Positions 1 through 63,029 of a stretch of DNA of 63,029 nt are shown here, piece after piece. Made by a program: the position numbers and the translations under genes. Where the stretch lies: positions 1-63,029 of the forward strand of contig JAVCCB010000085.1 of NCBI GenBank assembly GCA_030765685.1. Direction: 5' to 3'. The stretch's first letter is position 1; each line of letters opens with the position of its first letter. Source of the stretch: Candidatus Tantalella remota (lineage in GTDB: Bacteria > Omnitrophota > Gorgyraeia > Tantalellales > Tantalellaceae). The notes below the pieces were generated by a model. The model made no database searches. It saw nothing but the letters and a program-made list of their open reading frames with translations, and had not been told where the DNA came from.

Positions 1-53
1 GAATATTCGGTCCCGGTAACCAGATACAGGCTGTTATTTATTATTTTATCCAT
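1..53 (-). CDS. 5' end of a thiamine-pathway gene, probably thiamine-phosphate synthase (ThiE-like); runs off the window
   Basis: ATG at 53 reads MDKIINNSLYLVTGTEY. SLYLVT resembles the ThiE N-terminus, and the gene lies directly downstream of a TPP riboswitch. Confidence 0.5.
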   Translation of the reverse strand, partial: MDKIINNSLYLVTGTEY

Positions 54-80
54 AAAAAAACCCCGCGCTGCCGCACAGGG
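54..80 (-). terminator. Intrinsic terminator (riboswitch expression platform)
   Basis: Minus strand CCCTGTGC-GGCA-GCGCGGGG followed by T7, between the aptamer and the ATG. Confidence 0.75.
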
Positions 81-83
81 TCC

Positions 84-236
84 TCACCTCCCTACGCTGG
101 CATTATCCAGCTGCCACAACAATGTTTTTATTGCAGCAGTCCGCCATAGTTTTAGCGATGGCGGATCAGGTTAAACGGGTAATCCGCCTTCAACCGGCGG
201 AACTCTCAGAGGCCGTACGCCCTCCCCGGAAACATC
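84..236 (-). ncRNA. TPP riboswitch aptamer with expanded P3 and a 54-nt insertion at J4/5
   Basis: Minus strand shows GGGGAG...CTGAGA...ACCCG..AACCTGAT[54 nt]CTGGATAATGCCAGCGTAGGGAG, i.e. all hallmark TPP motifs. Confidence 0.88.
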
Positions 237-389
237 TGTCACAACTGATTAGACCATATATCCTTAAGGGTGTCAATATCTATGTAAAAGGCCCGAAACA
301 GTAGTTTTTTATGGTATTTGGGAGGGCTTTTATATATAATCATTAGACAATAAACATATGACAACAAGGTCATATGAAAAGGAGCAATC

Positions 390-1922
390 ATGAATCTAAG
401 CATATGCAGTAAATGTAAAAAAACCGTACCTGTTGACCATAAACAGGAGAACGGAAAAGAATATCTTGTAAAGAAATGTCCGGAATGCGGCGAAACTACC
501 GAACTTGTCTCTAACGACTCATCTCAGTACAACAGAAAACGCGACGCGATGAGCGGTGAGGATTATCCCGGCTGTTCTATGAACTGTCTTCAATGCACTC
601 ACAGGCTTCCGAATATCGTCTTTATCGAGACTACCAACCGCTGTAACATGAACTGCCCTATCTGCATCACGAACGTACCTTCGATGGGTTTTGAATTCGA
701 ACCAAAAATGGAATATTTTGAGAAGATATTCAAGCATTACTCGCAGTTCGAGTTCCCGCCTTCAATACAGCTTTTCGGCGGAGAACCTACGATGCGCGAC
801 GACATCTTCGATGTCATCAACCTGGCGAAATCCTACGAACTCTCAGTCAGGCTCGTCACCAACGGTCTGAAGATGGCCGACGAAGCCTATTGCGAAAAAG
901 TTATGTCCTCAGGCGCGGCCGTCCTGATATCTTTTGACGGCCTGAAGCGAGAGATGTACGAAGCCCTCCGCGCTTCCGGATCGTATCTCGACATCAAGAC
1001 AAAAGCATTGGAAAACATCTCAAAACGCAAAAGTGGTAAAGTCGTCCTTATGACGGTAATGGACAAAAACATGAACGGCGAAGATATGCCGCTGTTCCTG
1101 GATTACTGCTTAAAACATCCGCGGACGGTACGCGGGATCTTTCTCATGCCGCTTGCCCATGTATGGTCGGAGAACCGGCTTGATTATAAACCTGAAAGGA
1201 CGACGCCGGAAGACGTCGAAAAGATAGTGGATGATTCTGTTGAAGGCGATGTAGAGTTCATCCCGCTCGGAGCTATGAACTTTAAGAACCTGGCCAGGAT
1301 ATTCAAAATAAAGAACATGCCTTTCGTGGGCGTTCACCCCAACTGCGAAAGTTTTACTTTACTTATGTCCAACGGCGAAAAATACATATCTTTTAACACT
1401 TATCTTAAGTACGACGCCCTATCATGGGTCAATGATATAAGAAAAGTCGACGGCAAAGGCAAGCGGTACCTCGAAAAACCCACAGGAGCCTGGGGAAAAG
1501 CCCTTCTGTCGCTTTCCGTGGCGGGCATTTTTATCAAACACGCTAACATGGGCGCTATAGTCGGCGCCAAAGGGTTTCAGGCGTTCTGGAAATGGATGCG
1601 GTTCTTCGGATCGCTTCTCACGGGAAAGAAGTTCAAGGACGTCCTTAAGGAGCAGACCCGGATAAAAGGCATCCTGCAGGTGCTCTTGCTCCCGTTCGAG
1701 GACGACTGTACGATAGAAAGCGAACGGCTTGAAAAATGTTCCTCCTGTTTCGCCTACATAGACACAGCCACTGACAGTATAAGAAATATCCCCTTCTGTA
1801 TCTGGGAAAAGTACAAGAACGTCATAATGAAAGATATGGCTATAGCCTACAATAAGGACGGGTATACCAAAGGCCTTGAAGGCGAAACAATAAAAACCGG
1901 ACAGGTGGTGGATAATGCTTAA
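390..1922 (+). CDS. Radical SAM protein, Tes/GDGT-MAS (MJ0619)-like
   Basis: N-terminal CSKC...CPECG metal site, CSMNCLQCTH, RS motif CNMNCPIC, GGEPT, and C-terminal HPNC / EKCSSC / IPFC. Confidence 0.75.
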   Translation: MNLSICSKCKKTVPVDHKQENGKEYLVKKCPECGETTELVSNDSSQYNRKRDAMSGEDYPGCSMNCLQCTHRLPNIVFIETTNRCNMNCPICITNVPSMGFEFEPKMEYFEKIFKHYSQFEFPPSIQLFGGEPTMRDDIFDVINLAKSYELSVRLVTNGLKMADEAYCEKVMSSGAAVLISFDGLKREMYEALRASGSYLDIKTKALENISKRKSGKVVLMTVMDKNMNGEDMPLFLDYCLKHPRTVRGIFLMPLAHVWSENRLDYKPERTTPEDVEKIVDDSVEGDVEFIPLGAMNFKNLARIFKIKNMPFVGVHPNCESFTLLMSNGEKYISFNTYLKYDALSWVNDIRKVDGKGKRYLEKPTGAWGKALLSLSVAGIFIKHANMGAIVGAKGFQAFWKWMRFFGSLLTGKKFKDVLKEQTRIKGILQVLLLPFEDDCTIESERLEKCSSCFAYIDTATDSIRNIPFCIWEKYKNVIMKDMAIAYNKDGYTKGLEGETIKTGQVVDNA

Positions 1923-3429
1923 CAGAGACGTGAACGCGCTGTGCCCCAAGTGCAATAAGCAGGTCAAAGGCAGCATATACGAAAAAGACGGAAAAGTGTT
2001 CCTCCGCAAGGAATGCGCCGAAGACGGTATCATCGTAGATATGCTCTCATCTAACGCGCAGCTTTTCCGGGACAGGATGAGCCTGCTTGACCATGCCGCG
2101 CCGAACAAGTGCAGCATGGAGAAGTGCTCTCGCGGTATATTTAACTGCCCGGATCACGTAAGTAAGAAATCACCTCTCGCTTTTATCGAGATCACCACAA
2201 ACTGCAATATGAGATGTCCCGTATGCTACGTGAACGCCGCGGAGAAAGGCCGTGACATGCCTTTTGAGGACATCTGCCGTATCATAGATACCATAGCCGA
2301 CATGGACAAGGACACCCACGTCATCCTTATAGGCGGCGAGCCGACGATACATAAGGATTTTTTCAAGATACTCAAAAAGATCGAGTCGAAGGGGCTGATG
2401 AAAAGAACGTTCATCGCCACTAACGGTATCACGCTTGCCAACAAAGAGTTCTGCAAAAAAGTACAGAACGCGGGGATCAAAAAATTCTATCTGGGTTTCG
2501 ACGGTACCGACCGTGAGGCCTGCGAAAAAATACGCGGGACTTACCTGGCTTACGATTCCGTCAGAAAAGCACTCGAAAACATACGCGAGAACGGAAAAGC
2601 GTGGATCATACTATCGATAACCGCGGTCCGGGATCTGAACGTCGAAGATATCCCCTCGGCGATCGAATTCGCTCTTGATAATTCCGATATAGTAAAAAGG
2701 ATAATGGTCTCACCCGAAGTTTACTGCGGCAGGATAAACGAAAACGACGACCTTTCAGAGAACCGGCTTACCGGCGACTGCATAGAAGATTATCTCAGAA
2801 ACACCCTGGGGATAAAAGTCGCTACGGTATCGATAAGCCTTTTCTTCACGCTCATAAAGCCCCTTAAAAGCATGGGTATCCTCGACTCCGAAAGCTGGAT
2901 GGCGGGTATGCCGAGTCCTTTCTGCGGCCAGATGGGGCTTCTCTGGAAAAAAAACGACGGGAAGTATTTTTCCATCGTGGATTTTCTGGTCAAGAACGCG
3001 GCTGAAAAAGTATATGATCTTGGAAGACGTGCCGGAAAATTCGCAGAAAAAGTAGACCGCGTCAAAACTCGTCTTTCGGGGACAATCGCGGGGCGGATAC
3101 TCTGGAAGGCCACCGTTTACCTGTACTTCATCCCGGCCTATTTCTTCATGATATTCAGCTATCTCAACAAAGGCAACCTCTTCTCCTTTCTCGGAGGGCT
3201 GATAATGGCCGGGTTTAATATAAAAAAGTTTAAGACGGAATTTTTCGGCAGAAAAATAGAACTTTTTTATCTTCTCGGGTCGGATAAGTTCAACTATATC
3301 TGGGACAAGATGCCGTACTGCCTTACGCATCATTACCGCATCCATCCTGATACGAACGAGGTCATAAAGCTGCCGGGTTGTTTTGTTTTTTCTTTCAGGG
3401 AAGAGTTAGAGAAAACCGCCGCGAAGTAA
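1915..3429 (+). CDS. Second radical SAM protein, Tes/GDGT-MAS-like paralog
   Basis: LCPKC...KVFLRKEC, CPDH, RS motif CNMRCPVC, GGEPT, SPFC, PYC...LPGC. Start overlaps the upstream stop. Confidence 0.75.
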   Translation: MLNRDVNALCPKCNKQVKGSIYEKDGKVFLRKECAEDGIIVDMLSSNAQLFRDRMSLLDHAAPNKCSMEKCSRGIFNCPDHVSKKSPLAFIEITTNCNMRCPVCYVNAAEKGRDMPFEDICRIIDTIADMDKDTHVILIGGEPTIHKDFFKILKKIESKGLMKRTFIATNGITLANKEFCKKVQNAGIKKFYLGFDGTDREACEKIRGTYLAYDSVRKALENIRENGKAWIILSITAVRDLNVEDIPSAIEFALDNSDIVKRIMVSPEVYCGRINENDDLSENRLTGDCIEDYLRNTLGIKVATVSISLFFTLIKPLKSMGILDSESWMAGMPSPFCGQMGLLWKKNDGKYFSIVDFLVKNAAEKVYDLGRRAGKFAEKVDRVKTRLSGTIAGRILWKATVYLYFIPAYFFMIFSYLNKGNLFSFLGGLIMAGFNIKKFKTEFFGRKIELFYLLGSDKFNYIWDKMPYCLTHHYRIHPDTNEVIKLPGCFVFSFREELEKTAAK

Positions 3430-3438
3430 CTAACTCAG

Positions 3439-5619
3439 TCATATCCTCTGGAGATCTATCTGGTTAAGTTCCGTATCCACAGAGATCACCCTCACTCTTA
3501 TCTTATCTCCGACGGATACCACTTCATGCGGGTCCTTTACGAATTTATTACTCAGGTTGGATATATGGACGAGGCCGTCCTGATGCACTCCCACATCCAC
3601 GAAAGCCCCGAAATTGGTGACATTGGTAACTTTTCCGAAAAGTTTCATGTCGGGTTTGAGGTCTTCGATCTCCGTCACGTCCTGCTCGAACTCTATGCTG
3701 CTGAACTCTTCGCGCGGATCAAGGCCCGGTTTCTTGAGCTCTTTGATTATATCCTGAAGCGTCGGCAATCCTACCTCATCCGTAACGTACTTTTTCGGGT
3801 TTATCTTTGATATATCGTCGGCGCTACCGATAAGCTTTTCAACTGGCACGCTGATGTCTTCGGCCATTTTCCTCACGATATAATAGCTTTCCGGGTGTAT
3901 CGACGAATTATCAAGAGGCACTTTGCTATTACGTATCCTCAAAAATCCGGCGCATTGCTCGAAAGCTTTGTCTCCGAGCATGAACACTTTTAAGAGATCG
4001 TCTCTTTTCGTGAACGGGCCTTTCTCCTGGCGGTGCTTTACTATTTCCTTGGCCAGTGAAGAACCTATCCCCGCCACGTAAGAAAGCAGTTCTTTTGAAG
4101 ACGTGTTGAGTTCCACGCCTACAAAGTTAACGCATGACTCGACCGACGACTGCAGGGACTTTCTGAGATACGATTGGTTGACGTCATGCTGATACTGCCC
4201 TACTCCGATGGATTTCGGATCTATCTTGACCAGTTCGGACAGCGGGTCCTGGAGACGACGGGCGATGCTTATCGCTCCGCGTACCGTGACATCAAGATCC
4301 GGGAACTCGTCTATAGCCACTTCTGACGCGGAATAAACGGAAGCTCCGGCTTCGGAAACGCTAATGACCTTGGTATCCGCGTAAGGGGTATCTTTTATGG
4401 TCTTCTTTACGAAAGACATGGTCTCCCTTGAGGCGGTACCGTTACCCACGGCTATAAGCTCTGTTTTATATTTTCTTATAAGCTTTAATATGGTTTCCCT
4501 CGAATCCTTAATATACTCCTGCGGCGAATGCGGGAAGATAGGTATATATTCCAAAAAACGGCCGTAATCGTCTATCACTACCACCTTGCAGCCTGACCTG
4601 AACCCGGGATCGACTCCCATTATCACTTTGTGGCCGGCGGGAGACTCCAGAAGAAGGTTTTTGAGGTTTTTCGAGAACACACCTATCGATTCGGCCTCAG
4701 CTTCCTGAAGCCTTTTGGAAAACACCTCAAACTCCAGAGAGACGGCTATCTTGGTATACGCCGCGTCTATCGCGGCCCACATGCCTTCTATCAGGACAAA
4801 GGTCTTGTCAGTAACGGCGCGCGACGATATATAGCTTACCGCTTCCTCTTTATCCAGCTCCAGCTTCCAGGATATCACCTTTTCGGTGGAGCCCCTTCTT
4901 ATCGCGAGCAGCCTGTGAGCCGGCACGTCCTTGATATATTCGCGTGAATTATAATATTTTTCGAATTTGGATTTTTGCCCGTCCCATGCTTTCCGAACTT
5001 TCGTGACTATCACTCCCTGTTTCTCGAACAGGTCCCTGAGCTTGCCGCGAATCTCGGCGTTCTCCGCGATAAATTCCGCCACTATATCGACGGCTCCGGC
5101 AAGGGCGTCTTCGGGCGTCTCCACTCCTTTTCCGGGATCGACAAAAGCGTTCAGTATCTCCTCGCGAGTCTTGTCGGTCTCCTCCTGCTTTACGATGATA
5201 CCCGCGAGCGGACCCAGCCCCTTCTCCCGGGCGAGAGAGCCTTTAGTGTTCTTCTTGGGTTTGTACGGAAGGTACAGGTCTTCAAGGAGGTTCTTATCCC
5301 TGCATTTTATGATCTTGTCTTTAAGCGCGGGATTAAGCTTGCCCTGGGAATCTATTGTGTTAAGGATAGTTTCTTTGCGTTTTTCAAGGTCGGCGTAATA
5401 ATGCAGCTTCTCCTCTATGGCGCGTATTTTCCTTTCGTCCAGGCCGCCGGTCTTCTCTTTTCTGTATCGGGAGATAAAAGGCACGGTACCTCCCGAGAGC
5501 AAAAGCTCGACGGTGCTCACTACGGGACCCACCTCGATGGAAAGGTCTTCTGTTATATTCCTGTATATGGAAGAGGAATCAGGAGTGTATACGCTCTTTT
5601 TAACGGTGTCAACGCTCAC
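3439..5619 (-). CDS. tex: Tex RNA-binding transcription accessory protein
   Basis: TVPFISRYRKEKTGGLDE, GVDPGFRSGCK, KSIGVGQYQHDV, and a C-terminal S1 domain (FGAFVDVGVHQDGLVHIS). Confidence 0.95.
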   Translation of the reverse strand: MSVDTVKKSVYTPDSSSIYRNITEDLSIEVGPVVSTVELLLSGGTVPFISRYRKEKTGGLDERKIRAIEEKLHYYADLEKRKETILNTIDSQGKLNPALKDKIIKCRDKNLLEDLYLPYKPKKNTKGSLAREKGLGPLAGIIVKQEETDKTREEILNAFVDPGKGVETPEDALAGAVDIVAEFIAENAEIRGKLRDLFEKQGVIVTKVRKAWDGQKSKFEKYYNSREYIKDVPAHRLLAIRRGSTEKVISWKLELDKEEAVSYISSRAVTDKTFVLIEGMWAAIDAAYTKIAVSLEFEVFSKRLQEAEAESIGVFSKNLKNLLLESPAGHKVIMGVDPGFRSGCKVVVIDDYGRFLEYIPIFPHSPQEYIKDSRETILKLIRKYKTELIAVGNGTASRETMSFVKKTIKDTPYADTKVISVSEAGASVYSASEVAIDEFPDLDVTVRGAISIARRLQDPLSELVKIDPKSIGVGQYQHDVNQSYLRKSLQSSVESCVNFVGVELNTSSKELLSYVAGIGSSLAKEIVKHRQEKGPFTKRDDLLKVFMLGDKAFEQCAGFLRIRNSKVPLDNSSIHPESYYIVRKMAEDISVPVEKLIGSADDISKINPKKYVTDEVGLPTLQDIIKELKKPGLDPREEFSSIEFEQDVTEIEDLKPDMKLFGKVTNVTNFGAFVDVGVHQDGLVHISNLSNKFVKDPHEVVSVGDKIRVRVISVDTELNQIDLQRI

Positions 5620-7118
5620 TTTATCTTACGCGCTCCCGGTAGAACGGCCTCGATCACCTTCGGCATCTGGCCATAAATATTCTGGTAGATATCGTTAAAC
5701 CTGTCTTTTCCGCCGGCGAACTCGAACGCGAGGGGCATTGCCTCTTTCGCGCGGGCGGTCATCATCCGGGATATGTTCTGTATATCCCACTGCGCGTGGG
5801 CGTCTTCCCGGAGCCGTGATATGTGATAGAGTTCCCTCGCGTTAACCTTAATAAGCACCCTTTTTCTGTGCGCATTCGTGAGAATATACGGCGCCGCTAG
5901 GGGACTTTCCTTTCTTATCTTCTCGTACACCTCAACCGTTTTGTCGGCTATCTCGCGAAAATACGGTTCCATTCCGATCTCTTTTACCGATTCGGGAACG
6001 GTTATGCCCAAAGAAGGATCATATTCCTGCGATGTTATCGTCGCCATGCGATGCCTTTTAAGCTGGCCGAAACAAGCGGACGAAAGGACTATATTGAACG
6101 TCAGGTTCGCGTACTCGAACTCCCTCAACATGGAATCATAAAACTGCATGTTGCGCCAAGCCACCTTAAAGATCTCCTTTTTCTGGTCTTCCAGCATACC
6201 CTTCACCGCGACTTTACACTGGTCATAAGAAAGATCCGACGAGACATGTAAGAGCGACGCGGAGAGAAGGTCATCGCCTTCCGGCGTATACTCTACAAGT
6301 TCCACTTCCCCCACCTCTCCGGCGGACGGTTCAACCGTCAGTTTAGCGGCGAGTTCCTTGAGTTCCGGATATGTCAAAAGGTCCCTGTCGTTAGCTTCGT
6401 TAAAAATAACCACCGACGGAGCGACTTCGGATACTTCCCGGTAAAGCGCTCTACCGAGCTCTTTCACTTCGGCGAGCGGATGCGACGCGAACCTCCTCAG
6501 AAGAAGTTCCATATTACGCGCGTTTATCGTCTGACCTACCTGGGCTTCGGTGGCAAGAGCCGTAATATACCTGGCGTCCTCTTTAGCCCAGCCTTCGAGC
6601 ATATTATGTTTTTTTGGATCGGTGGCAAGATCGGAAAATTTTTCGAATACGTGTTTTTGCAGTTTTTGCAAAAGCTTCGCATACGCTTCATTCTGCAGGC
6701 GCACCATGCCTGTGAAGTCCTTCTCAAGCGAGGTACCTTTTATCTCGGCGGGAACGACAAAATCCTTATCGAGGGTTATATATCTCTGAGATTTTTCCGT
6801 ATAGGCGCACAGGCGGAACTTCTCCACTTCTTCCATCACTAGTCGCGATACCCCGATTATGTCCAGATTGAAGACCGCGTGTTCGGCGACGGAATGATGC
6901 CCCATCTTGAATATTATGCTCGTGTTGGATCTGCGGGACTTTTTCACTTCCTTCCGGGCGTCTTTTCTTATTTCGTCAATAGGCCTGGGGTCGCGGCTGA
7001 TACGCGCGTATGCCGCCGAGATGACTTCAGGAGTTATATCTTCCCTCTTGCCCGCCTTATCTTCAAGTTCCTTCAGAACCGACGTATCGACATTGTATCC
7101 TGCTAAACTTACTTTCAT
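5616..7118 (-). CDS. thyX: FAD-dependent thymidylate synthase with tandem ThyX domains
   Basis: GHHSVAEH, EKSQRY and EDARY in domain 1; QLKRHR and LREDAHAQWDI in domain 2; 500 aa. Confidence 0.85.
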   Translation of the reverse strand: MKVSLAGYNVDTSVLKELEDKAGKREDITPEVISAAYARISRDPRPIDEIRKDARKEVKKSRRSNTSIIFKMGHHSVAEHAVFNLDIIGVSRLVMEEVEKFRLCAYTEKSQRYITLDKDFVVPAEIKGTSLEKDFTGMVRLQNEAYAKLLQKLQKHVFEKFSDLATDPKKHNMLEGWAKEDARYITALATEAQVGQTINARNMELLLRRFASHPLAEVKELGRALYREVSEVAPSVVIFNEANDRDLLTYPELKELAAKLTVEPSAGEVGEVELVEYTPEGDDLLSASLLHVSSDLSYDQCKVAVKGMLEDQKKEIFKVAWRNMQFYDSMLREFEYANLTFNIVLSSACFGQLKRHRMATITSQEYDPSLGITVPESVKEIGMEPYFREIADKTVEVYEKIRKESPLAAPYILTNAHRKRVLIKVNARELYHISRLREDAHAQWDIQNISRMMTARAKEAMPLAFEFAGGKDRFNDIYQNIYGQMPKVIEAVLPGARKIK

Positions 7119-7270
7119 GGGTGTTCCGTCCTTATAGTATTATCTACGCGATAAGTAATTAAAATCTGTGGAATAACCGCCGCCTGAGGCGGTAACATCC
7201 TCATAATATCATATACATCCTTAAATATTCAATAACTTATTGGGCGCACCCTTTTGGGAACAATTCGTAA

Positions 7271-7391
7271 TGCCAAATGACAAAATCCAAATAACAAATG
7301 AAATCCAAATAACTAAATCCAAAAGGAGCAGTGTTTTTCGGATTTAGGATTTAGTAATTCTTTTGGGTTTTGGGCTTTGGATTTTGGATTT
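7271..7391. repeat. Heptamer-based inverted-repeat element, copy 1
   Basis: Left arm of AAATCCA/CAAATGA-type units, right arm of TTGGATT/TTGGGTT units. Confidence 0.75.
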
Positions 7392-7577
7392 ATGCTTTAA
7401 TTAACCGGATTTATGCTTCCGCCAAGTTGCTATAGCATTCCGCCATATCCTCATGGACAGCTGCTCTGAAAGAGAGACTTACGAGATTGCCGTGTTTGTG
7501 TTGATTTTAAGCACGTTATACATTACACTATATTCATTAGATAAAACTCCTAACTTACCAACAAAATATGGTGACTT

Positions 7578-8015
7578 ATGAAAAAACTGCTGCTAATTAT
7601 TCTATTATTTTCCGTCTGCGCTACTATCTCGGCCGCCTATGAAGTAAAACGCACACCTGAGGGTGAACAGGTCGTTTTAGATGAATACAGGGCATTGACC
7701 GTGTTCAGGGACGAGGCCATCGGGGTAGACGATATAATCTGCGCGTACCTGGACTCTTCACATCTGGAAAAAGAAGGATTCAACATCGCGGAATGGTACT
7801 ATCTGCGCGAGATGGATGAAAATGATGTAACTATAGCGCTCGAAAAACTGAATTTGAGGCTCCCTTCGTTCGCAGGCGCTAACGAAGACGTCTCGACCTT
7901 TACCGTACCCGTCAGGGGCAAAACAGAAAAAACAGGTGTTTTCCGGGTTCACGGTATAACTGTCAGCATAACCGTGTCAGATAATGGTAACCTCTCCGCG
8001 AAGATAGCGGAATAA
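7578..8015 (+). CDS. Hypothetical secreted protein
   Basis: Signal peptide MKKLLLIILLFSVCATISA, upstream GGTGA RBS, 145 aa, no recognisable family. Confidence 0.7.
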   Translation: MKKLLLIILLFSVCATISAAYEVKRTPEGEQVVLDEYRALTVFRDEAIGVDDIICAYLDSSHLEKEGFNIAEWYYLREMDENDVTIALEKLNLRLPSFAGANEDVSTFTVPVRGKTEKTGVFRVHGITVSITVSDNGNLSAKIAE

Positions 8016-8058
8016 AACTGAGTTTAGATATTATACCCGCTACTCCTTCCCATCGTTG

Positions 8059-8237
8059 AAATCCAAATGACAAAATCCAAAACCCAAATGAAATTCAAAA
8101 TCCAAATGATAAAACACATAAAACCGAAAAAAATTACTGTTTACCGATTAGTACCATTATAGATAAAAATAGAAATGCATATTTTGAATTTAATGATTTG
8201 GGTTTATTTTGAATTTTGGGCTTAGAATTTTGGGTTT
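8059..8237. repeat. Heptamer-based inverted-repeat element, copy 2
   Basis: AAATCCAAATGACAAAATCCAAAACCCAAATG... / ...TTTTGGGCTTAGAATTTTGGGTTT, with a longer spacer than copy 1. Confidence 0.75.
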
Positions 8238-8310
8238 ACACTCTAATCCCGGGAATCTGTTTACAGTTTACCGTTTACAGTTCACTAACTAGCGCCCAAG
8301 AACTGGTTAT

Positions 8311-8655
8311 TTACTCCTGTATCTCAATGTCGCGAATGTACAACCCCTTGCCTTTCTCCGTAGCTATAGCCTGCTCTCCACATAAGGGACAATTGAATTT
8401 GCTTTTTTCGTATTCAAAAGTCTTATCGCACTTTTCGCATTTAAGACGCGCTCTCTCCGAACTAACCACAAGTTCCGCGTTCTCCGCGAGCGTACCTTTT
8501 GTGAGGTCTTCAAAATAAAGTCTTATCGATCCTTCTTCAAGCCCTGAAAGTTCGCCCATGACAAGGGCTATTCTGGTTATTTTCGCCGCGTTATTGCTTT
8601 CGGCGGCCAGGACCGCCTGTTTTACTACCGCCTCCACTATGTGATATTCATGCAT
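8311..8655 (-). CDS. hypA: Hydrogenase maturation nickel metallochaperone HypA
   Basis: MHE start and CEKC...CPLCG zinc site. Confidence 0.95.
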   Translation of the reverse strand: MHEYHIVEAVVKQAVLAAESNNAAKITRIALVMGELSGLEEGSIRLYFEDLTKGTLAENAELVVSSERARLKCEKCDKTFEYEKSKFNCPLCGEQAIATEKGKGLYIRDIEIQE

Positions 8656-8911
8656 CGCAAAACACTTCCTCCTTTTGTCCCTGTACAGGGCCGGCGTACC
8701 GGCTGTCCATGTTCAGGCACTTTTTGGGGCAGTTCTCCACACAGGCTCCGCAAAAAATACACCTTCCCCTGTCGATCCGCCATGTCTTCTCATCCTTTTC
8801 TACCGTGATAGCTCCCGGCGGACATTTCCTCTGACATACCCCGCAAAAGATACAGTTCTTTACCTCTATGGAAATACTGCCGCGGGTGTTCTTATAAAAA
8901 GGACGCGACGG
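8648..8911 (-). pseudogene. echF: EchF-like 2x[4Fe-4S] subunit lacking its 5' end
   Basis: Frame not in the ORF track: PSRPFYKNTRGSISIEVKNCIFCGVCQRKCPPGAI...CIFCGACVENCPKKCL, no start codon, stop overlaps hypA start. Confidence 0.8.
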
Positions 8912-9083
8912 GGAAATACTGTATTTCTTTATGAAATGTCGTAAAGAGAAGTGTTATCGCGCCGAGTCCGATGACGAGCGACGATACCCTGACCACGGCA
9001 CTGCGCCATTTGTCGCTCTTCCGCGGCAGAAGCACTGCTGCCGCGGCGAGCGGGAACACTATGAGGAAGACTAATATCTGCAT
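8892..9083 (-). pseudogene. echA: N-terminal fragment of an EchA/NuoL-like membrane subunit
   Basis: MQILVFLIVFPLAAAAVLL...VVRVSSLVIGLGAITLL gives two TM helices like the EchA N-terminus, then runs out of frame into echF and stops at 63 aa. Confidence 0.65.
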
Positions 9084-9113
9084 TTTAAGGCATGTTATGA
9101 CAAAATAACCGGA

Positions 9114-9557
9114 CTAAACGATTTCCGGGACGGATCCGGGACCCTCTTTCTCGAACCCGTTGTTCATGAGGGACGCTATGGTAATACCTTTGAGCTCTCC
9201 AGCCACATATCCTTCCATATGATCAAGTTTTTCTTTAAGATAGCAGGTATTAATATAGGGACAGACCCTGCCCTTAAAAAGATGTTCGGTAAGATGGAAT
9301 GGGCCCTGAAATATAACGACAAGATTGAACACTGTGATATTTTCCGGATCCCTGATCAGTTTGAATCCTCCACCGCGCCCCTTGAAAGACTGAAGTATAC
9401 CTTTTTTATTAAGTATCTGCAGTACCCTTCTTAAGTAAGCTTTAGGCATCTCAAGCTCCTCGGTAAGATCCCGGACAGTGACTATTTTTTCTTTCTTCCC
9501 GGCAATGCACGTCAAAGTCCTTATCGCGTAATCGGTATCTCTTGTTATCATCTTCAT
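9114..9557 (-). CDS. Rrf2 family transcriptional regulator
   Basis: ITRDTDYAIR, GRGGGFKL, and residual CPYINTC cysteines. Confidence 0.92.
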   Translation of the reverse strand: MKMITRDTDYAIRTLTCIAGKKEKIVTVRDLTEELEMPKAYLRRVLQILNKKGILQSFKGRGGGFKLIRDPENITVFNLVVIFQGPFHLTEHLFKGRVCPYINTCYLKEKLDHMEGYVAGELKGITIASLMNNGFEKEGPGSVPEIV

Positions 9558-10186
9558 TTGAATATCACCCCTGTTTCTGCTGACCAGAATAAAAGATCAA
9601 GTTCGACCATTGGTATACCTATTCTGTCTGAAAATCGTCTAAGTCTGCCCTCCAGGCTTAAATACCTTTTTTCCGTCAAAGTCTTCGGTACTTCTTTTAT
9701 GATCCCGAATCTTATCATGTTCTTCAGGATATGAACGTCCAGTATCGCCAGGTCCCTTCCGAAACCTATGTTCCTTAAAAAATGACTGGCTTCTTTAAAC
9801 CCTATCCCCTTCACGTTCCGGACCAGCCAGTGCCTCGTGGCAGGGATATCATCTTCGTCTATCCTGCCTTTTATCCTGATACCGCGTTTTTCGGTAAAAA
9901 GATCGCGCGTTTCAACGATATAGCGAGCCTTATTGTTCGGGAACCGCACGGCTTTGAGGCCTACCCTTATCTGCTCCGCGCTGCCTTTATAAAGAACACC
10001 GCTTTTCACAAGTCCCGCTACGGCTTTATCACACTGGATCGCGCTGGACTGGGGCGTACAGATACAAAAACAAAGCTCACTGAAGATCCTTTTTTCCGAT
10101 TCTCCCCAGACAGCCTCGAACTCTTTAAGCCTCTTTTTTATAGCTCTTTTCTGTCGCTGGTACTCGCCTGCTAATGCCTTTTTCAT
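9554..10186 (-). CDS. ogg: N-glycosylase/DNA lyase (8-oxoguanine, Thermotoga/archaeal Ogg type)
   Basis: ELCFCICTPQS, VRFPNNKA, HhH VKGIGFKEASHFLRNIG, AILDVHIL. Confidence 0.9.
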   Translation of the reverse strand: MKKALAGEYQRQKRAIKKRLKEFEAVWGESEKRIFSELCFCICTPQSSAIQCDKAVAGLVKSGVLYKGSAEQIRVGLKAVRFPNNKARYIVETRDLFTEKRGIRIKGRIDEDDIPATRHWLVRNVKGIGFKEASHFLRNIGFGRDLAILDVHILKNMIRFGIIKEVPKTLTEKRYLSLEGRLRRFSDRIGIPMVELDLLFWSAETGVIFK

Positions 10187-10371
10187 GATACATATTCAAT
10201 AAGCTTCTTCGCGATGCTAATATGCATGATCTCATCATCACGTATATCGGTCAGCTTTTTTCTGATATCCTCATCCTTTACCTGATCAATAAGATGTTCA
10301 TAGAAATGCTTTGCCCGCTCTTCGTAGGTCAGTATCTTCTGAAACTCTTTGAGCAGCATCTCAGTATTCAT
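10183..10371 (-). CDS. Small ferritin-like (two-helix, half-rubrerythrin) protein
   Basis: EERAKHFY...IRDDEIMH diiron-type motifs in 62 aa. Confidence 0.7.
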   Translation of the reverse strand: MNTEMLLKEFQKILTYEERAKHFYEHLIDQVKDEDIRKKLTDIRDDEIMHISIAKKLIEYVS

Positions 10372-10603
10372 TTTTTCCCCCTGCCTCCACCTGGGATATC
10401 ATATTCTCGACAGCTTCTTTATGCCTGGAAGAATCCCGGTACAGTACTGACAAAAGTTTCTTTATATCTTTTCTCTTTGCCTCATCAAGCCCCTCGGTCT
10501 CATCGACCAATGCCTGAGAAAAGTGCGTAAACAGGGTCACCATGCCCTCTTCGACGTATATCAGCTCGTTAAGCGATGCTATAAGTCTTTCTTTTATCAT
10601 CAT
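10361..10603 (-). CDS. Small ferritin-like (two-helix) protein
   Basis: VEEGMVTLF...DSSRH degenerate ferritin-like helix pair, 80 aa, translationally coupled to its neighbours. Confidence 0.6.
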   Translation of the reverse strand: MMIKERLIASLNELIYVEEGMVTLFTHFSQALVDETEGLDEAKRKDIKKLLSVLYRDSSRHKEAVENMISQVEAGGKNEY

Positions 10604-10610
10604 AAAACGG

Positions 10611-11531
10611 TCACCACGTTTCCTTTATCCTGGAAATGTAATTAAAAACTTTGAGGGTCGCTTTCGCCCCCTCGCCAGCGGCTATTATTATCTGTTTTTC
10701 GGGAACATCGGTCACGTCTCCGGCAGCGAACACCCCGGGGATATTGGTCTCATTACAATTATTTACCTTTATCTCCCCGACATCGTTCTTCTCTATATCG
10801 CTTTGAAAAGAGGTATTCGGGACAAGGCCTATCTCGACAAATACGCCCTGAACGGAAAGTTCTTTTTCCTCTCCGTTTTCCAGATATTTTACCCTCTCGA
10901 CAAATTTGTCTCCCTCCACGGACTTAACAACAGAATTATTGATCACCGTTACATTGCCGGCTTTCAGCACTTTCTCGCGCATTATCGGGTCGCCTCCCAG
11001 GGCGGGAATATCGTTTATCATGTAGATCTTCGGAGATATTTTTATAAACTGGAGGACCGCTTCAAGCGCGGAGTTGCCTCCCCCAACGACTACGACGTCC
11101 TTGCCCGCGAAAAGCGGCGCGTCGCAGGTGGCGCAGTAGGCCAGCCCTTTGCCCCTGAATTCTTTTTCTCCGTCAACGCCGAGTTCTCTGGCTTTTTTCC
11201 CGGAAGCTATTATGACTGTTTTTGACAGGTAGGTGTTCTTGCTTGTAGTGGTCTGGATGTTGTTGTCTTTTTTCTCGATAGCCGTCACGGGTTCATTCTC
11301 CCGCACTTCGACTTCATATTTTTTGATATGTTCCTCGAATTTCATCGTGAGCTCTACCCCCGTGACAAACTGGTATCCTGTATAGTTCTCGATGTCCCCG
11401 CTCCATACGGTCTGCCCTCCGATATCCTCGGTAACAACGAGAAAAACCATTTGTTTGCGGGCGGCATACACGCTTGCCGTTATTCCCGCGGGGCCGGCTC
11501 CAACTATTATGAGGTCATATATCTTATCCAT
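10611..11531 (-). CDS. trxB: Thioredoxin reductase / AhpF-like NAD(P)H disulfide reductase
   Basis: GAGPAG, CATC redox motif, GGGNSA, GVFAAGDVT. Confidence 0.9.
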   Translation of the reverse strand: MDKIYDLIIVGAGPAGITASVYAARKQMVFLVVTEDIGGQTVWSGDIENYTGYQFVTGVELTMKFEEHIKKYEVEVRENEPVTAIEKKDNNIQTTTSKNTYLSKTVIIASGKKARELGVDGEKEFRGKGLAYCATCDAPLFAGKDVVVVGGGNSALEAVLQFIKISPKIYMINDIPALGGDPIMREKVLKAGNVTVINNSVVKSVEGDKFVERVKYLENGEEKELSVQGVFVEIGLVPNTSFQSDIEKNDVGEIKVNNCNETNIPGVFAAGDVTDVPEKQIIIAAGEGAKATLKVFNYISRIKETW

Positions 11532-11569
11532 TGGCTTCCTTAAAAAGACAGCTGTATTGAAAGATGCTA

Positions 11570-11809
11570 TTACGAAATACCGAGGGCCTGGGAGATCTTT
11601 TCCTTCTCAAACCCTACTATTATCTCGCCGTCTATATCAATAACAGGTACACCCATCTGGCCCGACTTATCCACCATCTCCTGCACTCTGTTATTATCTT
11701 CGGCAACATCGACGTTCTCGAATTCAATACTGTTCTCGGTCAGATATTCCTTGACCCTTACGCAATACGGACATGTGGGTGTTCCATATACGATGACATT
11801 TTTATCCAT
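11570..11809 (-). CDS. Glutaredoxin-like protein (YruB/NrdH family)
   Basis: CPYC and SGQMGVPVI. Confidence 0.92.
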   Translation of the reverse strand: MDKNVIVYGTPTCPYCVRVKEYLTENSIEFENVDVAEDNNRVQEMVDKSGQMGVPVIDIDGEIIVGFEKEKISQALGIS

Positions 11810-11826
11810 TCATACCCTCCCGGAGT

Positions 11827-12303
11827 TTAAAGTTGACCCGCAAACTCCTCCAGCTTTTGGAGATGTTCCTCCTCCTGCTCAAGGAGCGCGGCTACCAATG
11901 CCTGGCCGGATGCCGGGACCACTTTTTTGATGCCGTCAAAAAACAGAATAGAATCCTTTTCAAATTTTATTCCGATCTCGATAGCTTCCGCGTCGCTTTT
12001 GACACTTTTCCCTATCTCTCTTCCGACATCCGCCTGCGTAAACACATAGCCGCTCGCCAGGGCGTTCATATAGGCGAAGTATTCTTCCGGATAAGCCTCG
12101 GCAGGTTCGTATTTATTCACGGAAGCTAGAAGGTCCAAAAAAACATCTATATGCTTTTCCTCCGCGTCCGCCAGATACCGGAAGATCTCTTTCGCTTTTT
12201 CACTTTTCGAGTTAGCGACGACCTCTTTGTAAAAGTCCCTGCCGTTCTTCTCGATCTGTATACCTATCTCCACTATCTCGCTTCCGGAAAAGATATTACC
12301 CAT
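11827..12303 (-). CDS. Ferritin/rubrerythrin-like diiron protein
   Basis: IEKNGRDFY, AEEKH, FEKDSILFF, QEEEH. Confidence 0.88.
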   Translation of the reverse strand: MGNIFSGSEIVEIGIQIEKNGRDFYKEVVANSKSEKAKEIFRYLADAEEKHIDVFLDLLASVNKYEPAEAYPEEYFAYMNALASGYVFTQADVGREIGKSVKSDAEAIEIGIKFEKDSILFFDGIKKVVPASGQALVAALLEQEEEHLQKLEEFAGQL

Positions 12304-12332
12304 GACCCCTCCTTAAAAGAATCACCTTTTTA

Positions 12333-12908
12333 TTAATAGTTCTCAGCCAGCACTTCATAGTGTGCCTGGGGATGCAGGCACGCGGGGCATACCTCCGGAG
12401 CTTCCGGGCCCTCGTGCACATACCCGCAGTTGCGACAATGCCACTTTACAGGCGCGTCCTTTTTGAAGACCGTACCACCCTTAACATTGACCAGAAGAGC
12501 GCGATACCGCTTTTCATGCTGCTCTTCTACTTCCCCTATCTCCTTGAAAGTGGTTGCCACGTCATCAAGTCCTTCTTCAGCCGCCTTGTTGGCAAAATCT
12601 TTGTATATCATGGTCCATTCCATCTTTTCGCCGTCCGCCGCGGCTTCCAGGTTCTCGGCAGTGGTACCTATTTTTCCGGCAGGATAACCGGCGGTTATTT
12701 CCACTTCGCCTCCTTCGAGGAACTTGAAAAACCTCTTTGCATGCTCTTTTTCGTTCTCGGCCGTCTCCAGAAATATAGCAGCTATCTGCTCGTATCCCGC
12801 TTTTTTGGCGGCACTCGCGAAATACGTATACCTGTTCCTTGCCTGTGATTCTCCCGCGAATGACGCGAGAAGATTTTTTTCAGTCTGTGTTCCTTTTACA
12901 CTTGCCAT
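12333..12908 (-). CDS. rbr: Rubrerythrin
   Basis: FAGESQARNRYTYF, ENEKEHAK, and C-terminal CRNCG...CPAC. Confidence 0.95.
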   Translation of the reverse strand: MASVKGTQTEKNLLASFAGESQARNRYTYFASAAKKAGYEQIAAIFLETAENEKEHAKRFFKFLEGGEVEITAGYPAGKIGTTAENLEAAADGEKMEWTMIYKDFANKAAEEGLDDVATTFKEIGEVEEQHEKRYRALLVNVKGGTVFKKDAPVKWHCRNCGYVHEGPEAPEVCPACLHPQAHYEVLAENY

Positions 12909-12986
12909 CTCTTTCACCTCTTCCTTTATTTTTAATGAAACTAGGGTTTACACGAACACCGTGAGTATAAACCCTATAGTCGAATT

Positions 12987-13062
12987 AACCCCGCCCCTTT
13001 GGCAGTTTCTTTTTCAATAACTTCTTTTTACTCCTTTTTTCCAAATGCCCAAAGGGGCTGGG
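12987..13062. repeat. CCCCGCCCYTTTGGCA inverted-repeat element
   Basis: AACCCCGCCCCTTTGGCAG ... TGCCCAAAGGGGCTGGG; related copy at 15523-15573. Confidence 0.55.
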
Positions 13063-13096
13063 TAAGTGCGGCTTTGTAACTTATGTTCACTTTGTT

Positions 13097-13141
13097 TCCG
13101 CCTTCGCTAAACTATTTAGATAGCATTTAGCTACGGCGGAC
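13097..13141. repeat. TCCGCC...GGCGGA palindromic (REP-like) element with internal hairpin
   Basis: Reverse complement GTCCGCCGTAGC[18 nt]TTTAGCGAAGGCGGA matches 139-165 and 19272-19339. Confidence 0.7.
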
Positions 13142-13164
13142 TTTGCCATAAGTTACAACCTTCC

Positions 13165-13584
13165 TTACGCCTTCCACAACATGTGCACCGTGCAAAACTC
13201 GCGGACTTCCACGATATCATCTTTTGATACGCAGCAGAAATGAGCTTCCGGCGCGTCTCCGGGCTTAAGCTCCGCCCTGAGAACATTATCTTTAGTGAGC
13301 ACCTCAATGAACTTGATATAATGAGCATCTTCCATCGGATGTGCCACACTGCCAACTTTTACTTTTATACATACGTCCTCTTCTCCGCAACAGTCACAGG
13401 AGCTGGTAGCCTTCCCTGTCTCTTCTATCACCGGAACGTGTTTTTCTCCTCCAACATCCTCTGTTTTGGCTTCCATCTTACCCATAGGCTGACCGCAGCA
13501 GACAAGCGCCGGGGCGCCTTCGTTCGCTATTTCAACTATGTTACCGCATATTTCGCATCTGTAAAGTTCTCTTAAAACTGTCAT
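13165..13584 (-). CDS. dfx: Desulfoferrodoxin (superoxide reductase)
   Basis: CEICGN...LVCCG centre I; EKHVP, HPM...H and CTVH centre II. Confidence 0.93.
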   Translation of the reverse strand: MTVLRELYRCEICGNIVEIANEGAPALVCCGQPMGKMEAKTEDVGGEKHVPVIEETGKATSSCDCCGEEDVCIKVKVGSVAHPMEDAHYIKFIEVLTKDNVLRAELKPGDAPEAHFCCVSKDDIVEVREFCTVHMLWKA

Positions 13585-14747
13585 GAGATTGCCTCCTTAA
13601 CTTTCTCTTTTACACTTTCAAGCACACTTGTTGACGGTACATATTCGGCCTTTATCGGCTCGGCCACATCAAATCCGCAGCTTTTAAGTATTTCGTCTAT
13701 CTGTCCGATACTCTGCCCGCCCCATCCATACGATCCGAAAGCGAGAGCCTTTCTGTTCTTCGGCGCCAGACCTTTCATATATGTCAGAAAGGCAGCAACT
13801 GTCGGCAGCATCCCGTTATTTAACGTGGGCGATCCTACAAAGATATACTCGGCGGTCAAAAGCTGTGTCATTACGTCCGAGATATGCGTCGTCTGCAGAT
13901 GCGCCATTTGTACTTCGATGTTTTTTTCCTCAAACGCGTTCTCTATGGACTTCGCGATCTTTTCCGTCGACCCCCACATGGTATCGTATACAATGACCGC
14001 CTTGTGGTCCTGTTCGTTTGCAGACCATTTTTTGTACAGTTCTATAATCTCCGGTATGTGCTTACGCCAGATAAGACCGTGACTCGGGCCTATCATGTCT
14101 ATATCAAGTCCCGCGACCGCGGCCAGAGCTTTCTGAACCTGATTACCATACGGCAAAACTATGTTTGCGTAATATTTAGCCGCCTCTTCCTGGAGGATGT
14201 CCCAACCGAACTCATCATCGAACCTCTCGGACGAGGCTATGTGCTGGCCAAAAGCGTCATTCGGAAGAAGCAGTTTGTCTTCCGGAACATATGTCGCCAT
14301 GGAATCCGGCCAGTGGACCATCTGGGTAAGAACGAACCGGAGGATCCTCTTACCTATCGTGACTTCATCGCCGGTATTCACAACCTGGATGTTCCAGCCG
14401 TCGGTGTCATAATGTTTTTTAAGACCTTTTTCTCCGTTGGGAGAAGTCAACACGGTAGCGTTGGGGCAATGTTTAAGTATTTCCGGCAATGCCCCGGAAT
14501 GATCCATCTCAACATGATTACATACCACGTAGTCTATCGTTGACGGGTCTATTACACATTTTATCCTTTCAAGCATTTCCTCGAACAGGTAATGCTTGAC
14601 CGTGTCTACAAGGACTACTTTCTCGTCAACAATGAGGTAAGAATTGTAGGTGGATCCTCTCTGGGTGAGGTAGCCGTGGAAATTTCTGAGATCCCAGTCT
14701 ACACCACCCACCCAGTGGATATCTTTTTTTATCTCGATTGGTTTCAT
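13581..14747 (-). CDS. fprA: Flavodiiron protein (O2/NO reductase)
   Basis: HVEMDHSG, HWPDS, NDAFGQH, and flavodoxin domain YDTMWGST...FGSYGWGG. Confidence 0.95.
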   Translation of the reverse strand: MKPIEIKKDIHWVGGVDWDLRNFHGYLTQRGSTYNSYLIVDEKVVLVDTVKHYLFEEMLERIKCVIDPSTIDYVVCNHVEMDHSGALPEILKHCPNATVLTSPNGEKGLKKHYDTDGWNIQVVNTGDEVTIGKRILRFVLTQMVHWPDSMATYVPEDKLLLPNDAFGQHIASSERFDDEFGWDILQEEAAKYYANIVLPYGNQVQKALAAVAGLDIDMIGPSHGLIWRKHIPEIIELYKKWSANEQDHKAVIVYDTMWGSTEKIAKSIENAFEEKNIEVQMAHLQTTHISDVMTQLLTAEYIFVGSPTLNNGMLPTVAAFLTYMKGLAPKNRKALAFGSYGWGGQSIGQIDEILKSCGFDVAEPIKAEYVPSTSVLESVKEKVKEAIS

Positions 14748-14759
14748 GGCAGTTTCAGA

Positions 14760-15276
14760 TCACGCGCCTTCGGCGGCGGGCGGAGTAAACACCCTCTTCC
14801 CGAGTTCCGAATCGATCATGTAAAGACCGTTGCCCGCGCTACCCATAAGCTTCATCTTCTGGAGTATGTCAGAGGCATTAGACTCTTCTTCCACCTGTTC
14901 GGTAACGAACCACTGCAGGAATATCTCCGTGGCGTGGTCCTTTTTCCTCTTTCGCGATATCCACCAGATTATTGATGAGGCCGGTGACTATCTTCTCATG
15001 CTCCAGCGTTTTCTTGAACAGATCCTGCGCGGACAAAAAATCCTGCGGCGGCTGCTCTATATCCAAAAGCATCACTCTTCCGCCCTGCTGGTTCACATAA
15101 TCATACATCTTTTGAGCGTGGCTCAGCTCTTCCTGTACCTGTATTCCGAACCAGTTAGCTATCCCGCTCAGCCCCTCGGACGTCGCGTAGCTGCCCATGC
15201 CGAGATAAAGGTATGATGAATATATCTCCCTGTTTATCTGGGCGTTTATCGCGTTTATCATCTTATCGCTTAACAT
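14760..15276 (-). pseudogene. ftnA: Non-heme ferritin interrupted by a +1 frameshift
   Basis: MLSDKM...QINREIYSSYLY...EEK, then the other frame continues [19 protein letters not shown]...TPPAAEGA*. Shift is in the A5 run at 14941-14945. Confidence 0.85.
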
Positions 15277-15286
15277 CGTTTTCTCC

Positions 15287-15424
15287 CTAAACTTGTTCAA
15301 ACTGATCTTTTCCAACGCCGCATTCGGGACATACCCAATCTTCGGCGAGATCCGCGAACGCCACATTACCGTTCTCTGCCGGATCGTAAATATACCCGCA
15401 AACCAAACATCTGTACTTTTCCAT
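15287..15424 (-). CDS. Rubredoxin (short, 45 aa; not in ORF track)
   Basis: [45 protein letters not shown] with an AGGAGG RBS. Confidence 0.95.
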
Positions 15425-15522
15425 GATTTCCTCCTTTCAGCTAGGTGTTAGCATCTATATTATAGAAATAATATTGCCCTGGTGTCAATTTATAAGATAA
15501 CTTTACACACCCTCTAAAAAAT

Positions 15523-15573
15523 AACCCCGCCTTTTTGGCGGGGTCATTAATCCGCTCTGCCAAAAGGGCGGGG
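15523..15573. repeat. CCCCGCC...GGCGGGG palindromic element
   Basis: AACCCCGCCTTTTTGGCGGGGT followed by CTGCCAAAAGGGCGGGG. Confidence 0.55.
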
Positions 15574-15741
15574 CTATTCAGTATTAGCTCAGACAGTTTT
15601 ACGTCATGCCAGGGACCATGTACTGCAGCCTTCTTTGCAATGCGACACTGGGCGCAGCATAAATTTCACTGTAATAGCCATTAGCGTCTCCTCCCTGTTT
15701 AGATGTTATAAAGTTCTACTGGCATAGCTTACCCTATGTTT

Positions 15742-15912
15742 TTAGCAAGAATAAGTTTTCCCAGTAGAGTGTGACACTTTTTCCCCTTCATTCACATTGT
15801 ATTGCTTCCTGTCCCCGAACTCTTCCCTTTTACCTTTGTTCCAGGACTGGACCGGACGAAAAAAACCCGTTACTCTTGAAAAAACTTCGACTTCGCACTT
15901 TCTTTCTTCCAT
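15742..15912 (-). CDS. Stand-alone NrdD C-terminal-like small protein
   Basis: CEVEVFSRVTGFFRPVQSWNKGKREEFGDRK. Confidence 0.85.
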   Translation of the reverse strand: MEERKCEVEVFSRVTGFFRPVQSWNKGKREEFGDRKQYNVNEGEKVSHSTGKTYSC

Positions 15913-15940
15913 ATCCCCCCCCATTTTTAATAAAACATTA

Positions 15941-16267
15941 CTACTCTGCTGTCTTTATCATGACCAGCATCATCTTGAACTTCTCCTGCGCTTTTAAAGA
16001 ATGCGGCTCATTAGCCGGCATGATTATCATCTCACCGCTTTTTACCGTCTGAGGTTTCCCGGAGATCGTGACCTCTGCCTCGCCATCGACCACATTGACC
16101 AAAGCATCAAAAGGAGCCGTATGCTCGCTCAGCCCCTGTCCCTTGTCAAAAGCGAACAATGTGACCGTGCCTATCCCCTTATCAATAACCGTCTTTGATA
16201 CCACCGATCCGTCCTGATACTCGAGAAGGCCTGCCACGTTTAAAGTTTTTCCTGAAAGATCAGACAT
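15941..16267 (-). CDS. Cupin domain protein
   Basis: FAFDKGQGLSEHTAPFDA...MPANEPHSL. Confidence 0.92.
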   Translation of the reverse strand: MSDLSGKTLNVAGLLEYQDGSVVSKTVIDKGIGTVTLFAFDKGQGLSEHTAPFDALVNVVDGEAEVTISGKPQTVKSGEMIIMPANEPHSLKAQEKFKMMLVMIKTAE

Positions 16268-16283
16268 GTTTTTCGCCCCTTTA

Positions 16284-17147
16284 TTATTTTACCTGTACCC
16301 ATTCTTCCTTAAGTATGTCGCCCTTGATGCCCACTTGTATATGTTTTATCGGCACCGACCGTTCGGCTTTCTGCGCTGCCTGTTTAACGAGCACTAAAAG
16401 CCCCGAACAACAAGGCACTTCCATGGTCATCACCGTCAGGGTATTTACCTGGGCCTGGTCTATCATGGCTATTATCTTATCGAGATATATATTCTGGTCT
16501 GTATCAAGCTTCGGGCACGCTATCGCCAGACTTTTCCCTTCAAGAAAATCCTTATGGAAATCCGCCAGAGAATATGCCACACAGTCCGCGGCGATCACCA
16601 CGTCTTTACCCTGATAATAGGGTGCGGTCGGCGGTATCAGATGAAGCTGGACAGGCCACTGCCTGAGCTGTGACACTCTCTGACCATCTTCTTCAGCCAT
16701 AGCCACGGGTGCTGGAAAATCCATGACCTTTGACCCCGGACATCCTGAAAATTGTTTAGTATCCATCCCTTTATTTCCTGTGACCTCGTCAACAAGATCG
16801 GTTTCTATATCTTTTTTTCTTAAGACCTCTATTGCCTGTTTGAGAAATTCTTTTTCTCCGTGTTCCTTAAGGTGTTCCAGATGGGCTTTAATGGTATTCC
16901 TGCCCTGCTTTACTATATTCACCATTACTTTTTTTTCGTCGTACGCTTCAGTTTCTCTTTCCTCTATGGTTATCGCCCCTTCGGGACAATTCCCTATACA
17001 GGCTCCGAGACCGTCACAAAAAAGATCGCTTATGAGGCGCGCTTTGCCGTCTATCATCCGCAAAGCCCCCTCCGGACAGTTCGGTATACATTTCCCGCAA
17101 CCGTTACATTTCGCTTCGTCGATATTTATTATTTTTCTTTTAGCCAC
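16284..17147 (-). CDS. 4Fe-4S ferredoxin-domain protein typically linked to hcp
   Basis: CNGCGKCIPNCPEGA, CDGLGACIGNCP, GCPGS, QWPVQLHL, ACPKLD, MEVPCC. Confidence 0.88.
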   Translation of the reverse strand: MAKRKIINIDEAKCNGCGKCIPNCPEGALRMIDGKARLISDLFCDGLGACIGNCPEGAITIEERETEAYDEKKVMVNIVKQGRNTIKAHLEHLKEHGEKEFLKQAIEVLRKKDIETDLVDEVTGNKGMDTKQFSGCPGSKVMDFPAPVAMAEEDGQRVSQLRQWPVQLHLIPPTAPYYQGKDVVIAADCVAYSLADFHKDFLEGKSLAIACPKLDTDQNIYLDKIIAMIDQAQVNTLTVMTMEVPCCSGLLVLVKQAAQKAERSVPIKHIQVGIKGDILKEEWVQVK

Positions 17148-17256
17148 TTTACTCCTCTTTAAACTTCAACCACTCTTACCACTTGAGAAGTATATTACAA
17201 CAGTGGCTATACATTTTTTCATAACCATTCACTTTAAGTTTTACTTCCATACTTAA

Positions 17257-17284
17257 ATGATACCATATAAGTATCATTAGTCAA
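17257..17284 (-). promoter_or_regulatory. Promoter with overlapping palindromic operator, site 1
   Basis: Plus strand ATGATAC-CATATAA-GTATCAT-T-AGTCAA; minus strand TTGACT-16-TGn-TATCAT. Confidence 0.7.
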
Positions 17285-17318
17285 GCAAATGTATGCTATT
17301 TTTTCGAATAAAGGTCCC

Positions 17319-18977
17319 CTAAACCGCTGCGGGATCCACCCTCCCTATCATATCTGCTATGTCGCTGTCAGCGTCGGCTATCGGCTTGATATCAAATTTC
17401 TCCACAAGAACAGCCGCCACGTTCGGCGAAAGGAATGCCGGGAGCGTCGGGCCGAGCCTGATGCCCTTTACTCCGAGGTGAAGCAGCGCCAGAAGCACCG
17501 TTACCGCTTTCTGCTCATACCACGCTATATCGAAAGCTATCGGCAAGTCGTTGATATCCTCAAGCTCAAAAACTTCTTTCAGCTTTAGCGCTATCACAAC
17601 CAGAGAATAACTGTCGTTACACTGGCCCGCGTCGAGGACTCTGGGTATCCCTCCGATGTCACCGAGGTTGAGCTTGTTATATCGGTATTTGGCACATCCG
17701 GCTGTCAGGATGATAGTATCTTTCGGAAGCTTTTCCGCTACTTCCGTAAAATAGTTTCTTCCGGGCTGCCTGCCGTCACAACCGGCCATAACGACAAATT
17801 TCTTCACGGCGCCTGACTTTACCGCCTCGACTACTTTGTCCGCGAGAGCAAGCACCTGGTTATGCGCGAACCCTCCGATTATCTCGCCCGTTTCCAGTTC
17901 TTTCGGCGAAGCGCTTTTTTTAGCCAATTCTATAATAACTGAAAAATCCTTCGCCCCGTCACCTATTCTGTCCGGTATATGGGCAACACCCGGATATCCC
18001 GCGGATCCCGTAGTGAATATCCTGTCTTTATAAGGATCTTTTACCGGAGTGATGCAGTTGGTAGTCATCAAGATGGGACCGTTGAACGATTCGAACTCCT
18101 CGCTCTGATGCCACCATGAACTCCCGTAGTTTCCGGCAAGATGTTCGTACTTTTTAAATGACGGATAATAATTCGCGGGCAGCATCTCGCTGTGCGTATA
18201 TATATCCACTCCGCTGTCTTTTGTCTGTTCAAGAAGCTCTGCCAGGTCCTTGAGATCGTGTCCTGAAACCAGTATCCCGGGATTGCTCCTCACTCCAATA
18301 TTGACCTTCGAAAGTTCCGGATTCCCGTATGTGGTGGTATTCGCCTCATCCAAAAGAGCCATGGTCGTAACCGCCACCTCTCCCGCCTTCATGACCATAC
18401 CAACCATCTCATCAACACTAAGGTCTTTAGTAGTAGAGGTGAGCGCTTCCGCTAAAAATGAATATATCTCCTGCTTCTCAAACCCCAGAACAGAGGCGTG
18501 ATGGGCGTACGCGGCTATTCCCTTTATACCGTACGTCAACAGCTCCCTTAGAGATCTTACATCCTCATTATCAACGGACAAAATACCGATCTCCGTCGCT
18601 TTCTCATCCAGATCGCTATCAGCTTCAGGAGACCACACTACTGAGTCATGGCTCCCGGAGGTGTCTTCAACGGCAAATTCTGCCTTGATCTGATCCCTTA
18701 TTTTCAGCCCTTCATTTATATAGCCTTCGATCCTTTCATCGCTAAAATTACTGTTAGTGATGGTTGAAAAAAGAGCCTCAGTTATATATCGTCCTGTTTT
18801 AGTATCCAGGGCTTTTTCTCCTCCGGCACTTTCCGCCGCTACAGATATCCCCTTAAGAACGTATATTAAAAGATCCTGCAGGTTTGACGTGGCCGCTTTT
18901 TTGCCACAAGCCCCTGCGGCCGCATTGCAACCGGTATTATTCAAAGCTTCCTGACACTGATAACAAAACATACCCAT
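17319..18977 (-). CDS. hcp: Hybrid cluster protein (hydroxylamine/NO reductase)
   Basis: MFCYQCQE...C...[39 protein letters not shown]. Confidence 0.97.
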
Positions 18978-19110
18978 TTTCTCTCCTCTTTTTGTTTTCT
19001 ATTCTTACCCTCTAAATTACTTGTCCTATTACTCTAATTCTCTCTTCTTTGTTTCCCCAATACTCTATTGTAGTCTTATTTCCATTTATCGCACCTTATA
19101 TCTCACAGTA

Positions 19111-19138
19111 ATGATATCATATTAGTATCATTTGTCAA
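19111..19138 (-). promoter_or_regulatory. Promoter with overlapping palindromic operator, site 2 (hcp)
   Basis: Plus strand ATGATAT-CATATTA-GTATCAT-T-TGTCAA. Confidence 0.7.
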
Positions 19139-19163
19139 TAGTTATTTTAGCCCCCTCCAATAG

Positions 19164-19362
19164 AGACGTCATTCCCGCGCGACCGAGAGGCAAAGGTCCC
19201 CGAGAAAGTGCCGAAAGCCAGAGGGCTTCGACGAAGCGGGAATCTAGACGTCATCCCGGAATCCGCGGCCTGTCCGCCATAGCCTTGGCGACAAAGTCCG
19301 CCGTAGCCAGATAAAACCTGAACAGCTTGGCGAAGAAGGGGTCTACGGGGGTCTACGGGGAC
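19164..19362. repeat. Mosaic of nested REP-like palindromes
   Basis: GTCATTCCCGC...GCGGGAATC with inner hairpins, a deleted second copy, two GTCCGCCRTAGC...CTTGGCGA units, and a GGGGTCTAC tandem. Confidence 0.65.
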
Positions 19363-19400
19363 GTTTGTTGTTTTAAATTTAGGCCGTAAAAATTTTTAAT

Positions 19401-19563
19401 CCTAGACCTGTCCCTTTCCAGCATATATGCTGCTGTTAACCATATTCGTACTACATGATTAAGGATCTTGGCGGGGATTTAGCTTTTATCTGTACTTTTT
19501 CGCTGGGGACAGGTCTAGGCACAAAATCAGGGACGGGTGTGGGATTAAAGTGAGAAACGTCCC
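19401..19563. repeat. GGGACAGGTCTAG inverted-repeat element
   Basis: CCTAGACCTGTCCC (19401) is inverted to GGGACAGGTCTAGG (19506); 33 nt recur at 42274 with one mismatch. Confidence 0.7.
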
Positions 19564-19584
19564 TACATATACAATCTATAGATA

Positions 19585-19628
19585 CAAAAAACCCCGCTGA
19601 TAAAAAAAAGGTTTTTGCGGGGTTTTTG
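19585..19628. terminator. Bidirectional terminator-like hairpin
   Basis: CAAAAAACCCCGC...GCGGGGTTTTTG. Confidence 0.65.
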
Positions 19629-19818
19629 TCATACGCGCAACTCACGCATACGTATAAATCTATGGCCTTACCTCTCAAATAAGCTTCGTTTCTCCTAACT
19701 ATTAAAGTATATCATATAAAATCCGATTTGGCAAATTTAAGGGGAAGATTTTTTTTCAGGCAAATCGGTCTTACCTGTGTTTAAGCGGAGAAGATGTGTC
19801 TCGGGAATCCCTTTTCGC

Positions 19819-20007
19819 CTATTTAGCGACGCCTGTCTTCCTTAAAATTGTCATCATGAGGCACCAGTTGGTAAATGCCGACTGGAGAAGATTGATCCCG
19901 ACAAAAGCGGTGAACCATAACCATTTCAAGTTTACAAAATAAGCGAGCAACAGGCTTGCCAGAATAAAAAATCCCGCCAGGGCCCTTAGTGTTCTTTCCA
20001 TATCCAT
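19819..20007 (-). CDS. DUF2892 (YgaP-like) small membrane protein
   Basis: FVGINLLQSAFTNWCLM. Confidence 0.9.
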   Translation of the reverse strand: MDMERTLRALAGFFILASLLLAYFVNLKWLWFTAFVGINLLQSAFTNWCLMMTILRKTGVAK

Positions 20008-20017
20008 GACATACCTC

Positions 20018-21316
20018 CTAAAAACTATACCTTAATCTTGCATAAACGTTCTTATTTTTCTGTATGCTTCCGAATTCCGTCCATGAGTCCCTCCCCCACG
20101 CGAGGTTACCCCCAACAGTCAGGGTCCATGCGTCCGTCGCGTTCCATGTGAGAGACGGCCGGGTATAAACATCAAGATCCGACGGTGAGAAAAATGTGAA
20201 TACCGTGAATTTGATAGTCTGGTTCGCGAAAAACTTGGTTATCCTGTGCGTTATGGTATGACGAAACTCCTCCCACCTGTAGTCTGCCGGAAGAAGAGCT
20301 TTTTCATACTCGGCATAATCAAGAGTCTGTTCGAGATAATACTGGAACGACATACTAAGGTCATTACCAAGATCTTTTTCATACCCCGCGAGATATTTCA
20401 TCCTTGAGTTCTGTATCGTCCGAATATCCCCTTTGGGATCTTCCGGCGAATAATAATATGACACTTCCAGATTGCCTATGCCCCACAACACCGGGCCTCT
20501 TACGCTTCCCCCGTAATCGTCAAGGCGTTCGTAATATATTTGATGCGCCCTTTCGTCCTTGTAGCTCCTCGGGCTCGGGTCGAACCCGCGATAATAATAA
20601 AGCGCGCCTTCATAACTACCGAAATTCCGATATATCCTTCCTGTATAAATAAAATTTTTGGCGCTCTTTGACGGATCGACTATATCCCTTTCAGCGTTGA
20701 CTCCCGCGATACCGCCCTGAAAACTGTCAAAAAAACTTACCCTGTAGCCGGTCGGTACCGTATCCGGTTCAAAGAACGGGATACAGATAAGATCTATATT
20801 AAACCATTCCGGATAGAGCATCACGCGCACAGCATCGTTCGGCTTTTTCAGATATTCGTCGTCCCGGCCGATAAAGAACGAAACAAAATCCTTCGGAAAA
20901 AGATCGTTTAGGAACAGATAGTCTCCCGTACCCCATGTAAGTATCTGCCTACCAGCCTTGATATCCATTATGTCCGTAGGCGTCATAGAAACGTTCAACT
21001 CCCTGAGTTCCGTCAGTACCTTGCCCGCGGAATACATATCGAGGACAAAATCACATTTCCCCCTCAGCGAAGTCTGCCATTCGGCCAGTATATTATCCCC
21101 AGAAAAATAATAGTCCGTTTTAAGCTGGACCCTGCCTTCAGCCATATTGTACTGCCGATGCCTGACGTCATCCGAGCCGAACCTGGGCGCGAACGCCTCC
21201 TCCAGGAAACCGTGTATCTCCGGAAGTTTCCCGGAAGAAGCGTACCCCGCTCCGCTCGCAAAAAACAAAAAGAGCGACATCATGACAGCTATTTTGATCG
21301 TCTTCGTCCTCTTCAT
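20018..21316 (-). CDS. Outer-membrane beta-barrel protein (DUF1302-like)
   Basis: Signal peptide, GRQILTWGTGD motif, C-terminal ARLRYSF. Confidence 0.75.
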   Translation of the reverse strand: MKRTKTIKIAVMMSLFLFFASGAGYASSGKLPEIHGFLEEAFAPRFGSDDVRHRQYNMAEGRVQLKTDYYFSGDNILAEWQTSLRGKCDFVLDMYSAGKVLTELRELNVSMTPTDIMDIKAGRQILTWGTGDYLFLNDLFPKDFVSFFIGRDDEYLKKPNDAVRVMLYPEWFNIDLICIPFFEPDTVPTGYRVSFFDSFQGGIAGVNAERDIVDPSKSAKNFIYTGRIYRNFGSYEGALYYYRGFDPSPRSYKDERAHQIYYERLDDYGGSVRGPVLWGIGNLEVSYYYSPEDPKGDIRTIQNSRMKYLAGYEKDLGNDLSMSFQYYLEQTLDYAEYEKALLPADYRWEEFRHTITHRITKFFANQTIKFTVFTFFSPSDLDVYTRPSLTWNATDAWTLTVGGNLAWGRDSWTEFGSIQKNKNVYARLRYSF

Positions 21317-21318
21317 TT

Positions 21319-22110
21319 TTATTGTCCTATATACTGCCTGGGCGGACGCCTCAGGAACCTTTCCGTAAACACATTATCTTTGAGACCCACATCATACCGA
21401 ACATCCGTAAACTCGGACACCGTATAGCCGTTAGCATTCAGGTCTGTAGCTTTCATCTTCGTTATCGTGGGGTGCCCCTCAATATCCTTTATCTCCAGCG
21501 CCTCTATAGTCTTATACATCTTCCCGTTCTTGTCGTACATCTCCGCTTTTTTCGGCAGAAAGTTCTCCTTATCTATCCAGGTCACAAAATAAGAAAACTC
21601 AACGGATCTGGGATCTTTGGGGACACTCTTTACCTTATAGGATACATCGTCTTTCCCCTCAAGCGTATGGTCGTCTTCCTCCGGACCGCGGCCCGATATC
21701 TCCTCATAAGCAAAATGGGTTCCCACAAAACTTGACCTCTTATCGCTGGCGGCGACGCGCCTGACGAGATCCATCGCCGGAAGATACAGCCACCTGTCAT
21801 CGTCGTTCCCCGGATGTTTCCATACAAGATATGACATACCTTTGACATCGTTCGGTTTGTCAAAATAAACATAATATTTCTGTTCCACGTCGTCCGGAGC
21901 GTCAATCCTTAATATGGTCATCTCCCTTTCCCTGGTACGTCCCAGTGAATCCGTTATGACCATCCGCACGTCCGCCTTACCGTCAGAACCCTGGTAATAC
22001 GCCGCCCTGTTGGACTCGTTTATTATCTCCTCCACGGTCAACGCGTGGACCGTAGCGCATGAGCCGACCACGAACATCACCGCAACGATACCCGTTAAAA
22101 ACTTCTTCAT
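21319..22110 (-). CDS. Outer-membrane lipoprotein-sorting (LolA-like) protein
   Basis: Signal peptide, DDRWLYLPAMDLVRRVAASDKRSSFVGTHFAYEEISGR, FTERFL. Confidence 0.88.
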   Translation of the reverse strand: MKKFLTGIVAVMFVVGSCATVHALTVEEIINESNRAAYYQGSDGKADVRMVITDSLGRTREREMTILRIDAPDDVEQKYYVYFDKPNDVKGMSYLVWKHPGNDDDRWLYLPAMDLVRRVAASDKRSSFVGTHFAYEEISGRGPEEDDHTLEGKDDVSYKVKSVPKDPRSVEFSYFVTWIDKENFLPKKAEMYDKNGKMYKTIEALEIKDIEGHPTITKMKATDLNANGYTVSEFTDVRYDVGLKDNVFTERFLRRPPRQYIGQ

Positions 22111-24629
22111 CTTTCGCCTCCTGTTTCGTTCCGCACACATATCTTATGTCTTGATACTATGTTACACATACCCCCCATTACAACTATAACTCCTATACAG
22201 ACAACCGTCGTCACAGACCATGACGCGATAGAATACCCGCCGAGGACATACGCTACGGCAGCAGCTACCATAAGAGAAAAAAGCATGCAATATAAGCAGT
22301 TACACGCGGGACTTTTCCTTTCGTCAAAAATCGCTTTAGGGAAAGCCGATATGATCGCCGGCAAAATAAGCAGAGTCGCCACGCTGGACGCGAGCATTAT
22401 AAGAAACATGAACACCCCGACCGTCTTGTACGGAACAAGCGGGGCTGCCAGAAGCGGCAGGAACCCAATGGAAATTATGAGCGCGTTCCTGAGTATAGCG
22501 CGTCCCGGCTCCCGAAACATCTCCCGGGATGTATCTTCCCAATTGCCTTTGACCTGGTATATCTCTCGTGCTCTTTGGAGAAAATGGATCGCGAAATCCA
22601 CCGATAGCCCCAAAGTCAACGCCGAAAGTACCGCAACAGGCATGTCATAGTTCTTACCTGTAAAACCAAGCAGGCTGTAAATAAATACTATGGTGACCGT
22701 AAGCGGTATCATTGACACCAGCCCCCTGACGGGTGACCGGAAGAGAAAAACCATCATAAAAAATACTATGATAAAACTCCCTAGAAAATTCCTGAGCATC
22801 CCCGCTACCATGCGGTTCTGCCATACTACATTTATGTATGTAAGCCCCGCCCAGTTACTTTTGATATCAAACGGCGGCGGGTTTTTCGCTAGATACTCTC
22901 CCACCTCTTTCTCGACTCTGGTCATATCAAGATTGTCCCCCGAAGTTAGCTGGAACCATATGTTCAGTTTGTCATAATCGGGCGTGGTAAAATGCCATAG
23001 ATCGTCCGGCTTATGCGAGTTCTGATACGAGATAAGACACTGAGCTACCGCCGGTTTTGTAGGCGGAATGACATTGTTCTTCTTATCACCGCCCAGAAGC
23101 TCATAATATATCTTTTTCGACACATCTGCCAGCGATGTCGTCTTTCCCACGCTGCCCTGTTTTGTGAGATGTTCCTGCATTTTCTCCACATACTCAAGCA
23201 TAGCCGGCTCTTTGAATACTTCACCTTTTTTATCACTGGCTTCAAGGATAAGATACGCGGTGTAGGTGCCTCCAAAATGATCGTTAAGAACCTCGTCCGC
23301 CACCCTTATCTCATGCCCGGGAGAGAACCACTTCACTGGGTTATCGTTTATGACTATCTTTGTTATCCCGTACGAGGAAATGCCTATGACCAATACGCTA
23401 CCGGCAAGTATCCATTTCCATTTTGTAAAAGCCAGTTTACCGGTAGCAGCAAGGAACCTATTCATCAGCGACGATTCGGACACGTCCTCCGTGACGCCAA
23501 AACCTTCCAGCCATTCTTTTTTCATCAGGGAAATACATGCCGGGATGAACGTCATCGTCAGCACCCAGGCTATCATGACTCCCAACGCGACAAACACGCC
23601 AAAAACCTGCACGGGAGGTATCCGGGCAAACGCCAAAGAAACAAACCCCGCCGTAGTGGTAAGCGACGTAAAAAGCATCGGCATAAAAAGATCGTCCACA
23701 GTCGCCAGAATGGCTTTCTTCCTGTCCCCTATTTTATGGAATTTTTCAAAAAATTCGCTGAGAATATGCACTGAATCCAATACAGCTATCGGCATAAGAA
23801 AAATAGGTATCATCGAGCTCATTATATGCACGGTAAACCCGAACCCTATCAGCGCGCCCATCGTTATAAGAACTGTTACTCCGGCAAGTAAAAGCGGCGC
23901 CAGCACAAGCCTGACATTCTTAAAGAACGCCAGCATCAGAAGAAAAATTACCAGCATCGCCAGCGGGGCCGATATTGCCATCTGCTTGAACATCTCGAAT
24001 CCGAAAGTATCTTCCGCTATCGGCAGTCCGGTAATATAATATTTTTCCTCTCCTTTATTTTCCTTTATTATCTCGCGTATCTCGCGAGATATCGCGTAAC
24101 TTCTATTCTTAGCCTCTATGGGCACGTACACGCAAACAGCTTTCCCGTCTTCGGAAACTATAGTCCCGTAGAACATCGGGTTTTCCATCGCGCGGGAGCG
24201 TATCTTACGCGCCGCTTCCTCGGTATACGGCGGAGATTCCATAAGCCACTTAAACCGGACGGCACCCAAGCCAGCCTGCTCAATGTCATCTTTCGTGGAA
24301 GGAGCTATAAGCTCGTAAGATATAACGCCGTCTATCGTCTTTATTTTTTCCGTTATCCTATATACCTTCTCCAGGGTTTCCGGGTTAAACACCCCTTCAG
24401 GAGACTCCTCATTCACGACTCCAAGCACTATAAAATCGTGCAGGGCAAACTCTTTTTTCACGGCATGGTGGAAGACCCTGGCAAACTCCTCTTTCGGAAG
24501 CATATTCTCAGGATCCGTATCCACCTTCATCCTCGGGAACTGGACTACAGCGGCCACCAGAAGAACAGCAATTATGGCCATGATCACGCCGGGCCTCTCA
24601 ACAGAAAATCCTATTATCTTTTTAAACAT
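22107..24629 (-). CDS. MMPL/RND family transporter
   Basis: DTDPENMLP, two TM repeats (IAVLDSVHIL; GLSVDFAIHF), extra Cys-rich C-terminal hairpin. Confidence 0.9.
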   Translation of the reverse strand: MFKKIIGFSVERPGVIMAIIAVLLVAAVVQFPRMKVDTDPENMLPKEEFARVFHHAVKKEFALHDFIVLGVVNEESPEGVFNPETLEKVYRITEKIKTIDGVISYELIAPSTKDDIEQAGLGAVRFKWLMESPPYTEEAARKIRSRAMENPMFYGTIVSEDGKAVCVYVPIEAKNRSYAISREIREIIKENKGEEKYYITGLPIAEDTFGFEMFKQMAISAPLAMLVIFLLMLAFFKNVRLVLAPLLLAGVTVLITMGALIGFGFTVHIMSSMIPIFLMPIAVLDSVHILSEFFEKFHKIGDRKKAILATVDDLFMPMLFTSLTTTAGFVSLAFARIPPVQVFGVFVALGVMIAWVLTMTFIPACISLMKKEWLEGFGVTEDVSESSLMNRFLAATGKLAFTKWKWILAGSVLVIGISSYGITKIVINDNPVKWFSPGHEIRVADEVLNDHFGGTYTAYLILEASDKKGEVFKEPAMLEYVEKMQEHLTKQGSVGKTTSLADVSKKIYYELLGGDKKNNVIPPTKPAVAQCLISYQNSHKPDDLWHFTTPDYDKLNIWFQLTSGDNLDMTRVEKEVGEYLAKNPPPFDIKSNWAGLTYINVVWQNRMVAGMLRNFLGSFIIVFFMMVFLFRSPVRGLVSMIPLTVTIVFIYSLLGFTGKNYDMPVAVLSALTLGLSVDFAIHFLQRAREIYQVKGNWEDTSREMFREPGRAILRNALIISIGFLPLLAAPLVPYKTVGVFMFLIMLASSVATLLILPAIISAFPKAIFDERKSPACNCLYCMLFSLMVAAAVAYVLGGYSIASWSVTTVVCIGVIVVMGGMCNIVSRHKICVRNETGGER

Positions 24630-24634
24630 ATCTT

Positions 24635-24943
24635 CTACTCCTTGTTACAACAGCCTTTTATACAGGATAATATTTTTAGGACCTCTTTCTTCCTTATATA
24701 ATAATACACTTCATTACCTTTTCTTTCTCTGCCCAGGAGCCCCTTTGCCGCCATGGCGTTAAGGTGCTGCGAGGTAACCGATTGCTTGGCCCCCGCCGCG
24801 ACCTGCACGTCGCCCGCTTTCATCGCCCCCCTTTCAAGCAGCGCGATTATACTAAGTCGTACCGGATGAGCTATGACCTTCAGCATACCCGCGGCCTGAG
24901 AAAAAGGGTACTTCTCCATATCGATGTCTTTTGCCTTGTTCAT
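24635..24943 (-). CDS. ArsR/SmtB family regulator
   Basis: LKVIAHPVRLSII...SQHL...RKGNEVYY, C-terminal CIKGCC. Confidence 0.9.
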   Translation of the reverse strand: MNKAKDIDMEKYPFSQAAGMLKVIAHPVRLSIIALLERGAMKAGDVQVAAGAKQSVTSQHLNAMAAKGLLGRERKGNEVYYYIRKKEVLKILSCIKGCCNKE

Positions 24944-24945
24944 CC

Positions 24946-24979
24946 ATATTAGTTTATCGTAATATTCTAATATTGTCAA
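24946..24979 (-). promoter_or_regulatory. Promoter and inverted repeat at the ArsR start (probably leaderless, autoregulated)
   Basis: TTGACA-17-TAAACT ending about 7 nt before the ATG, overlapped by ATATTAG-N14-CTAATAT. Confidence 0.55.
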
Positions 24980-25019
24980 TCAAAAAACTTTTATTTTTCT
25001 TTTCCGGGAGATCTTTCGG

Positions 25020-25529
25020 TTACGCGGTCTTCAAGGCTTCCAGAGCGGCGTCATAATCGGGGTGTTCCGTGAGTTCTTTAACATACTCGACATATTTCAC
25101 GGAGTTATCCTTACCTAATATGAATATGGCTCTGGACAAAAGACGCAGTTCTTTTATGAGGACTCCGTACTTTGTCCCGAAATCCGCAGCAGCGTGATCG
25201 GAGAAGGTCTTTACCTTCTTTATGTCATACGCCTGACAGAATCTTTTCTGGGCAAAAGGAAGATCCATGCTGATAAAAAGGATGACTATATCCTTGCCCA
25301 CAGAGGCCGCCTCATCATTGAACCGTTTTATCTGCAGGTCGCAGACCGGTGTATCCAAAGACGGTACGGACGCTATAAGTTTTGTCTTCCCGTCAAACAC
25401 GTCCAGAGATACTTCTTCAAGATCCGCGTCGAGCACTTTAAAAACAGGCGCTTCCATGCCGACCTTAATCTCGTTCCCCACCAAAGTCACCGGACCGCCT
25501 TTTACCGTTACTATATCACTTCTTCCCAT
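25020..25529 (-). CDS. tpx: Thiol peroxidase
   Basis: SVPSLDTPVC, SMDLPFAQKRFC, EHPDYDAAL. Confidence 0.95.
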   Translation of the reverse strand: MGRSDIVTVKGGPVTLVGNEIKVGMEAPVFKVLDADLEEVSLDVFDGKTKLIASVPSLDTPVCDLQIKRFNDEAASVGKDIVILFISMDLPFAQKRFCQAYDIKKVKTFSDHAAADFGTKYGVLIKELRLLSRAIFILGKDNSVKYVEYVKELTEHPDYDAALEALKTA

Positions 25530-25557
25530 AATAAATACTCCCTCCTCTTTTGATAAC

Positions 25558-26301
25558 TTACTTTACTTCCACACATGCCTCCGCATCGAACGGATTCGTC
25601 CTCATCGCGAGCGAAAACAAATACGGGTAATCACTTTTTAGATGCATCATATAATCCAGCCACTCAAAAATAAGGTGGCCGTACGCTCTCTGAATATCAC
25701 CGCAAATGTGTGCAGCGTCCGCCTCCGGCAGATCGTCCAGATCTTCACGATAAGCGAGCTCTTCAGCCAGATGAAAGACCGCCCAGAGAAGGTCGGTGAA
25801 TGACTCATGCTCCAGGAGATTCGGGTTCTCCAGGAGATTCAGGAGAAAATCCCTCTTGCTCCTCAAAAAATCCCTTATTTTAAGCAGCCCCACACCGTCA
25901 TACTCTATCTCGCCCTTGTACTGCCCTAAGGCTTTCTTGATGTTCGCAAAATCCCGGGCAGTCCACCGTCCTGTTACGACAAGCTGTTCCTTTATCTTCG
26001 CTACTCCGACATCCATTTCAGACAAAAGTTCCAAAAGTTCCGTACCCACCTCTGTGAAAAACACCCCTATTACCATATTAAGCTTTTTCAGCATAACCTT
26101 CTTTTCCCTGTGCTCAAGAAGCTTGTGCAAAATAAGCGCCACCATAAGGACTTCGATGAATACAAAAGCAATATCACCCATCAGGTAGATGAAAATATGA
26201 TGCACATCGTGAAACATAAGGTAATGGACATAATAGACGATCGCCGACAAGAGTATCAACCCCAGTCCTAAAAAGACCTGCCAGTTAAATATTTTTTTCA
26301 T
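25558..26301 (-). CDS. Conserved membrane protein of unknown function
   Basis: Two N-terminal TM helices; LLENPNLLEHESFTDLLWAVFHL...YPYLFSLAMRTNPF. Confidence 0.8.
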   Translation of the reverse strand: MKKIFNWQVFLGLGLILLSAIVYYVHYLMFHDVHHIFIYLMGDIAFVFIEVLMVALILHKLLEHREKKVMLKKLNMVIGVFFTEVGTELLELLSEMDVGVAKIKEQLVVTGRWTARDFANIKKALGQYKGEIEYDGVGLLKIRDFLRSKRDFLLNLLENPNLLEHESFTDLLWAVFHLAEELAYREDLDDLPEADAAHICGDIQRAYGHLIFEWLDYMMHLKSDYPYLFSLAMRTNPFDAEACVEVK

Positions 26302-26320
26302 TTTTTTCCTTTTTCTATTC

Positions 26321-26512
26321 TTATAGTTTTGTAGGGTTGCACAGATTGCCTTTATTGTGCGCGGCACGCCCACAGTTCTTGCAGTAAAACGCGGGATCCT
26401 GTATCAGCTTTTTCACTTCTCCCATATCTCTCCTTGCCACTACCTGACAAAGATGATTGGTAGCGTGGCATTTTTCTGACCCCTTACAAGAGTGTACATA
26501 TTTTACGCCCAT
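26321..26512 (-). CDS. Small Cys/His-rich putative metal-binding protein
   Basis: HLC...YCKNCGRAAH...LCNP; GGAGG RBS. Confidence 0.75.
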   Translation of the reverse strand: MGVKYVHSCKGSEKCHATNHLCQVVARRDMGEVKKLIQDPAFYCKNCGRAAHNKGNLCNPTKL

Positions 26513-26530
26513 GCCAGCCTCCTCTTTTCG

Positions 26531-26749
26531 TTAACTATTGAATTTCCCCTTGCCCCCATTATTATTTTGCACATCCGGATCCATTTGGTCCTTATAATGA
26601 GCGTGGCATTTCCCGCAAGCTCCATCCTCTTCAACCCACCTGGGGTGCTCTTTCTTGATCGCTTCGATTATGTGCTCTTCCGTGTGCGGTATTATCTCCA
26701 ATAATTCTCGCGGCATTTTTTTACCGCATGTCGGACATACAAATTCCAT
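26531..26749 (-). CDS. Small putative zinc-binding protein
   Basis: CPTC...HTEEH...CGKCH. Confidence 0.65.
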   Translation of the reverse strand: MEFVCPTCGKKMPRELLEIIPHTEEHIIEAIKKEHPRWVEEDGACGKCHAHYKDQMDPDVQNNNGGKGKFNS

Positions 26750-26785
26750 ACTTGCCCCTTTCTATTTTTCTTCACACCTGTGGCT

Positions 26786-27100
26786 CTACTCCATCTCTTT
26801 GTTTAGAAAATAGCTTATTACTGTCCTTATCGCGACGATAGATCCGAGAACCGCGAGTTCCTGTAAAGTCGGTCTGATCACGGTCCTTATCAGGTCAGCC
26901 GCTATCAGGAACTCAAGCCCCATTAAGATATAGGTCCCCAGATAATGCCTGATATGCTCACGCTTCCTGCATACATTCTCTCTCTGTAGACCTCGTATCT
27001 CCAGTTTGACTACCTGCAGAAATGAGATAACCGACCCCCAGGTAATAACGGTTATACCCGCTATCCCTATTGCCAGTGACAAATAATGTATGATTATCAT
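26786..27100 (-). CDS. DUF1622 membrane protein
   Basis: LGTYILMGLEFLIAADLIRTV...IRTVISYFL. Confidence 0.9.
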   Translation of the reverse strand: MIIIHYLSLAIGIAGITVITWGSVISFLQVVKLEIRGLQRENVCRKREHIRHYLGTYILMGLEFLIAADLIRTVIRPTLQELAVLGSIVAIRTVISYFLNKEME

Positions 27101-27157
27101 TTTTTCCCCTAAGTTATTTATATTGTATACCCTTTTGCTTTTCTTTGGAATAGGTAT

Positions 27158-27199
27158 CAAAAGATACCTTAATGATATCATTAAGGTATCTTTTGTCAA
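27158..27199 (-). promoter_or_regulatory. Perfect 38-bp palindrome containing operator/promoter site 3
   Basis: CAAAAGATACCTTAATGAT|ATCATTAAGGTATCTTTTG, then TCAA forming the -35. Confidence 0.75.
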
Positions 27200-27244
27200 T
27201 AAGGAAACTTTGCCGGTGAAGTGGTATTCTCAGGGAAGAACCTT

Positions 27245-28786
27245 TTACGCCACAAAAAGGCTTGTTGTGGCAAAGTTAGGTTCGGCTGTGAGATTGATCC
27301 CAAGCTTGCGAAGGCCTGCCTCATCACCCGGAGTCGGCATATGCGTGAGATGGACATCACAGCCTCGCAGGTCTTTGAGTTTTTTCATGGCAAGCTGGGC
27401 TGTAAGATTCGTAGCCGCGCTTATACTGAGAGCTATGAGGGTCTCCTCCACATCAAGACTGATGGTCTTGCTGTTAGATAAACCTTCTTTCATTTTTCCG
27501 ATAGACTCTATTGTAGCCGGTGATAAGAGATGTATCTTGTCCGGAAGATCCGCCAGGGTCTTTGCCGCGTTCAGGACAAGGCTCGAAGAAGCGTGAAGTA
27601 TCGGTGAATTCTTTCCCTTTACTATGGTCCCATCGGAAAGCTGTATAGCCGCGCCGCAAAATATACCGTCATGCCCCTGTCCTTTCTTCTGGCCTTCCTG
27701 CATAGCTTCTCTCGCCGGAGCTACCACCGCCCTATCTTCAGGTTTCATGTTGATGCTCTCGACAAGGAGTTTCGCGCGATCCACCGTCTCCTTATCCACA
27801 AAACCCATGGCATATTCGCAGGAGTACCGGAAATATCTTCTTATTATCTCCTGCTTCGCGGCGGCGGCCACCACAGCATCGTCCACTATACCGAAACCGG
27901 CGCGGTTAACGCCCATGTCGGTCGGGGATTTGTATACTGTGTCTTCCCCCATTATCCTCTCGAGTATCCTTCTCAGAAGCGGGAAAGCGTCCACGTCGCG
28001 GTTGTAGTTGATAGACGTCTCCCCGTACGCCTCAAGATGGAACGGATCGATCAAGTTGAAGTCCCTCATCTCGGCCGTGGCAGCCTCATAAGCGACGTTC
28101 ACCGGATGCTTAAGCGGAATGCTCCAGATGGGAAAAGTCTCGAACTTGGAATACCCCACATTAACGCCTCTTTTATGTTCGTGGTACACCTGCGAAAGGC
28201 TGGTAGCAAGCTTCCCGCTTCCGGGGCCCGGTCCCGTTACCACAACCAGAGGTTTTGTGGTCTCTATGTATTCGTTCGCCCCGTAACCTTCATCGCTTAC
28301 GATAAGGTCCACATCCGTCGGATACCCTTTAGTGAACCTGTGCGTATACACTTTCACGCCGCGCCTCTCAAGCTTGTTCTTGAATATCTTCGCGGACGGC
28401 TGGTCCTCGAACCGGGTTATGACGACTCCCGCGAGTGCGAGGCCTCTCGACCTCAGTTCGTCTATCATCCTCAGAGCGTCAGAATCATAGGTTATACCAA
28501 AATCCGCACGCATCTTCTTTTTTTCTATATCACCCGCGTATATGCACATAATTATCTCAGCTTTGTCGGCCAGCTTCTGGAGAAGCTGCATCTTAACGTC
28601 CGGAGCAAATCCTGGCAGGACCCTGGAAGCATGGAAATCGTACACTATCTTCCCTCCAAATTCCAGATAGAGTTTATCCCCGTACTGCTTTACCCTTTCG
28701 AGTATTGCCACTGACTGTTCTTCCAGGTACTTCGCGTTGTCAAAACCCACTTTGTATATGGATTTCTTCTTTGCTATAACCGACAT
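27245..28786 (-). CDS. DUF1846 P-loop protein
   Basis: [38 protein letters not shown]. Confidence 0.92.
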
Positions 28787-28814
28787 TTTTACCTCCGAGT
28801 TATTAATATTTTTA

Positions 28815-30263
28815 TCAGTTTTTTTTCGCATCGGCACATTCCGCGCATTTTTTTGCCACGCCTGAGGAAGGACATTCACCCGTCCAGCAGAAAGTACACA
28901 GTTTTTCTTTCGACAACCCCACCGCTTCCAGCATATCTTCCAGCGTCTGATATCTCAAAGTGGTGACGTCAAGGTCTTTACGGATCCACTCCACCATCTT
29001 TTCGTATTTGGGCGAATCGCTGTCGATGTATTCTGATACGTCATCAATGTCATGCCCTTCGATATCTCGTATGGCTTTTCTCGCGGCAAGCTCGTCTATG
29101 CTGCGCGTAGAAAGACAGAACTTACAGGGAAACATCAGCGGCGGACATGCCGGACGTACATGTATCTCTTTCGCGCCGCAATTCCACAGTTTGTTCACCG
29201 TGAAGTTCTTAAGCTGCGTGCCACGGACAATAGAATCCTCGCAAACAACAATACTGTTCCCGTCTATGACTTCCTTGATGGGTATCAGCTTCATGGTCGC
29301 GATAAGATCCCTTGTCTCCTGAGAAGGAGGCGTATAGCTGCGTCCATACCCGGGAGTATACTTAGCCAGAGGCCTTCTCAGAGGCTTGCCTGATTCCATC
29401 GCGTAACCGAGAGCGTGGCCCATGCCCGAGTCCGGAACGCCGGAGACAAGGTCTACATTTATATCCTTATCCCTTTTTGCCAGCGCACCACCGCATCTTT
29501 CCCTGACGGTTTCCGTGTTGATCCCTTCGTAATCCGACGCGGGGAATCCGGTATAGATCCAGAGGAACGTACATATCTGCTCGTCGTCTCGGCCCGGTTT
29601 TTTCTGCTCAGAGCCTTTCTCTGTCACAAGAACTATCTCACCGGGTTTAAGGTCCTTCACAGTTTCGAACCTGTTATTCGGGAAAGCCGTCGTCTCGGCC
29701 GTGATCGCCCATTCATCGTCTTTCTTTCCTATAATGAGCGGCGTATACCCCCATTTATCCCTGGCGGCATATATTCCGTCCTTATTGAGCAGAAGCAGCG
29801 AACATGATCCTTCTATCAGGTCGTAGATCTTCTCTATGCCGCTTATGAGATCTTCTCCCTGGTTTATGATCTTTGCTATAAGTTCGGTAACGTTAACCGA
29901 ACCCGCACTCATCTCGCTGAAGGACACACCTTCGGCCAGGAGCTTCTTGGCCAACTCGTCCGCATTCTCGATCAGCCCGCTGGTGACTATACAGAACGGA
30001 CCGAACTTGGAATTCAGGTACATCGGTTGCTCAGAGCTGTCTGAGATAACGCCTATTCCCTTATTTCCCGACATCCGGGCACAGTCCTCATAGAACTTGG
30101 ATTTGAACTGGCTCTGGCTGATATCGTGTATCTGCCGCTGGAAATCATCGCCCAGAACCGCTACACCTCCAAATTCCGTGCCAAGATGCGAATGATAGTC
30201 CGTTCCATACAACAGAGTTTTAGTACAGTCCTCTTTAGCTACCACACCAAATATACCGCTCAT
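28815..30263 (-). CDS. purF: Amidophosphoribosyltransferase-like protein (N-terminal Cys replaced by Ser)
   Basis: Ntn domain [25 protein letters not shown] loop, ACPP, C-terminal CTFCWTGEC. Confidence 0.85.
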
Positions 30264-30273
30264 TTTTCTCTCC

Positions 30274-33200
30274 TTAGGTTATTCCTGCAATTTCATTGCT
30301 TTCTTTATAGTACTCCTGCAACGATTTTGGCGGTATCTGGTCACTTTTTTTCGCTGCTTCAATACCGGATACGCTGGCTTCGGCCGCCGCGACTGACGTT
30401 ACATACGGCACCTTTCGCTGTATCGCCATCATGCGTATATAGCTGTCGTCGTGTTTGCTTTCCTTGCCTATCGGGGTATTGATGATAAGCTGGAGTTCGT
30501 TATTCTTTATCGCATCAGAGATATTAGGCCTGCCTTCATGCAGTTTCTTGATCTCTGTATTCGCGACCTTGTTCTCGCTCAAGAATTTACTGGTACCCTT
30601 TGTGGCGAAGATATTAAACCCCATATCCCCTATCCTCTTCGCGAGAGAAAGAACCGATGTCCTGTCCTTGTTCGCTACCGTAAGAAGCACATTGCCTTTA
30701 ACGGGCAGTTTCGCCCCCGCCGCCTCCTGCGCCTTGTAAAAGGCAAGCTCGAACGAATCCGCGACTCCCATGACCTCTCCAGTCGCCCTCATCTCGGGTC
30801 CGAGCAGAGGATCCACTTCCGGGAACATATTGAACGGAAAGACAGCTTCTTTTACTCCGTTAAAATATACGCGCATGTCCTTTACCTCGGGAAAATCGCT
30901 TATCTTTTTACCCATCAGGACCTGCGTCGCTATTCTCGCTATCGGGACTCCCGTGACCTTAGATACGATCGGCACGGTACGGGACGCCCTCGGGTTAGCT
31001 TCAAGAATATAGACCGTATCATCACAGATCGCGTACTGTATGTTCATAAGACCCACGACCTTCAGCTCTTTTGCTATAGCCTTCGTGTACTCGTCTATCT
31101 TTTTCAGGTGTTCCTCTTTTATCGTCCTGGTAGGAATAGAACATGCCGAATCTCCCGAATGCACGCCGGCAAGCTCTATATGCTCCATGACCGAAGCAAC
31201 AAATGTCTCTTCGCCGTCGGACAAAGCGTCCACCTCGGCTTCGACCGCCTGCTCAAGAAACCTGTCTATGAGCATGGGGTGTTCCGGGCTGACGTTTATA
31301 GCTTCGAGCGCGTATTTTTTAAGCGACTTCTCGTCGTAGATGATCTCCATACCGCGTCCGCCAAGGACATAGGACGGCCTCACCATGAGGGGAAAACCTA
31401 TTTTCTCCGCAATCTCTATCGCTTCGTCAAGAGACCTGGCTGTCCCGCTCTCCGGCTGAGGTATACCCAGCTCTATCATCTTCTCCCGAAACCTTTCGCG
31501 ATCCTCCGCGAAATCTATACTTTCAGGGGACGTCCCGAATATCTTCACGCCGTTTTCTTTAAGCTCCTGCGCCAGGTTTAGCGGCGTCTGCCCGCCGAAC
31601 TGCACTATCGCGCCTTCGGGTTTTTCTTTTTCGTAAATAGCCAGGACATCTTCGACCGTCAGCGGCTCAAAATAAAGCTTGTCAGACGTGTCGTAATCGG
31701 TTGATACTGTCTCCGGATTACAGTTCACCATGATAGATTCGTATCCTTCGTCGCGCAGGGCGAATGCGGCATGTACACAGGTGTAATCGAACTCTATCCC
31801 CTGCCCTATCCTGTTCGGTCCGCCGCCCAGGATCATGATCTTCTTGTTCTTACTCACCGGAACTTCATCTTTTATGTCCTTGTACGTCGAATAGTAATAC
31901 GCCGCGTTCTCTATACCGCTCACGGGAACAGCTTCGTACCTGGCAGTTATTCCCATCGATTTTCTTTTTTCTCTCACCTCTTTTTCAGATACGTCGTAGA
32001 TGCCCGCGAGATATTTGTCGGAGAAACCCCACTCTTTCGCTTTCGCGAGCTGCTCTTTTGCAAGGTCCGTCCACTTTACTTTCGAGATCTCCTCCTCATA
32101 TTCGACAAGCTCCTTCATCTCATTGAGAAACCATTTCCCAATATGGGTCGTCTCATAAAGATCTTCCACACTCATCCCTTTGCGCAAAGCTTCGTATATT
32201 AGGAAGATCCGTTCGCTTGACGGATTGGAGATCTTCTGTTTGATCTCATCGAGCGAAAGTTCTTTGAAATCTTTCGCGCCGCCGAGACCGTAGCGCTTGA
32301 TCTCGAGGGAACGTATGGATTTCTGGAAAGATTCCTTAAAAGTCTTGGCGAGGCTCATTACCTCCCCCACAGCTTTCATCTGTGTTCCGAGTATATCTTT
32401 CGCCTGTGAAAATTTTTCAAAAGCCCACCGCGCGAACTTGATAACTACGTAATCTCCGCTTGGTGTGTATTTCTCGAGGGTGCCATCACGCCAGTAAGGT
32501 ATCTCATCCATTGTGAGCCCCGCGGCCAGTTTTGTGGATATGCGTGCTATCGGGAATCCCGTAGCTTTTGACGCCAGCGCGGAGGACCGGGACGTGCGAG
32601 GGTTGATCTCTATAACTACCAGTCGATCATCCTCGAGATTATGGGCAAACTGCACGTTGGTTCCGCCGATAACACCTATGGCGTCGACTATCCTATAGGA
32701 AGCTTCCTGCATCCTATCCTGAAGCTCCTGCGGTACTGTAAGCATCGGCGCGGAACAGAAACTGTCACCTGTATGAACGCCCATCGGATCTATGTTCTCG
32801 ATAAAGCACACCGTTATCTTCTGGTTCTTATGGTCCCTGACGACTTCGAGTTCAAGCTCTTCCCATCCCAGGACTGATTCTTCTATCAGGACCTGGTGAA
32901 CGATACTTACATTGAGTCCGCGGGTCGCGATCGTACGCAACTCTTCCTGGTTGTACGCGATCCCTCCCCCGGTCCCGCCCATCGTGTACGCGGGCCTTAT
33001 TACCACGGGAAAACCAAGATCTCCGGCGACTTTTTCACATTCTTCAAGCGTATTGCAAGTCTGCGACTTCGGTACTTCCAGACCCAACTTAGCCATCGTT
33101 TCCTTGAAGGCCAGGCGGTCTTCGCCACGCTCAATAGCATCCTCTTTTACGCCGATTATTTCCACGCCATATTTTTTCAGGATCCCTTCTTTGCTGAGAG

Positions 33201-33501
33201 CAGAAGACAGGTTAAGGCCCGTCTGCCCTCCGAGATTCGGAAGAAGCGCGTCGGGTTTTTCTTTCTTAATTATTTTTTCAATACTTTCAACGGTAAGAGG
33301 CTCTATGTATGTCTTATGGGCCATGCCCGGGTCGGTCATTATCGTAGCAGGATTAGAATTTACAAGAACGACTTCGTATCCCTCTTCTTTGAGGGCTTTA
33401 CAGGCCTGCGTCCCTGAATAATCGAACTCACACGCCTGACCGATTATTATCGGACCGGATCCTATGATCAGTACTTTATTAATATTTTCGAGCTTTGGCA
33501 T
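30274..33501 (-). CDS. carB: Carbamoyl-phosphate synthase large subunit
   Basis: IIGSGPIIIGQACEFDYSG, GPNRIGQGIEFDY, MGS domain. Confidence 0.97.
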   Translation of the reverse strand: MPKLENINKVLIIGSGPIIIGQACEFDYSGTQACKALKEEGYEVVLVNSNPATIMTDPGMAHKTYIEPLTVESIEKIIKKEKPDALLPNLGGQTGLNLSSALSKEGILKKYGVEIIGVKEDAIERGEDRLAFKETMAKLGLEVPKSQTCNTLEECEKVAGDLGFPVVIRPAYTMGGTGGGIAYNQEELRTIATRGLNVSIVHQVLIEESVLGWEELELEVVRDHKNQKITVCFIENIDPMGVHTGDSFCSAPMLTVPQELQDRMQEASYRIVDAIGVIGGTNVQFAHNLEDDRLVVIEINPRTSRSSALASKATGFPIARISTKLAAGLTMDEIPYWRDGTLEKYTPSGDYVVIKFARWAFEKFSQAKDILGTQMKAVGEVMSLAKTFKESFQKSIRSLEIKRYGLGGAKDFKELSLDEIKQKISNPSSERIFLIYEALRKGMSVEDLYETTHIGKWFLNEMKELVEYEEEISKVKWTDLAKEQLAKAKEWGFSDKYLAGIYDVSEKEVREKRKSMGITARYEAVPVSGIENAAYYYSTYKDIKDEVPVSKNKKIMILGGGPNRIGQGIEFDYTCVHAAFALRDEGYESIMVNCNPETVSTDYDTSDKLYFEPLTVEDVLAIYEKEKPEGAIVQFGGQTPLNLAQELKENGVKIFGTSPESIDFAEDRERFREKMIELGIPQPESGTARSLDEAIEIAEKIGFPLMVRPSYVLGGRGMEIIYDEKSLKKYALEAINVSPEHPMLIDRFLEQAVEAEVDALSDGEETFVASVMEHIELAGVHSGDSACSIPTRTIKEEHLKKIDEYTKAIAKELKVVGLMNIQYAICDDTVYILEANPRASRTVPIVSKVTGVPIARIATQVLMGKKISDFPEVKDMRVYFNGVKEAVFPFNMFPEVDPLLGPEMRATGEVMGVADSFELAFYKAQEAAGAKLPVKGNVLLTVANKDRTSVLSLAKRIGDMGFNIFATKGTSKFLSENKVANTEIKKLHEGRPNISDAIKNNELQLIINTPIGKESKHDDSYIRMMAIQRKVPYVTSVAAAEASVSGIEAAKKSDQIPPKSLQEYYKESNEIAGIT

Positions 33502-33533
33502 TTCTCCTCCTTTGTGGGGACAAACCATAAAAG

Positions 33534-33574
33534 ATAACGGACGACCCCGCGTTGCCCGCGGAACCGTCCGTTAT
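33534..33574 (-). terminator. Terminator hairpin in the carB leader
   Basis: ATAACGGACG...CGTCCGTTAT 10-bp stem with inner CCGCG/CGCGG, followed by CTTTT. Confidence 0.55.
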
Positions 33575-33668
33575 TAATTTTTTATGTCCTGATCCGTATG
33601 CATTACTTCATCGTAATTTTCTCCCCTACCCATGGCACCCTTGTCGTCACGTCCCCATAACAAAAGGT

Positions 33669-33697
33669 ATTGTACAGTATTTAGGTAATTCTTGCAA
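33669..33697 (-). promoter_or_regulatory. Sigma70-type promoter for carB
   Basis: TTGCAA-17-TACAAT. Confidence 0.55.
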
Positions 33698-33744
33698 GGA
33701 TATCATGCGATACACGCCTCATGGGGATTTTCGATAGATAGGAA

Positions 33745-34851
33745 TTATGACTTGCTGAGCTCTTCCGACGCTTCTTCGACTATTTCGTCTATAAGCTCTT
33801 TAACCAGGACTATTTTCTTTATTCTTGAGACATTGGTGCCGGCGAAGACCACCGCGTTGTCGATGTCCCCTTCCGCGGCATCTATAAGGCCTTTGGCTAT
33901 GCAATACTGAACGGTAGCGGGGTCACAGGTCCTCAAGCATTGATAGTTGCAGTCAAAATCTTTTCTCTCACCGCGAAGGATGTCATCAAGAAACTTTGTC
34001 CTTATTGCCTTTGCCGGCATGCCCACCGGACTTTGTATGACAACCAGGTCATCCCCGTCCGAGTCGAGATAAAGCTGCTTAAACTCCTCGGCCACCGTAC
34101 ATTCTTCGGTAGCGACGAATCTGGACCCTATCTGCACCCCTTTCGCGCCGAGCTTCAAAAAACGGGCTACGTCCTTGCCATCGAAAACGCCGCCAGCCGC
34201 TATGACGGGAATACTGACGCCGTACTTTTCTTCATATTCACCGACAAGTTCCAGAACTTCTTTTACCGCGTTCTCTAACAAGGGCTCCTCCCGCATCGTA
34301 TCTATCTGGGCTTTCAGATCTTCCAGGCTGTACCCGGCTATATGTCCGCCGGATAGCGGCCCCTCAACGATAATAGCGTCAGGGAAACGGTTATATCTCC
34401 TGTACCAGGTCTTCAGGAGAAGCTTCCCCCCACGTGCCGAAGCTATAATGGGGATAAGTTTTGCTGATGACCCTTCGGCATATTCCGGAAGGCTGATCGG
34501 AAGCCCCGCACCGGAGATAATATAATCCGTCCCCTCTTTTGCGGCAGTCCTGGCCAGGTCCTCGTAATTACTCAGAGCCACCATTATATTCATTCCGATG
34601 ACCCCGCTTGAGAGCTCTTTCCCCAGCCTTATTTCTTTTTTAAGATACTCCCGGCAGGACTTGGGCACATCCGCGCGGTTCTCGGGCGTATCCGGAGGAA
34701 GTCCAACACTGGCTATAGTACCTCCCCCTCCGCAATCCGCCACCGCGGCTGCCAAAGGCGCCATACTGACCCTGACACCCATCCCCCCCTGTATAATGGG
34801 GACTTTGAGCTCAAGATCGCCTATTATTAATGGTTTTAAAATATTTTTCAT
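33745..34851 (-). CDS. Nitronate monooxygenase / FabK-like flavoenzyme
   Basis: PIIQGGMGVRVS, EGPLSGGH, PVIAAGG, GVQIGSRF. Confidence 0.9.
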   Translation of the reverse strand: MKNILKPLIIGDLELKVPIIQGGMGVRVSMAPLAAAVADCGGGGTIASVGLPPDTPENRADVPKSCREYLKKEIRLGKELSSGVIGMNIMVALSNYEDLARTAAKEGTDYIISGAGLPISLPEYAEGSSAKLIPIIASARGGKLLLKTWYRRYNRFPDAIIVEGPLSGGHIAGYSLEDLKAQIDTMREEPLLENAVKEVLELVGEYEEKYGVSIPVIAAGGVFDGKDVARFLKLGAKGVQIGSRFVATEECTVAEEFKQLYLDSDGDDLVVIQSPVGMPAKAIRTKFLDDILRGERKDFDCNYQCLRTCDPATVQYCIAKGLIDAAEGDIDNAVVFAGTNVSRIKKIVLVKELIDEIVEEASEELSKS

Positions 34852-34998
34852 AATTATTGTTTGCCGCTTATAAAAAAGATACGCTTATTCTACACTAAAA
34901 CGCTGTCCATTCCAAGCCGTATTATACTCTCGAATACCGGACAAATCAACTGTTTAAAATATCGCTTCCCTAGGGGGTTATTGACGCAACTGATCTTT

Positions 34999-35319
34999 TC
35001 ACCCATCCAGAAGAGCGACCACGTAAACGTATTTCAGGGGGACACCACCCGTATTCTTCACGTTGTGTTTTGTCCCCCGGGGGATATAGACCAGCTCCTT
35101 TTCCTCTATCTGGATATTTCCCGTACCCTCGCAGAATATCTCTCCCTGCCCTTCAAGGACTATGATCGCCTCTTCCCTGGCCTCAGCGATGTGCTCGCCA
35201 ACGGATTCTCCGGGCTGAAGGACAACACTTCCCGACTTCATCCTGACAGTTTCGGGTGGACCGGACAAGAGACGCTGGTATTTTTCTTCACCTGTTATGC
35301 TGACTTTTAAAACTTCCAT
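34999..35319 (-). CDS. Cupin domain protein
   Basis: LQPGESVGEH...YIPRGTKHNVKNTG. Confidence 0.88.
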   Translation of the reverse strand: MEVLKVSITGEEKYQRLLSGPPETVRMKSGSVVLQPGESVGEHIAEAREEAIIVLEGQGEIFCEGTGNIQIEEKELVYIPRGTKHNVKNTGGVPLKYVYVVALLDG

Positions 35320-35333
35320 TAAGGCTCTCCTGA

Positions 35334-36074
35334 TCATTTCTGGTTTATAAGTGACGCGCTATACCCGGCTCCGAAACCGTTATCCACATTGACTACCGTG
35401 ACTCCCGGCGCGCAGCTGTTGAGCATAGCAAGAAGCGGCGCGAGTCCCTGAAAATTGGCACCATAGCCTACGCTCGTCGGGACCGCTATGACCGGCCGGC
35501 TTACCATACCTCCCACTATACTCGGCAAAGCGCCGTCCATCCCCGCGACGACTATGACGACATTCGCTTTCTGCAGTTTCTTGCGATTCGAAAACAAACG
35601 GTGTATCCCCGCGACGCCTATGTCGTATACGCGGTCGACCCTGTTCCCCATTATCTCGGCGGTAACGGCGGCCTCTTCCGCTACAGGTATATCCGCGGTG
35701 CCGGCAGAAACCACCATAACGGTCTTCCCTGACACTTTTTTCTTTTTCCCCGCGATGATTATTCCCGCTTCCTCGTAGTAAACCGCGTCTTCCCGTATTT
35801 CTTTCACAGCCGCGTATATCTCCCCTGACGCCCTGGTAGCCATAACAAGCCCTGCCGCTTTGCTTCTTTTAAATATACCGGATATCTGCTTAACACTTTT
35901 TCCTCGGCAAAATATGACTTCGGAAAAACCTTTTCTAAGATCCCTGTGTGAATCCAGCTTCGCGAATCCTATATCGTCATACGGAAAATTTTTCAAAGCG
36001 TCCATCCCTCCATCGACAGTAGTCTTTCCAGTTTTTACATCCTTAAGTATTTTTTTTATTTTTTTTATTTCCAT
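35334..36074 (-). CDS. larB: NPN cofactor biosynthesis carboxylase/hydrolase LarB
   Basis: AKLDSHRDLRKG, SAGTADIPVAEEA, AGMDGALPS, VDNGFGA. Confidence 0.93.
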   Translation of the reverse strand: MEIKKIKKILKDVKTGKTTVDGGMDALKNFPYDDIGFAKLDSHRDLRKGFSEVIFCRGKSVKQISGIFKRSKAAGLVMATRASGEIYAAVKEIREDAVYYEEAGIIIAGKKKKVSGKTVMVVSAGTADIPVAEEAAVTAEIMGNRVDRVYDIGVAGIHRLFSNRKKLQKANVVIVVAGMDGALPSIVGGMVSRPVIAVPTSVGYGANFQGLAPLLAMLNSCAPGVTVVNVDNGFGAGYSASLINQK

Positions 36075-36886
36075 GACAAATTTTCGTTCATACTGCCGGT
36101 CCTGTACCCCTCTATATCCACGGTTATGTACGAATACCCTATTTCTTTCATGTTCTTCACTATTTTTCCCCGTTCTCCTTTATTCAAGAACCGGGGCAGA
36201 TCGGCTTTGGGTACCTCTATCCTAGCTATATCCCCGTGCACCCTCACTCTCAGCTGTCCGAATCCAAGACCGGCTAGCATCTCCTCCGCCTGTGATACCT
36301 TAAGAAGTTCTTCTTCGGTTATCGCGGTCCCATAGGGGAACCTTGACGACAAACACGCAAAAGATGGCTTATTCCATGTCGAGAGACCCAGCTCTTTTGA
36401 AAAATGCCTTATTTCATCTTTTGTCATGCGGCTGTCCTGAAGAGGGCTTTTGACCCCGAGTTCTTTCACCGCCCTCATTCCGGGTCGAAAATCATCAAGA
36501 TCATCGAAATTAGAACCTTCCGAAACACAGTTCACACCGCGCCGGTTCGCCAATTCTATCAGCCTTGAGAACAATTCCTTCTTGCAATAGTAACATCTCT
36601 CGGGAGAGTTTGCCGCGAAATTCTCGTCTTTAAGCTCATCCGTAAAGATCTTTATCTGTTCTACCCCTAGCTCCTGACAGAGTTTTTCAGCCGCCTTCTC
36701 TTCTTTCTCGGGATAGGTGGCCGAAGACGCGGTAACCGCCAAAACTTTATCCCCAAGCACATCCAAGGCCGTTTTCAAAAGGAAAGTGCTGTCTACTCCT
36801 CCGGAAAAAGCGACAAGAGTGCTTCCCATCTCTTTCAATCTGCCCTTAAGGGCCTCATATTTCAATATAGCTTCTCGCTCCACCAT
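36065..36886 (-). CDS. larE: ATP-dependent sacrificial sulfur transferase LarE
   Basis: AFSGGVDS, RCYYCK, KPSFACLSSRFPYG, GYRTGSMN. Confidence 0.93.
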   Translation of the reverse strand: MVEREAILKYEALKGRLKEMGSTLVAFSGGVDSTFLLKTALDVLGDKVLAVTASSATYPEKEEKAAEKLCQELGVEQIKIFTDELKDENFAANSPERCYYCKKELFSRLIELANRRGVNCVSEGSNFDDLDDFRPGMRAVKELGVKSPLQDSRMTKDEIRHFSKELGLSTWNKPSFACLSSRFPYGTAITEEELLKVSQAEEMLAGLGFGQLRVRVHGDIARIEVPKADLPRFLNKGERGKIVKNMKEIGYSYITVDIEGYRTGSMNENLSWK

Positions 36887-37011
36887 GGAAATATCATACA
36901 TTCTTTGCGAAAAATAGTAAAGAACTGCCTTTTTAAGCATAGTAGCCTTTTTCCTTTCAATATACTCCAAAGTCGTTATATAATATCGTTTGTATTTCAG
37001 AAGGAGGAATC

Positions 37012-38370
37012 ATGAGAATGGTCATTGTCGGTGCCGGAATGGTGGGTTACAGCCTGGCTGAATATTTCGCGGGCCTGAACCACAATATCACGGTGATCGA
37101 AAAAGATAAAGCGCTTTGCGAACACATCAACAACAAACTTGATGTGTTCGTCGTGGAAGGCGTCGGCTCGAGCCCGGCCGTCCTGGATGAAGCTGACATA
37201 AAATCCGCGGATCTTGTCATTGCCGTTACTCCCAGCGACGAGACGAATCTCCTCGTCTGTAACTTTGCCATGCAAAACGGCGTCAAAAAACGTATTGCCA
37301 GAGTAAAATCGAACCTTTACACGAAAAATACCCCGAACATCAGCCTGGAAGAACTCGGCGTCACCAGTGTTATAGAACCCGAACGCGAAGTAATGCAGCG
37401 GATCCTCCAGTACGTTGAACTTCCCGATGTCCTTGAAACCGCGAATTTTCAGTCTAACAATATATATCTTCGCGGGTACCGGATAACCGAGGACATGCCG
37501 ATCGCCCACAAGACTATCGCCGAAGTCCGGAAGATGGCCGACGATTCACCGCTACTTTTTGTCGTACTGGTACGCTCTGGAGAGTCCCTCCTCCCCAGAG
37601 GAGATCAGAAACTGCTTCCGGGAGATAAGATAGTCGCCATAATGCCCAAGGACTCTTTTAAGACGTTCCTTTCTCTTATAAACCGCAAAGCTTCAAAAAT
37701 GGGCAAGATCATAATCTCGGGGGACACCCTTACCGCCGTACATCTGGCGGAAGCGCTGCAACCCCTCTGTGATCAGGTAATACTCGCGGATCCGGATCTC
37801 GAACACGGCCGCGCGGCGGCAGCGGAACTCAACGGCGTAGAGGTTTTTCATATAGACAGCACCGACACCGACATGCTTGAAGAGATGAACATCAGCCATG
37901 CCGATTGTTTCATCGCCGCCGGAGGAGACGCCGAAGACAACATCATGTCCTGCCTTATGGCGAAGGTCGAAGGCGCGAAAATGGTCATCGCGCTGAGGGA
38001 GGATAACCGCTATGACCGCTTGTTCACCACACTCGGCATGGACCATATAATATGCCCGCAGGAGATTACCCTGAACGCAATAATAGAGAAGAGCCAGATG
38101 GTCTCTATCGGGGCACATCTGAAACTTAAAACTGCGGATGTTGAGATCCTGCGTATTAAAGTCCGTAAAGAAAGTCCCGCAGCGGGAAAATCGCTTCAGG
38201 ACCTGGATAAAATTTTTAAGAAATCCATTACCATAGGGTGTATTATCCAGGGTAATTCCGTTATCATCCCCCAAGGAGATACTGTTCTTAAAGAAAACGA
38301 CGAAGTTATGGTATTGAGCCGCAAGGAAAATATTAAACTGATAAACAAAGTTTTCAGGCCTAAGGACTGA
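37012..38370 (+). CDS. trkA: Trk K+ uptake NAD-binding subunit
   Basis: VGAGMVG and repeated RCK_N/RCK_C domains. Confidence 0.92.
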   Translation: MRMVIVGAGMVGYSLAEYFAGLNHNITVIEKDKALCEHINNKLDVFVVEGVGSSPAVLDEADIKSADLVIAVTPSDETNLLVCNFAMQNGVKKRIARVKSNLYTKNTPNISLEELGVTSVIEPEREVMQRILQYVELPDVLETANFQSNNIYLRGYRITEDMPIAHKTIAEVRKMADDSPLLFVVLVRSGESLLPRGDQKLLPGDKIVAIMPKDSFKTFLSLINRKASKMGKIIISGDTLTAVHLAEALQPLCDQVILADPDLEHGRAAAAELNGVEVFHIDSTDTDMLEEMNISHADCFIAAGGDAEDNIMSCLMAKVEGAKMVIALREDNRYDRLFTTLGMDHIICPQEITLNAIIEKSQMVSIGAHLKLKTADVEILRIKVRKESPAAGKSLQDLDKIFKKSITIGCIIQGNSVIIPQGDTVLKENDEVMVLSRKENIKLINKVFRPKD

Positions 38371-38393
38371 TCGACATACCTCTATAATATCCC

Positions 38394-39998
38394 ATGAACA
38401 CGCGCTTTATTACATATTCTGTAGGCAAGCTCCTTGAGATACTCGCCCTGGTACTACTGATACCGGCGGGTATAGCTTTTTTTGAGATACCTACAAGGGT
38501 TTTTCCTGACGTCCTTTTAAACTACAAGCTCCTGGGTTTTCTCATCGCAATAGTTTCCTCCCTTATCTGCGGCAACTTCCTTAAGCTTATAGGAAGCAGA
38601 GAGCTCAAGGGGACCGGTATACGCGAAGGATTTGCGATCGTCACTTTCGGATGGATACTCCTGACCCTTTTCGGCGCAATACCCCTTTTCGTCTATTTTA
38701 TGTCACAGGTGGGCGAGGTAACTACGACTACTATAATACGCTCGTTCACCGACTCTTATTTTGAGATCATGAGCGGGTTCACCACCACGGGGGCAAGCAT
38801 ACTAACGGATATAGAGATACTGCCTCGCGGCATACTCTTCTGGCGCAGTTTGACCCACTGGCTCGGCGGTATGGGTATCGTGACACTGGCTCTGGCTATA
38901 CTTCCGGCTTTCGGCATAGCCAGTTACCAGATGTTCCGAGGCGAAGTCCCGGGACCGACTTCCGAAAGGCTTAAACCCCGCCTGGCTCAGACAGCCAAGA
39001 TCCTTTGGGGGGTATACGCCCTGCTCACACTGGCCGAAGTCGTACTTTTAAATGTCGGAGGTATGTCCGTTTTTGATTCACTGTGCCACTCTTTCGGGAC
39101 AATGGCGACCGGCGGGTTCTCTACAAAAAACGCGTCTATCGCGGCTTTTAACAGCGCTTATATTGACTGGGTAGTGATCATTTTCATGTTTTTCGCGGGG
39201 ATGAACTTTATTATCCATTACCAGGTCCTTTTCGGCAGAAAATTTAGCCTCGTCAAAAGTGACCGGGAGTTCAGGTTCTATGCCGGGGTGATCCTCTTGG
39301 CGATCCTGCTGGCTACCGTCGTCCTACAGACCCGTGGGCTCGCGCCGGAGGAACAGGTCGCCGGAAGTTTCCGAAGCCAGCCTATACCGGAAAACAGGAT
39401 AGCTGAAAAAATGGTAGCCCAGGAAGAAAAACTTGATTCGGTCCACGATACGGTCCGTTACGCGGCATTTCAGGTTGTCTCCATCACCACCACTACCGGA
39501 TATGTGACCGCCGATTCCGACATGTGGCCAAACATTATCCGTTTCATGCTGGTAATCCTTATGTTCTGCGGAGGGTGCGCCGGCTCTACCGGAGGCGGAA
39601 TGAAAATGATCAGGGTCATGGTAGGAATCAAGACATCATGGCGTGAGATAAAGACCCTGATACAGCCGCGGCTTATCTCCCCAATAAAGATAGCGGGAAA
39701 AGCGCTGAAAGAAAAACAGGTGGCTAATATCGTGGGTTTTATCGCGCTTTTTCTGGGATGTTTTGTGCTGTTTTCAGGAATTATGAGTTTTCTGATAAAT
39801 GATTTTACTACTGCTGTCACATCGGTTGTCGCGACCATGTGTAATATCGGCCCGGGACTTTCCGGTGTCGGTGCTACAGAGAACTATGCCTGGATACCGA
39901 TCTCCGGCAAATGGGTCCTCTCCCTGTGTATGCTTCTCGGAAGGCTTGAGATCTACACCGTCCTTATCGCCCTCGCTCCGATCTCCTGGAAAAAATAG
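38394..39998 (+). CDS. trkH: Trk K+ uptake membrane subunit
   Basis: MSGFTTTGAS, WLGGMGI, ATGGFS, TTTGY, GSTGGG, GRLEIY. Confidence 0.95.
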   Translation: MNTRFITYSVGKLLEILALVLLIPAGIAFFEIPTRVFPDVLLNYKLLGFLIAIVSSLICGNFLKLIGSRELKGTGIREGFAIVTFGWILLTLFGAIPLFVYFMSQVGEVTTTTIIRSFTDSYFEIMSGFTTTGASILTDIEILPRGILFWRSLTHWLGGMGIVTLALAILPAFGIASYQMFRGEVPGPTSERLKPRLAQTAKILWGVYALLTLAEVVLLNVGGMSVFDSLCHSFGTMATGGFSTKNASIAAFNSAYIDWVVIIFMFFAGMNFIIHYQVLFGRKFSLVKSDREFRFYAGVILLAILLATVVLQTRGLAPEEQVAGSFRSQPIPENRIAEKMVAQEEKLDSVHDTVRYAAFQVVSITTTTGYVTADSDMWPNIIRFMLVILMFCGGCAGSTGGGMKMIRVMVGIKTSWREIKTLIQPRLISPIKIAGKALKEKQVANIVGFIALFLGCFVLFSGIMSFLINDFTTAVTSVVATMCNIGPGLSGVGATENYAWIPISGKWVLSLCMLLGRLEIYTVLIALAPISWKK

Positions 39999-40019
39999 GC
40001 ACTGACTATGCCAGCAAAT

Positions 40020-40084
40020 AAGGTTGAGATCGAGCTTCAGGTTAAGCCGCGAATGCCTCTTTACCTCAACCTTAATCTTAACCT
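40020..40084. repeat. Hexamer-based inverted-repeat element (GGTTRA / TYAACC)
   Basis: AAGGTTGAG...CAGGTTAAG / CTCAACCTTAATCTTAACCT between convergent genes. Confidence 0.55.
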
Positions 40085-40090
40085 GCGCAA

Positions 40091-40546
40091 CTAGATATAA
40101 TCGGGTGAACTGAATTTCGTGAAGAGTCCCTTGTTGCTGTCGATAACTCTTCTTACCGGGATATGTTTCGGATGTGGCGCTCCGGTAAGCCATTTCCAGG
40201 CATACTCTATTTCGTCTGTCTTGAAATACCTTGTTTCCGCCTCGACAAAAACCGATTCGACAAGAATAGCGCTCATGACCGTGGACCATGAATGGGACCC
40301 GACGATCGCGATATACTCGATATCCTTCATATGCTTTTTGAGGAACTCAAAGATATCCCAGTCCGACTTCACGTTCACGCCATGCATTTCGGAGACATCC
40401 ACAAGAAGCCTCAGCCTTTTATTCGCTTGGGTGACAGCTTCATCCATCGCGGGAAGGAATTCTTCGATCTCCGCGGTGGACATCTTCCCTTTGATCGCGA
40501 AACCAAAAACACTCGTATGCTCATGATAAAGTTTTTCTATGCCCAT
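40091..40546 (-). CDS. SpoIIAA-like (STAS/SEC14) protein
   Basis: LRLLVDVSEM...IAIVG...RYFKTDEIEYAWKWL. Confidence 0.85.
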   Translation of the reverse strand: MGIEKLYHEHTSVFGFAIKGKMSTAEIEEFLPAMDEAVTQANKRLRLLVDVSEMHGVNVKSDWDIFEFLKKHMKDIEYIAIVGSHSWSTVMSAILVESVFVEAETRYFKTDEIEYAWKWLTGAPHPKHIPVRRVIDSNKGLFTKFSSPDYI

Positions 40547-40573
40547 GCTTTCTCCTTTTTCTGTACCGCTTCC

Positions 40574-41746
40574 CTATATCCGGGGAAATAAAATAGTCAC
40601 GGCCGTTCCCTTGTCCAGCTCGCTTTCGATCTTGATATCACATCTATGTATGTCGGCTATCTTTTTAACAATGGCCATTCCAAGACCCGTACCCCTATCG
40701 TACTGCTTCACGGCGTTATTCGACCTGAAATATTCGTCGAAGACCTTTTTGATATTATCTTTCGGTATCCCAACGCCCTGGTCCGCGACCTCCAGAAATA
40801 TCCGGCCATCTACGGCATCCCCTATGCCTATACATATTTCAGTATTGTCTTTAGAGTAGTTAATAGCGTTCTCCAGTATGTTGTTCACCAACATGACGAT
40901 CTGGTCTCTGTTGCAGACCACCTGATCTTTTTTAGCGGTATTCCCGTACTTGACCCTGATACTCCTGTGACCGAGAACCGTAGCCAAAGACTCCATCACC
41001 TGCGAAACGATCTCTTCCAGGCTTGTCTGCTGCATCTTCACATTTTCTTCAACACATGAGTTCAGGTTCGCCAAGCCAAGCATCTCCTTGATCGACATAG
41101 ATAGAAAATCGCATCTTTTCTTTATTTTGTCGACGATATTATACGCTCTTTCCGGAAGGTCTCCCGCGTACCCCTGCAGCAAGATGTCGGCGTAACTCTG
41201 TATCGCGGCGAAAGGAGCTTTCAGCTGGTGGGTGGAATGAAGGAGATATTTGGTCTTGGAATCATTGATCTCCTGAAGCTTTTCATTGAGTTCCTCGAAC
41301 TCATTCACCTTGTCCTGAAGCTCCACGTTTGCAGCTTCTATCTGCTCTGTTCTCTCGATTATCCGCTCTTCCAGCCTCTCCTTATACACTCCCAGCTCAT
41401 TCGTTACCTTCTGCTGGGACTCAAGAAAATAAAATATTATTTTAGTGGTATCAGCCCCGACCAGATTGATGGATGGATCTTTGCGGCGGTTGAGCTCTTC
41501 AAACACATCTGATCTCCCCGTGACTTCAAGTATGAGATCAAGGTCGGTATCGAAAAGTATCTTATCGATATCGTCCCAAGAGCATACAGAAAGGCCTGTT
41601 TTTTTCGCGAAAACGACACCTTCGGAATCGGGGTTAATATCGCATACATACTTTACCAGGACCCCGGGGATCTTTACAAAATCCTCGAGCAGAGCTTTTC
41701 CGCCCTTTCCGGCTCCTACTAATGCGATACAGGTATTGGTCAACAT
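40574..41746 (-). CDS. Histidine kinase with N-terminal NAD(P)-binding Rossmann domain
   Basis: IALVGAGKGG...VCDINPD; H-box THQLKAP; NILENAINY, DQGVGI, GTGLG. Confidence 0.88.
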   Translation of the reverse strand: MLTNTCIALVGAGKGGKALLEDFVKIPGVLVKYVCDINPDSEGVVFAKKTGLSVCSWDDIDKILFDTDLDLILEVTGRSDVFEELNRRKDPSINLVGADTTKIIFYFLESQQKVTNELGVYKERLEERIIERTEQIEAANVELQDKVNEFEELNEKLQEINDSKTKYLLHSTHQLKAPFAAIQSYADILLQGYAGDLPERAYNIVDKIKKRCDFLSMSIKEMLGLANLNSCVEENVKMQQTSLEEIVSQVMESLATVLGHRSIRVKYGNTAKKDQVVCNRDQIVMLVNNILENAINYSKDNTEICIGIGDAVDGRIFLEVADQGVGIPKDNIKKVFDEYFRSNNAVKQYDRGTGLGMAIVKKIADIHRCDIKIESELDKGTAVTILFPRI

Positions 41747-41772
41747 AAACGTTTTCTCCCGGAGAAACGGTC

Positions 41773-42165
41773 TTAGACCGTCAGTTTCGCCACTTTCTCC
41801 AGCAATGCTTCAGGCTGTATGGGCTTTTCTACGAACTCACTTACAGGCAGGTATTCCTCATCTCGGTCCCTGTTCGAAAAGCTGAACCCGTACTCGCCCT
41901 TTTCATTGACGGCGGAAAGCATCAGTATGGGGATCTCTTTCGTGCCGGCATTCCTAGACAGTTCTCTCGCCATTTCGAAACCCGCGCTGGGATTCTCGGG
42001 AAATATAACATCAAGGATAACGAGGTCGGCGTCGTACGACTTTACGTTCTCGATAAGCGACTCTTCGCTGGTCTGTGAAGATACTTCATACCCTTTTGAT
42101 TCCAGGACAATGGTCAACGCTTCAATGATATCTTTATCATCATCAACAATGTAGATCTTTTTCAT
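41773..42165 (-). CDS. Single-domain response regulator
   Basis: IVDDD, ILDV, MLSA, KP. Confidence 0.92.
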   Translation of the reverse strand: MKKIYIVDDDKDIIEALTIVLESKGYEVSSQTSEESLIENVKSYDADLVILDVIFPENPSAGFEMARELSRNAGTKEIPILMLSAVNEKGEYGFSFSNRDRDEEYLPVSEFVEKPIQPEALLEKVAKLTV

Positions 42166-42273
42166 CCTTTTTCCTCCTTGTATTTAAGGACCACTATAAA
42201 CTTCAATATATAAGTATAACACGTTATTAAAGAATCTCAAGAATGCGGGAGGATTTAGGAAAAGGGTACGCGC

Positions 42274-42332
42274 GGGGACAGGTCTAGACACAAAATCAGG
42301 GACGGGTCTGTTCTCGAAATGAGAAGCGTCTC
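42274..42332. repeat. Second copy of the GGGGACAGGTCTAG element
   Basis: GGGGACAGGTCTAGACACAAAATCAGGGACGGG versus 19505-19537. Confidence 0.75.
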
Positions 42333-42339
42333 TGAATAG

Positions 42340-42975
42340 TCATAGCTCAGAGTCTACGGAATGGCCCTCATTGGTCCAGCGGCTTATGCCGTCAAGTGTC
42401 TTCATCTCGGTACAGGCAAGAGTCATATCTGTGACCTCTCCCGTGACACCGGCTACCTCTACGATATTCCCGACTTTAAAAGGCTTGGTGAATATCAGCG
42501 TTGCACCAGCCGCATAATTTAAAAGAGGGCCCTGGATCGCGAAGCTGGCGCCGAAACCTATCACGCTGAGCGCGGCGATGAACGGCGCTATGGTTATACC
42601 GAATTTGCCCAGAGCTATAAGCGACGCGAAAACTATTATTATACCTTTGACTATAGATATGATGAACTTGATGACAAACGCGTCGACGCCCTTCTTTATG
42701 AGGTGCTTATCCAGAAAACGGGCGACGTGTTCCGCGACAAGCCATCCGAGAAAGATGACCAGAATACCGCCAAGTACCTGAAAACTGTATTTGACCAGGA
42801 ACTCCGCTATAAGATCGAACATCTTCTTAGCGGTACCGATCTCATGAGCGAACATATCTTCGATAGGATTTGTAGTATATGTTCCGGTTTGTGTAGTCTG
42901 AGCGGCGGCAAAACCCGCGACAGTAGATAAGAAAAAAGACGTGACTAAAAATGCTAGTTTCTTCAAAATTCCCAT
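42340..42975 (-). pseudogene. mscS: C-terminally truncated MscS mechanosensitive channel
   Basis: GASFAIQGPLLNYAAG, KPFKVG...TEMKTLDG, then unrelated residues and a stop at 211 aa, lacking the cytoplasmic cage domain. Confidence 0.7.
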
Positions 42976-43120
42976 TCCCCCCGATAAAAGAACTTACATT
43001 TAAATCAATACAAAGTCTTCCGATACTCATTATATATCTTCATGCAGAAATAATGCAAAGCCCCCACACACAGGGGTATTTATATTTTTTCGTTTTGGGA
43101 AAGAATAGTGAAATTTCTGG

Positions 43121-44626
43121 TCAAAAAGTATGTGAGTACTTTAGTGTGAACTGCTGGGTCTTCTGGAAAGAGTCTTCGACATGGCGCAGCGCGCGAGACC
43201 GGACAAAAACACCCGAAATATTGTCACCATCAGATATCTTCCACCTCAGCTCAACATAGATCACGTTGTGAAGCGACCTATTCTCTGCCTTATAGGATAT
43301 GGTATCGCTAAACATGGCTTTAAAACGCTTATCGAAAAACTCATGCCTTAGATACAAGGTCCCTGTGTGGATCTCGCTCCACCTCGGATTATAATACTCG
43401 TATTCGACAAGCGTGCCGTTTATCGTCTGATCTTTTCGAAGAGAGTCTACTCTCCTACACGTGTAGGAAATATCCATATACGGCTGCCCTTTTATTATAT
43501 GGAACACCGGAGACGCGCTTACGGAAATATTTGCGTTATCATTCGGGGTAAAACCTTTAGTATAATAGTTTCCCTTCACTATAGCATTGAAACTGAAGTG
43601 TTCTCCAAAATTGTAATATGCTCCGAACGACAGACCGTGACGATCCACATTCTGCAGTAGTATAGCCTTTTTAGCGTCTTCTCGGCTCTTCTCATACGCC
43701 AGATTAAAGCTCAGGTCCGGTCCTACACTCTGGAAAGCCCTCAAGTAGTAGTCCAGAACGACTGGTTCATGCATGCTGTAATATTTAAGTACCGTTCCGC
43801 CAAAAAGCGACAACCCTCCCTCGAAAGCCTTGCTTATCTCCATCGACCCAGCCTGGCGCACATAACGGTCTTCGCCCGGCTCTGTCCTCCTTTTGATGAC
43901 ATACTCAGTTTCCATTCTGTACCCATCATCAAGAGACAAGGAAACGCCGTATGTCTGGTTAAAATGTTTAGCGTCACCCTTGACCTTGTAAAAATCTATC
44001 TGGGCAAACGCCTGCGGGCTGATAAGACGGGTTATCTCATTGAGTTTGTTCTGGGCGTGTATATTCGCCGGATCAAGCTGAAGTACGTCCTCATAATACT
44101 CCCTGGCTTTCTCATAAAGGCTGGTGTGCAAAAATGTTTCGGCTTTTTTATTATACGCCTCGAGCTCTTCGGCGTGGGTATTTATCATGTCCAGCGTGTG
44201 GTTATGCTGGTTACGCTTGTCGTGGTGATCCGTGTTCGTCGAATGAAGATGCGCGAGCGCTTCTTTTGCCCTTGTCCTTTTGTGGTCCTTTTTGACTACG
44301 TCACTAAAAAGCGCCATGGCTTTATCCAGCTGGTCATCCCACATATATTGAAAAGCCAGGCTTTCTTCGGCATTGATATCATTTGGGGTAAGCTTAAGTA
44401 TCTCGCTATACTGCTCTATAGACTTCTCAAGATCGTCGTTTAGCATGAAAAGACGCGCGAGTTTTTTCCGACTCTCTGTGTCTCGGGGGTTGTCTCGGAT
44501 ATGCTCCTGGAGGGTCTTTATCTCTTTGCCGGGTACCGATTCCTCTGCTGCTACTGTAATTGACGCGGCAAAAAAGAAGATAAGAACTGCCGCGATATTT
44601 ATGTATTTTTTGTTTACCTCAAACAT
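43121..44626 (-). CDS. Exported TPR protein with probable C-terminal beta-barrel
   Basis: Signal peptide, several TPR-like repeats, alternating beta pattern ending LKYSHTF. Confidence 0.75.
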   Translation of the reverse strand: MFEVNKKYINIAAVLIFFFAASITVAAEESVPGKEIKTLQEHIRDNPRDTESRKKLARLFMLNDDLEKSIEQYSEILKLTPNDINAEESLAFQYMWDDQLDKAMALFSDVVKKDHKRTRAKEALAHLHSTNTDHHDKRNQHNHTLDMINTHAEELEAYNKKAETFLHTSLYEKAREYYEDVLQLDPANIHAQNKLNEITRLISPQAFAQIDFYKVKGDAKHFNQTYGVSLSLDDGYRMETEYVIKRRTEPGEDRYVRQAGSMEISKAFEGGLSLFGGTVLKYYSMHEPVVLDYYLRAFQSVGPDLSFNLAYEKSREDAKKAILLQNVDRHGLSFGAYYNFGEHFSFNAIVKGNYYTKGFTPNDNANISVSASPVFHIIKGQPYMDISYTCRRVDSLRKDQTINGTLVEYEYYNPRWSEIHTGTLYLRHEFFDKRFKAMFSDTISYKAENRSLHNVIYVELRWKISDGDNISGVFVRSRALRHVEDSFQKTQQFTLKYSHTF

Positions 44627-44646
44627 GCCTGCTGTTTTTATACGAT

Positions 44647-45963
44647 TTAATCGCGCCTTTCTGACTTATTTTTTATCCGACCTCTCCCTGTCTGCCATTC
44701 GTATTCCTTTTTGTCAGAGGTCGATCGCTTTTTCAGATATGCCTCTATTTTGTAAAAAACTTCTTCAGTGGATATGACCTGCATGCAAACATTGTCCCTG
44801 CATGGTGTTTTGCGGTGGTTCGCGGCGGTAACGCATGGTGAGCACGCGAGATTCGCGTATATCGCGGTCCCATTTCCCAGCGGGCCGTAACGGTCCGGCG
44901 TTTCCGGTCCGAACAGGATGAAAGTCGGCATGTCGGTGACCGACGAAAAATGTCCCGGGCCGGAATCGTTGGTCACCATAAGAGATGATACATCGTAAAG
45001 CACCGGCAAATCTGACAATCCCACTTTTCCGGCAAAATTCACGCATCGGGACTCTGAGACCATGTCCGCCAGGACCTGTATCTCCTCTCTCTCGGAAGAC
45101 GCTCCCGTCAAAAGGATCAGCGCGTTCCCGTCATATTCGAGTATTTTTTTGATAAGACCGGCAAACCTCTCAAGAGGCCAACGCCGCTGCGGCAGGAGAT
45201 CTCCAACATTGGCATTAATGAGAACTACCCGGTCATTTCCAGGATCGAATCCGGAATATGCTTCTTTTACATTCTCCAGTATCCGTTTTTTTTCGACGGC
45301 GTCCGGGTGGATCTTCTCAAGGATTATTTCCTCATCTTCCACCAAAGTCTTTGAATAAGGCACCTCTCCGTTGTCTGAGATAAGGGCATTGACCAGCGCC
45401 ATAAAATTCTTTGCTATGTGCATGTGAGGGTTATACGCCACCTTGTGCGTAAGCATATTCCCGCGATACAGCCCTTCATCGTAAAAAGAAAAGAATCCGA
45501 CCCTGTTCCGCGCGCCAGAAAATCCCGTAAGAATAGCGGTGACCCTCGCGAAAAGCTCCAGGTCTACAACAGTATCTATCCCCCTTTTTCTTGTCCAGAA
45601 AAAGAATTTTATACTGTCCGCGAGAAGCGTCCATATGTTTGTATCCCGGATCGTGAAGATGTTATCCTCACCGACGGTGTTCAGGAGAAAAAGGCTTTCC
45701 CTGTTCTTTGAAAATATACAGAAAAAGAGTTCCGCGGAAAAAGCTTTGCGGACTTTCCTCATAGCTGGGTCGGCAAGTATAGTGCTCCCCATCTCCGACA
45801 GTTCCAGGAATAATATCTTTTTAGGTTTTGCCTCGATTTTAGGCAAAAAGAGCGAAAACACCCTTAGTACCCCCGTAAAAACGAAGGTAAGCGGTACCCC
45901 GCAATAGCGGTCTATGTTTCGCATGTGGTTAATATTCATAGCAAACTTCTTATTCCGCACCAT
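44647..45963 (-). CDS. Glycosyltransferase family 9 (heptosyltransferase-like)
   Basis: LSEMGS, RRWP, VTNDSGPGH, LFGPE. Confidence 0.9.
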   Translation of the reverse strand: MVRNKKFAMNINHMRNIDRYCGVPLTFVFTGVLRVFSLFLPKIEAKPKKILFLELSEMGSTILADPAMRKVRKAFSAELFFCIFSKNRESLFLLNTVGEDNIFTIRDTNIWTLLADSIKFFFWTRKRGIDTVVDLELFARVTAILTGFSGARNRVGFFSFYDEGLYRGNMLTHKVAYNPHMHIAKNFMALVNALISDNGEVPYSKTLVEDEEIILEKIHPDAVEKKRILENVKEAYSGFDPGNDRVVLINANVGDLLPQRRWPLERFAGLIKKILEYDGNALILLTGASSEREEIQVLADMVSESRCVNFAGKVGLSDLPVLYDVSSLMVTNDSGPGHFSSVTDMPTFILFGPETPDRYGPLGNGTAIYANLACSPCVTAANHRKTPCRDNVCMQVISTEEVFYKIEAYLKKRSTSDKKEYEWQTGRGRIKNKSERRD

Positions 45964-45993
45964 CCGGGCACAGGAACCGAAGTCGTTCCTACT

Positions 45994-47214
45994 CTACCGG
46001 CGGCGGCGCGGAATGGTTTTCCCTCCACGACCCGTTGAACCCCGCCTGCTCTGAAATATTGTCTGGGGCTTGTGAAATTTCTCGCCCGGGAGCTCGGGAT
46101 GTTCCAAGATGGGCAAGGCCGTTTTGATGTGGTTTTCAATATTTTTTATGTCCCTCCCCTGGTCCGGAGTAGCGAACGATATCGCGCGCCCTTTATGCCC
46201 GGCGCGGCCCGTGCGGCCGATCCTGTGAACATAATTCTCCGTATCGTCCGGAAGGTCGTAATTAATGACCGTTTCTATCCCGACGACGTCTATTCCCCTG
46301 GCCGCTATATCCGTCGCGACAAGTACCCTGTATTTACCTGTCTTAAACCCCTCCAGAGCTTCCCTTCTCTGACCGAGCGTACGGTCCGAATGTATCTCCG
46401 CCGCGTTGTGGCCCATTTCCTTGATCATGCGCTTGATCTTCGCCGCGCCCCTTTTTGTCCTGGAAAAAAGCAGCACCGGCCCGCGGTACTGGTCGAGCAG
46501 TTTTGAGAGCAGCTTCTTCTTGGATTCTCTTTTAACGATACATAACTCCTGCACGATACGTTCGGCGGCTGTGCCTGAGGGCGCCACCTCTACGTGGACG
46601 GGAAGCTTCATATGTGTGGTGCCTATCGATACGACTTCACCTGGTATTGTAGCCGAAAAAAGCATCGTCTGCCTTTTTCTGGGGATGACCTTGAGTATGC
46701 GTTCTATATCCGGCTTGAATCCCATATCCAGCATCCTGTCGGCTTCATCCAGGATAAGGACCTCGACATCATTCAGTTTCATCGTCTTCTGGGTCAAGTG
46801 ATCCACAAGCCTGCCCGGCGTGGCAATAATGATCCGCGGGTTCTTTTTCAGGGTCTTCAGCTGCCTCGGCATCGGAACTCCCCCTATGATAACCACGGTA
46901 TTCAATCCGAATTTGGGCGCTATCTTTTTGAATGTCTCGTCCACCTGTATGGCAAGTTCCCTTGTCGGAACTATCACCAGACACTTCCCCTCACTACGGG
47001 AAAGACGCTGAACAACAGGGATAGCGAACGCCAGGGTCTTTCCCGTGCCGGTCTGCGCCACGCCTATAACGTCGGTGCCATCTATCGCGATGGGGATCGC
47101 TTTATGCTGTATCGGGGTCGGATTAGTAAACTTCAGCCGGTCCAACGCTTCAATTATTTTCGGGGCTATTCCCAGCCCGTCAAAAGTAACATCCTTCTTC
47201 TTTTTCCCCCCCAT
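45994..47214 (-). CDS. DEAD-box RNA helicase
   Basis: AQTGTGKT, PTRELA, DEADRM, SAT, HRIGRTGRAG. Confidence 0.97.
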   Translation of the reverse strand: MGGKKKKDVTFDGLGIAPKIIEALDRLKFTNPTPIQHKAIPIAIDGTDVIGVAQTGTGKTLAFAIPVVQRLSRSEGKCLVIVPTRELAIQVDETFKKIAPKFGLNTVVIIGGVPMPRQLKTLKKNPRIIIATPGRLVDHLTQKTMKLNDVEVLILDEADRMLDMGFKPDIERILKVIPRKRQTMLFSATIPGEVVSIGTTHMKLPVHVEVAPSGTAAERIVQELCIVKRESKKKLLSKLLDQYRGPVLLFSRTKRGAAKIKRMIKEMGHNAAEIHSDRTLGQRREALEGFKTGKYRVLVATDIAARGIDVVGIETVINYDLPDDTENYVHRIGRTGRAGHKGRAISFATPDQGRDIKNIENHIKTALPILEHPELPGEKFHKPQTIFQSRRGSTGRGGKTIPRRRR

Positions 47215-47384
47215 GATCTTTCAACTCCTTATTATTTTAATTAAATATTGTACGTTCCTCTTTTTACCACAAATCTGCTTTTATTCTACACCAAAACCCT
47301 CGCAAAAGCTTCATGTTTAATTTCGAGGCGGTACGGAGCTTGTGGAACTATTGTCATTAAGGCCAGAGTGCGTTATACTCTAAC

Positions 47385-48530
47385 TTGGATATGGACCTCG
47401 ACTATACAAACAATATACTTATCACCTGCGCACGCGGGATCTCCCCCTTTCTGAAGGATGAGGTCAGCTCTCTCGGCTTTACCGTGGATTCCTCGCACGA
47501 TACCGGTGTCGTTATCAGGTCCGCCTTCCGGGACACATACCGGCTCAACCTTGAATTAAGAACGGCTTTTAACGTCCTTTTCCTGCTGAAAGAGTTCCGC
47601 TGCGTTTCAGCAAAAGATCTGTACAATAAAGGTTACCAGCTGCCGTGGGAAGACATCATCTCCGAAGATGAATATGTTTCTGTCGTTTCGCAGGTATCCA
47701 ACCCTAAAATAAAAAACACCATGTTCTCTAATCAGAAGCTTAAGGACGCGATCGTCGATCGTATACTAAAAAAGACGGGGCGACGTCCGAACTCAGGGCC
47801 GGACAGGCGGAACGTAGTCATAAACCTGTACTGGAAAGATAGCAAGGCCTGGGTATACATCAACACTTCGGGAACCAAGCTGTCCGACAGAGGCTACCGT
47901 AAAATACCCCTTAACGCACCCATGCAGGAAACACTGGCCAGCGCGGTCCTTCTAGCGTCCGGATACAATGGAACCGGGAACCTCGTCAACCCGATGTGCG
48001 GCAGCGGGACCATCGCCATAGAAGCTGCGATTATGGCATTAAAGAAAGCCCCGGGTCTTCTACATTCAAACTACGGTTTCATGCATCTGAAAAACTATGA
48101 TAAAGAGTACTGGCAAGGCCTTAGAAAAGACGCCCTCGCGAGATCCGGCAAAAAACTTCCGGCGCTTATAATCGCGACGGATATACGCAAAGAAGCCGTG
48201 GACGCGGCGGTCAAAAACGCGAAGACCTGCGGCGTGGATCACCTCATAGATTTCAAAGTATGCGATTTCAGGGAGACGGATATGCCCTCGGGCGGCGGAG
48301 AGATAATACTGAACCCGGAATACGGCACGCGTATGGGGGACGAGAAAAAGCTTGCCGATACCTATAAGGAGATCGGAGATTTTTTCAAACAGAAATGCGG
48401 CGGCTATTCCGGATATATCTTCACCGGAAACCTTTCTCTCGCCAAAAAAGTCGGTCTCCGCGCAAGCAAACGTATACCTTTTCATACGGGTGATATCGAA
48501 TGTCGTTTGCTCGAATACGACATATATTGA
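47385..48530 (+). CDS. THUMP-domain RNA methyltransferase (RlmL/RlmK-like)
   Basis: LSDRGYR, APMQETLA, NPMCGSGTIAIEAA, NPEYG. Confidence 0.9.
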   Translation: MDMDLDYTNNILITCARGISPFLKDEVSSLGFTVDSSHDTGVVIRSAFRDTYRLNLELRTAFNVLFLLKEFRCVSAKDLYNKGYQLPWEDIISEDEYVSVVSQVSNPKIKNTMFSNQKLKDAIVDRILKKTGRRPNSGPDRRNVVINLYWKDSKAWVYINTSGTKLSDRGYRKIPLNAPMQETLASAVLLASGYNGTGNLVNPMCGSGTIAIEAAIMALKKAPGLLHSNYGFMHLKNYDKEYWQGLRKDALARSGKKLPALIIATDIRKEAVDAAVKNAKTCGVDHLIDFKVCDFRETDMPSGGGEIILNPEYGTRMGDEKKLADTYKEIGDFFKQKCGGYSGYIFTGNLSLAKKVGLRASKRIPFHTGDIECRLLEYDIY

Positions 48531-48641
48531 TCTTTAAAAAAAAATCGCGCTTCTCCTGACGTCCCTTTATTTTCTTGTCATTTTTACACTTTTTGGGATA
48601 TATTAATCTTACAGTACGCCAGCCGTATCCGGGAATAAAAT

Positions 48642-49859
48642 ATGAATGCATTCTTAATAGTCGGGATTATCCTTTTTTCTGGTTTTGTCTTCGGGCAAGT
48701 GTTTCAGCGTCTCGGGCTGCCAAAGATCGTCGGATACCTGTTAGCGGGGGTGGTCCTTAATCCCCAGATATGCACTTTTATACCCTCAAATATCACAACC
48801 GAGACCGACATAATAGAGAACATCGCTATCGCGTTCATAGCTTTCGCGATAGGCGGCACTATAGTGTTCCCCAAAATAAAAGAACAGGGAAAGGGCATCT
48901 TTTTCATCACGATATTTGAAGCTGAGATTACTTTTCTGTTGATCACAGCCGGATTTGTCATGCTCCTGCCTCTAGTCACGAATTTCCCGCAAACCGGCTG
49001 GTTCACGATCTTTATTCCATTCAGTCTTCTTCTGGGATGCCTCGGATCTCCGACAGACCCTTCTGTAGCGTTAGCGGTAACCCATGAATATAAGGCCAAA
49101 GGCGAGGTCTCCTCGACCATGTTAAGCGTCGCCGGATTTGACGACGTGCTTGGGATCATAAACTACAGTGTCGCTATCGTCATAGCTCAGGCCATCATAA
49201 CAAAGGAAGCTTTCAGCGTATCCACCGTGGTCCTTACCCCTGTGCTCATATTGCTGGGTTCCGTTGTTCTAGGATGCTCTCTTGGCTTTATTTTTAACTT
49301 CATCACAAGAAAAATATCCAAAGAAAGCGAGGGAATGTTTTTTGTTCTTATCCTCAGCTTCCTCACTATGTGCTGGGGGCTTGCCAGCCTGCTCCACGCG
49401 GAAGAGATCCTTTCCATAATGATAATGGGAATAGTCGTGGCCAATTACAATCCACAACCAAAAAAAGTCTTCTCCATGCTGGAAAGATATTCGGAAGAAC
49501 TTATTTTCCTGATATTTTTTGTGTTAAGCGGGTTACATCTGGATTTCGGTATGCCCCCCATCGTCTTCGTCCTGATCCTGTGTTTTGTGGTCTTCAGGAT
49601 CATCGGAAAATATACCGGCACGGCACTCGGCGCGAAAATCGCGGGCTCTTCTCCCAAGATCAAAAAATATACGGCAAGCGGCCTGATCCCGTTCGGAGGC
49701 ATAGTCATCGGCCTCGCCCTGATATTGAACCAAAATCCCATTTTCAAGGATATCTCCAATTACCTTATAAGCATCATCGTCGGCGGAACCATAATAAACG
49801 AATTTCTCGGTCCCATCTTTGTGAAAAAAGCCCTTAAAAACTCCGGCGAAATATCCTGA
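48642..49859 (+). CDS. Cation:proton antiporter (CPA2-like)
   Basis: Multi-TM; SPTDP, FDD, GGIVIGLA. Confidence 0.9.
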   Translation: MNAFLIVGIILFSGFVFGQVFQRLGLPKIVGYLLAGVVLNPQICTFIPSNITTETDIIENIAIAFIAFAIGGTIVFPKIKEQGKGIFFITIFEAEITFLLITAGFVMLLPLVTNFPQTGWFTIFIPFSLLLGCLGSPTDPSVALAVTHEYKAKGEVSSTMLSVAGFDDVLGIINYSVAIVIAQAIITKEAFSVSTVVLTPVLILLGSVVLGCSLGFIFNFITRKISKESEGMFFVLILSFLTMCWGLASLLHAEEILSIMIMGIVVANYNPQPKKVFSMLERYSEELIFLIFFVLSGLHLDFGMPPIVFVLILCFVVFRIIGKYTGTALGAKIAGSSPKIKKYTASGLIPFGGIVIGLALILNQNPIFKDISNYLISIIVGGTIINEFLGPIFVKKALKNSGEIS

Positions 49860-49973
49860 TCTCTTTTCCCCCGGCGGCTCGCTAAACACTCATCTTTTCT
49901 TCCACATTTAAAACCAGAAAAAAGTTCCGTATGAAGTCACAGAAAAAATACGGAGCAGGCGGGGTTTGGGGAC

Positions 49974-50007
49974 AAAAAAAAGGCCTGGCAATTTCTTGCC
50001 AGGCCTT
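49974..50007 (-). terminator. Terminator downstream of csp (probably bidirectional)
   Basis: AAGGCCTGGCAA-TTTC-TTGCCAGGCCTT with an A8 tract. Confidence 0.85.
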
Positions 50008-50024
50008 ATCTTTTATTCAGCACA

Positions 50025-50228
50025 TTACAGCTTTACTACGTTTGTCGCCTGCGGGCCTTTTGCGCCTTCTTCGACGTCAAACTGAACCTTCTGACCTTCG
50101 CCCAGAGACTTGAAACCTTCGCCCTGGATCGCGTTGTGGTGAACGAAACAATCTTTGCTTCCGTCATCCGGTGTAATAAAACCATAACCCTTTGAGTCGT
50201 TAAACCATTTTACTGTTCCTGTTGCCAT
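50025..50228 (-). CDS. Cold-shock protein
   Basis: [15 protein letters not shown]...FVHH. Confidence 0.97.
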
Positions 50229-50445
50229 TGCTTCTACCTCCTGTTAAAAATAACATTACCGCAAATAAGGCCTAATGCAAAAAACCACAAGGCGATTTTG
50301 TTCCTAACCCTGTGGTTTAAAACTATCACTCCTCATTTGCTACCTCTACAACGAACATTATACCGCGATACCGCCAGAGGTCAACATAAATAGTGTTTTT
50401 TCTTATACCCCTGTTTTTTTTTGCAAACCTGCGCAAAATGGGCGT

Positions 50446-52272
50446 TTATTTCTTCTTTTTTGTCAATTTTCGCGCGTTCTCGGTCAAGAGTGTCTTTCTG
50501 AGGCGGATATTCTGCGGAGTTATCTCGACCAGCTCATCTTCCTCAATAAACTCAAGCGCGAATTCAAGCGTCTTTTCCCTTGGGGGGATAAGCTGAATGG
50601 CGTCGTCGGACCCCGACGAACGCATATTGGTCAGTTTTTTACCCTTTAGAGCGTTAACTACCAGGTCTACTCCCTTATTGTTCACTCCCAGGATCATCCC
50701 TTCATAAAGATCGTCTCCGGGTGAGATAAATATCTCTCCCCTCGGCTGAAGATTAAAAAGAGCGAAAGCGACAGCCTCTCCGGCCGACTGTGAAATAAGC
50801 ACCCCTCTCTGTCTTTCGGGCATATCCCCTTTATACGTCTGGTATTCCAGAAAATTCTGGTACATGATGCCGCTGCCGCGGGTCATAAGCAGAAAATCGC
50901 TCCTGAACCCGATAAGCGCTCTGGAAGCTATGGTAAAATCCATCTTTATCGCGCCGGAAGAAGTCGTCTCTATGGTCCGCATCTCCGCTTTACGCTCACC
51001 GATCGCCTGCATAACGGAGCCCTGGTATTCGGTCTCCACTTCTATCACCACTTCCTCGACGGGCTCAAGGACCTGGTCTCCGGCTTTTTTCAAGATCACC
51101 TGCGGGCGGGACACCTCCATCTCATATCCTTCCCGGCGCATCGTCTCTATCAGTATGGACAGATGCAACTCGCCGCGGCCTGACACTTTGAACCGCTCGC
51201 CGCTGTCGACCTCTTCGATTTTTATGCCGACGTTTATCCTCGCCTCATGTCCCAGCCTTTCCCTAATATGTCTTGACGTTAAAAACCTGCCTCCGTCTTT
51301 TCCCGCGAGCGGGCTGGTATTGTGCGAAAAATTCATCGAGATGGTCGGCTCATCTATCTTTACGGTAGGAAGCCCTTTCGGATCGTCTATACAAGCCAGG
51401 GTCTCGCCCACCTGGACGTTTTCCATTCCTGATATAGAAATGATATCTCCAGCGATCGCTTTGTCGGTTTCCACGCGTTTCAGACCCTTGTACGTCATTA
51501 TCTTTGTTGCTTTGGCCCTGCCGATCGTACCATCATGTTTTACGACCGCCATCGGGTCGCCGACACTGATCTCTCCATGAAAGATACGTCCGATAGCTAT
51601 AAGACCTACATATGAATCGTAATCGAGCATAGTCACAAGCATCTGAAAAGGCATATCCGGGTCAGCGACAGGCGGCAGTACCCTGTGCAAAATGGTCTCC
51701 AAGAGAGGTTTTACCGACTCCCCCGGCTCATCAAGATCCAGCGTCGCGTGCCCGTCCTTGCCTGAAGCGTACACTATAGGAAAATCGAGCTGTTCATCGG
51801 TAGCGTTCAATTCGCAGAAAAGATCAAAAGTCATATCGGCGACCTCATCGGGACGAATGTGCGGCCGATCCAGCTTATTGACAACGAGTATCGGCTTCAG
51901 ATGCAGCTCCAGAGATTTTTTCAAAACAAATTTCGTCTGGGGCATCGGCCCTTCAAAAGCGTCTACCAGAAGAAGCACTCCGTCCACCATTTGAAGTATA
52001 CGCTCAACCTCACTGCCAAAATCGGCGTGGCCCGGGGTATCGACCAGGTTAAACTGCACCCCTTTATATTCAAGTGAAGCGTTTTTGGAAAGGATAGTTA
52101 TTCCCCTTTCCTTCTCGAGCGGGTTTGAATCCATGATAGTGGTTTCCCCGTCCTTAAAATCATACGCTCCGGTATATTTCAGCAGCGCGTCAACAAGTGT
52201 GGTCTTACCGTGATCGACATGCGCGATGATCGCGATATTCCTTATATTTTTTCTTCTCTTTTGGTTCGGCAT
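50446..52272 (-). CDS. typA: Translational GTPase TypA/BipA
   Basis: IAHVDHGKTT, DTPGHADFGSEVER, SGRGELHL, IRLRK. Confidence 0.97.
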   Translation of the reverse strand: MPNQKRRKNIRNIAIIAHVDHGKTTLVDALLKYTGAYDFKDGETTIMDSNPLEKERGITILSKNASLEYKGVQFNLVDTPGHADFGSEVERILQMVDGVLLLVDAFEGPMPQTKFVLKKSLELHLKPILVVNKLDRPHIRPDEVADMTFDLFCELNATDEQLDFPIVYASGKDGHATLDLDEPGESVKPLLETILHRVLPPVADPDMPFQMLVTMLDYDSYVGLIAIGRIFHGEISVGDPMAVVKHDGTIGRAKATKIMTYKGLKRVETDKAIAGDIISISGMENVQVGETLACIDDPKGLPTVKIDEPTISMNFSHNTSPLAGKDGGRFLTSRHIRERLGHEARINVGIKIEEVDSGERFKVSGRGELHLSILIETMRREGYEMEVSRPQVILKKAGDQVLEPVEEVVIEVETEYQGSVMQAIGERKAEMRTIETTSSGAIKMDFTIASRALIGFRSDFLLMTRGSGIMYQNFLEYQTYKGDMPERQRGVLISQSAGEAVAFALFNLQPRGEIFISPGDDLYEGMILGVNNKGVDLVVNALKGKKLTNMRSSGSDDAIQLIPPREKTLEFALEFIEEDELVEITPQNIRLRKTLLTENARKLTKKKK

Positions 52273-52326
52273 AATAACACTATTTCCCTTTCGACCCTTT
52301 TGCTTTATGGGCCGGCTTAAACAAAT

Positions 52327-52430
52327 AAAAAACCACGAGGTTAACAACTCGCCTCCTCGTGGCTGTATTCCCCGAGCAAACGGGGATCAAGTAGAGAGAT
52401 AACTATACTACGGGAAGCGCTTTATGTAAA
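52327..52430 (-). promoter_or_regulatory. typA promoter and structured leader with terminator
   Basis: TTTACA-17-TATAGT, then hairpin TCCCCG/CGGGGA and CCACGAGG/CCTCGTGG + T6. Confidence 0.55.
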
Positions 52431-52489
52431 GCGCCTGTATGTTCTTACTCTATGTCTTTTCTATTATTGCCCTTTCGAAACTCCTTTTG

Positions 52490-53632
52490 TTATTTTAATA
52501 CCGGCGCACGGAAAAACATCGAATGGGAGTATTCGCTGACGAACGCGGAAAATTTGGATTCCTTCTGTTCGTAAATTTTCTCAAAATCGCGTTCAGGATA
52601 GTACCCCTGGCATGACGTGACAGTCTTCATGTATTTGGAGAATTCCTTATCAGCGCCCTCCAGTTTAGCCAGCATGGCCCTGGAAAGATATTCAAGGGTC
52701 TGAAAAGTATTAGTGACAACAAATATATTCTCGCGCTTATAATACTCCGACAGAAGATGCTCCAGTATATGCTGACTGGTTATCACGTTAACATTTTTAT
52801 TGAACCTCTTTCTATGCATGACCTGGTACCCTATCGGCAAGTAAAACGTCTCCATGGTCTTTTTGTAGTCTATAGAACAGAGCAGGATATCAAACTCTTC
52901 CTTGAACCTCTCGACATCCTCGGAAAGCTTGGCGTAGTGCGGTATCTGGAAATGCCCGCTCATCCTGTCCCCGGAGAAATTCTCGATGATGTTCATATAA
53001 AGCTTATGCTTATTCTGGTTGAACCAGGTGCCTGACGCCATAAAGAAAATATCCTTTTTAAATGTCCAGTATATGTCGAGTGCGCCAAAAACATACCCCA
53101 TCACCTCGGCAATGTGGTGACAAAGGTAGTTCGCGTTCATTATGTTGTAAACTATCTGGTGGTTAAAAGAATACGCGGCCTTTTGGGAAATAAACAGCTT
53201 TTCGGCGTAGGGCATGAACTTCTTCCTGTCGCATAGCGGGCCCTTACTGCCCGAATAATCCTTACCCAGATAAAATTCATCGATGGAAATACAAGCGTCT
53301 TTCAAACTGTGCTGCAGGTGGCGGTGCGTCCCATGGGCCGTTACCGTTATCATTACCGGAGTACACAGTTTTTTTATGCCTTTTGAAAATATCCCGGCTC
53401 CAAAAGAATTTACCTGAAAAGCCAGTATCTGAAAAGTATGACTATCCACTTTGTGGACGTATGCCGCGCCGTCACGGCAGTATATCTTGCCGCTGGAACT
53501 GAGCTTCTTGTTCGACATTATCTTTTTAATAAAACCATCGAAGTCTGCTTTGTTTATTTTTTTCTTCTTCCTGAGAGGGCCGATCTGCTTTCTAACCTCC
53601 CGCTGAAAATTATTGTATTTTTTCGTCAACAT
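52490..53632 (-). CDS. Hypothetical protein
   Basis: 380-aa ORF with AGGAG RBS, no recognisable motifs. Confidence 0.75.
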   Translation of the reverse strand: MLTKKYNNFQREVRKQIGPLRKKKKINKADFDGFIKKIMSNKKLSSSGKIYCRDGAAYVHKVDSHTFQILAFQVNSFGAGIFSKGIKKLCTPVMITVTAHGTHRHLQHSLKDACISIDEFYLGKDYSGSKGPLCDRKKFMPYAEKLFISQKAAYSFNHQIVYNIMNANYLCHHIAEVMGYVFGALDIYWTFKKDIFFMASGTWFNQNKHKLYMNIIENFSGDRMSGHFQIPHYAKLSEDVERFKEEFDILLCSIDYKKTMETFYLPIGYQVMHRKRFNKNVNVITSQHILEHLLSEYYKRENIFVVTNTFQTLEYLSRAMLAKLEGADKEFSKYMKTVTSCQGYYPERDFEKIYEQKESKFSAFVSEYSHSMFFRAPVLK

Positions 53633-53785
53633 AGCTCCTCCTTTAATGTTCTAATGCTCTTCTAAAATAGATTCTATATAAACGCTGTCTCCATTGCAAG
53701 GAAGTTCTATTATCCGACGGCATTTCTCCGTTTTTTTCCGCCCCTGGTATCCGTGTTCCTTTTTTTCATGTATACTATAGTACAC

Positions 53786-55210
53786 ATGACTACACGCACA
53801 TCTATTCACAGAGAGATGACACGCCTTATGGACGAGGCTCCGCTGACGCCCGTCCATTGGAAGATCTGGTGGCTGTCCGCGATGGGAATATTCCTGGATG
53901 GTTTCGACCTTTTTATTATAGGGGTTGCTCTGCCTCTTATAATGAAGACATTTCCCACCTCCCCCTATATTGTAGGCTTAATAGGCGCGGCGGCGGTACT
54001 GGGCGCGGTAGTCGGGGCTTCAGTCGGCGGAACACTAAGCGACCGGTGGGGCCGAAAAGCGTTGTATATACTCGACCTGGGGGTATTTATTGTACTTTCT
54101 GTATTCTCCGCGTTTTCATGGAACGTTGTCTCTCTCATAGCGTTCAGGTTTCTCCTGGGAATAGGTATCGGAGCTGATTATCCTATATGCGCTTCTTACA
54201 TCTCGGCATTTATGCCTACACGCAGCCGCGGACGGATGCTTATAGGAGCTTTCAGTTTCCAGGCGCTGGGAATGGCCGCCGGTGCGGCTGTGGGACTTGT
54301 GATCCTGAAGATCTTCCCCCACTTCGGAGCCTGGCGTTTTATGCTGGCATTCGGCGCCCTTCCGGCGATCGTCGTCATCCTGCTAAGGATGTCCGTACCC
54401 GAAAGCGCGCGGTGGTATCTCCTGCACGGTAAACATACCGAAGCCGCCGAAGTCATCAAAAAACTGGTTCCTTCAAGCGAAGGCGAAATACACGAACTGG
54501 CCGCAAAAGCCCATAGACTTCCGGAAGATGAGATCCTTGAAAAACCCGGCCACAGTATCCTGTTCAGTAAAAAATACATAAAACGGACGATACTCGCCGT
54601 TGTCCCGTGGTTTCTGATGGATATCATCACTTATGCCGTGGGCATTTTCACGCCGATAATACTGGCGACGATGGCTTTTTCCGGCAGCGGACTCAGCACG
54701 ATAGCCGGCGACTTTAAGGCCACCGAAGGAGCGATGTTCCTCGACCTTTTTCTTGTTGTGGGGTTTTTGATCAACATCATGCTTATCGATAAGTGGGGCC
54801 GCATTAAACTGCAGCTATTCGGTTTCGGGGGGATGTCCCTGGGACTGCTGATCCTGGCCGCGTCCACCGTCGCGAACATAGGCAATACCGGCAATCTTAT
54901 CCTGGTCTTTGCCGGGTTCATCATATTCAACGTCCTCATGAACATGGGGCCGAATGCCACGACTTCCATTTTACCCGCCGAGCTTTATCCGACGAATATG
55001 CGGGGTTCCGGACACGGGTTCGCCGCGGCGGTAGCGAAATTAGGAGCAGCTGTGGGAATATTCATGCTGCCGGTAGTCAAAGCGTCGGTAGGCATGACTT
55101 TCACGCTTATCATGCTGGCGATGTTGTCCGTCCTCGCCTTCATGGTAACGCTTGTCTTCAGAGTAGAAACTAAGAACAGGTCACTGGAAGAACTCAGTAT
55201 GATGCTTTAG
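53786..55210 (+). CDS. MFS transporter (sugar/aromatic acid porter-like)
   Basis: LDGFDLF, LSDRWGRK, GIGADYP, GPNATT...ELYPT, ETKNRSLEE. Confidence 0.92.
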   Translation: MTTRTSIHREMTRLMDEAPLTPVHWKIWWLSAMGIFLDGFDLFIIGVALPLIMKTFPTSPYIVGLIGAAAVLGAVVGASVGGTLSDRWGRKALYILDLGVFIVLSVFSAFSWNVVSLIAFRFLLGIGIGADYPICASYISAFMPTRSRGRMLIGAFSFQALGMAAGAAVGLVILKIFPHFGAWRFMLAFGALPAIVVILLRMSVPESARWYLLHGKHTEAAEVIKKLVPSSEGEIHELAAKAHRLPEDEILEKPGHSILFSKKYIKRTILAVVPWFLMDIITYAVGIFTPIILATMAFSGSGLSTIAGDFKATEGAMFLDLFLVVGFLINIMLIDKWGRIKLQLFGFGGMSLGLLILAASTVANIGNTGNLILVFAGFIIFNVLMNMGPNATTSILPAELYPTNMRGSGHGFAAAVAKLGAAVGIFMLPVVKASVGMTFTLIMLAMLSVLAFMVTLVFRVETKNRSLEELSMML

Positions 55211-55227
55211 GGCTGACACTTTTCCCT

Positions 55228-55755
55228 TTATGCCTCGTGCAGAGACGCTGACAGCATGATAAGTGACATCCCGCCGAATATCATATTGATACCCACGAGA
55301 AGTCCTATCACCCATGACGACGTGCTCGGCCAGCCGGCCCAGATGATAGCGGCTATCACGATACCCGCCAGACCACTGACAAGAAGCCACACCCAGTTAC
55401 TTTCCGGGCGATGCTGCAGTGAGATGACTATTTTCATCAACCCTTCGAAAATAAAAAGGAACGCCAGTATAAGAGTGAGGGTCATGACTCCTTGTAGCGG
55501 GAAAAATAAAAATACGGCGCCGACCGCGAGATAGATCAGTCCACCTATAAGCCTGATTATGCATCTGCCGGCATCCAGAGCTTTGAATGAATGCGCGACC
55601 TGTATAATACCGCTTATAACAAGCACCCACCCCACCAGGACTTCAAGCGCGATGGTAAAAATAAACGGTACGGAAATAGCCGCCATGCCTACAATTATAA
55701 GCAGGATCCCTGCCGCTAAGAACCATCCTTTAGATACTTTTATCTGATTTTCCAT
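55228..55755 (-). CDS. HdeD family membrane protein
   Basis: Six TM helices; WPSTSSWVIGLLVGINMIFGG. Confidence 0.88.
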   Translation of the reverse strand: MENQIKVSKGWFLAAGILLIIVGMAAISVPFIFTIALEVLVGWVLVISGIIQVAHSFKALDAGRCIIRLIGGLIYLAVGAVFLFFPLQGVMTLTLILAFLFIFEGLMKIVISLQHRPESNWVWLLVSGLAGIVIAAIIWAGWPSTSSWVIGLLVGINMIFGGMSLIMLSASLHEA

Positions 55756-55886
55756 TATGATCTCCTTTTTGTTTTGGATCTTCATGTCGTGAATAGTACT
55801 ACTTCATATTATATTACGTCCCGCCAATAAAACAACAGGCAAAACCTCAGTTTTTTCTGAGAACGATAAATTACTTCCCTCCAGAA

Positions 55887-57059
55887 TTAACTTACCACTA
55901 TCCCGAAAAGAATACCGCTGACTGTCGCCATAACAACTACCAGGCTGACATATACTACGGTTTTTTTTGTTCCCATGACCCCCCTGATAACCAGCATATT
56001 CGGCAAACTAAGCGCCGGACCTGCCAGGAGCAACGCCAATGCCGGACCTTTCCCCATTCCGGAACCTATAAGTCCCTGCAATATCGGTACTTCCGTCAAG
56101 GTGGCAAAATACATAAAAGCGCCCACTATTGAAGCAAAAAAATTAGATAACAAAGAATTACCGCCTACAGCTTTCGCTATTATCCATGGCGGTATTAACC
56201 CTGCTTCCCCCGGTCTGCCCAGGAGTACGCCGGCAACGATAACCCCGACAAAAAGCAAAGGAAGGATCTGGTCGGCGAACCCTATCGAAACAGATACCCA
56301 GCTCTTCAATTCATCTTTCTTGAACCACTTGAGGAGCATCACACTCAGGCTAAGCAGCAAGAATCCGGATAGATACCATTTCATGCTGTAAATAACGCTC
56401 CAGACGTTTGTTTCCCCGATCTGCGGCTTGACCCAGTTCGCGAAAACAAGAAAGGCTACCATCGCGGCAAAATACAGACCATTCTGAAGTAAAGACCTGT
56501 TTTCCCTGACCTCCTCGACAAATAGATCATCCGTAGTTTCTTTATTTTGTTCTTCTTTCCTGAAAATAAGCTGCATCAAGAGCCCTATGACTATACTAAA
56601 AAGGATAGCGCCAAAGGCTCTCGCGGCTCCCAGCTCCCATCCGAGAACGCGGGCTGTCAGGATTATAGCTAAAACATTTATCGCGGGGCCCGAATAAAGA
56701 AACGCCGTAGCGGGGCCGAGCCCCGCCCCCCTTTTGTATATCCCCGAAAATAGAGGCAAGACCGTGCATGAGCATACAGCAAGTATCGTTCCCGAAACAG
56801 AAGCGACGCTATACGCTAAAAATTTATTCGCCTTAGCTCCAAAATATTTAATAACAGATGCCTGACTTATGAAAACAGATATCGCTCCCGCTATAAAAAA
56901 CGCCGGAACGAGACATAAAAGAACATGCTCCCGCGCGTACCATTTAACCAGCGCCAAAGATTCAAACAAAGGTCCCGTTAATTTTATGTGCTCTAACGGC
57001 AGAAAATAGCACACAAGAAAACCAACTATTATTAAAAATGACTTTAACTGTCTTTTCAC
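55887..57059 (-). CDS. ArsP/DUF318 permease
   Basis: REHVLLCLVPAFF, AVCSCTVLPLF, YFATLTEVPI, GPALSLP. Confidence 0.9.
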   Translation of the reverse strand: MKRQLKSFLIIVGFLVCYFLPLEHIKLTGPLFESLALVKWYAREHVLLCLVPAFFIAGAISVFISQASVIKYFGAKANKFLAYSVASVSGTILAVCSCTVLPLFSGIYKRGAGLGPATAFLYSGPAINVLAIILTARVLGWELGAARAFGAILFSIVIGLLMQLIFRKEEQNKETTDDLFVEEVRENRSLLQNGLYFAAMVAFLVFANWVKPQIGETNVWSVIYSMKWYLSGFLLLSLSVMLLKWFKKDELKSWVSVSIGFADQILPLLFVGVIVAGVLLGRPGEAGLIPPWIIAKAVGGNSLLSNFFASIVGAFMYFATLTEVPILQGLIGSGMGKGPALALLLAGPALSLPNMLVIRGVMGTKKTVVYVSLVVVMATVSGILFGIVVS

Positions 57060-57144
57060 AGACGATCACTCCCCAACTTTCGATGAGATCTATTGCTGTA
57101 TATTTATAGCTCTTGAAAAAGTCCGGTGGCGGGATCCTTTCCGC

Positions 57145-57652
57145 TTATAACTGTACTCTTGTAGTACGCACAAAAAGCGCGAGGACTTTATCCCAGAACT
57201 GGCCGCCCAAAACGAGAAAACTCAAAATGAACATCACATCCCCCGCCCCGGCGACGGCGATCCGATGCTCCCCGGTATAAGGTATCAGGTTTTCGATATT
57301 AGGTCCTACCCAGCCCCTAACAAGCGGTACCGTGAACAGAAACAATACCTATAAAATAACGTATAGGTCCAACGACTTCAGGCGGGGCATATCTCTTAAC
57401 CCACTTAAAAACCACGCCCTTTATCTGTTCATATCCCTGTTTACCGAGAACCGCTACCGCCCACACTATACCCAGCTGTGGGGTAACAAAGAAAAATATG
57501 CCTGATAACGTCGCCTTTATAGTGGGTGAAAGGCCGGGGGAAGTAACAAATGGTATGAGAAGCGTCGTAAGCTGCCCGACAACAAAAATAACTATACCGA
57601 GGATATACCGTCCCCTGTCTACCGGCTGCTACTGAACCTGCTCGTTGTTCAT
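57145..57652 (-). pseudogene. Decayed transporter-suffix-domain membrane protein
   Basis: MNNEQVQ* then YILGIVIFVVG..., frameshift to LSGIFF...LGKQGYEQIK...KRYAPP..IRY, frameshift to ...GDVMFILSFLVLGGQFWDKVLALF. Confidence 0.75.
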
Positions 57653-57744
57653 CTGGGCTCCTTCTTTTCGATATCTTTATGAAATGATCAATACGACTAT
57701 TATACCACTTCAAGATGCAACTGCAAAAAAAATGGCACTAAGCT

Positions 57745-59364
57745 TTAATCGTGATATAGCAGGTGCCGCCGGTCGGCGACATTCTCATTGGACAGGTATT
57801 CGTCATACGTGGTGTCGGGCCGATCTATGTACCCCTTCGGCGTGATCTCGACAATGCGGTTAGCTACTGTCTGTATAAGCTGGTGGTCATGTGATGAAAA
57901 GAGAATAGTTCCTTTATACTTAGTGAGTCCTTCGTTCAATGATGAAATGGCTTCCAGGTCCAGGTGGTTTGTCGGTTCGTCCAGTATCAGGACATTGGCC
58001 TGCACAAGCATCATACGCGCCAGCATACACCTTACCTTCTCCCCTCCGGAAAGAACATTCACTTTTTTAAAAGCGTCATCTCCGGCAAAAAGCATACGGC
58101 CCAGAAACCCGCGGACAAAAGTCTTCTCCGTATTATCCGTATACTGCATAAGCCAATCCATAAGTTCCATCTCTTTTTCGAAGTAGGCTGTATTGTCTTT
58201 GGGATAATACGCGTTTTTTATCGACACGCCCCAGTTCGCGATGCCCGAGTCCGACTTGATCTCTTTCGCAAGTATCCGAAAAAGGGTCGTCTTCACCAGA
58301 TCGTTGTGCCCTACAAAAGCGACCTTATCCCCTTTTTCGATCCTGATATCCAGGTCCTTGAACATGACCTGACCCTCCTGCGACTTGGACAGGCCTTCTA
58401 TATTCAGGATACTGTTTCCGGACTCGCGTTCCTGCTCAAAGTTTATATATGGGTATTTTCTGGAAGACGGCTTTATGTCCTCAAGGGTAAGCTGCTCAAG
58501 GCTTTTTTTACGGCTGGTAGCCTGTTTTGCCTTGGAGGCATTGGCGCTGAACCGTGTTATAAAAGCCTGCAGCTCTTTGCGTTTTTCCATTATCTTTTCG
58601 TTGGCCTGGTTACGCTGGTCGATAGCAAGCTGGCTTGACTGCCTCCAAAAATTATAATTTCCTAAAAACAGCTGTATCTTACCGTAATCGATATCAGCGA
58701 TATGAGTGCAGACTTTATTAAGAAAATGCCGGTCATGAGAAATGATAATGGCGGTATTTTTGAAATTGCATAAAAACCCCTCGAGCCACACGCAGGTCTC
58801 TACATCCAGGTAGTTTGTAGGCTCATCCAACAGCAGTATATCCGGGTCCCCGAAAAGGGCTTGGGCCAGAAGCACGCGGACTTTCTGCCACCCCTCAAGC
58901 TGTTTCATTTTAACCTCGAGAAGTTCCTGCGGGATACCCACATTGCTCAGAAGTTTAGCCGCGTCGGATTCGGCGTTCCATCCGTCAATCTCGGCGAACT
59001 CCCCTTCCAGGACAGAGACTTTCATCCCGTCTTCATCGGAAAAATCCTCTTTCCCGTAAAGAGCGTCTTTCTCATCCATGATGTCATACAGGCGCTTATG
59101 CCCCATGATGACCGTATTAAGAACCGTATATTCATCAAAAGCAAACTGATCCTGCTTGAGAACTGAGATCCTTTCATCGGGAGTTACGAAGACGTCCCCG
59201 GCCGTTGTCTCCAGCTCTCCTGAGAGTATATTTAAAAACGTCGACTTGCCTGAGCCATTCGCGCCTATTAATCCGTAGCAATTACCCTTAGAAAAAGTAA
59301 TATTTACTTTGGAAAAAAGTTTACGCTTCCCAAATTGCAATGTTACATCATTAGCCTGTATCAT
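57745..59364 (-). CDS. ABC-F ATP-binding protein
   Basis: Two ABC cassettes (GANGSGKST; LSGGEK), LDEPTN twice, linker, no TM segments. Confidence 0.95.
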   Translation of the reverse strand: MIQANDVTLQFGKRKLFSKVNITFSKGNCYGLIGANGSGKSTFLNILSGELETTAGDVFVTPDERISVLKQDQFAFDEYTVLNTVIMGHKRLYDIMDEKDALYGKEDFSDEDGMKVSVLEGEFAEIDGWNAESDAAKLLSNVGIPQELLEVKMKQLEGWQKVRVLLAQALFGDPDILLLDEPTNYLDVETCVWLEGFLCNFKNTAIIISHDRHFLNKVCTHIADIDYGKIQLFLGNYNFWRQSSQLAIDQRNQANEKIMEKRKELQAFITRFSANASKAKQATSRKKSLEQLTLEDIKPSSRKYPYINFEQERESGNSILNIEGLSKSQEGQVMFKDLDIRIEKGDKVAFVGHNDLVKTTLFRILAKEIKSDSGIANWGVSIKNAYYPKDNTAYFEKEMELMDWLMQYTDNTEKTFVRGFLGRMLFAGDDAFKKVNVLSGGEKVRCMLARMMLVQANVLILDEPTNHLDLEAISSLNEGLTKYKGTILFSSHDHQLIQTVANRIVEITPKGYIDRPDTTYDEYLSNENVADRRHLLYHD

Positions 59365-59491
59365 ACCCTGCCTTGCCTATTTTTACTTGATCACCCTGTT
59401 ACTGTTTGTATTTGAATAGAAGAGCATACACAATCTTAGGGGTTTTGTAAAGGAGAACGTCCGGCGATCGTGAACTGTGAAGATATTGGGT

Positions 59492-59595
59492 AAATCCAAA
59501 ATCCTAAGCCCAAAATCCAAAGGAATCCCAAAAATCCAAAACCAAAAAAACGCCATGTTTTAGATTTAGTCATTTGGATTTTGACATTTGATTTT
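59492..59595. repeat. Heptamer-based inverted-repeat element, copy 3 (opposite orientation)
   Basis: Reverse complement CAAATGTCAAAATCCAAATGACTAAATCTAAAA...TTTTGGGCTTAGGATTTTGGATTT matches copy 1. Confidence 0.75.
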
Positions 59596-59684
59596 ATCTG
59601 GCAGGTGGTCCGTCGTCTGTGAACTATTTCCTTCCCTTCCTCCATATCGCTCAAACTTACTTCATGGTGAAGATACAAACCTTT

Positions 59685-60458
59685 TCAAATATTAAACTTA
59701 GGGAAGAGTTCCTTGATACGATCGAAGAACGGTGCTGCTTTGTCATCTCTCCCCATAGCTTCATAGCTTCTAGCAAGAAAAGACAAAACATATCTTTCCT
59801 GAAACTTGTCATGCGGGGCTTCCTGAAGTAAAGCCCAGGCTCTGGACAAATATTGCGCGGATACTTCATAATTCTTAATATGCTGGAAATAAATACGTCC
59901 CAGTTCCGCGTTCAGCTCCCATGAATCCGGATTTCTCCTTAGGCCTTCCTGCAAAAAAGCTATACTCTGGTCTACTTTTCCCAACCTGTCACATACATAA
60001 AATCCGGTTAGCACATATGCCTGTATATTATGAGGATCTATTTCCGCGGCATAATACAACCAGGGGATGATCTCTTTTACCTGATCACCATGCAGATGTA
60101 CATGTTCTGTTACATCGATCTCATCGGATAGTCGGAACAATATATTAAACGGACTTAGATCCGTAAGAATATGCTCGTCAGGACTCTCACCGATCTTGGG
60201 ATCCTGTTCGGCGATCGCGATACCCTTTTCATGTTCATCAGAGAAATGCCCGACCCCACCATGAAAATACCGATCTGCCTGAAGGATCGATAAACTGGAT
60301 ACTATAGACCTTCCTTCCCCTAAAAAACGCATAAAAACGGGAACATCAGACTCGGGATGGTCAATAGCGTAAATCTGATCATATAGATCTATCTTCACTG
60401 CCAAAAAACCCGCAATGAATAGACATACAATAGCTATAGCTATAGACTTGGCTCTCAC
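59685..60458 (-). CDS. Membrane-anchored TPR protein
   Basis: N-terminal TM, YFHGG, EIIPWL, C-terminal TPR repeats. Confidence 0.8.
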   Translation of the reverse strand: MRAKSIAIAIVCLFIAGFLAVKIDLYDQIYAIDHPESDVPVFMRFLGEGRSIVSSLSILQADRYFHGGVGHFSDEHEKGIAIAEQDPKIGESPDEHILTDLSPFNILFRLSDEIDVTEHVHLHGDQVKEIIPWLYYAAEIDPHNIQAYVLTGFYVCDRLGKVDQSIAFLQEGLRRNPDSWELNAELGRIYFQHIKNYEVSAQYLSRAWALLQEAPHDKFQERYVLSFLARSYEAMGRDDKAAPFFDRIKELFPKFNI

Positions 60459-61225
60459 AACCTTTTCCTCTCAAACATGTATCCGGAAAGATACAACAGA
60501 GCACAGCAGTAAATAACGGTATATCCTGATAAAGAAAAAACCACCCATAAAGGGAGAGGATCCCACGCGTGTGTGATCCGTGTTCTGAGGTCAAAAAATT
60601 CAAGATGTGGCAAGAAATAATAGATAGCGCCATACAAAACAGAAATGATGCCTTTGGAAAAAAGGGCGATCTCCCTCAATGAATCCGCAAGTCCCCCGAT
60701 AGAAATATACAGCAAAAAAGACAATACAATATTTGCTGACATTGTTAAAAAATTTGAAAAAAACATTACAAGAGCCGTAACCAGACAAAGAAACAAAAGT
60801 CCAAAAAGATACCCCTGCGCGAGAAGTACCAGACTTTTCCCCTCTCCTCCTGTCATATAAAACCCGGTAAAAATAGCGTAAAAGATGGTAAAAGAAAGAC
60901 CGGACACCAATACCCCGCCGAAGAACTTACCCATTATGATCGTCTGCCTGCTTAGAGGTTTTGCCAGAAGCGGATATATAGTCCTCGCCGCTATCTCGGA
61001 AGGAAGTTGCTTTGCCGTAAAAGTCACCGCTGTAATAAAAGAAAAGAACATCACCAGCGAATAGCCAAGATCCCTTACATAACGTGAGACTCCGCCTATA
61101 TCAAAAAAATTCTGATAAGATAGAAAACCGAGCAAAATAAGCATGAAGATCAATAAAACATAGAAATCTTTTTTGCGGATAAGTTCTTTTATCATCCCGC
61201 ACGCTATAGCCCACACTGCTCTCAT
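60455..61225 (-). CDS. ABC transporter permease
   Basis: RTIYPLLAKPLSR...GKFFG, YFLPHL. Confidence 0.88.
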   Translation of the reverse strand: MRAVWAIACGMIKELIRKKDFYVLLIFMLILLGFLSYQNFFDIGGVSRYVRDLGYSLVMFFSFITAVTFTAKQLPSEIAARTIYPLLAKPLSRQTIIMGKFFGGVLVSGLSFTIFYAIFTGFYMTGGEGKSLVLLAQGYLFGLLFLCLVTALVMFFSNFLTMSANIVLSFLLYISIGGLADSLREIALFSKGIISVLYGAIYYFLPHLEFFDLRTRITHAWDPLPLWVVFSLSGYTVIYCCALLYLSGYMFERKRL

Positions 61226-61962
61226 TTTTTCTCTCCTATCATCTCTAAAAAGTAGCTTTCCAAAGATTGACCTTCCTCTTTATCGCCAAGAAGTTCCCTA
61301 GCTGAACCAACCGCCAAAAGACGCCCTTTGTTTAAAATACCTATCCTGTCGGTTACCAGCTCTACCTCTGAGAGCTCATGTGAAGAAAAAAAGATCGTCT
61401 TCCCCTTTGACCGGAGATCCTGGATCACCTCTCGCATCTTTTTGCGGGCAACGGGATCCAAACCACTTGTAGGCTCATCCAGTATCAATAGATCCGGGTC
61501 ATTTATAAGTGCCTGGGCGAAACTGACTTTTTGCATCATCCCTTTAGAAAAAGTACGCATAAGCTTATTCGCGTGCTCGGGGAGGTCTACCAACTGAAGA
61601 AGTTTTTCGATCCTTTCCTTTAACACTCTTTTCGGTATTCTAAAAATGTTGCCGTACATTATCAAGAGCTCTACCGGCGTAAGATACCTGTAATAATCAG
61701 CTATTTCGGGCATATATCCCACCGCTTGACGTGTTTTTGGCGCTGACGGAGGTGATCCGAATAAAGTCAGCTCTCCCTTTTTAGGGATCAATATTCCCAA
61801 TAAAAGTTTTATAGTAGTGGTTTTTCCGGCGCCATTAGGTCCGATAAATCCAAAGATCTCTCCGCTGTTTACGGAGATATCTATCCCCTTCAGGACTTCT
61901 CTCTTTTCCTTCCCGGGAATATAAGTGTAGTGGAGATCTTTCGCAGTAAGTATTGTCTTCAT
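61222..61962 (-). CDS. ABC transporter ATP-binding protein
   Basis: GPNGAGKTT, FSKGM, LDEPTSGLDP. Confidence 0.95.
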   Translation of the reverse strand: MKTILTAKDLHYTYIPGKEKREVLKGIDISVNSGEIFGFIGPNGAGKTTTIKLLLGILIPKKGELTLFGSPPSAPKTRQAVGYMPEIADYYRYLTPVELLIMYGNIFRIPKRVLKERIEKLLQLVDLPEHANKLMRTFSKGMMQKVSFAQALINDPDLLILDEPTSGLDPVARKKMREVIQDLRSKGKTIFFSSHELSEVELVTDRIGILNKGRLLAVGSARELLGDKEEGQSLESYFLEMIGEKK

Positions 61963-62026
61963 ATATCATTCCTTTTCTCGCGCTCGAGAAACAGACCCTC
62001 TTAGCTTATCACATATCTCTTCATTT

Positions 62027-62495
62027 TCAACAGCAAATCTTGGGTGTTTTCGAAAAAGACATTTCATCCAACTTATTTATTTTAACTTTATATAAAACAA
62101 ATTTTTCTGACATTTGGTCTTCAAAAAGCTTCTGCTCCTTACCACTATGGATTGATTCTACAATATGTTTTGTAGTAATATCTGTCCTTTTTCGTTCTAT
62201 ATCTTCCCTCATACTATCATGAACAGACCCTTCTTCCATTATCTCTACTGTACCATTTATCTTATAACATCTTAGACGTTTCTCATCCAGCAAAGATATA
62301 GAAACCTTGGGGTTTTGTTTTAGATTTTCTCATATCTTCCAGGCAGGATAATCAAAAATATACAAGTAATCATCTTCAATTTTTATCAATAATTTGCACG
62401 CACCATTAGGATCCCTCCCGCAAATCACTTGTCGAAACGGACACAAAAATGTATTTTCCCCTTTTCAATATTGTTCCAATTTTTTCAAGTAACAT
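62027..62495 (-). pseudogene. Pyridoxamine 5'-phosphate oxidase-like (split barrel) pseudogene
   Basis: MLLEKIGTILKRGKYIFVSVSTSDL, frameshift, PNGACKLLIKIEDDYLYIFDY..WKI*ENLKQNPKVSIS...YKINGTVEI. Confidence 0.75.
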
Positions 62496-62499
62496 AGCT

Positions 62500-63029
62500 T
62501 TATCCTACCCCCTTAACGGCCCCTACCACAACAAATCCGCCTTTTCCATAGTCTTCTCGCGGCTTCTCAACAACACTTAATTTGTCGGGATAATCGAATA
62601 TCGTCTGATAATATGAAAATTCACAGAATCCCGCCGTTTTAAGTATTTGTGCAACTTCTTTAATATCAAAAAAACGGGCATAACCATAAAAGACACTTCC
62701 CCTTTTCTGATAAAACTTGCCTAGAAAACTTTCTTTATCTACTATGCCTATGACAATCGTTCCGTTTGGTTTTAATACTCTAGCTGCTTCAGTTATAACT
62801 TTCTCAGGATCCCGCACAAAACATAGTGTGACAATTATAGCCACATAATCAAACGTGGAGTCCTTAAATGAAAGTTCTTCTCCCGTTCCTACGGCGGCAT
62901 CTACCCCTCTTTCTCTGGCGAGTTCAACCATTTTCTTTGACGGGTCAATCCCCTTAGCAATGCCCAGGGGGGCGGCGAACCTTCCTGAACCAACACCGAT
63001 CTCCAAGCCATACCCTTCTTCCGGAAGAA
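62500..63029 (-). CDS. Class I SAM-dependent methyltransferase (5' end outside window)
   Basis: GLEIGVGSGRF...GIDPS...LCFV...EAARVLKPNG; frame open to the window edge. Confidence 0.9.
   Translation of the reverse strand, partial: LPEEGYGLEIGVGSGRFAAPLGIAKGIDPSKKMVELARERGVDAAVGTGEELSFKDSTFDYVAIIVTLCFVRDPEKVITEAARVLKPNGTIVIGIVDKESFLGKFYQKRGSVFYGYARFFDIKEVAQILKTAGFCEFSYYQTIFDYPDKLSVVEKPREDYGKGGFVVVGAVKGVG

Follow-up and report, generated by a model that had tools for sequence, protein, structure and literature searches.

Two hairpins at the edge of the pyrophosphate pocket of an Omnitrophota TPP riboswitch, one of them the apparent remnant of a REP-like palindrome

The window, by which we mean the whole stretch of 63,029 nucleotides analysed here, opens with a thiamine locus of Candidatus Tantalella remota. 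Its minus strand carries a TPP riboswitch at 238..72, with a terminator and the start codon of thiE downstream (Table 1). The 17 ThiE residues inside the window are the N-terminus of P0002, the Candidatus Tantalella remota ThiE of contig L012, and ThiE is a PF02581 match. In relatives the operon reads thiE-thiS-thiG-thiH (L010, a sister species) or thiE-thiG-thiH-thiF (L002, the GTDB representative of that species). On the divergent side of the leader lie the genes for two radical-SAM proteins with a HMPTM-type zinc ribbon, followed by Tex and ThyX; the relatives of the neighbouring radical-SAM gene are all from Candidatus Omnitrophota MAGs, and looking up the exact sequence of its protein returned no entry. 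Promoter and terminator were missed by a strict-rule consensus scanner and were read by eye and by folding instead. The scanner demands an A at position 2 of the -10 hexamer, so that TCTAAT is not called. An earlier, sequence-only reading of the same leader had paired minus-strand motifs with plus-strand coordinates.

Table 1. Features of the thiE leader and copies of the palindrome family in the window (positions in window numbering).
Feature	Position	Strand	Description
thiE start	1..53	-	ATG 53..51, opens MDKIINNSLYLVTGTEYS; coding runs past the left end of the window
Intrinsic terminator	54..82	-	CCCUGUGC 80..73 / GCGCGGGG 68..61, then U7 60..54
TPP aptamer (interrupted)	84..238	-	RF00059 match, pattern match, MFE fold
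P4 with J4/5 and J5/4		-	P4 CCUG 170..167 / UAGG 94..91; J4/5 AU 166..165; J5/4 CG 96..95
P5/L5 hairpin	97..110	-	CUGG-AUAAUG-CCAG; same as E. coli thiM
54-nt insert	111..164	-	Absent from canonical orthologs; four-way junction of P4, hairpin A, hairpin B and P5
Hairpin B	111..139	-	12-bp stem CUGCUGCAAUAA / UUGUUGUGGCAG, loop AAACA; unique
Hairpin A	140..164	-	CCGCCAU-CGCUAAAACU-AUGGCGG(A); apparent truncated REP-like palindrome unit
Optional P3a stem-loop	181..202	-	UCCGCC 201..196 / GGCGGA 188..183; position as in the Rfam consensus
Other aptamer parts		-	P2 GGGG, P3, CUGAGA 209..204, P3a, ACCC 180..177; direct reading
Sigma-70-like promoter of the thiE leader	248..276	-	TTGACA 276..271, 17-nt spacer, TCTAAT 253..248; same sequence in L010
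Full REP-like unit	13097..13140	+	TCCGCCTTCGCTAAA ... TTTAGCTACGGCGGA; between desulfoferrodoxin and rubrerythrin genes, nested in a longer palindrome
REP-like array, one full and one half unit	19272..19344	-	1-kb intergenic region; same family as the L010 insert

No riboswitch class is more widespread or better studied than the TPP riboswitches, which serve as drug targets. What identifies the RNA of the window as one of them? Under permissive thresholds RF00059 matches 238..72(-) with 28.2 bits (E 0.0012), short of the gathering score of 54.3, and the Rfam scan of the window at the gathering threshold does not report the aptamer. This low score is due to the 62 nt that the insert leaves unaligned in the P5 region of the match. 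All upper-case consensus blocks of RF00059 are present (GGGG, CUGAGA, ACCC, AACCUGAUC and GCGUAGGGA), and the core elements GGGG, J3/2 CUGAGA, ACCC, ACCUGAU and CGUAGGGA follow one another in the right order and at the right spacing except at the insert. The minimum free energy (MFE) fold of the full leader places the helices P2, P3, the facultative P3a, P4 and P5 around the two sensor arms, and recovers hairpins A and B as separate helices as well as the terminator. Gene context and ancestry agree with this assignment: thiE (PF02581) comes next, a terminator with its U7 tract stands before the AUG, and the leader is orthologous to accepted RF00059 members, the thiE leaders L013-L016, whose cores are nearly identical. 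That a TPP riboswitch with an insert lies in the thiE leader, as the sequence-only reading had proposed, is borne out by the 28.2-bit match, the intact motifs and the placement of the insert at the J4/5-P5 boundary. With the canonical TPP riboswitch (THI element, RF00059, E. coli thiM) the RNA shares the core motifs, P1-P5 with P3a, the thiamine genes and the terminator platform. It differs from it in the 54 nt with two hairpins at U62/C63, which make the sensor arm a four-way junction.

Read directly on the minus strand, AACCUGAU ends at position 165, the insert spans 164..111, and CUGGAUAAUGCCAG occupies 110..97. In E. coli thiM numbering the interrupted bond is the one between U62 and C63, at the boundary of J4/5 and P5 and two nucleotides 3' of G60. 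The MFE and centroid structures agree on two hairpins within it, A at 164..140 and B at 139..111. When the insert is deleted in silico, the resulting P4-P5 arm ACCUGAUCUGGAUAAUGCCAGCGUAGGGA is identical at 29/29 positions to the annotated E. coli thiM TPP riboswitch, the RNA of the crystal structure PDB 2GDI. The earlier description of 54 nt (111-164) that form two hairpins and split a normally contiguous arm therefore holds in full, by direct reading, by the folds and by the match to thiM.

All nucleotides of the pocket and of the tertiary contact (G60, C77, G78, U59 and A80, and the UAAU of L5) are unchanged relative to thiM. In the thiM structure G60, C77 and G78 touch the metal-bound pyrophosphate and L5 (U68-U71) docks into P3 (PMC3764141). 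The MFE folds contain two possible points of interference: hairpin A can recruit U62, and hairpin B can form a pair with C77 through its final G. Such a capture of U62 or C77 by the inserted helices could distort the pocket. P4 encloses the insert, whose 54 nt are added to the path from one P4 strand to the other; the decision window downstream of the aptamer is unaltered.

A further hairpin of the leader had been noted as a CCGCC/GGCGG element at 181-202 within P3. It exists, but it is the native P3a stem, lies outside P3, and is not a copy of the repeat. Its base UCCG/CGGA occurs in all canonical Omnitrophota orthologs, and UUCCG...CGGAUU is common to L013, L016 and L010. We rejected the idea that it is a second repeat insertion, since its base is ancestral in the canonical orthologs. 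P3a is present in 552/907 TPP riboswitches (PMC2258182), as a facultative helix at a sensor-arm junction that entails no loss of function, and in this respect it resembles the inserted helices, next to which it is found in the RNA of the window. Yet P3a belongs to the pyrimidine-sensor arm and to the accepted consensus, whereas helices at J4/5-P5 lie outside the Rfam consensus.

Where does the insert come from? The sequence-only reading had recognized 139-165 as a copy of a dispersed palindrome also found at 13097-13141 and 19272-19339. The recurrence holds, although the copies are related and not identical. Full units are imperfect palindromes of the form TCCGCCTTCGCTAAA - loop - TTTAGCTACGGCGGAC. 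A gapped alignment of hairpin A with 13097-13140 gives 25/26 aligned matches across a loop deletion; this copy is the best non-self match to hairpin A in the whole window on both strands, and 0/2000 shuffles reach its score. Searching the window with hairpin A and up to 3 mismatches returns only hairpin A itself. Such a search is unsuited here because the palindrome family is too degenerate, and gapped and profile comparisons are needed. Nhmmer aligns the copies at 13097-13140 and 19272-19344 with E 0.004, and a profile built from these two only matches the leader insert of L010/L011 twice (E 3e-4 and 1.4e-3), with no other match in 0.95 Mb of other loci. Nhmmer profiles detected no further family copies in the 63-kb window or in 140 other loci. 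A short motif of the palindrome is counted 4 times in the window against 1.0 expected. The 25/26 match, the shuffles and the profile matches to L010 together identify hairpin A as a truncated remnant unit of a repeat family common to both species.

Is this family a known kind of element? Several properties are those of REP-like sequences: related copies stand at unlinked sites (164..140, 13097-13140, 19272-19344 and the two units in the L010/L011 leader), the unit is an imperfect, hairpin-forming palindrome, and its sites are extragenic, with both full copies intergenic and the third in a 5' leader. The predicted fold around 19272 is no better than that of shuffles. Terminal inverted repeats with a target-site duplication, as in MITEs, are not seen. 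At the insert a target-site duplication is absent: once the 54 nt are taken out, the flanks give precisely the canonical AACCUGAU followed by CUGGAU, with no doubled bases. Along the same lines, the family resembles REP/BIME extragenic palindromes in being short, imperfect, dispersed and intergenic, in occurring as single or tandem units in variable number, and in being common to related species. It differs in that there are three loci in 63 kb and no target-site duplication, and in that one copy lies inside a riboswitch aptamer. Rickettsia palindromic elements, for comparison, sit within functional genes and RNA genes. In the literature we searched, no riboswitch aptamer is described as harbouring a REP or MITE.

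The derivation from the palindrome applies to hairpin A, as a truncated remnant, but not to hairpin B, which is without another copy. Nowhere in the material searched was a second copy of hairpin B found, and no B-like neighbour stands beside the other palindrome copies; for these two reasons hairpin B was rejected as a repeat. Its pairing is nevertheless kept at 100% across the window, L012 and L010, with 7/12 pairs varying (six one-sided changes and one double), while slid registers give 27-77% pairing. The shuffle control, which compares three sequences only, is not significant (176/500). The stem is rich in G-U, seven of its pairs being G-U in L010, so that the helix would form on the riboswitch strand only. 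We also considered the 5' arm of hairpin B as an antiterminator, as it complements GCGGCA of the terminator. This was not adopted, because the complementarity is short and hairpin B is stable whatever the ligand state.

The history of the insert can be followed in related genomes, whose leaders were reached via ThiE homologs; L002 was left out here, since its aptamer reads as 100 N. In line with the comparison of orthologous thiE leaders that the sequence-only reading had called for, four other Omnitrophota leaders (L013, L014, L015 and L016; ThiE 62-65% identical) are canonical RF00059 members with 63-79 bits. Their arm is uninterrupted, (A/G)ACCUGAUCUGG(A/G)UAAUGCCAGCG, and their cores are nearly identical to that of the window. 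Since these orthologs are canonical and uninterrupted, the insert is, on this comparison, the derived state. In the sister species (L010/L011; ThiE 77% and the radical-SAM protein 91% identical to those of the window species) this bond is interrupted as well, with an insert of 120 nt that separates the same AACCUGAU from CUGGAUAAUGCCAG. The two inserts have homologous ends, CC(G/A)CC on the 5' side and, on the 3' side, GGCGGAC followed by a hairpin B with the same 3' arm AUUGUUGUGG. The extra sequence of the L010 insert consists of two units of the 13097/19272 palindrome family. In alignment A1, the window insert resembles the L010 insert minus two internal stretches of 48 + 18 nt, and the repeat part measures 25 nt in the window and about 90 nt in the sister species. 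The simplest history would be a single ancestral insertion, followed by expansion and contraction of the repeat part.

Is the switch still maintained? Between the window species and L010, identity at fourfold-degenerate sites is 51% for thiE and 53% for the radical-SAM gene. The same comparison gives 89% identity for the aptamer 5' of the insert, with differences mostly in the distal P3 loop, 96% for the aptamer 3' of it, 100% for the terminator with its U-tract, and 72% for the insert itself, where indels account for a further 66 nt. The thi genes are intact, and identity at codon positions 1/2/3 of thiE is 81/91/58%. As both species already carry the insert and the leader is conserved far above the ~52% of neutral sites, this indicates that selection has acted on the switch after the insertion, as judged from the alignments. 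Since the upstream promoter region is also 87% conserved between the window and L010, some of the leader conservation could stem from short divergence in an intergenic region that is constrained as a whole.

The expression platform is that of a terminator. The terminator is a G+C-rich hairpin that folds with -20.7 kcal/mol (z -3.6). CCCUGUG, its 5' arm, can pair with CGUAGGG (96..90), which comprises J5/4 and the 3' strand of P4. A comparable complementarity of CCCUAUG and CGUAGG is found in L013 and L016, despite different terminator loops. CGUAGGG may thus be the antiterminator partner of the terminator 5' arm; the proposed 7-bp antiterminator is far weaker than the terminator and absent from the MFE folds.

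Is the interruption of this bond peculiar to one lineage? A scan of JGI metagenomes for TPP cores whose ACCUGAU and CGUAGGGA lie 40-70 nt apart returned at least 120 loci. About 90 of the matches listed are distal P5 extensions; among the matches listed, 50 of these share the form CUCGGGAAGCC...GGAAGACGAG and 15 the form GCGGAUAAUGCCGCCGUAGGAA.... The topology of the window, in which GAU is separated from a canonical P5 by one or two hairpins, is seen among the matches listed at no fewer than nine loci in at least six sequence families: L026 (upstream of thiC), L042/L059 (substrate-binding protein), L060, L064, L082/L114/L121 (thi4) and L135 (thi4). L135 is from Omnitrophota. A further two-hairpin insert at the same bond was met in L143, an Omnitrophota thi4 leader retrieved via its protein; the thi4 leaders L141, L142 and L144 are canonical, and the Thi4 proteins of this group, L143 included, are 78-86% identical. 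Cores, thiamine genes and terminators are intact in L026, L042/L059, L060, L064, the L082 family, L135 and L143, and in the L082 family both inserted helices are conserved at their base and variable distally. Judged from these leaders, at least three separate gains would have occurred in Omnitrophota alone (window/L010, L135 and L143).

The inserted sequences are wholly different between lineages. None of the inserts of L026, L042/L059, L060, L064, the L082 family, L135 and L143 is repeated in the 2-20 kb of its own contig, so that a REP origin in other lineages is unsupported, and a repeat origin is supported only for the lineage of the window. Hairpin A of L135 resembles the family by eye (TCCTCC...GGAC), with no profile match at E below 10. 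Apart from the canonical controls, L064 alone reaches the RF00059 gathering threshold, its insert being the shortest; L026, L042, L059, L060, L082, L114, L121, L135, L143 and two P5-extension examples are missed. The earlier reading had held that J4/5 insertions common in RF00059 full alignments would speak against it. With 8/9 loci and L143 below the gathering score they would not be common there, and yet the topology is recurrent in metagenomes. The literature searched makes no mention of TPP riboswitches with added helices where J4/5 meets P5.

How do these observations fit together? In our view the leader probably works as a TPP OFF-switch that tolerates a four-way junction between U62 and C63, which a REP-like palindrome would have seeded in the ancestor of the two Omnitrophota species. 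Three lines of evidence favour a tolerated variant: core and terminator retain 89-100% identity where neutral sites are down to about 52%, the contact motifs are intact, and the topology recurs. The switch would act by transcription termination on a thiE-thiS-thiG-thiH-thiF operon. In the common ancestor of both species the palindrome would have landed in the pyrophosphate-sensor arm, between U62 of J4/5 and C63, the first base of P5, and hairpin A together with the unique hairpin B would turn the P4/J4-5/P5 stack into a four-way junction. We infer that P4 and P5 may still be coaxially stacked with hairpins A and B pointing away, which would preserve the pyrophosphate pocket (G60, C77 and G78) and the contact of L5 with P3. 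If TPP binds as expected, P4 would then hold CGUAGGG, and the CCCUGUGC...GCGCGGGG-U7 terminator would form before the thiE AUG. Without TPP, CGUAGGG could pair with CCCUGUG, which would lead to read-through. The repeat part would later have expanded and contracted, and the insert is most likely neutral or mildly modulatory. From the three alternatives that the sequence-only reading had left side by side, conservation, intact motifs and recurrence thus favour the tolerated four-way junction, while altered specificity and inactivation are disfavoured.

Both disfavoured alternatives draw on real features of the leader. The insert might have brought a changed or added property, be it in the discrimination of thiamin, TMP and TPP, in folding or binding kinetics through the longer path between the P4 strands, or as a site of protein binding or processing, with hairpin B and possibly hairpin A as selected parts of the aptamer. 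Hairpin B lends itself to this view, being unique, strand-specific through its G-U pairs and fully paired through seven variable pairs; so do the two-hairpin inserts that at least three Omnitrophota leaders carry at this bond, their conservation in the L082 family, and the capacity of the inserted helices to capture U62 and C77. There is also a precedent, as McCown et al. 2017 described bacterial TPP variants in which mutations in P4-P5 go along with lost discrimination between thiamin, TMP and TPP (PMC5473149). The switch of the window is not assigned to these variants, because its pocket residues are unmutated. G60, C77, G78, U59, A80 and L5 are all unaltered, the gene context is one of ordinary thiamine biosynthesis, the inserted sequences are entirely different across lineages, and a repeat part of 25 nt in one species and about 90 nt in its sister is easier to reconcile with tolerance than with a specific function. 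Together these points make a changed property rather unlikely.

An insertion that killed the aptamer, leaving a relic leader and an operon that is constitutively terminated or read through, would explain why the Rfam score is halved to 28 bits, and it could appeal to the position of the insertion next to the pyrophosphate pocket and to the terminator that forms in the whole-leader MFE. A relic would, however, hardly keep flanks at 89-96% and a terminator at 100% identity against a neutral level of about 52% between two species that both have the insert. The thi genes are intact and under purifying selection, which makes a constitutive terminator unlikely, and independent lineages of the same topology keep perfect cores; inactivation is improbable on these grounds. 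Could the insert be an artefact of assembly, a chimera formed at a repeat? Exactly 100 N stand over the aptamer in L002, as expected if assemblers break at a repeat, though deliberate masking would look the same; the true length of the stretch is 174 nt in L010. Against this, the insert architecture is found in four independent assemblies from different samples and assemblers, with species-specific differences: the window, L012 (ENA megahit), whose leader has two differing positions compared with the window, L010 (ENA SPAdes) and L011 (Logan). We consider an artefact extremely unlikely.

A tolerated junction of this kind is a rare case of a dispersed repeat within an aptamer, and entails no new ligand or mechanism. 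It provides a concrete example of a dispersed palindrome that is apparently tolerated, and perhaps co-opted, inside the core of a ligand-binding RNA. Two helices at two nucleotides from a pyrophosphate-contacting base mark a structurally permissive site, which could host engineered reporters or scaffolds. A similar addition is known from stem Sa of staphylococcal glyS T-boxes, likewise a clade-restricted extra stem in a conserved regulatory RNA that is still functional (PMC9177973). That stem differs in belonging to another riboswitch class, in lying in the expression platform and not by the ligand pocket, and in having no link to a dispersed repeat.

Do these cases point to a more general principle? 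As a tentative proposal, possible though in our estimate somewhat short of even chances, the bond between U62 and C63 may be a general, unannotated optional-helix site of TPP riboswitches that was filled independently many times, at least three of them in Omnitrophota, and here by a REP-like mobile palindrome. Mobile palindromes could then seed peripheral helices of aptamers, and the junction may tune folding kinetics or phosphate discrimination. Such RNAs and those with distal P5 extensions would make up a sizeable population below the Rfam thresholds. The consequence for annotation is more immediate: the element of the window, 8/9 loci of the same topology, L143 and both tested examples of P5 extensions score below RF00059 gathering, and thiamine regulons are thus under-annotated in Omnitrophota and other uncultured lineages.

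Inserts at the bond between U62 and C63 (E. coli thiM numbering) recur in the thi4 leaders of two other Omnitrophota, L135 and L143/L145, each of which carries a two-hairpin insert of differing sequence, and the leaders of their close relatives L141, L142 and L144 are canonical. By eye, hairpin A of L135 (TCCTCC...GAGGAC) looks similar to the REP-like repeat family of the window; compared with the profile of that family it gave no significant match. One of the four-way-junction thi4 riboswitches shares its contig with a match to group II intron domain D1-D4 (RF02005; L121:155-416, minus strand; 53.3 bits).

Long-armed TPP riboswitches among the metagenome matches listed (L020-L139) mostly have distal P5 extensions. 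The form CUCGGGAAGCC...GGAAGACGAG, in which an internal loop and an additional helix take the place of L5, is common to at least 50 loci (50 of the 120 among the matches listed), and the form GCGGAUAAUGCCGCCGUAGGAA...CCCUAUGGC...ACCGC occurs in at least 15 (15/120, same matches). Both P5-extension loci tested, L020 and L032, fall below the gathering score of RF00059.

In the canonical Omnitrophota thiE leaders L013 and L016, about 110 nt located 3' of the riboswitch terminator and 5' of thiE form a structured, conserved element, which could constitute a second leader element; no Rfam family matches it at E<=0.1. The window and the sister-species leader L010, where a U-tract is followed by AUG, both lack it. 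L002, which represents the sister species in GTDB, has exactly 100 N (3768-3867) across aptamer and insert; the true sequence, known from L010, is 174 nt, and the run of N reflects either a scaffold gap at a repeat or masking.

Features discussed in this part, with their locations
Feature	Location	Detail
Two-hairpin insert, thi4 leader	L135:156-274 (leader carrying the insert)	
Two-hairpin insert, thi4 leader	L143/L145:~9790-9935 (leader carrying the insert)	
thiE-leader element	L013:~495-610; L016:~1350-1490	GGGACGUYCGAUCCC ... GGAUCGGACC ... UGAAUGUCCUUG ... UUCGGACRUUC
Cluster of palindromic units	window ~19140-19345	within intergenic region 18978-20017
Tandem GGGGTCTACGG repeat	window 19338-19360	within intergenic region 18978-20017
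Terminator-like hairpin	window near 19590-19625	within intergenic region 18978-20017

Within the window, a longer 12-bp inverted repeat, TTGTAACTTATG / CATAAGTTACAA (13050-13190; fold z -2.5), encloses the REP-like unit of 13097-13140; it is flanked by desulfoferrodoxin and rubrerythrin genes and may serve as an intercistronic stabiliser or terminator. The intergenic region listed in the table spans 1 kb and lies 5' of a hybrid-cluster (prismane) protein gene.

Transcribed divergently from the thiE leader are two tandem paralogous radical-SAM proteins of ~505 aa each (390-3429, plus strand), both bearing an HMPTM-type zinc ribbon (PF23545) at the N-terminus; their synteny with the leader is retained in the sister species and not in more distant Omnitrophota. 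The RF01766 cspA thermoregulator family was defined from enterobacteria, and this Omnitrophota genome holds a full-length match to it (49977-50313, minus strand; 106 bits, E 3.5e-26), which reaches over the coding region of a cold-shock protein.

What the first reader, a model, noticed from the sequence alone, without database searches (positions are those of the whole stretch)
390..3429. Tandem divergent paralogs of the tetraether-lipid synthase (Tes/GDGT-MAS)-like radical SAM family
Seen: two coupled ~505-aa radical SAM genes, each with an N-terminal CxxC...CxxC/D metal site, a second Cys/His cluster before the RS motif, a hydrophobic insert and C-terminal Cys motifs. They differ in ligands (CPECG vs CAEDG; HPNC vs SPFC; IPFC vs LPGC). 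Established: this architecture matches MJ0619/Tes, which forms C(sp3)-C(sp3) bonds between lipid tails. Inference: a heterodimer or two-step enzyme making membrane-spanning or otherwise cross-linked lipids in a bacterium. No lipid or RiPP precursor gene is adjacent.
Basis: partly seen in the sequence, partly recalled or inferred. Interest (0 to 1): 0.7.

Follow-up and report, generated by a model that had tools for sequence, protein, structure and literature searches.

The report
Paired Tes-like radical SAM lipid enzymes
Two overlapping genes in an uncultured anaerobe (Omnitrophota) encode ancient, very different copies of the enzyme type that archaea use to weld lipid tails together; the pair is always inherited together and in related bacteria sits beside lipid A genes, so it probably performs an undescribed membrane-lipid modification, not the known tetraether reaction.

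Summary
ORF A (390-1922, 510 aa) and ORF B (1915-3429, 504 aa) overlap by 8 nt. Both have the full GDGT-MAS/Tes architecture: a zinc-ribbon/rubredoxin site, an N-terminal Cys3His cluster, CX3CX2C, a helical hydrophobic insert and three C-terminal Cys. AlphaFold models match 7TOL over the full length (TM 0.73-0.75).

Neither is a Tes orthologue:
- NCBIfam Tes scores are 180/182 bits against a cutoff of 450.
- Both are about 25% identical to true Tes and 23% to each other.
- Both fall outside the Tes+TrsS group in a tree (81% bootstrap).

They are two old, separate subfamilies. A-then-B with overlapping or abutting genes occurs in 23 of 23 informative species-level loci (Omnitrophota, Auribacterota, Verrucomicrobiota, UBP3), and their trees mirror each other (r=0.84).

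The window has no adjacent lipid gene, but orthologous loci do. An LpxL-type lipid A acyltransferase follows B in 8 of 8 species of one sub-lineage (plus HldD in some). An ArnT-like glycosyltransferase precedes A in 3 species of the window's own sub-lineage.

Best reading: a two-subunit radical SAM system that modifies hydrocarbon tails of an envelope lipid, possibly lipid A. The brGDGT reading is unsupported. Function is untested anywhere.

The parts
335..340 (+). TATAAT -10-like hexamer upstream of gene A (candidate promoter)
   Evidence: Read directly from the sequence. The consensus scan did not list it because no good -35 is present. This is an inference.
355..376 (+). Perfect palindrome CATATGAC-N6-GTCATATG between the -10-like hexamer and the ribosome-binding site; a candidate operator or 5'-UTR hairpin
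   Evidence: reported as an 8-bp stem. Its function is unknown.
381..384 (+). Shine-Dalgarno GGAG, 5 nt before the ATG of gene A
390..1922 (+). Gene A: 510-aa GDGT-MAS-fold radical SAM protein of the A-type subfamily
399..512 (+). A: N-terminal zinc-ribbon / rubredoxin-like site (aa 4-41; C6, C9, C30, C33, all Cys)
   Evidence: Pfam PF23545. The four Cys are invariant in 49/49 sequences. They align to C9/C12/C33/H36 of GDGT-MAS.
573..602 (+). A: N-terminal auxiliary [4Fe-4S] ligands C62-x3-C66-x2-C69-x-H71
   Evidence: They align to C73/C77/C80+His of GDGT-MAS and are conserved in 47-49 of 49 sequences.
624..1103 (+). A: radical SAM core (aa 79-238) with C85-x3-C89-x2-C92 and GGEPT
   Evidence: Pfam PF04055 at 57.8 bits; invariant columns.
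1416..1655 (+). A: helical hydrophobic/amphipathic cap (aa 343-422), at the position of the lipid-pocket helices of GDGT-MAS
   Evidence: AF2 secondary structure; alignment to 7TOL; hydropathy.
1344..1799 (+). A: C-terminal auxiliary-cluster ligands C319 (HPNC), C450 and C470 (PFC); Leu434 replaces the labile Met439
   Evidence: Profile alignment to 7TOL; invariant in 49/49 sequences.
1915..3429 (+). Gene B: 504-aa GDGT-MAS-fold radical SAM protein of the B-type subfamily; its start overlaps A's stop by 8 nt
1927..2046 (+). B: N-terminal zinc-ribbon / rubredoxin-like site (C10, C13, C34, D37; position 37 is His in 23/33 relatives and Asp in 9/33)
   Evidence: Pfam PF23545; column counts.
2110..2157 (+). 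B: N-terminal auxiliary-cluster ligands with altered spacing, C66-x4-C71-x6-C78-x2-H81
   Evidence: Invariant in 33/33 sequences; aligned to 7TOL.
2185..2673 (+). B: radical SAM core (aa 91-253) with C97-x3-C101-x2-C104 and GGEPT
   Evidence: Pfam PF04055 at 88 bits; invariant columns.
2998..3246 (+). B: long, strongly hydrophobic helical cap (aa 362-444), a possible membrane-embedded anchor
   Evidence: AF2 helices 362-387, 391-414, 419-431 and 436-444. The clade mean of the maximum 19-residue hydropathy is 1.67 (up to 2.54), against 1.22 in Tes.
2923..3381 (+). B: C-terminal auxiliary-cluster ligands C337 (SPFC), C469 and C489 (PGC), plus invariant D457, N460 and Y474
   Evidence: Invariant in 33/33 sequences. 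Full-length Foldseek match to 7TOL. The register with GDGT-MAS was set by hand from the FxD...N...C motifs and is an inference.

Best explanation
Genes A and B encode a two-component enzyme system built from two ancient paralogs of the GDGT-MAS/Tes fold. Each subunit keeps a complete catalytic kit: a radical SAM [4Fe-4S] cluster with a SAM-binding GGE motif, a surface rubredoxin-like iron site, an N-terminal Cys3His [4Fe-4S] cluster for electron delivery, and a C-terminal three-Cys [4Fe-4S] cluster with an open iron next to a helical hydrophobic cap. By analogy with GDGT-MAS, each subunit would bind a hydrocarbon tail in the cap pocket and abstract a terminal or sub-terminal hydrogen with 5'-deoxyadenosyl radical. 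It would then park the carbon radical on a sulfide of the C-terminal cluster, and a second radical would resolve this into a C-C bond (or leave a C-S bond). The genes are translationally coupled and always inherited together. B has the more hydrophobic cap, so the most likely arrangement is a membrane-associated A:B heteromer, in which B anchors the complex and the two active sites handle two different tails or two successive couplings. The substrate is an envelope lipid. The best lead, from gene neighbours in related genomes, is an acyl chain of lipid A or an LPS precursor at the cytoplasmic face of the inner membrane, rather than a glycerol diether/diester. Shown: architecture, ligand conservation, fold, phylogenetic position, obligate pairing and neighbours. 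Inferred: the heteromer, the lipid substrate and the chemistry.
For: Fold and cofactor sites:
- Best PDB sequence hit is 7TOL, E 1e-40 for A and 5e-42 for B.
- Profile hits to 7TOL score 232 and 205 bits.
- AF2 models have pLDDT 88 and pTM 0.88. Foldseek against 7TOL/7TOM gives TM 0.73-0.75 over about 510-520 columns, while the next hits (TM about 0.33) cover only the radical SAM core.
- All ligand columns are invariant.

Pairing:
- An A-type gene lies directly upstream of B, on the same strand, overlapping by 8-20 nt or abutting it within 5 nt, in 23 of 23 informative species-level loci.
- The same holds in L001/2, L084-87 and L092-97.
- A and B distance matrices correlate at r=0.84, Mantel p<=0.0005.
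- Paired paralogs recur independently in this branch: L098 A2-A', L003, L027 and the L039 triple.

Lipid link:
- B's cap is more hydrophobic than that of Tes.
- An LpxL/HtrB-family acyltransferase (PF03279, 160-168 bits) lies 30-235 nt downstream of B in 8 of 8 species of the Auribacterota/Verrucomicrobiota/UBP3 sub-lineage. It is the only neighbour conserved across them and overlaps B by 18 nt in L022.
- HldD follows in L020/21/86/87.
- An ArnT-like GT-C transferase (best NCBIfam hit is the lipid IV(A) Ara4N transferase, 155-197 bits) lies 58-157 nt upstream of A in L005, L008 and L009.
- The mechanistic template is taken from PMC9433317.
Against: - There is no experimental datum for any bacterial member of this family.
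- Neither protein reaches the Tes cutoff, and both lie outside the Tes clade, so transferring function is an extrapolation.
- In this window no lipid gene flanks the pair: a TPP riboswitch reads away on one side and Tex converges on the other.
- In a third sub-lineage the neighbours are housekeeping genes (tadA, dnaX, recR).
- The LpxL-like and ArnT-like proteins are themselves below their equivalog cutoffs, so their own substrates are uncertain.
- GDGT-MAS was purified as a monomer, so a heteromer has no precedent.
- More distant A-type cousins sit beside cysteine-desulfurase and sulfur-carrier genes, which hints at other chemistry in the family.
- No A+B fusion protein was found.
- Model coordinates could not be inspected, so no lipid tunnel was measured.
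Confidence: 0.45

Rival explanations
1. The pair is a bacterial tetraether or membrane-spanning lipid synthase that couples the tails of glycerol-bound fatty acids or alkyl chains, making diabolic-acid-type or brGDGT-type lipids. The two paralogs would form the two C-C bonds, or handle the sn-1 and sn-2 chains.
For: - Same fold and cofactor set as GDGT-MAS.
- B's nearest relatives outside its own clade are canonical Tes proteins.
- Bacterial Tes homologues have been proposed as brGDGT synthases (PMC8941075).
- The host is an anaerobe, and Omnitrophota MAGs often carry ether-lipid genes such as elbD.
Against: - Both proteins fall outside the Tes clade and far below the equivalog cutoff.
- No glycerolipid or ether-lipid gene (plsA/Ger, ElbD, Mss) is near the pair in any of about 35 loci examined.
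- The conserved neighbours are LPS-type genes.
- Known producers of diabolic or iso-diabolic acid mostly lack Tes homologues.
- Archaeal Tes needs only one polypeptide for both bonds.
Confidence: 0.2
2. The pair does not act on membrane lipids. It belongs to a wider bacterial family (which includes TrsS) that performs other radical chemistry, for example inserting sulfur or selenium into, or cross-linking, a cofactor, metabolite or protein. The hydrophobic cap would simply bind another apolar substrate.
For: - TrsS scores nearly as well as Tes: 159/162 against 180/182 bits.
- More distant A-type cousins are next to Aminotran_5 (cysteine-desulfurase-like) genes in L003, L091 and L098, and next to a ThiF/JAB/PALP/sulfite reductase-TusA cluster in L090.
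- GDGT-MAS itself forms a C-S bond to its cluster and releases a thiolated lipid as a shunt product.
- The family was once annotated as a pterin methyltransferase.
Against: - The A-B pairs themselves are never next to sulfur-mobilisation genes in the loci examined.
- Their only recurrent neighbours are lipid A-type enzymes.
- The helical cap that forms the lipid pockets in GDGT-MAS is retained and is more hydrophobic, not less.
- No small precursor-peptide ORF is conserved beside the pair.
Confidence: 0.2
3. A and B are two independent monomeric enzymes that are adjacent only because of an old duplication kept in one operon. They act on different substrates or steps and do not interact physically.
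For: - GDGT-MAS is monomeric.
- Both proteins have complete catalytic motifs, so neither obviously depends on the other.
- No natural A-B fusion was found.
- The mirror-tree correlation can arise from shared vertical descent alone.
Against: - Order, strand and overlapping or abutting junctions are kept over roughly 40-50% sequence divergence and across several phyla, while the flanking genes turn over completely.
- B-core genes are never seen without A (23 of 23 loci).
- Hetero-pairs have arisen repeatedly in this branch, which is typical of obligate partners.
Confidence: 0.25

Closest known systems
GDGT-MAS / tetraether synthase Tes (MJ0619, PDB 7TOL/7TOM; NCBIfam NF045702)
   Same: - Same domain order and predicted fold over the whole length (TM 0.73-0.75).
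- Rubredoxin-like zinc ribbon, N-terminal Cys3His [4Fe-4S], CX3CX2C radical SAM cluster and C-terminal three-Cys [4Fe-4S].
- Helical hydrophobic cap where GDGT-MAS binds two lipids.
- Conserved FxD motif and an aromatic residue after the second C-terminal Cys.
   Different: - Only about 25% identity; HMM scores of 180/182 bits against a 450-bit cutoff.
- Separate clades in the tree.
- The labile Met439 is Leu in both proteins.
- In A the rubredoxin site is Cys4 and Tyr459 aligns to Phe.
- In B the N-cluster spacing is C-x4-C-x6-C-x2-H, and by sequence alone the C-terminal half no longer aligns to Tes.
- Two obligatorily paired genes instead of one.
- Bacterial (PVC-type phyla) rather than archaeal.
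- Neighbours are LPS genes, not archaeal lipid genes.
TrsS, radical SAM (seleno)protein (NCBIfam NF045646)
   Same: Same superfamily and the same N-terminal half (zinc ribbon, N-cluster, radical SAM core). It is bacterial, and its HMM scores are nearly as high as those for Tes.
   Different: - Scores are 159/162 bits against a 490-bit cutoff.
- True TrsS (for example Desulfovibrio L030, 554 bits) is about 450 aa, single-copy, and 31% identical to MJ0619, so it is closer to Tes than A or B are.
- No selenocysteine codon or selenium gene is near the pair.
Bacterial 'Tes homologues' proposed for brGDGT synthesis (Acidobacteria, Chloroflexota, Planctomycetota; PMC8941075, PMC11868695)
   Same: Bacterial members of the same superfamily, hypothesised to couple lipid tails, and experimentally untested.
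   Different: Those were defined by E<1e-50 (and usually >=30% identity) to archaeal Tes and are single genes. A and B probably miss these thresholds and form their own clades. Neither of those two papers lists Omnitrophota among the phyla with Tes homologues in the passages read.
Mss, membrane-spanning lipid synthase of Thermotoga/Thermoanaerobacter (PMC13159169)
   Same: A bacterial, anaerobic radical SAM enzyme that couples fatty-acid tails; it is the functional analogue of what is proposed here.
   Different: The authors describe it as only remotely related to Tes. No sequence comparison was made here, and no pairing is reported.
LpxXL / AcpXL very-long-chain fatty acid system of lipid A (Rhizobiales); recalled from general knowledge, not tested here
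   Same: A PF03279-family late acyltransferase dedicated to attaching an unusual, membrane-spanning acyl chain to lipid A. It is a precedent for an LpxL paralog being clustered with the genes that make a special acyl chain.
   Different: That system builds the chain with FAS-II paralogs and a special ACP, not with radical SAM enzymes.

Membership tests
Tes / GDGT-MAS (NF045702 equivalog) | Score at or above the curated NCBIfam cutoff (450 bits) | tested here: not met
   A scores 180.0 bits and B 181.6 bits. The A match spans the whole model (3-483/486); the B match covers only 3-292/486.
Tes / GDGT-MAS | Position inside the clade of experimentally supported Tes (MJ0619 and relatives) | tested here: not met
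   In an NJ tree of 111 sequences, the A-superclade and the B-clade each have 100% bootstrap, and they separate from Tes+TrsS at 81%. Mean identity is A-Tes 24.5%, B-Tes 25.4%, Tes-Tes 39%. The tree is distance-based only; no ML tree was run.
Tes / GDGT-MAS | Rubredoxin-like mononuclear Fe site C-x2-C...C-x2-H | tested here: met
   A has C6-x2-C9...C30-x2-C33 (Cys4, 49/49). B has C10-x2-C13...C34-x2-D37, where position 37 is His in 23/33 relatives and Asp in 9/33. The ligand identity varies, and metal binding was not tested.
Tes / GDGT-MAS | N-terminal auxiliary [4Fe-4S] on three Cys plus a conserved His | tested here: met
   A has C62-x3-C66-x2-C69-x-H71, the same spacing as C73/C77/C80 of GDGT-MAS. 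B has C66-x4-C71-x6-C78-x2-H81, with altered spacing but invariant in 33/33 sequences.
Tes / GDGT-MAS | Radical SAM CX3CX2C motif and GGE SAM-binding motif | tested here: met
   A has C85/C89/C92 and GGEPT; B has C97/C101/C104 and GGEPT. All are invariant.
Tes / GDGT-MAS | C-terminal auxiliary [4Fe-4S] on three Cys with an open or labile fourth site | tested here: met
   A's C319/C450/C470 align to the HQHC, RCC and PFC cysteines of 7TOL. B's C337/C469/C489 are invariant and lie in a region that superposes on 7TOL, but the register for B was set by hand.
Tes / GDGT-MAS | Labile Met439 ligand, strictly conserved in 1000 archaeal homologues | tested here: not met
   The aligned position is Leu434 in A (47/49) and Leu453 in B (31/33). 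The M439A variant of GDGT-MAS remains active, so this argues against membership, not against the mechanism.
Tes / GDGT-MAS | Tyr459, strictly conserved in archaeal homologues | tested here: inconclusive
   In A the profile alignment puts Phe454 there (47/49), with Tyr/Phe456 two residues later. B has an invariant Tyr474, one residue out of register. Y459F is active in GDGT-MAS.
Tes / GDGT-MAS | Full-length fold, including the helical lipid-binding cap | tested here: met
   Foldseek against 7TOL/7TOM gives TM 0.73-0.75 over 508-525 aligned columns for both models. The pocket geometry itself could not be inspected.
Tes / GDGT-MAS | Catalyses C(sp3)-C(sp3) coupling of lipid tails | not testable with these tools
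   This needs expression and lipidomics.
TrsS (NF045646 equivalog) | Score at or above the curated cutoff (490 bits) | tested here: not met
   A scores 159.3 bits and B 161.6 bits, with only the N-terminal ~290 residues matched. The positive control, L030 from Desulfovibrio, scores 554.5 bits.
SPASM/twitch radical SAM peptide maturases (including Gms) | C-terminal SPASM domain with a CxxCxxxxxC-type seven-Cys motif; adjacent precursor peptide | tested here: not met
   There is no SPASM Pfam hit. Matches to SPASM families cover only the radical SAM core. SuiB and SkfB reach only TM about 0.33. No small ORF is conserved next to the pair. Gms is a SPASM enzyme unrelated to Tes.
Mss (bacterial membrane-spanning lipid synthase) | Sequence homology to Tmari_0825 / T. 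ethanolicus Mss | not tested
The authors call Mss only remotely related to Tes.

The most novel reading that the evidence does not exclude
A and B form a heteromeric radical SAM 'tail-welding' enzyme. It would act on lipid A (or another outer-membrane glycolipid) while the lipid is still at the cytoplasmic face of the inner membrane. It would join the ends of acyl chains installed by the co-operonic LpxL-like transferase, giving a macrocyclic or cross-linked lipid A. This would be the bacterial outer-membrane counterpart of macrocyclic archaeol, and such a lipid A modification has never been described.
Probability: 0.15. Interest if true: 0.85.

Novelty: new variant of a known kind. Interest (0 to 1): 0.6.

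Why it matters
Tes/GDGT-MAS is the only enzyme of this fold with known chemistry, and that chemistry, coupling two unactivated sp3 carbons through an Fe-S cluster sulfide, is unusual. Bacterial relatives are invoked as the missing source of brGDGT palaeoclimate biomarkers, but none has been tested. This work shows three things about a sizeable bacterial branch:
- It lies outside Tes proper and is probably missed by the thresholds used in published screens.
- It works as obligate pairs of very divergent paralogs.
- In several phyla it is wired to lipid A-type genes rather than glycerolipid genes.

That cautions against reading every 'Tes homologue' in a MAG as tetraether potential. It also defines a concrete two-gene (or three-gene) cassette that can be expressed in E. 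coli to look for new lipid chemistry in uncultured PVC-group bacteria.

Tried and rejected
- An exact-sequence contig look-up of A found nothing.
- I searched for natural A+B fusion proteins as Rosetta-stone evidence for a complex. The long hits are intein-containing Tes (P0261) or unrelated multi-domain radical SAM proteins.
- Gms as a model for a second cross-linking step is rejected: it is a SPASM enzyme, not a Tes paralog.
- A RiPP maturase reading is rejected: there is no SPASM domain and no conserved small ORF.
- I searched the whole 63-kb window for LpxL-like, ArnT-like and HldD genes. None was found; there is only a GT9 heptosyltransferase at 44.6-46.0 kb.
- The metagenome scan seeded with the single A protein reached only 3 close relatives. 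An alignment query would have been the better use of that one scan, so the reverse test (does every A-type gene have a B?) rests on few loci. It also turned up a real exception, the A2-A' pair in L098.
- The Rfam gathering-threshold search of the upstream region found nothing. A relaxed search gave a sub-threshold but motif-complete TPP riboswitch that reads away from the pair.
- The promoter and terminator scans around the pair gave counts close to the shuffled expectation and are not used as evidence.
- Model coordinates are not exposed, so Cys-Cys distances and the lipid tunnel could not be measured.

Full report
THE OBSERVATION

The window contains two same-strand ORFs at exactly the coordinates given: A at 390..1922 (510 aa) and B at 1915..3429 (504 aa). 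B's ATG lies 8 nt inside A (…GGATAATGCTTAA…) in another frame, with a purine-rich stretch just upstream. Both proteins carry Pfam Zn_ribbon_HMPTM plus Radical_SAM. A and B are only 27% identical over about 400 residues, and their C-terminal quarters do not align by BLAST.

RELATION TO TES/GDGT-MAS

The best solved relative of both is GDGT-MAS of M. jannaschii (7TOL), at E 1e-40 and 5e-42. The next hits (MoaA, PqqE, SkfB) match only the radical SAM core. Profiles of each clade hit 7TOL at 232 bits (A, over chain residues 26-500) and 205 bits (B, over residues 21-375 only). AlphaFold2 models built on clade alignments are confident (pLDDT 87.9 and 88.7, pTM 0.88). Foldseek places 7TOL/7TOM first for both, with TM 0.73-0.75 over 508-525 columns. 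Everything else scores TM about 0.33. So B's C-terminal half, although unrecognisable by sequence, is predicted to keep the GDGT-MAS fold.

The published structure defines four cofactor sites (PMC9433317):
- a rubredoxin-type iron on C9-x2-C12…C33-x2-H36;
- an N-terminal [4Fe-4S] on C73/C77/C80 plus His;
- the CX3CX2C radical SAM cluster;
- a C-terminal [4Fe-4S] with a labile Met439, next to a conserved Tyr459.

Using the alignments (PDB chain numbering is native plus 20) and column counts in 49 A-type and 33 B-type sequences, the sites map as follows.

| Site | A | B |
|---|---|---|
| Rubredoxin-like | C6/C9/C30/C33 (a Cys4 variant) | C10/C13/C34 plus D37 (His in 23/33 relatives, Asp in 9/33) |
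| N-terminal cluster | C62-x3-C66-x2-C69-x-H71 | C66-x4-C71-x6-C78-x2-H81 |
| Radical SAM cluster | C85/C89/C92 | C97/C101/C104 |
| C-terminal Cys | C319/C450/C470 | C337/C469/C489 |

All these positions are invariant or nearly so. Met439 is Leu in both clades. Tyr459 aligns to Phe454 in A, with an aromatic residue two positions on. B has an invariant Tyr474 one residue out of register. The M439A and Y459F variants of GDGT-MAS are active, so these differences bear on family membership, not on mechanism. Both paralogs therefore look catalytically complete, and neither is a degenerate partner.

NOT TES ORTHOLOGUES

- NCBIfam's Tes equivalog model scores A at 180 and B at 182 bits against a 450-bit cutoff. 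TrsS scores almost as well (159/162 against 490). A Desulfovibrio control reaches 554 bits on TrsS.
- In an exhaustive phmmer search of 1.84 billion representatives, B's own clade has only about seven representatives (at least 279 bits). The next hit is at 164 bits. Those next hits are canonical Tes, 35-49% identical to MJ0619.
- A neighbour-joining tree (111 sequences, 484 columns, 200 bootstraps) gives 100% support to an A-superclade and to a B-clade. It separates them, together with another Omnitrophota subfamily, from Tes+TrsS at 81%. A+B as sisters gets only 57%.
- Mean identities are A-B 22.8%, A-Tes 24.5%, B-Tes 25.4%, Tes-Tes 39% and Tes-TrsS 31%.

The two genes are thus ancient paralogs, as far from each other as from archaeal Tes. 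The tree is distance-based, so an ML analysis is still needed.

THE PAIR IS A UNIT

A scan of one genome per GTDB species found 25 species with a full-length B-type gene (L004-L028; Omnitrophota, Auribacterota, Verrucomicrobiota including a Methylacidiphilum MAG, UBP3 and Tritonobacter).
- In 20 of them a complete or contig-cut A-type gene lies directly upstream on the same strand. It overlaps B by 8-20 nt or abuts it within 5 nt.
- Three more (L004, L016, L018) keep the 3′ end of an A-type gene up to the contig edge.
- L007 has no upstream sequence.
- L027 (Tritonobacter) instead has two B-like genes.

That is 23 of 23 informative B-core loci. The window's own locus and independent contigs agree (L001/2, L084-87, L092-94, L095-97). 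Across 20 pairs, A-A and B-B distances correlate at r=0.84 (Mantel p≤0.0005), and B evolves about 1.3 times faster. That is expected from co-inheritance and does not by itself prove contact.

Pairing recurs elsewhere in this bacterial branch:
- An A-type gene 61% identical to ours (P0014) is followed, with a 4-nt overlap, by a second A-type paralog (P0029). This is a duplication nested inside the Omnitrophota A clade.
- L003 has two plus one A-like genes.
- L090 has four.
- L039 has three genes of another subfamily.

B-core is never seen without A. A-type genes, however, can have other partners or, in more distant cousins, none (L089). No natural A-B fusion was found.

CONTEXT

In the window the pair stands alone. 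A sub-threshold but motif-complete TPP riboswitch (72-238, minus strand) reads away from it. A TATAAT hexamer, a perfect palindrome (355-376) and GGAG precede A. The Tex gene converges on B's stop. The rest of the window describes a strict anaerobe with LPS: rubrerythrins, desulfoferrodoxin, a flavodiiron protein, hybrid-cluster protein and a GT9 heptosyltransferase. It has no LpxL-, ArnT- or HldD-like gene.

Related loci are more informative. I clustered all ORFs within 4 kb of 21 pairs. In the Auribacterota/Verrucomicrobiota/UBP3 sub-lineage, the only neighbour shared across the sub-lineage is a 303-321-aa PF03279 protein of the LpxL/HtrB lipid A late-acyltransferase family (160-168 bits). 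It lies 30-235 nt downstream of B on the same strand in 8 of 8 species, and its called ORF overlaps B by 18 nt in L022. Its best NCBIfam matches are 'lipid A biosynthesis lauroyl acyltransferase' models, though below their cutoffs. In L020/21/86/87 the next gene is ADP-glyceromanno-heptose 6-epimerase, above its cutoff. In L084 and L086/87 an OmpA/Pal-LysM protein precedes A.

In the window's own sub-lineage, a GT-C glycosyltransferase lies 58-157 nt upstream of A on the same strand in L005, L008 and L009. Its best NCBIfam match is ArnT, the lipid IV(A) 4-amino-4-deoxy-L-arabinosyltransferase (155-197 bits, below cutoff). A third sub-lineage has only housekeeping neighbours: tadA, dnaX, recR.

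Two unrelated lipid A-modifying enzyme families thus flank the pair in two sub-lineages. No glycerolipid or ether-lipid gene does so anywhere.

THE HYDROPHOBIC INSERT

The region between the HPNC/SPFC strand and the C-terminal Cys motifs is predicted as a bundle of helices. It occupies the position of the amphipathic cap that forms the lipid pockets of GDGT-MAS. The maximum 19-residue Kyte-Doolittle hydropathy averages 1.67 in B-type proteins (up to 2.54), 1.40 in A-type and 1.22 in canonical Tes. B may therefore insert into the membrane. I could not inspect coordinates to confirm a tunnel.

LITERATURE

Bacterial Tes homologues are known only bioinformatically and are hypothesised to make brGDGTs (PMC8941075; PMC9433317; PMC11868695; the 2026 review PMC13459092). 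Known producers of diabolic and iso-diabolic acid mostly lack them, and some use the unrelated Mss instead (PMC13159169). Those screens required E<1e-50 and usually at least 30% identity, which A and B probably miss. I found no paper describing paired Tes-like genes or a Tes-like/LpxL association. Database names for these proteins are only 'radical SAM protein'.

INTERPRETATION

The best-supported reading is a two-subunit enzyme of the GDGT-MAS fold that activates C-H bonds on hydrocarbon tails of an envelope lipid. By analogy, it would couple them through the C-terminal cluster. The lipid A pathway is the best lead for the substrate. SAM and low-potential electrons are cytoplasmic, and LpxL acts at the cytoplasmic face of the inner membrane, so such chemistry would be topologically feasible there.

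This remains an inference, and I give it 0.45. Rivals:
- A non-lipid or sulfur-inserting role, suggested by cysteine-desulfurase and sulfur-carrier neighbours of more distant cousins: 0.2.
- Two independent monomeric enzymes rather than a complex (0.25). This question is separate from the choice of substrate.

VERDICT

The feature is a new, paired variant of a known enzyme kind, with an unexpected LPS-gene association. It is worth a heterologous-expression experiment.

Noticed in passing
window 72-238 (-), with a hairpin and T-run at about 30-70 (-): A likely TPP riboswitch reading leftwards out of the window. Rfam RF00059 scores only 28.2 bits (gathering score 54.3, E about 1e-3), but the CUGAGA, ACCUGAUC and GCGUAGGGA core motifs are all present. 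A 62-nt insertion in P3 explains the low score.
   Followed up: partly
window 355-376 (+): A perfect palindrome, CATATGAC-N6-GTCATATG, lies between a TATAAT hexamer (335-340) and the Shine-Dalgarno of gene A. It could be an operator or a 5'-UTR hairpin. I did not check whether it is conserved in relatives.
   Followed up: no
window 5616-7118 (-); L008/L094, L005/L092: A 500-aa ThyX with two Thy1 domains. It travels with the pair in Omnitrophota: it sits directly after B, overlapping it by 4 nt, in L094/L008; 616 nt downstream in L092/L005; and inverted behind Tex in this window and in L004.
   Followed up: partly
window 9114-19000 and 25020-25529: An oxygen/ROS-defence island typical of a strict anaerobe. 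It holds an Rrf2 regulator, an Ogg-like glycosylase, a TrxR-like flavoprotein, two rubrerythrin-type proteins, desulfoferrodoxin, a flavodiiron protein, ferritin, a ferredoxin-domain protein, hybrid-cluster protein and a peroxiredoxin.
   Followed up: partly
window 21319-24629 (-): A LolA-like protein next to an MMPL/RND-type transporter with a sterol-sensing-like domain, forming a possible lipid or lipoprotein export pair. It is 18 kb from the radical SAM pair and not linked to it in other loci.
   Followed up: no
window 35334-36970 (-): Adjacent LarB-like (AIR carboxylase family) and LarE-like (PP-loop) genes, suggesting biosynthesis of the nickel-pincer cofactor.
   Followed up: no
window 49977-50313 (-): A cspA thermoregulator RNA, the only Rfam hit above gathering score in the window (106 bits).
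   Followed up: no
L090 1-13509; L003 3037-11014; L091 4999-9608; L098 6518-11116: More distant A-type cousins sit beside sulfur-mobilisation genes. In L090, four paralogs follow a ThiF/JAB/PALP/sulfite reductase-TusA cluster. In L003, L091 and L098, a cysteine-desulfurase-like Aminotran_5 gene lies next to or between paralogs. This hints at sacrificial-cluster repair or sulfur insertion in part of the family.
   Followed up: partly
L039 5965-10150; L055 5977-8694; L069 2115-4852: Other Omnitrophota genomes carry two or three tandem ~450-aa paralogs of yet another subfamily of this superfamily. NCBIfam matches cover the radical SAM core only, and no N-terminal zinc-ribbon match was seen in the one tested.
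   Followed up: no
L027 3710-7164 (Candidatus Tritonobacter lacicola): The one B-clade genome without an A-type partner. It has two B-like genes (33% and 36% identical to B) separated by 279 nt.
   Followed up: no
L028 (MAG labelled Methylacidiphilum sp. IMS_BF): The A-B-LpxL-like cassette occurs in a MAG assigned to Methylacidiphilum. No other Methylacidiphilum record appeared among the loci returned by the species-representative scan. This may be a distinct lineage or a binning issue.
   Followed up: no
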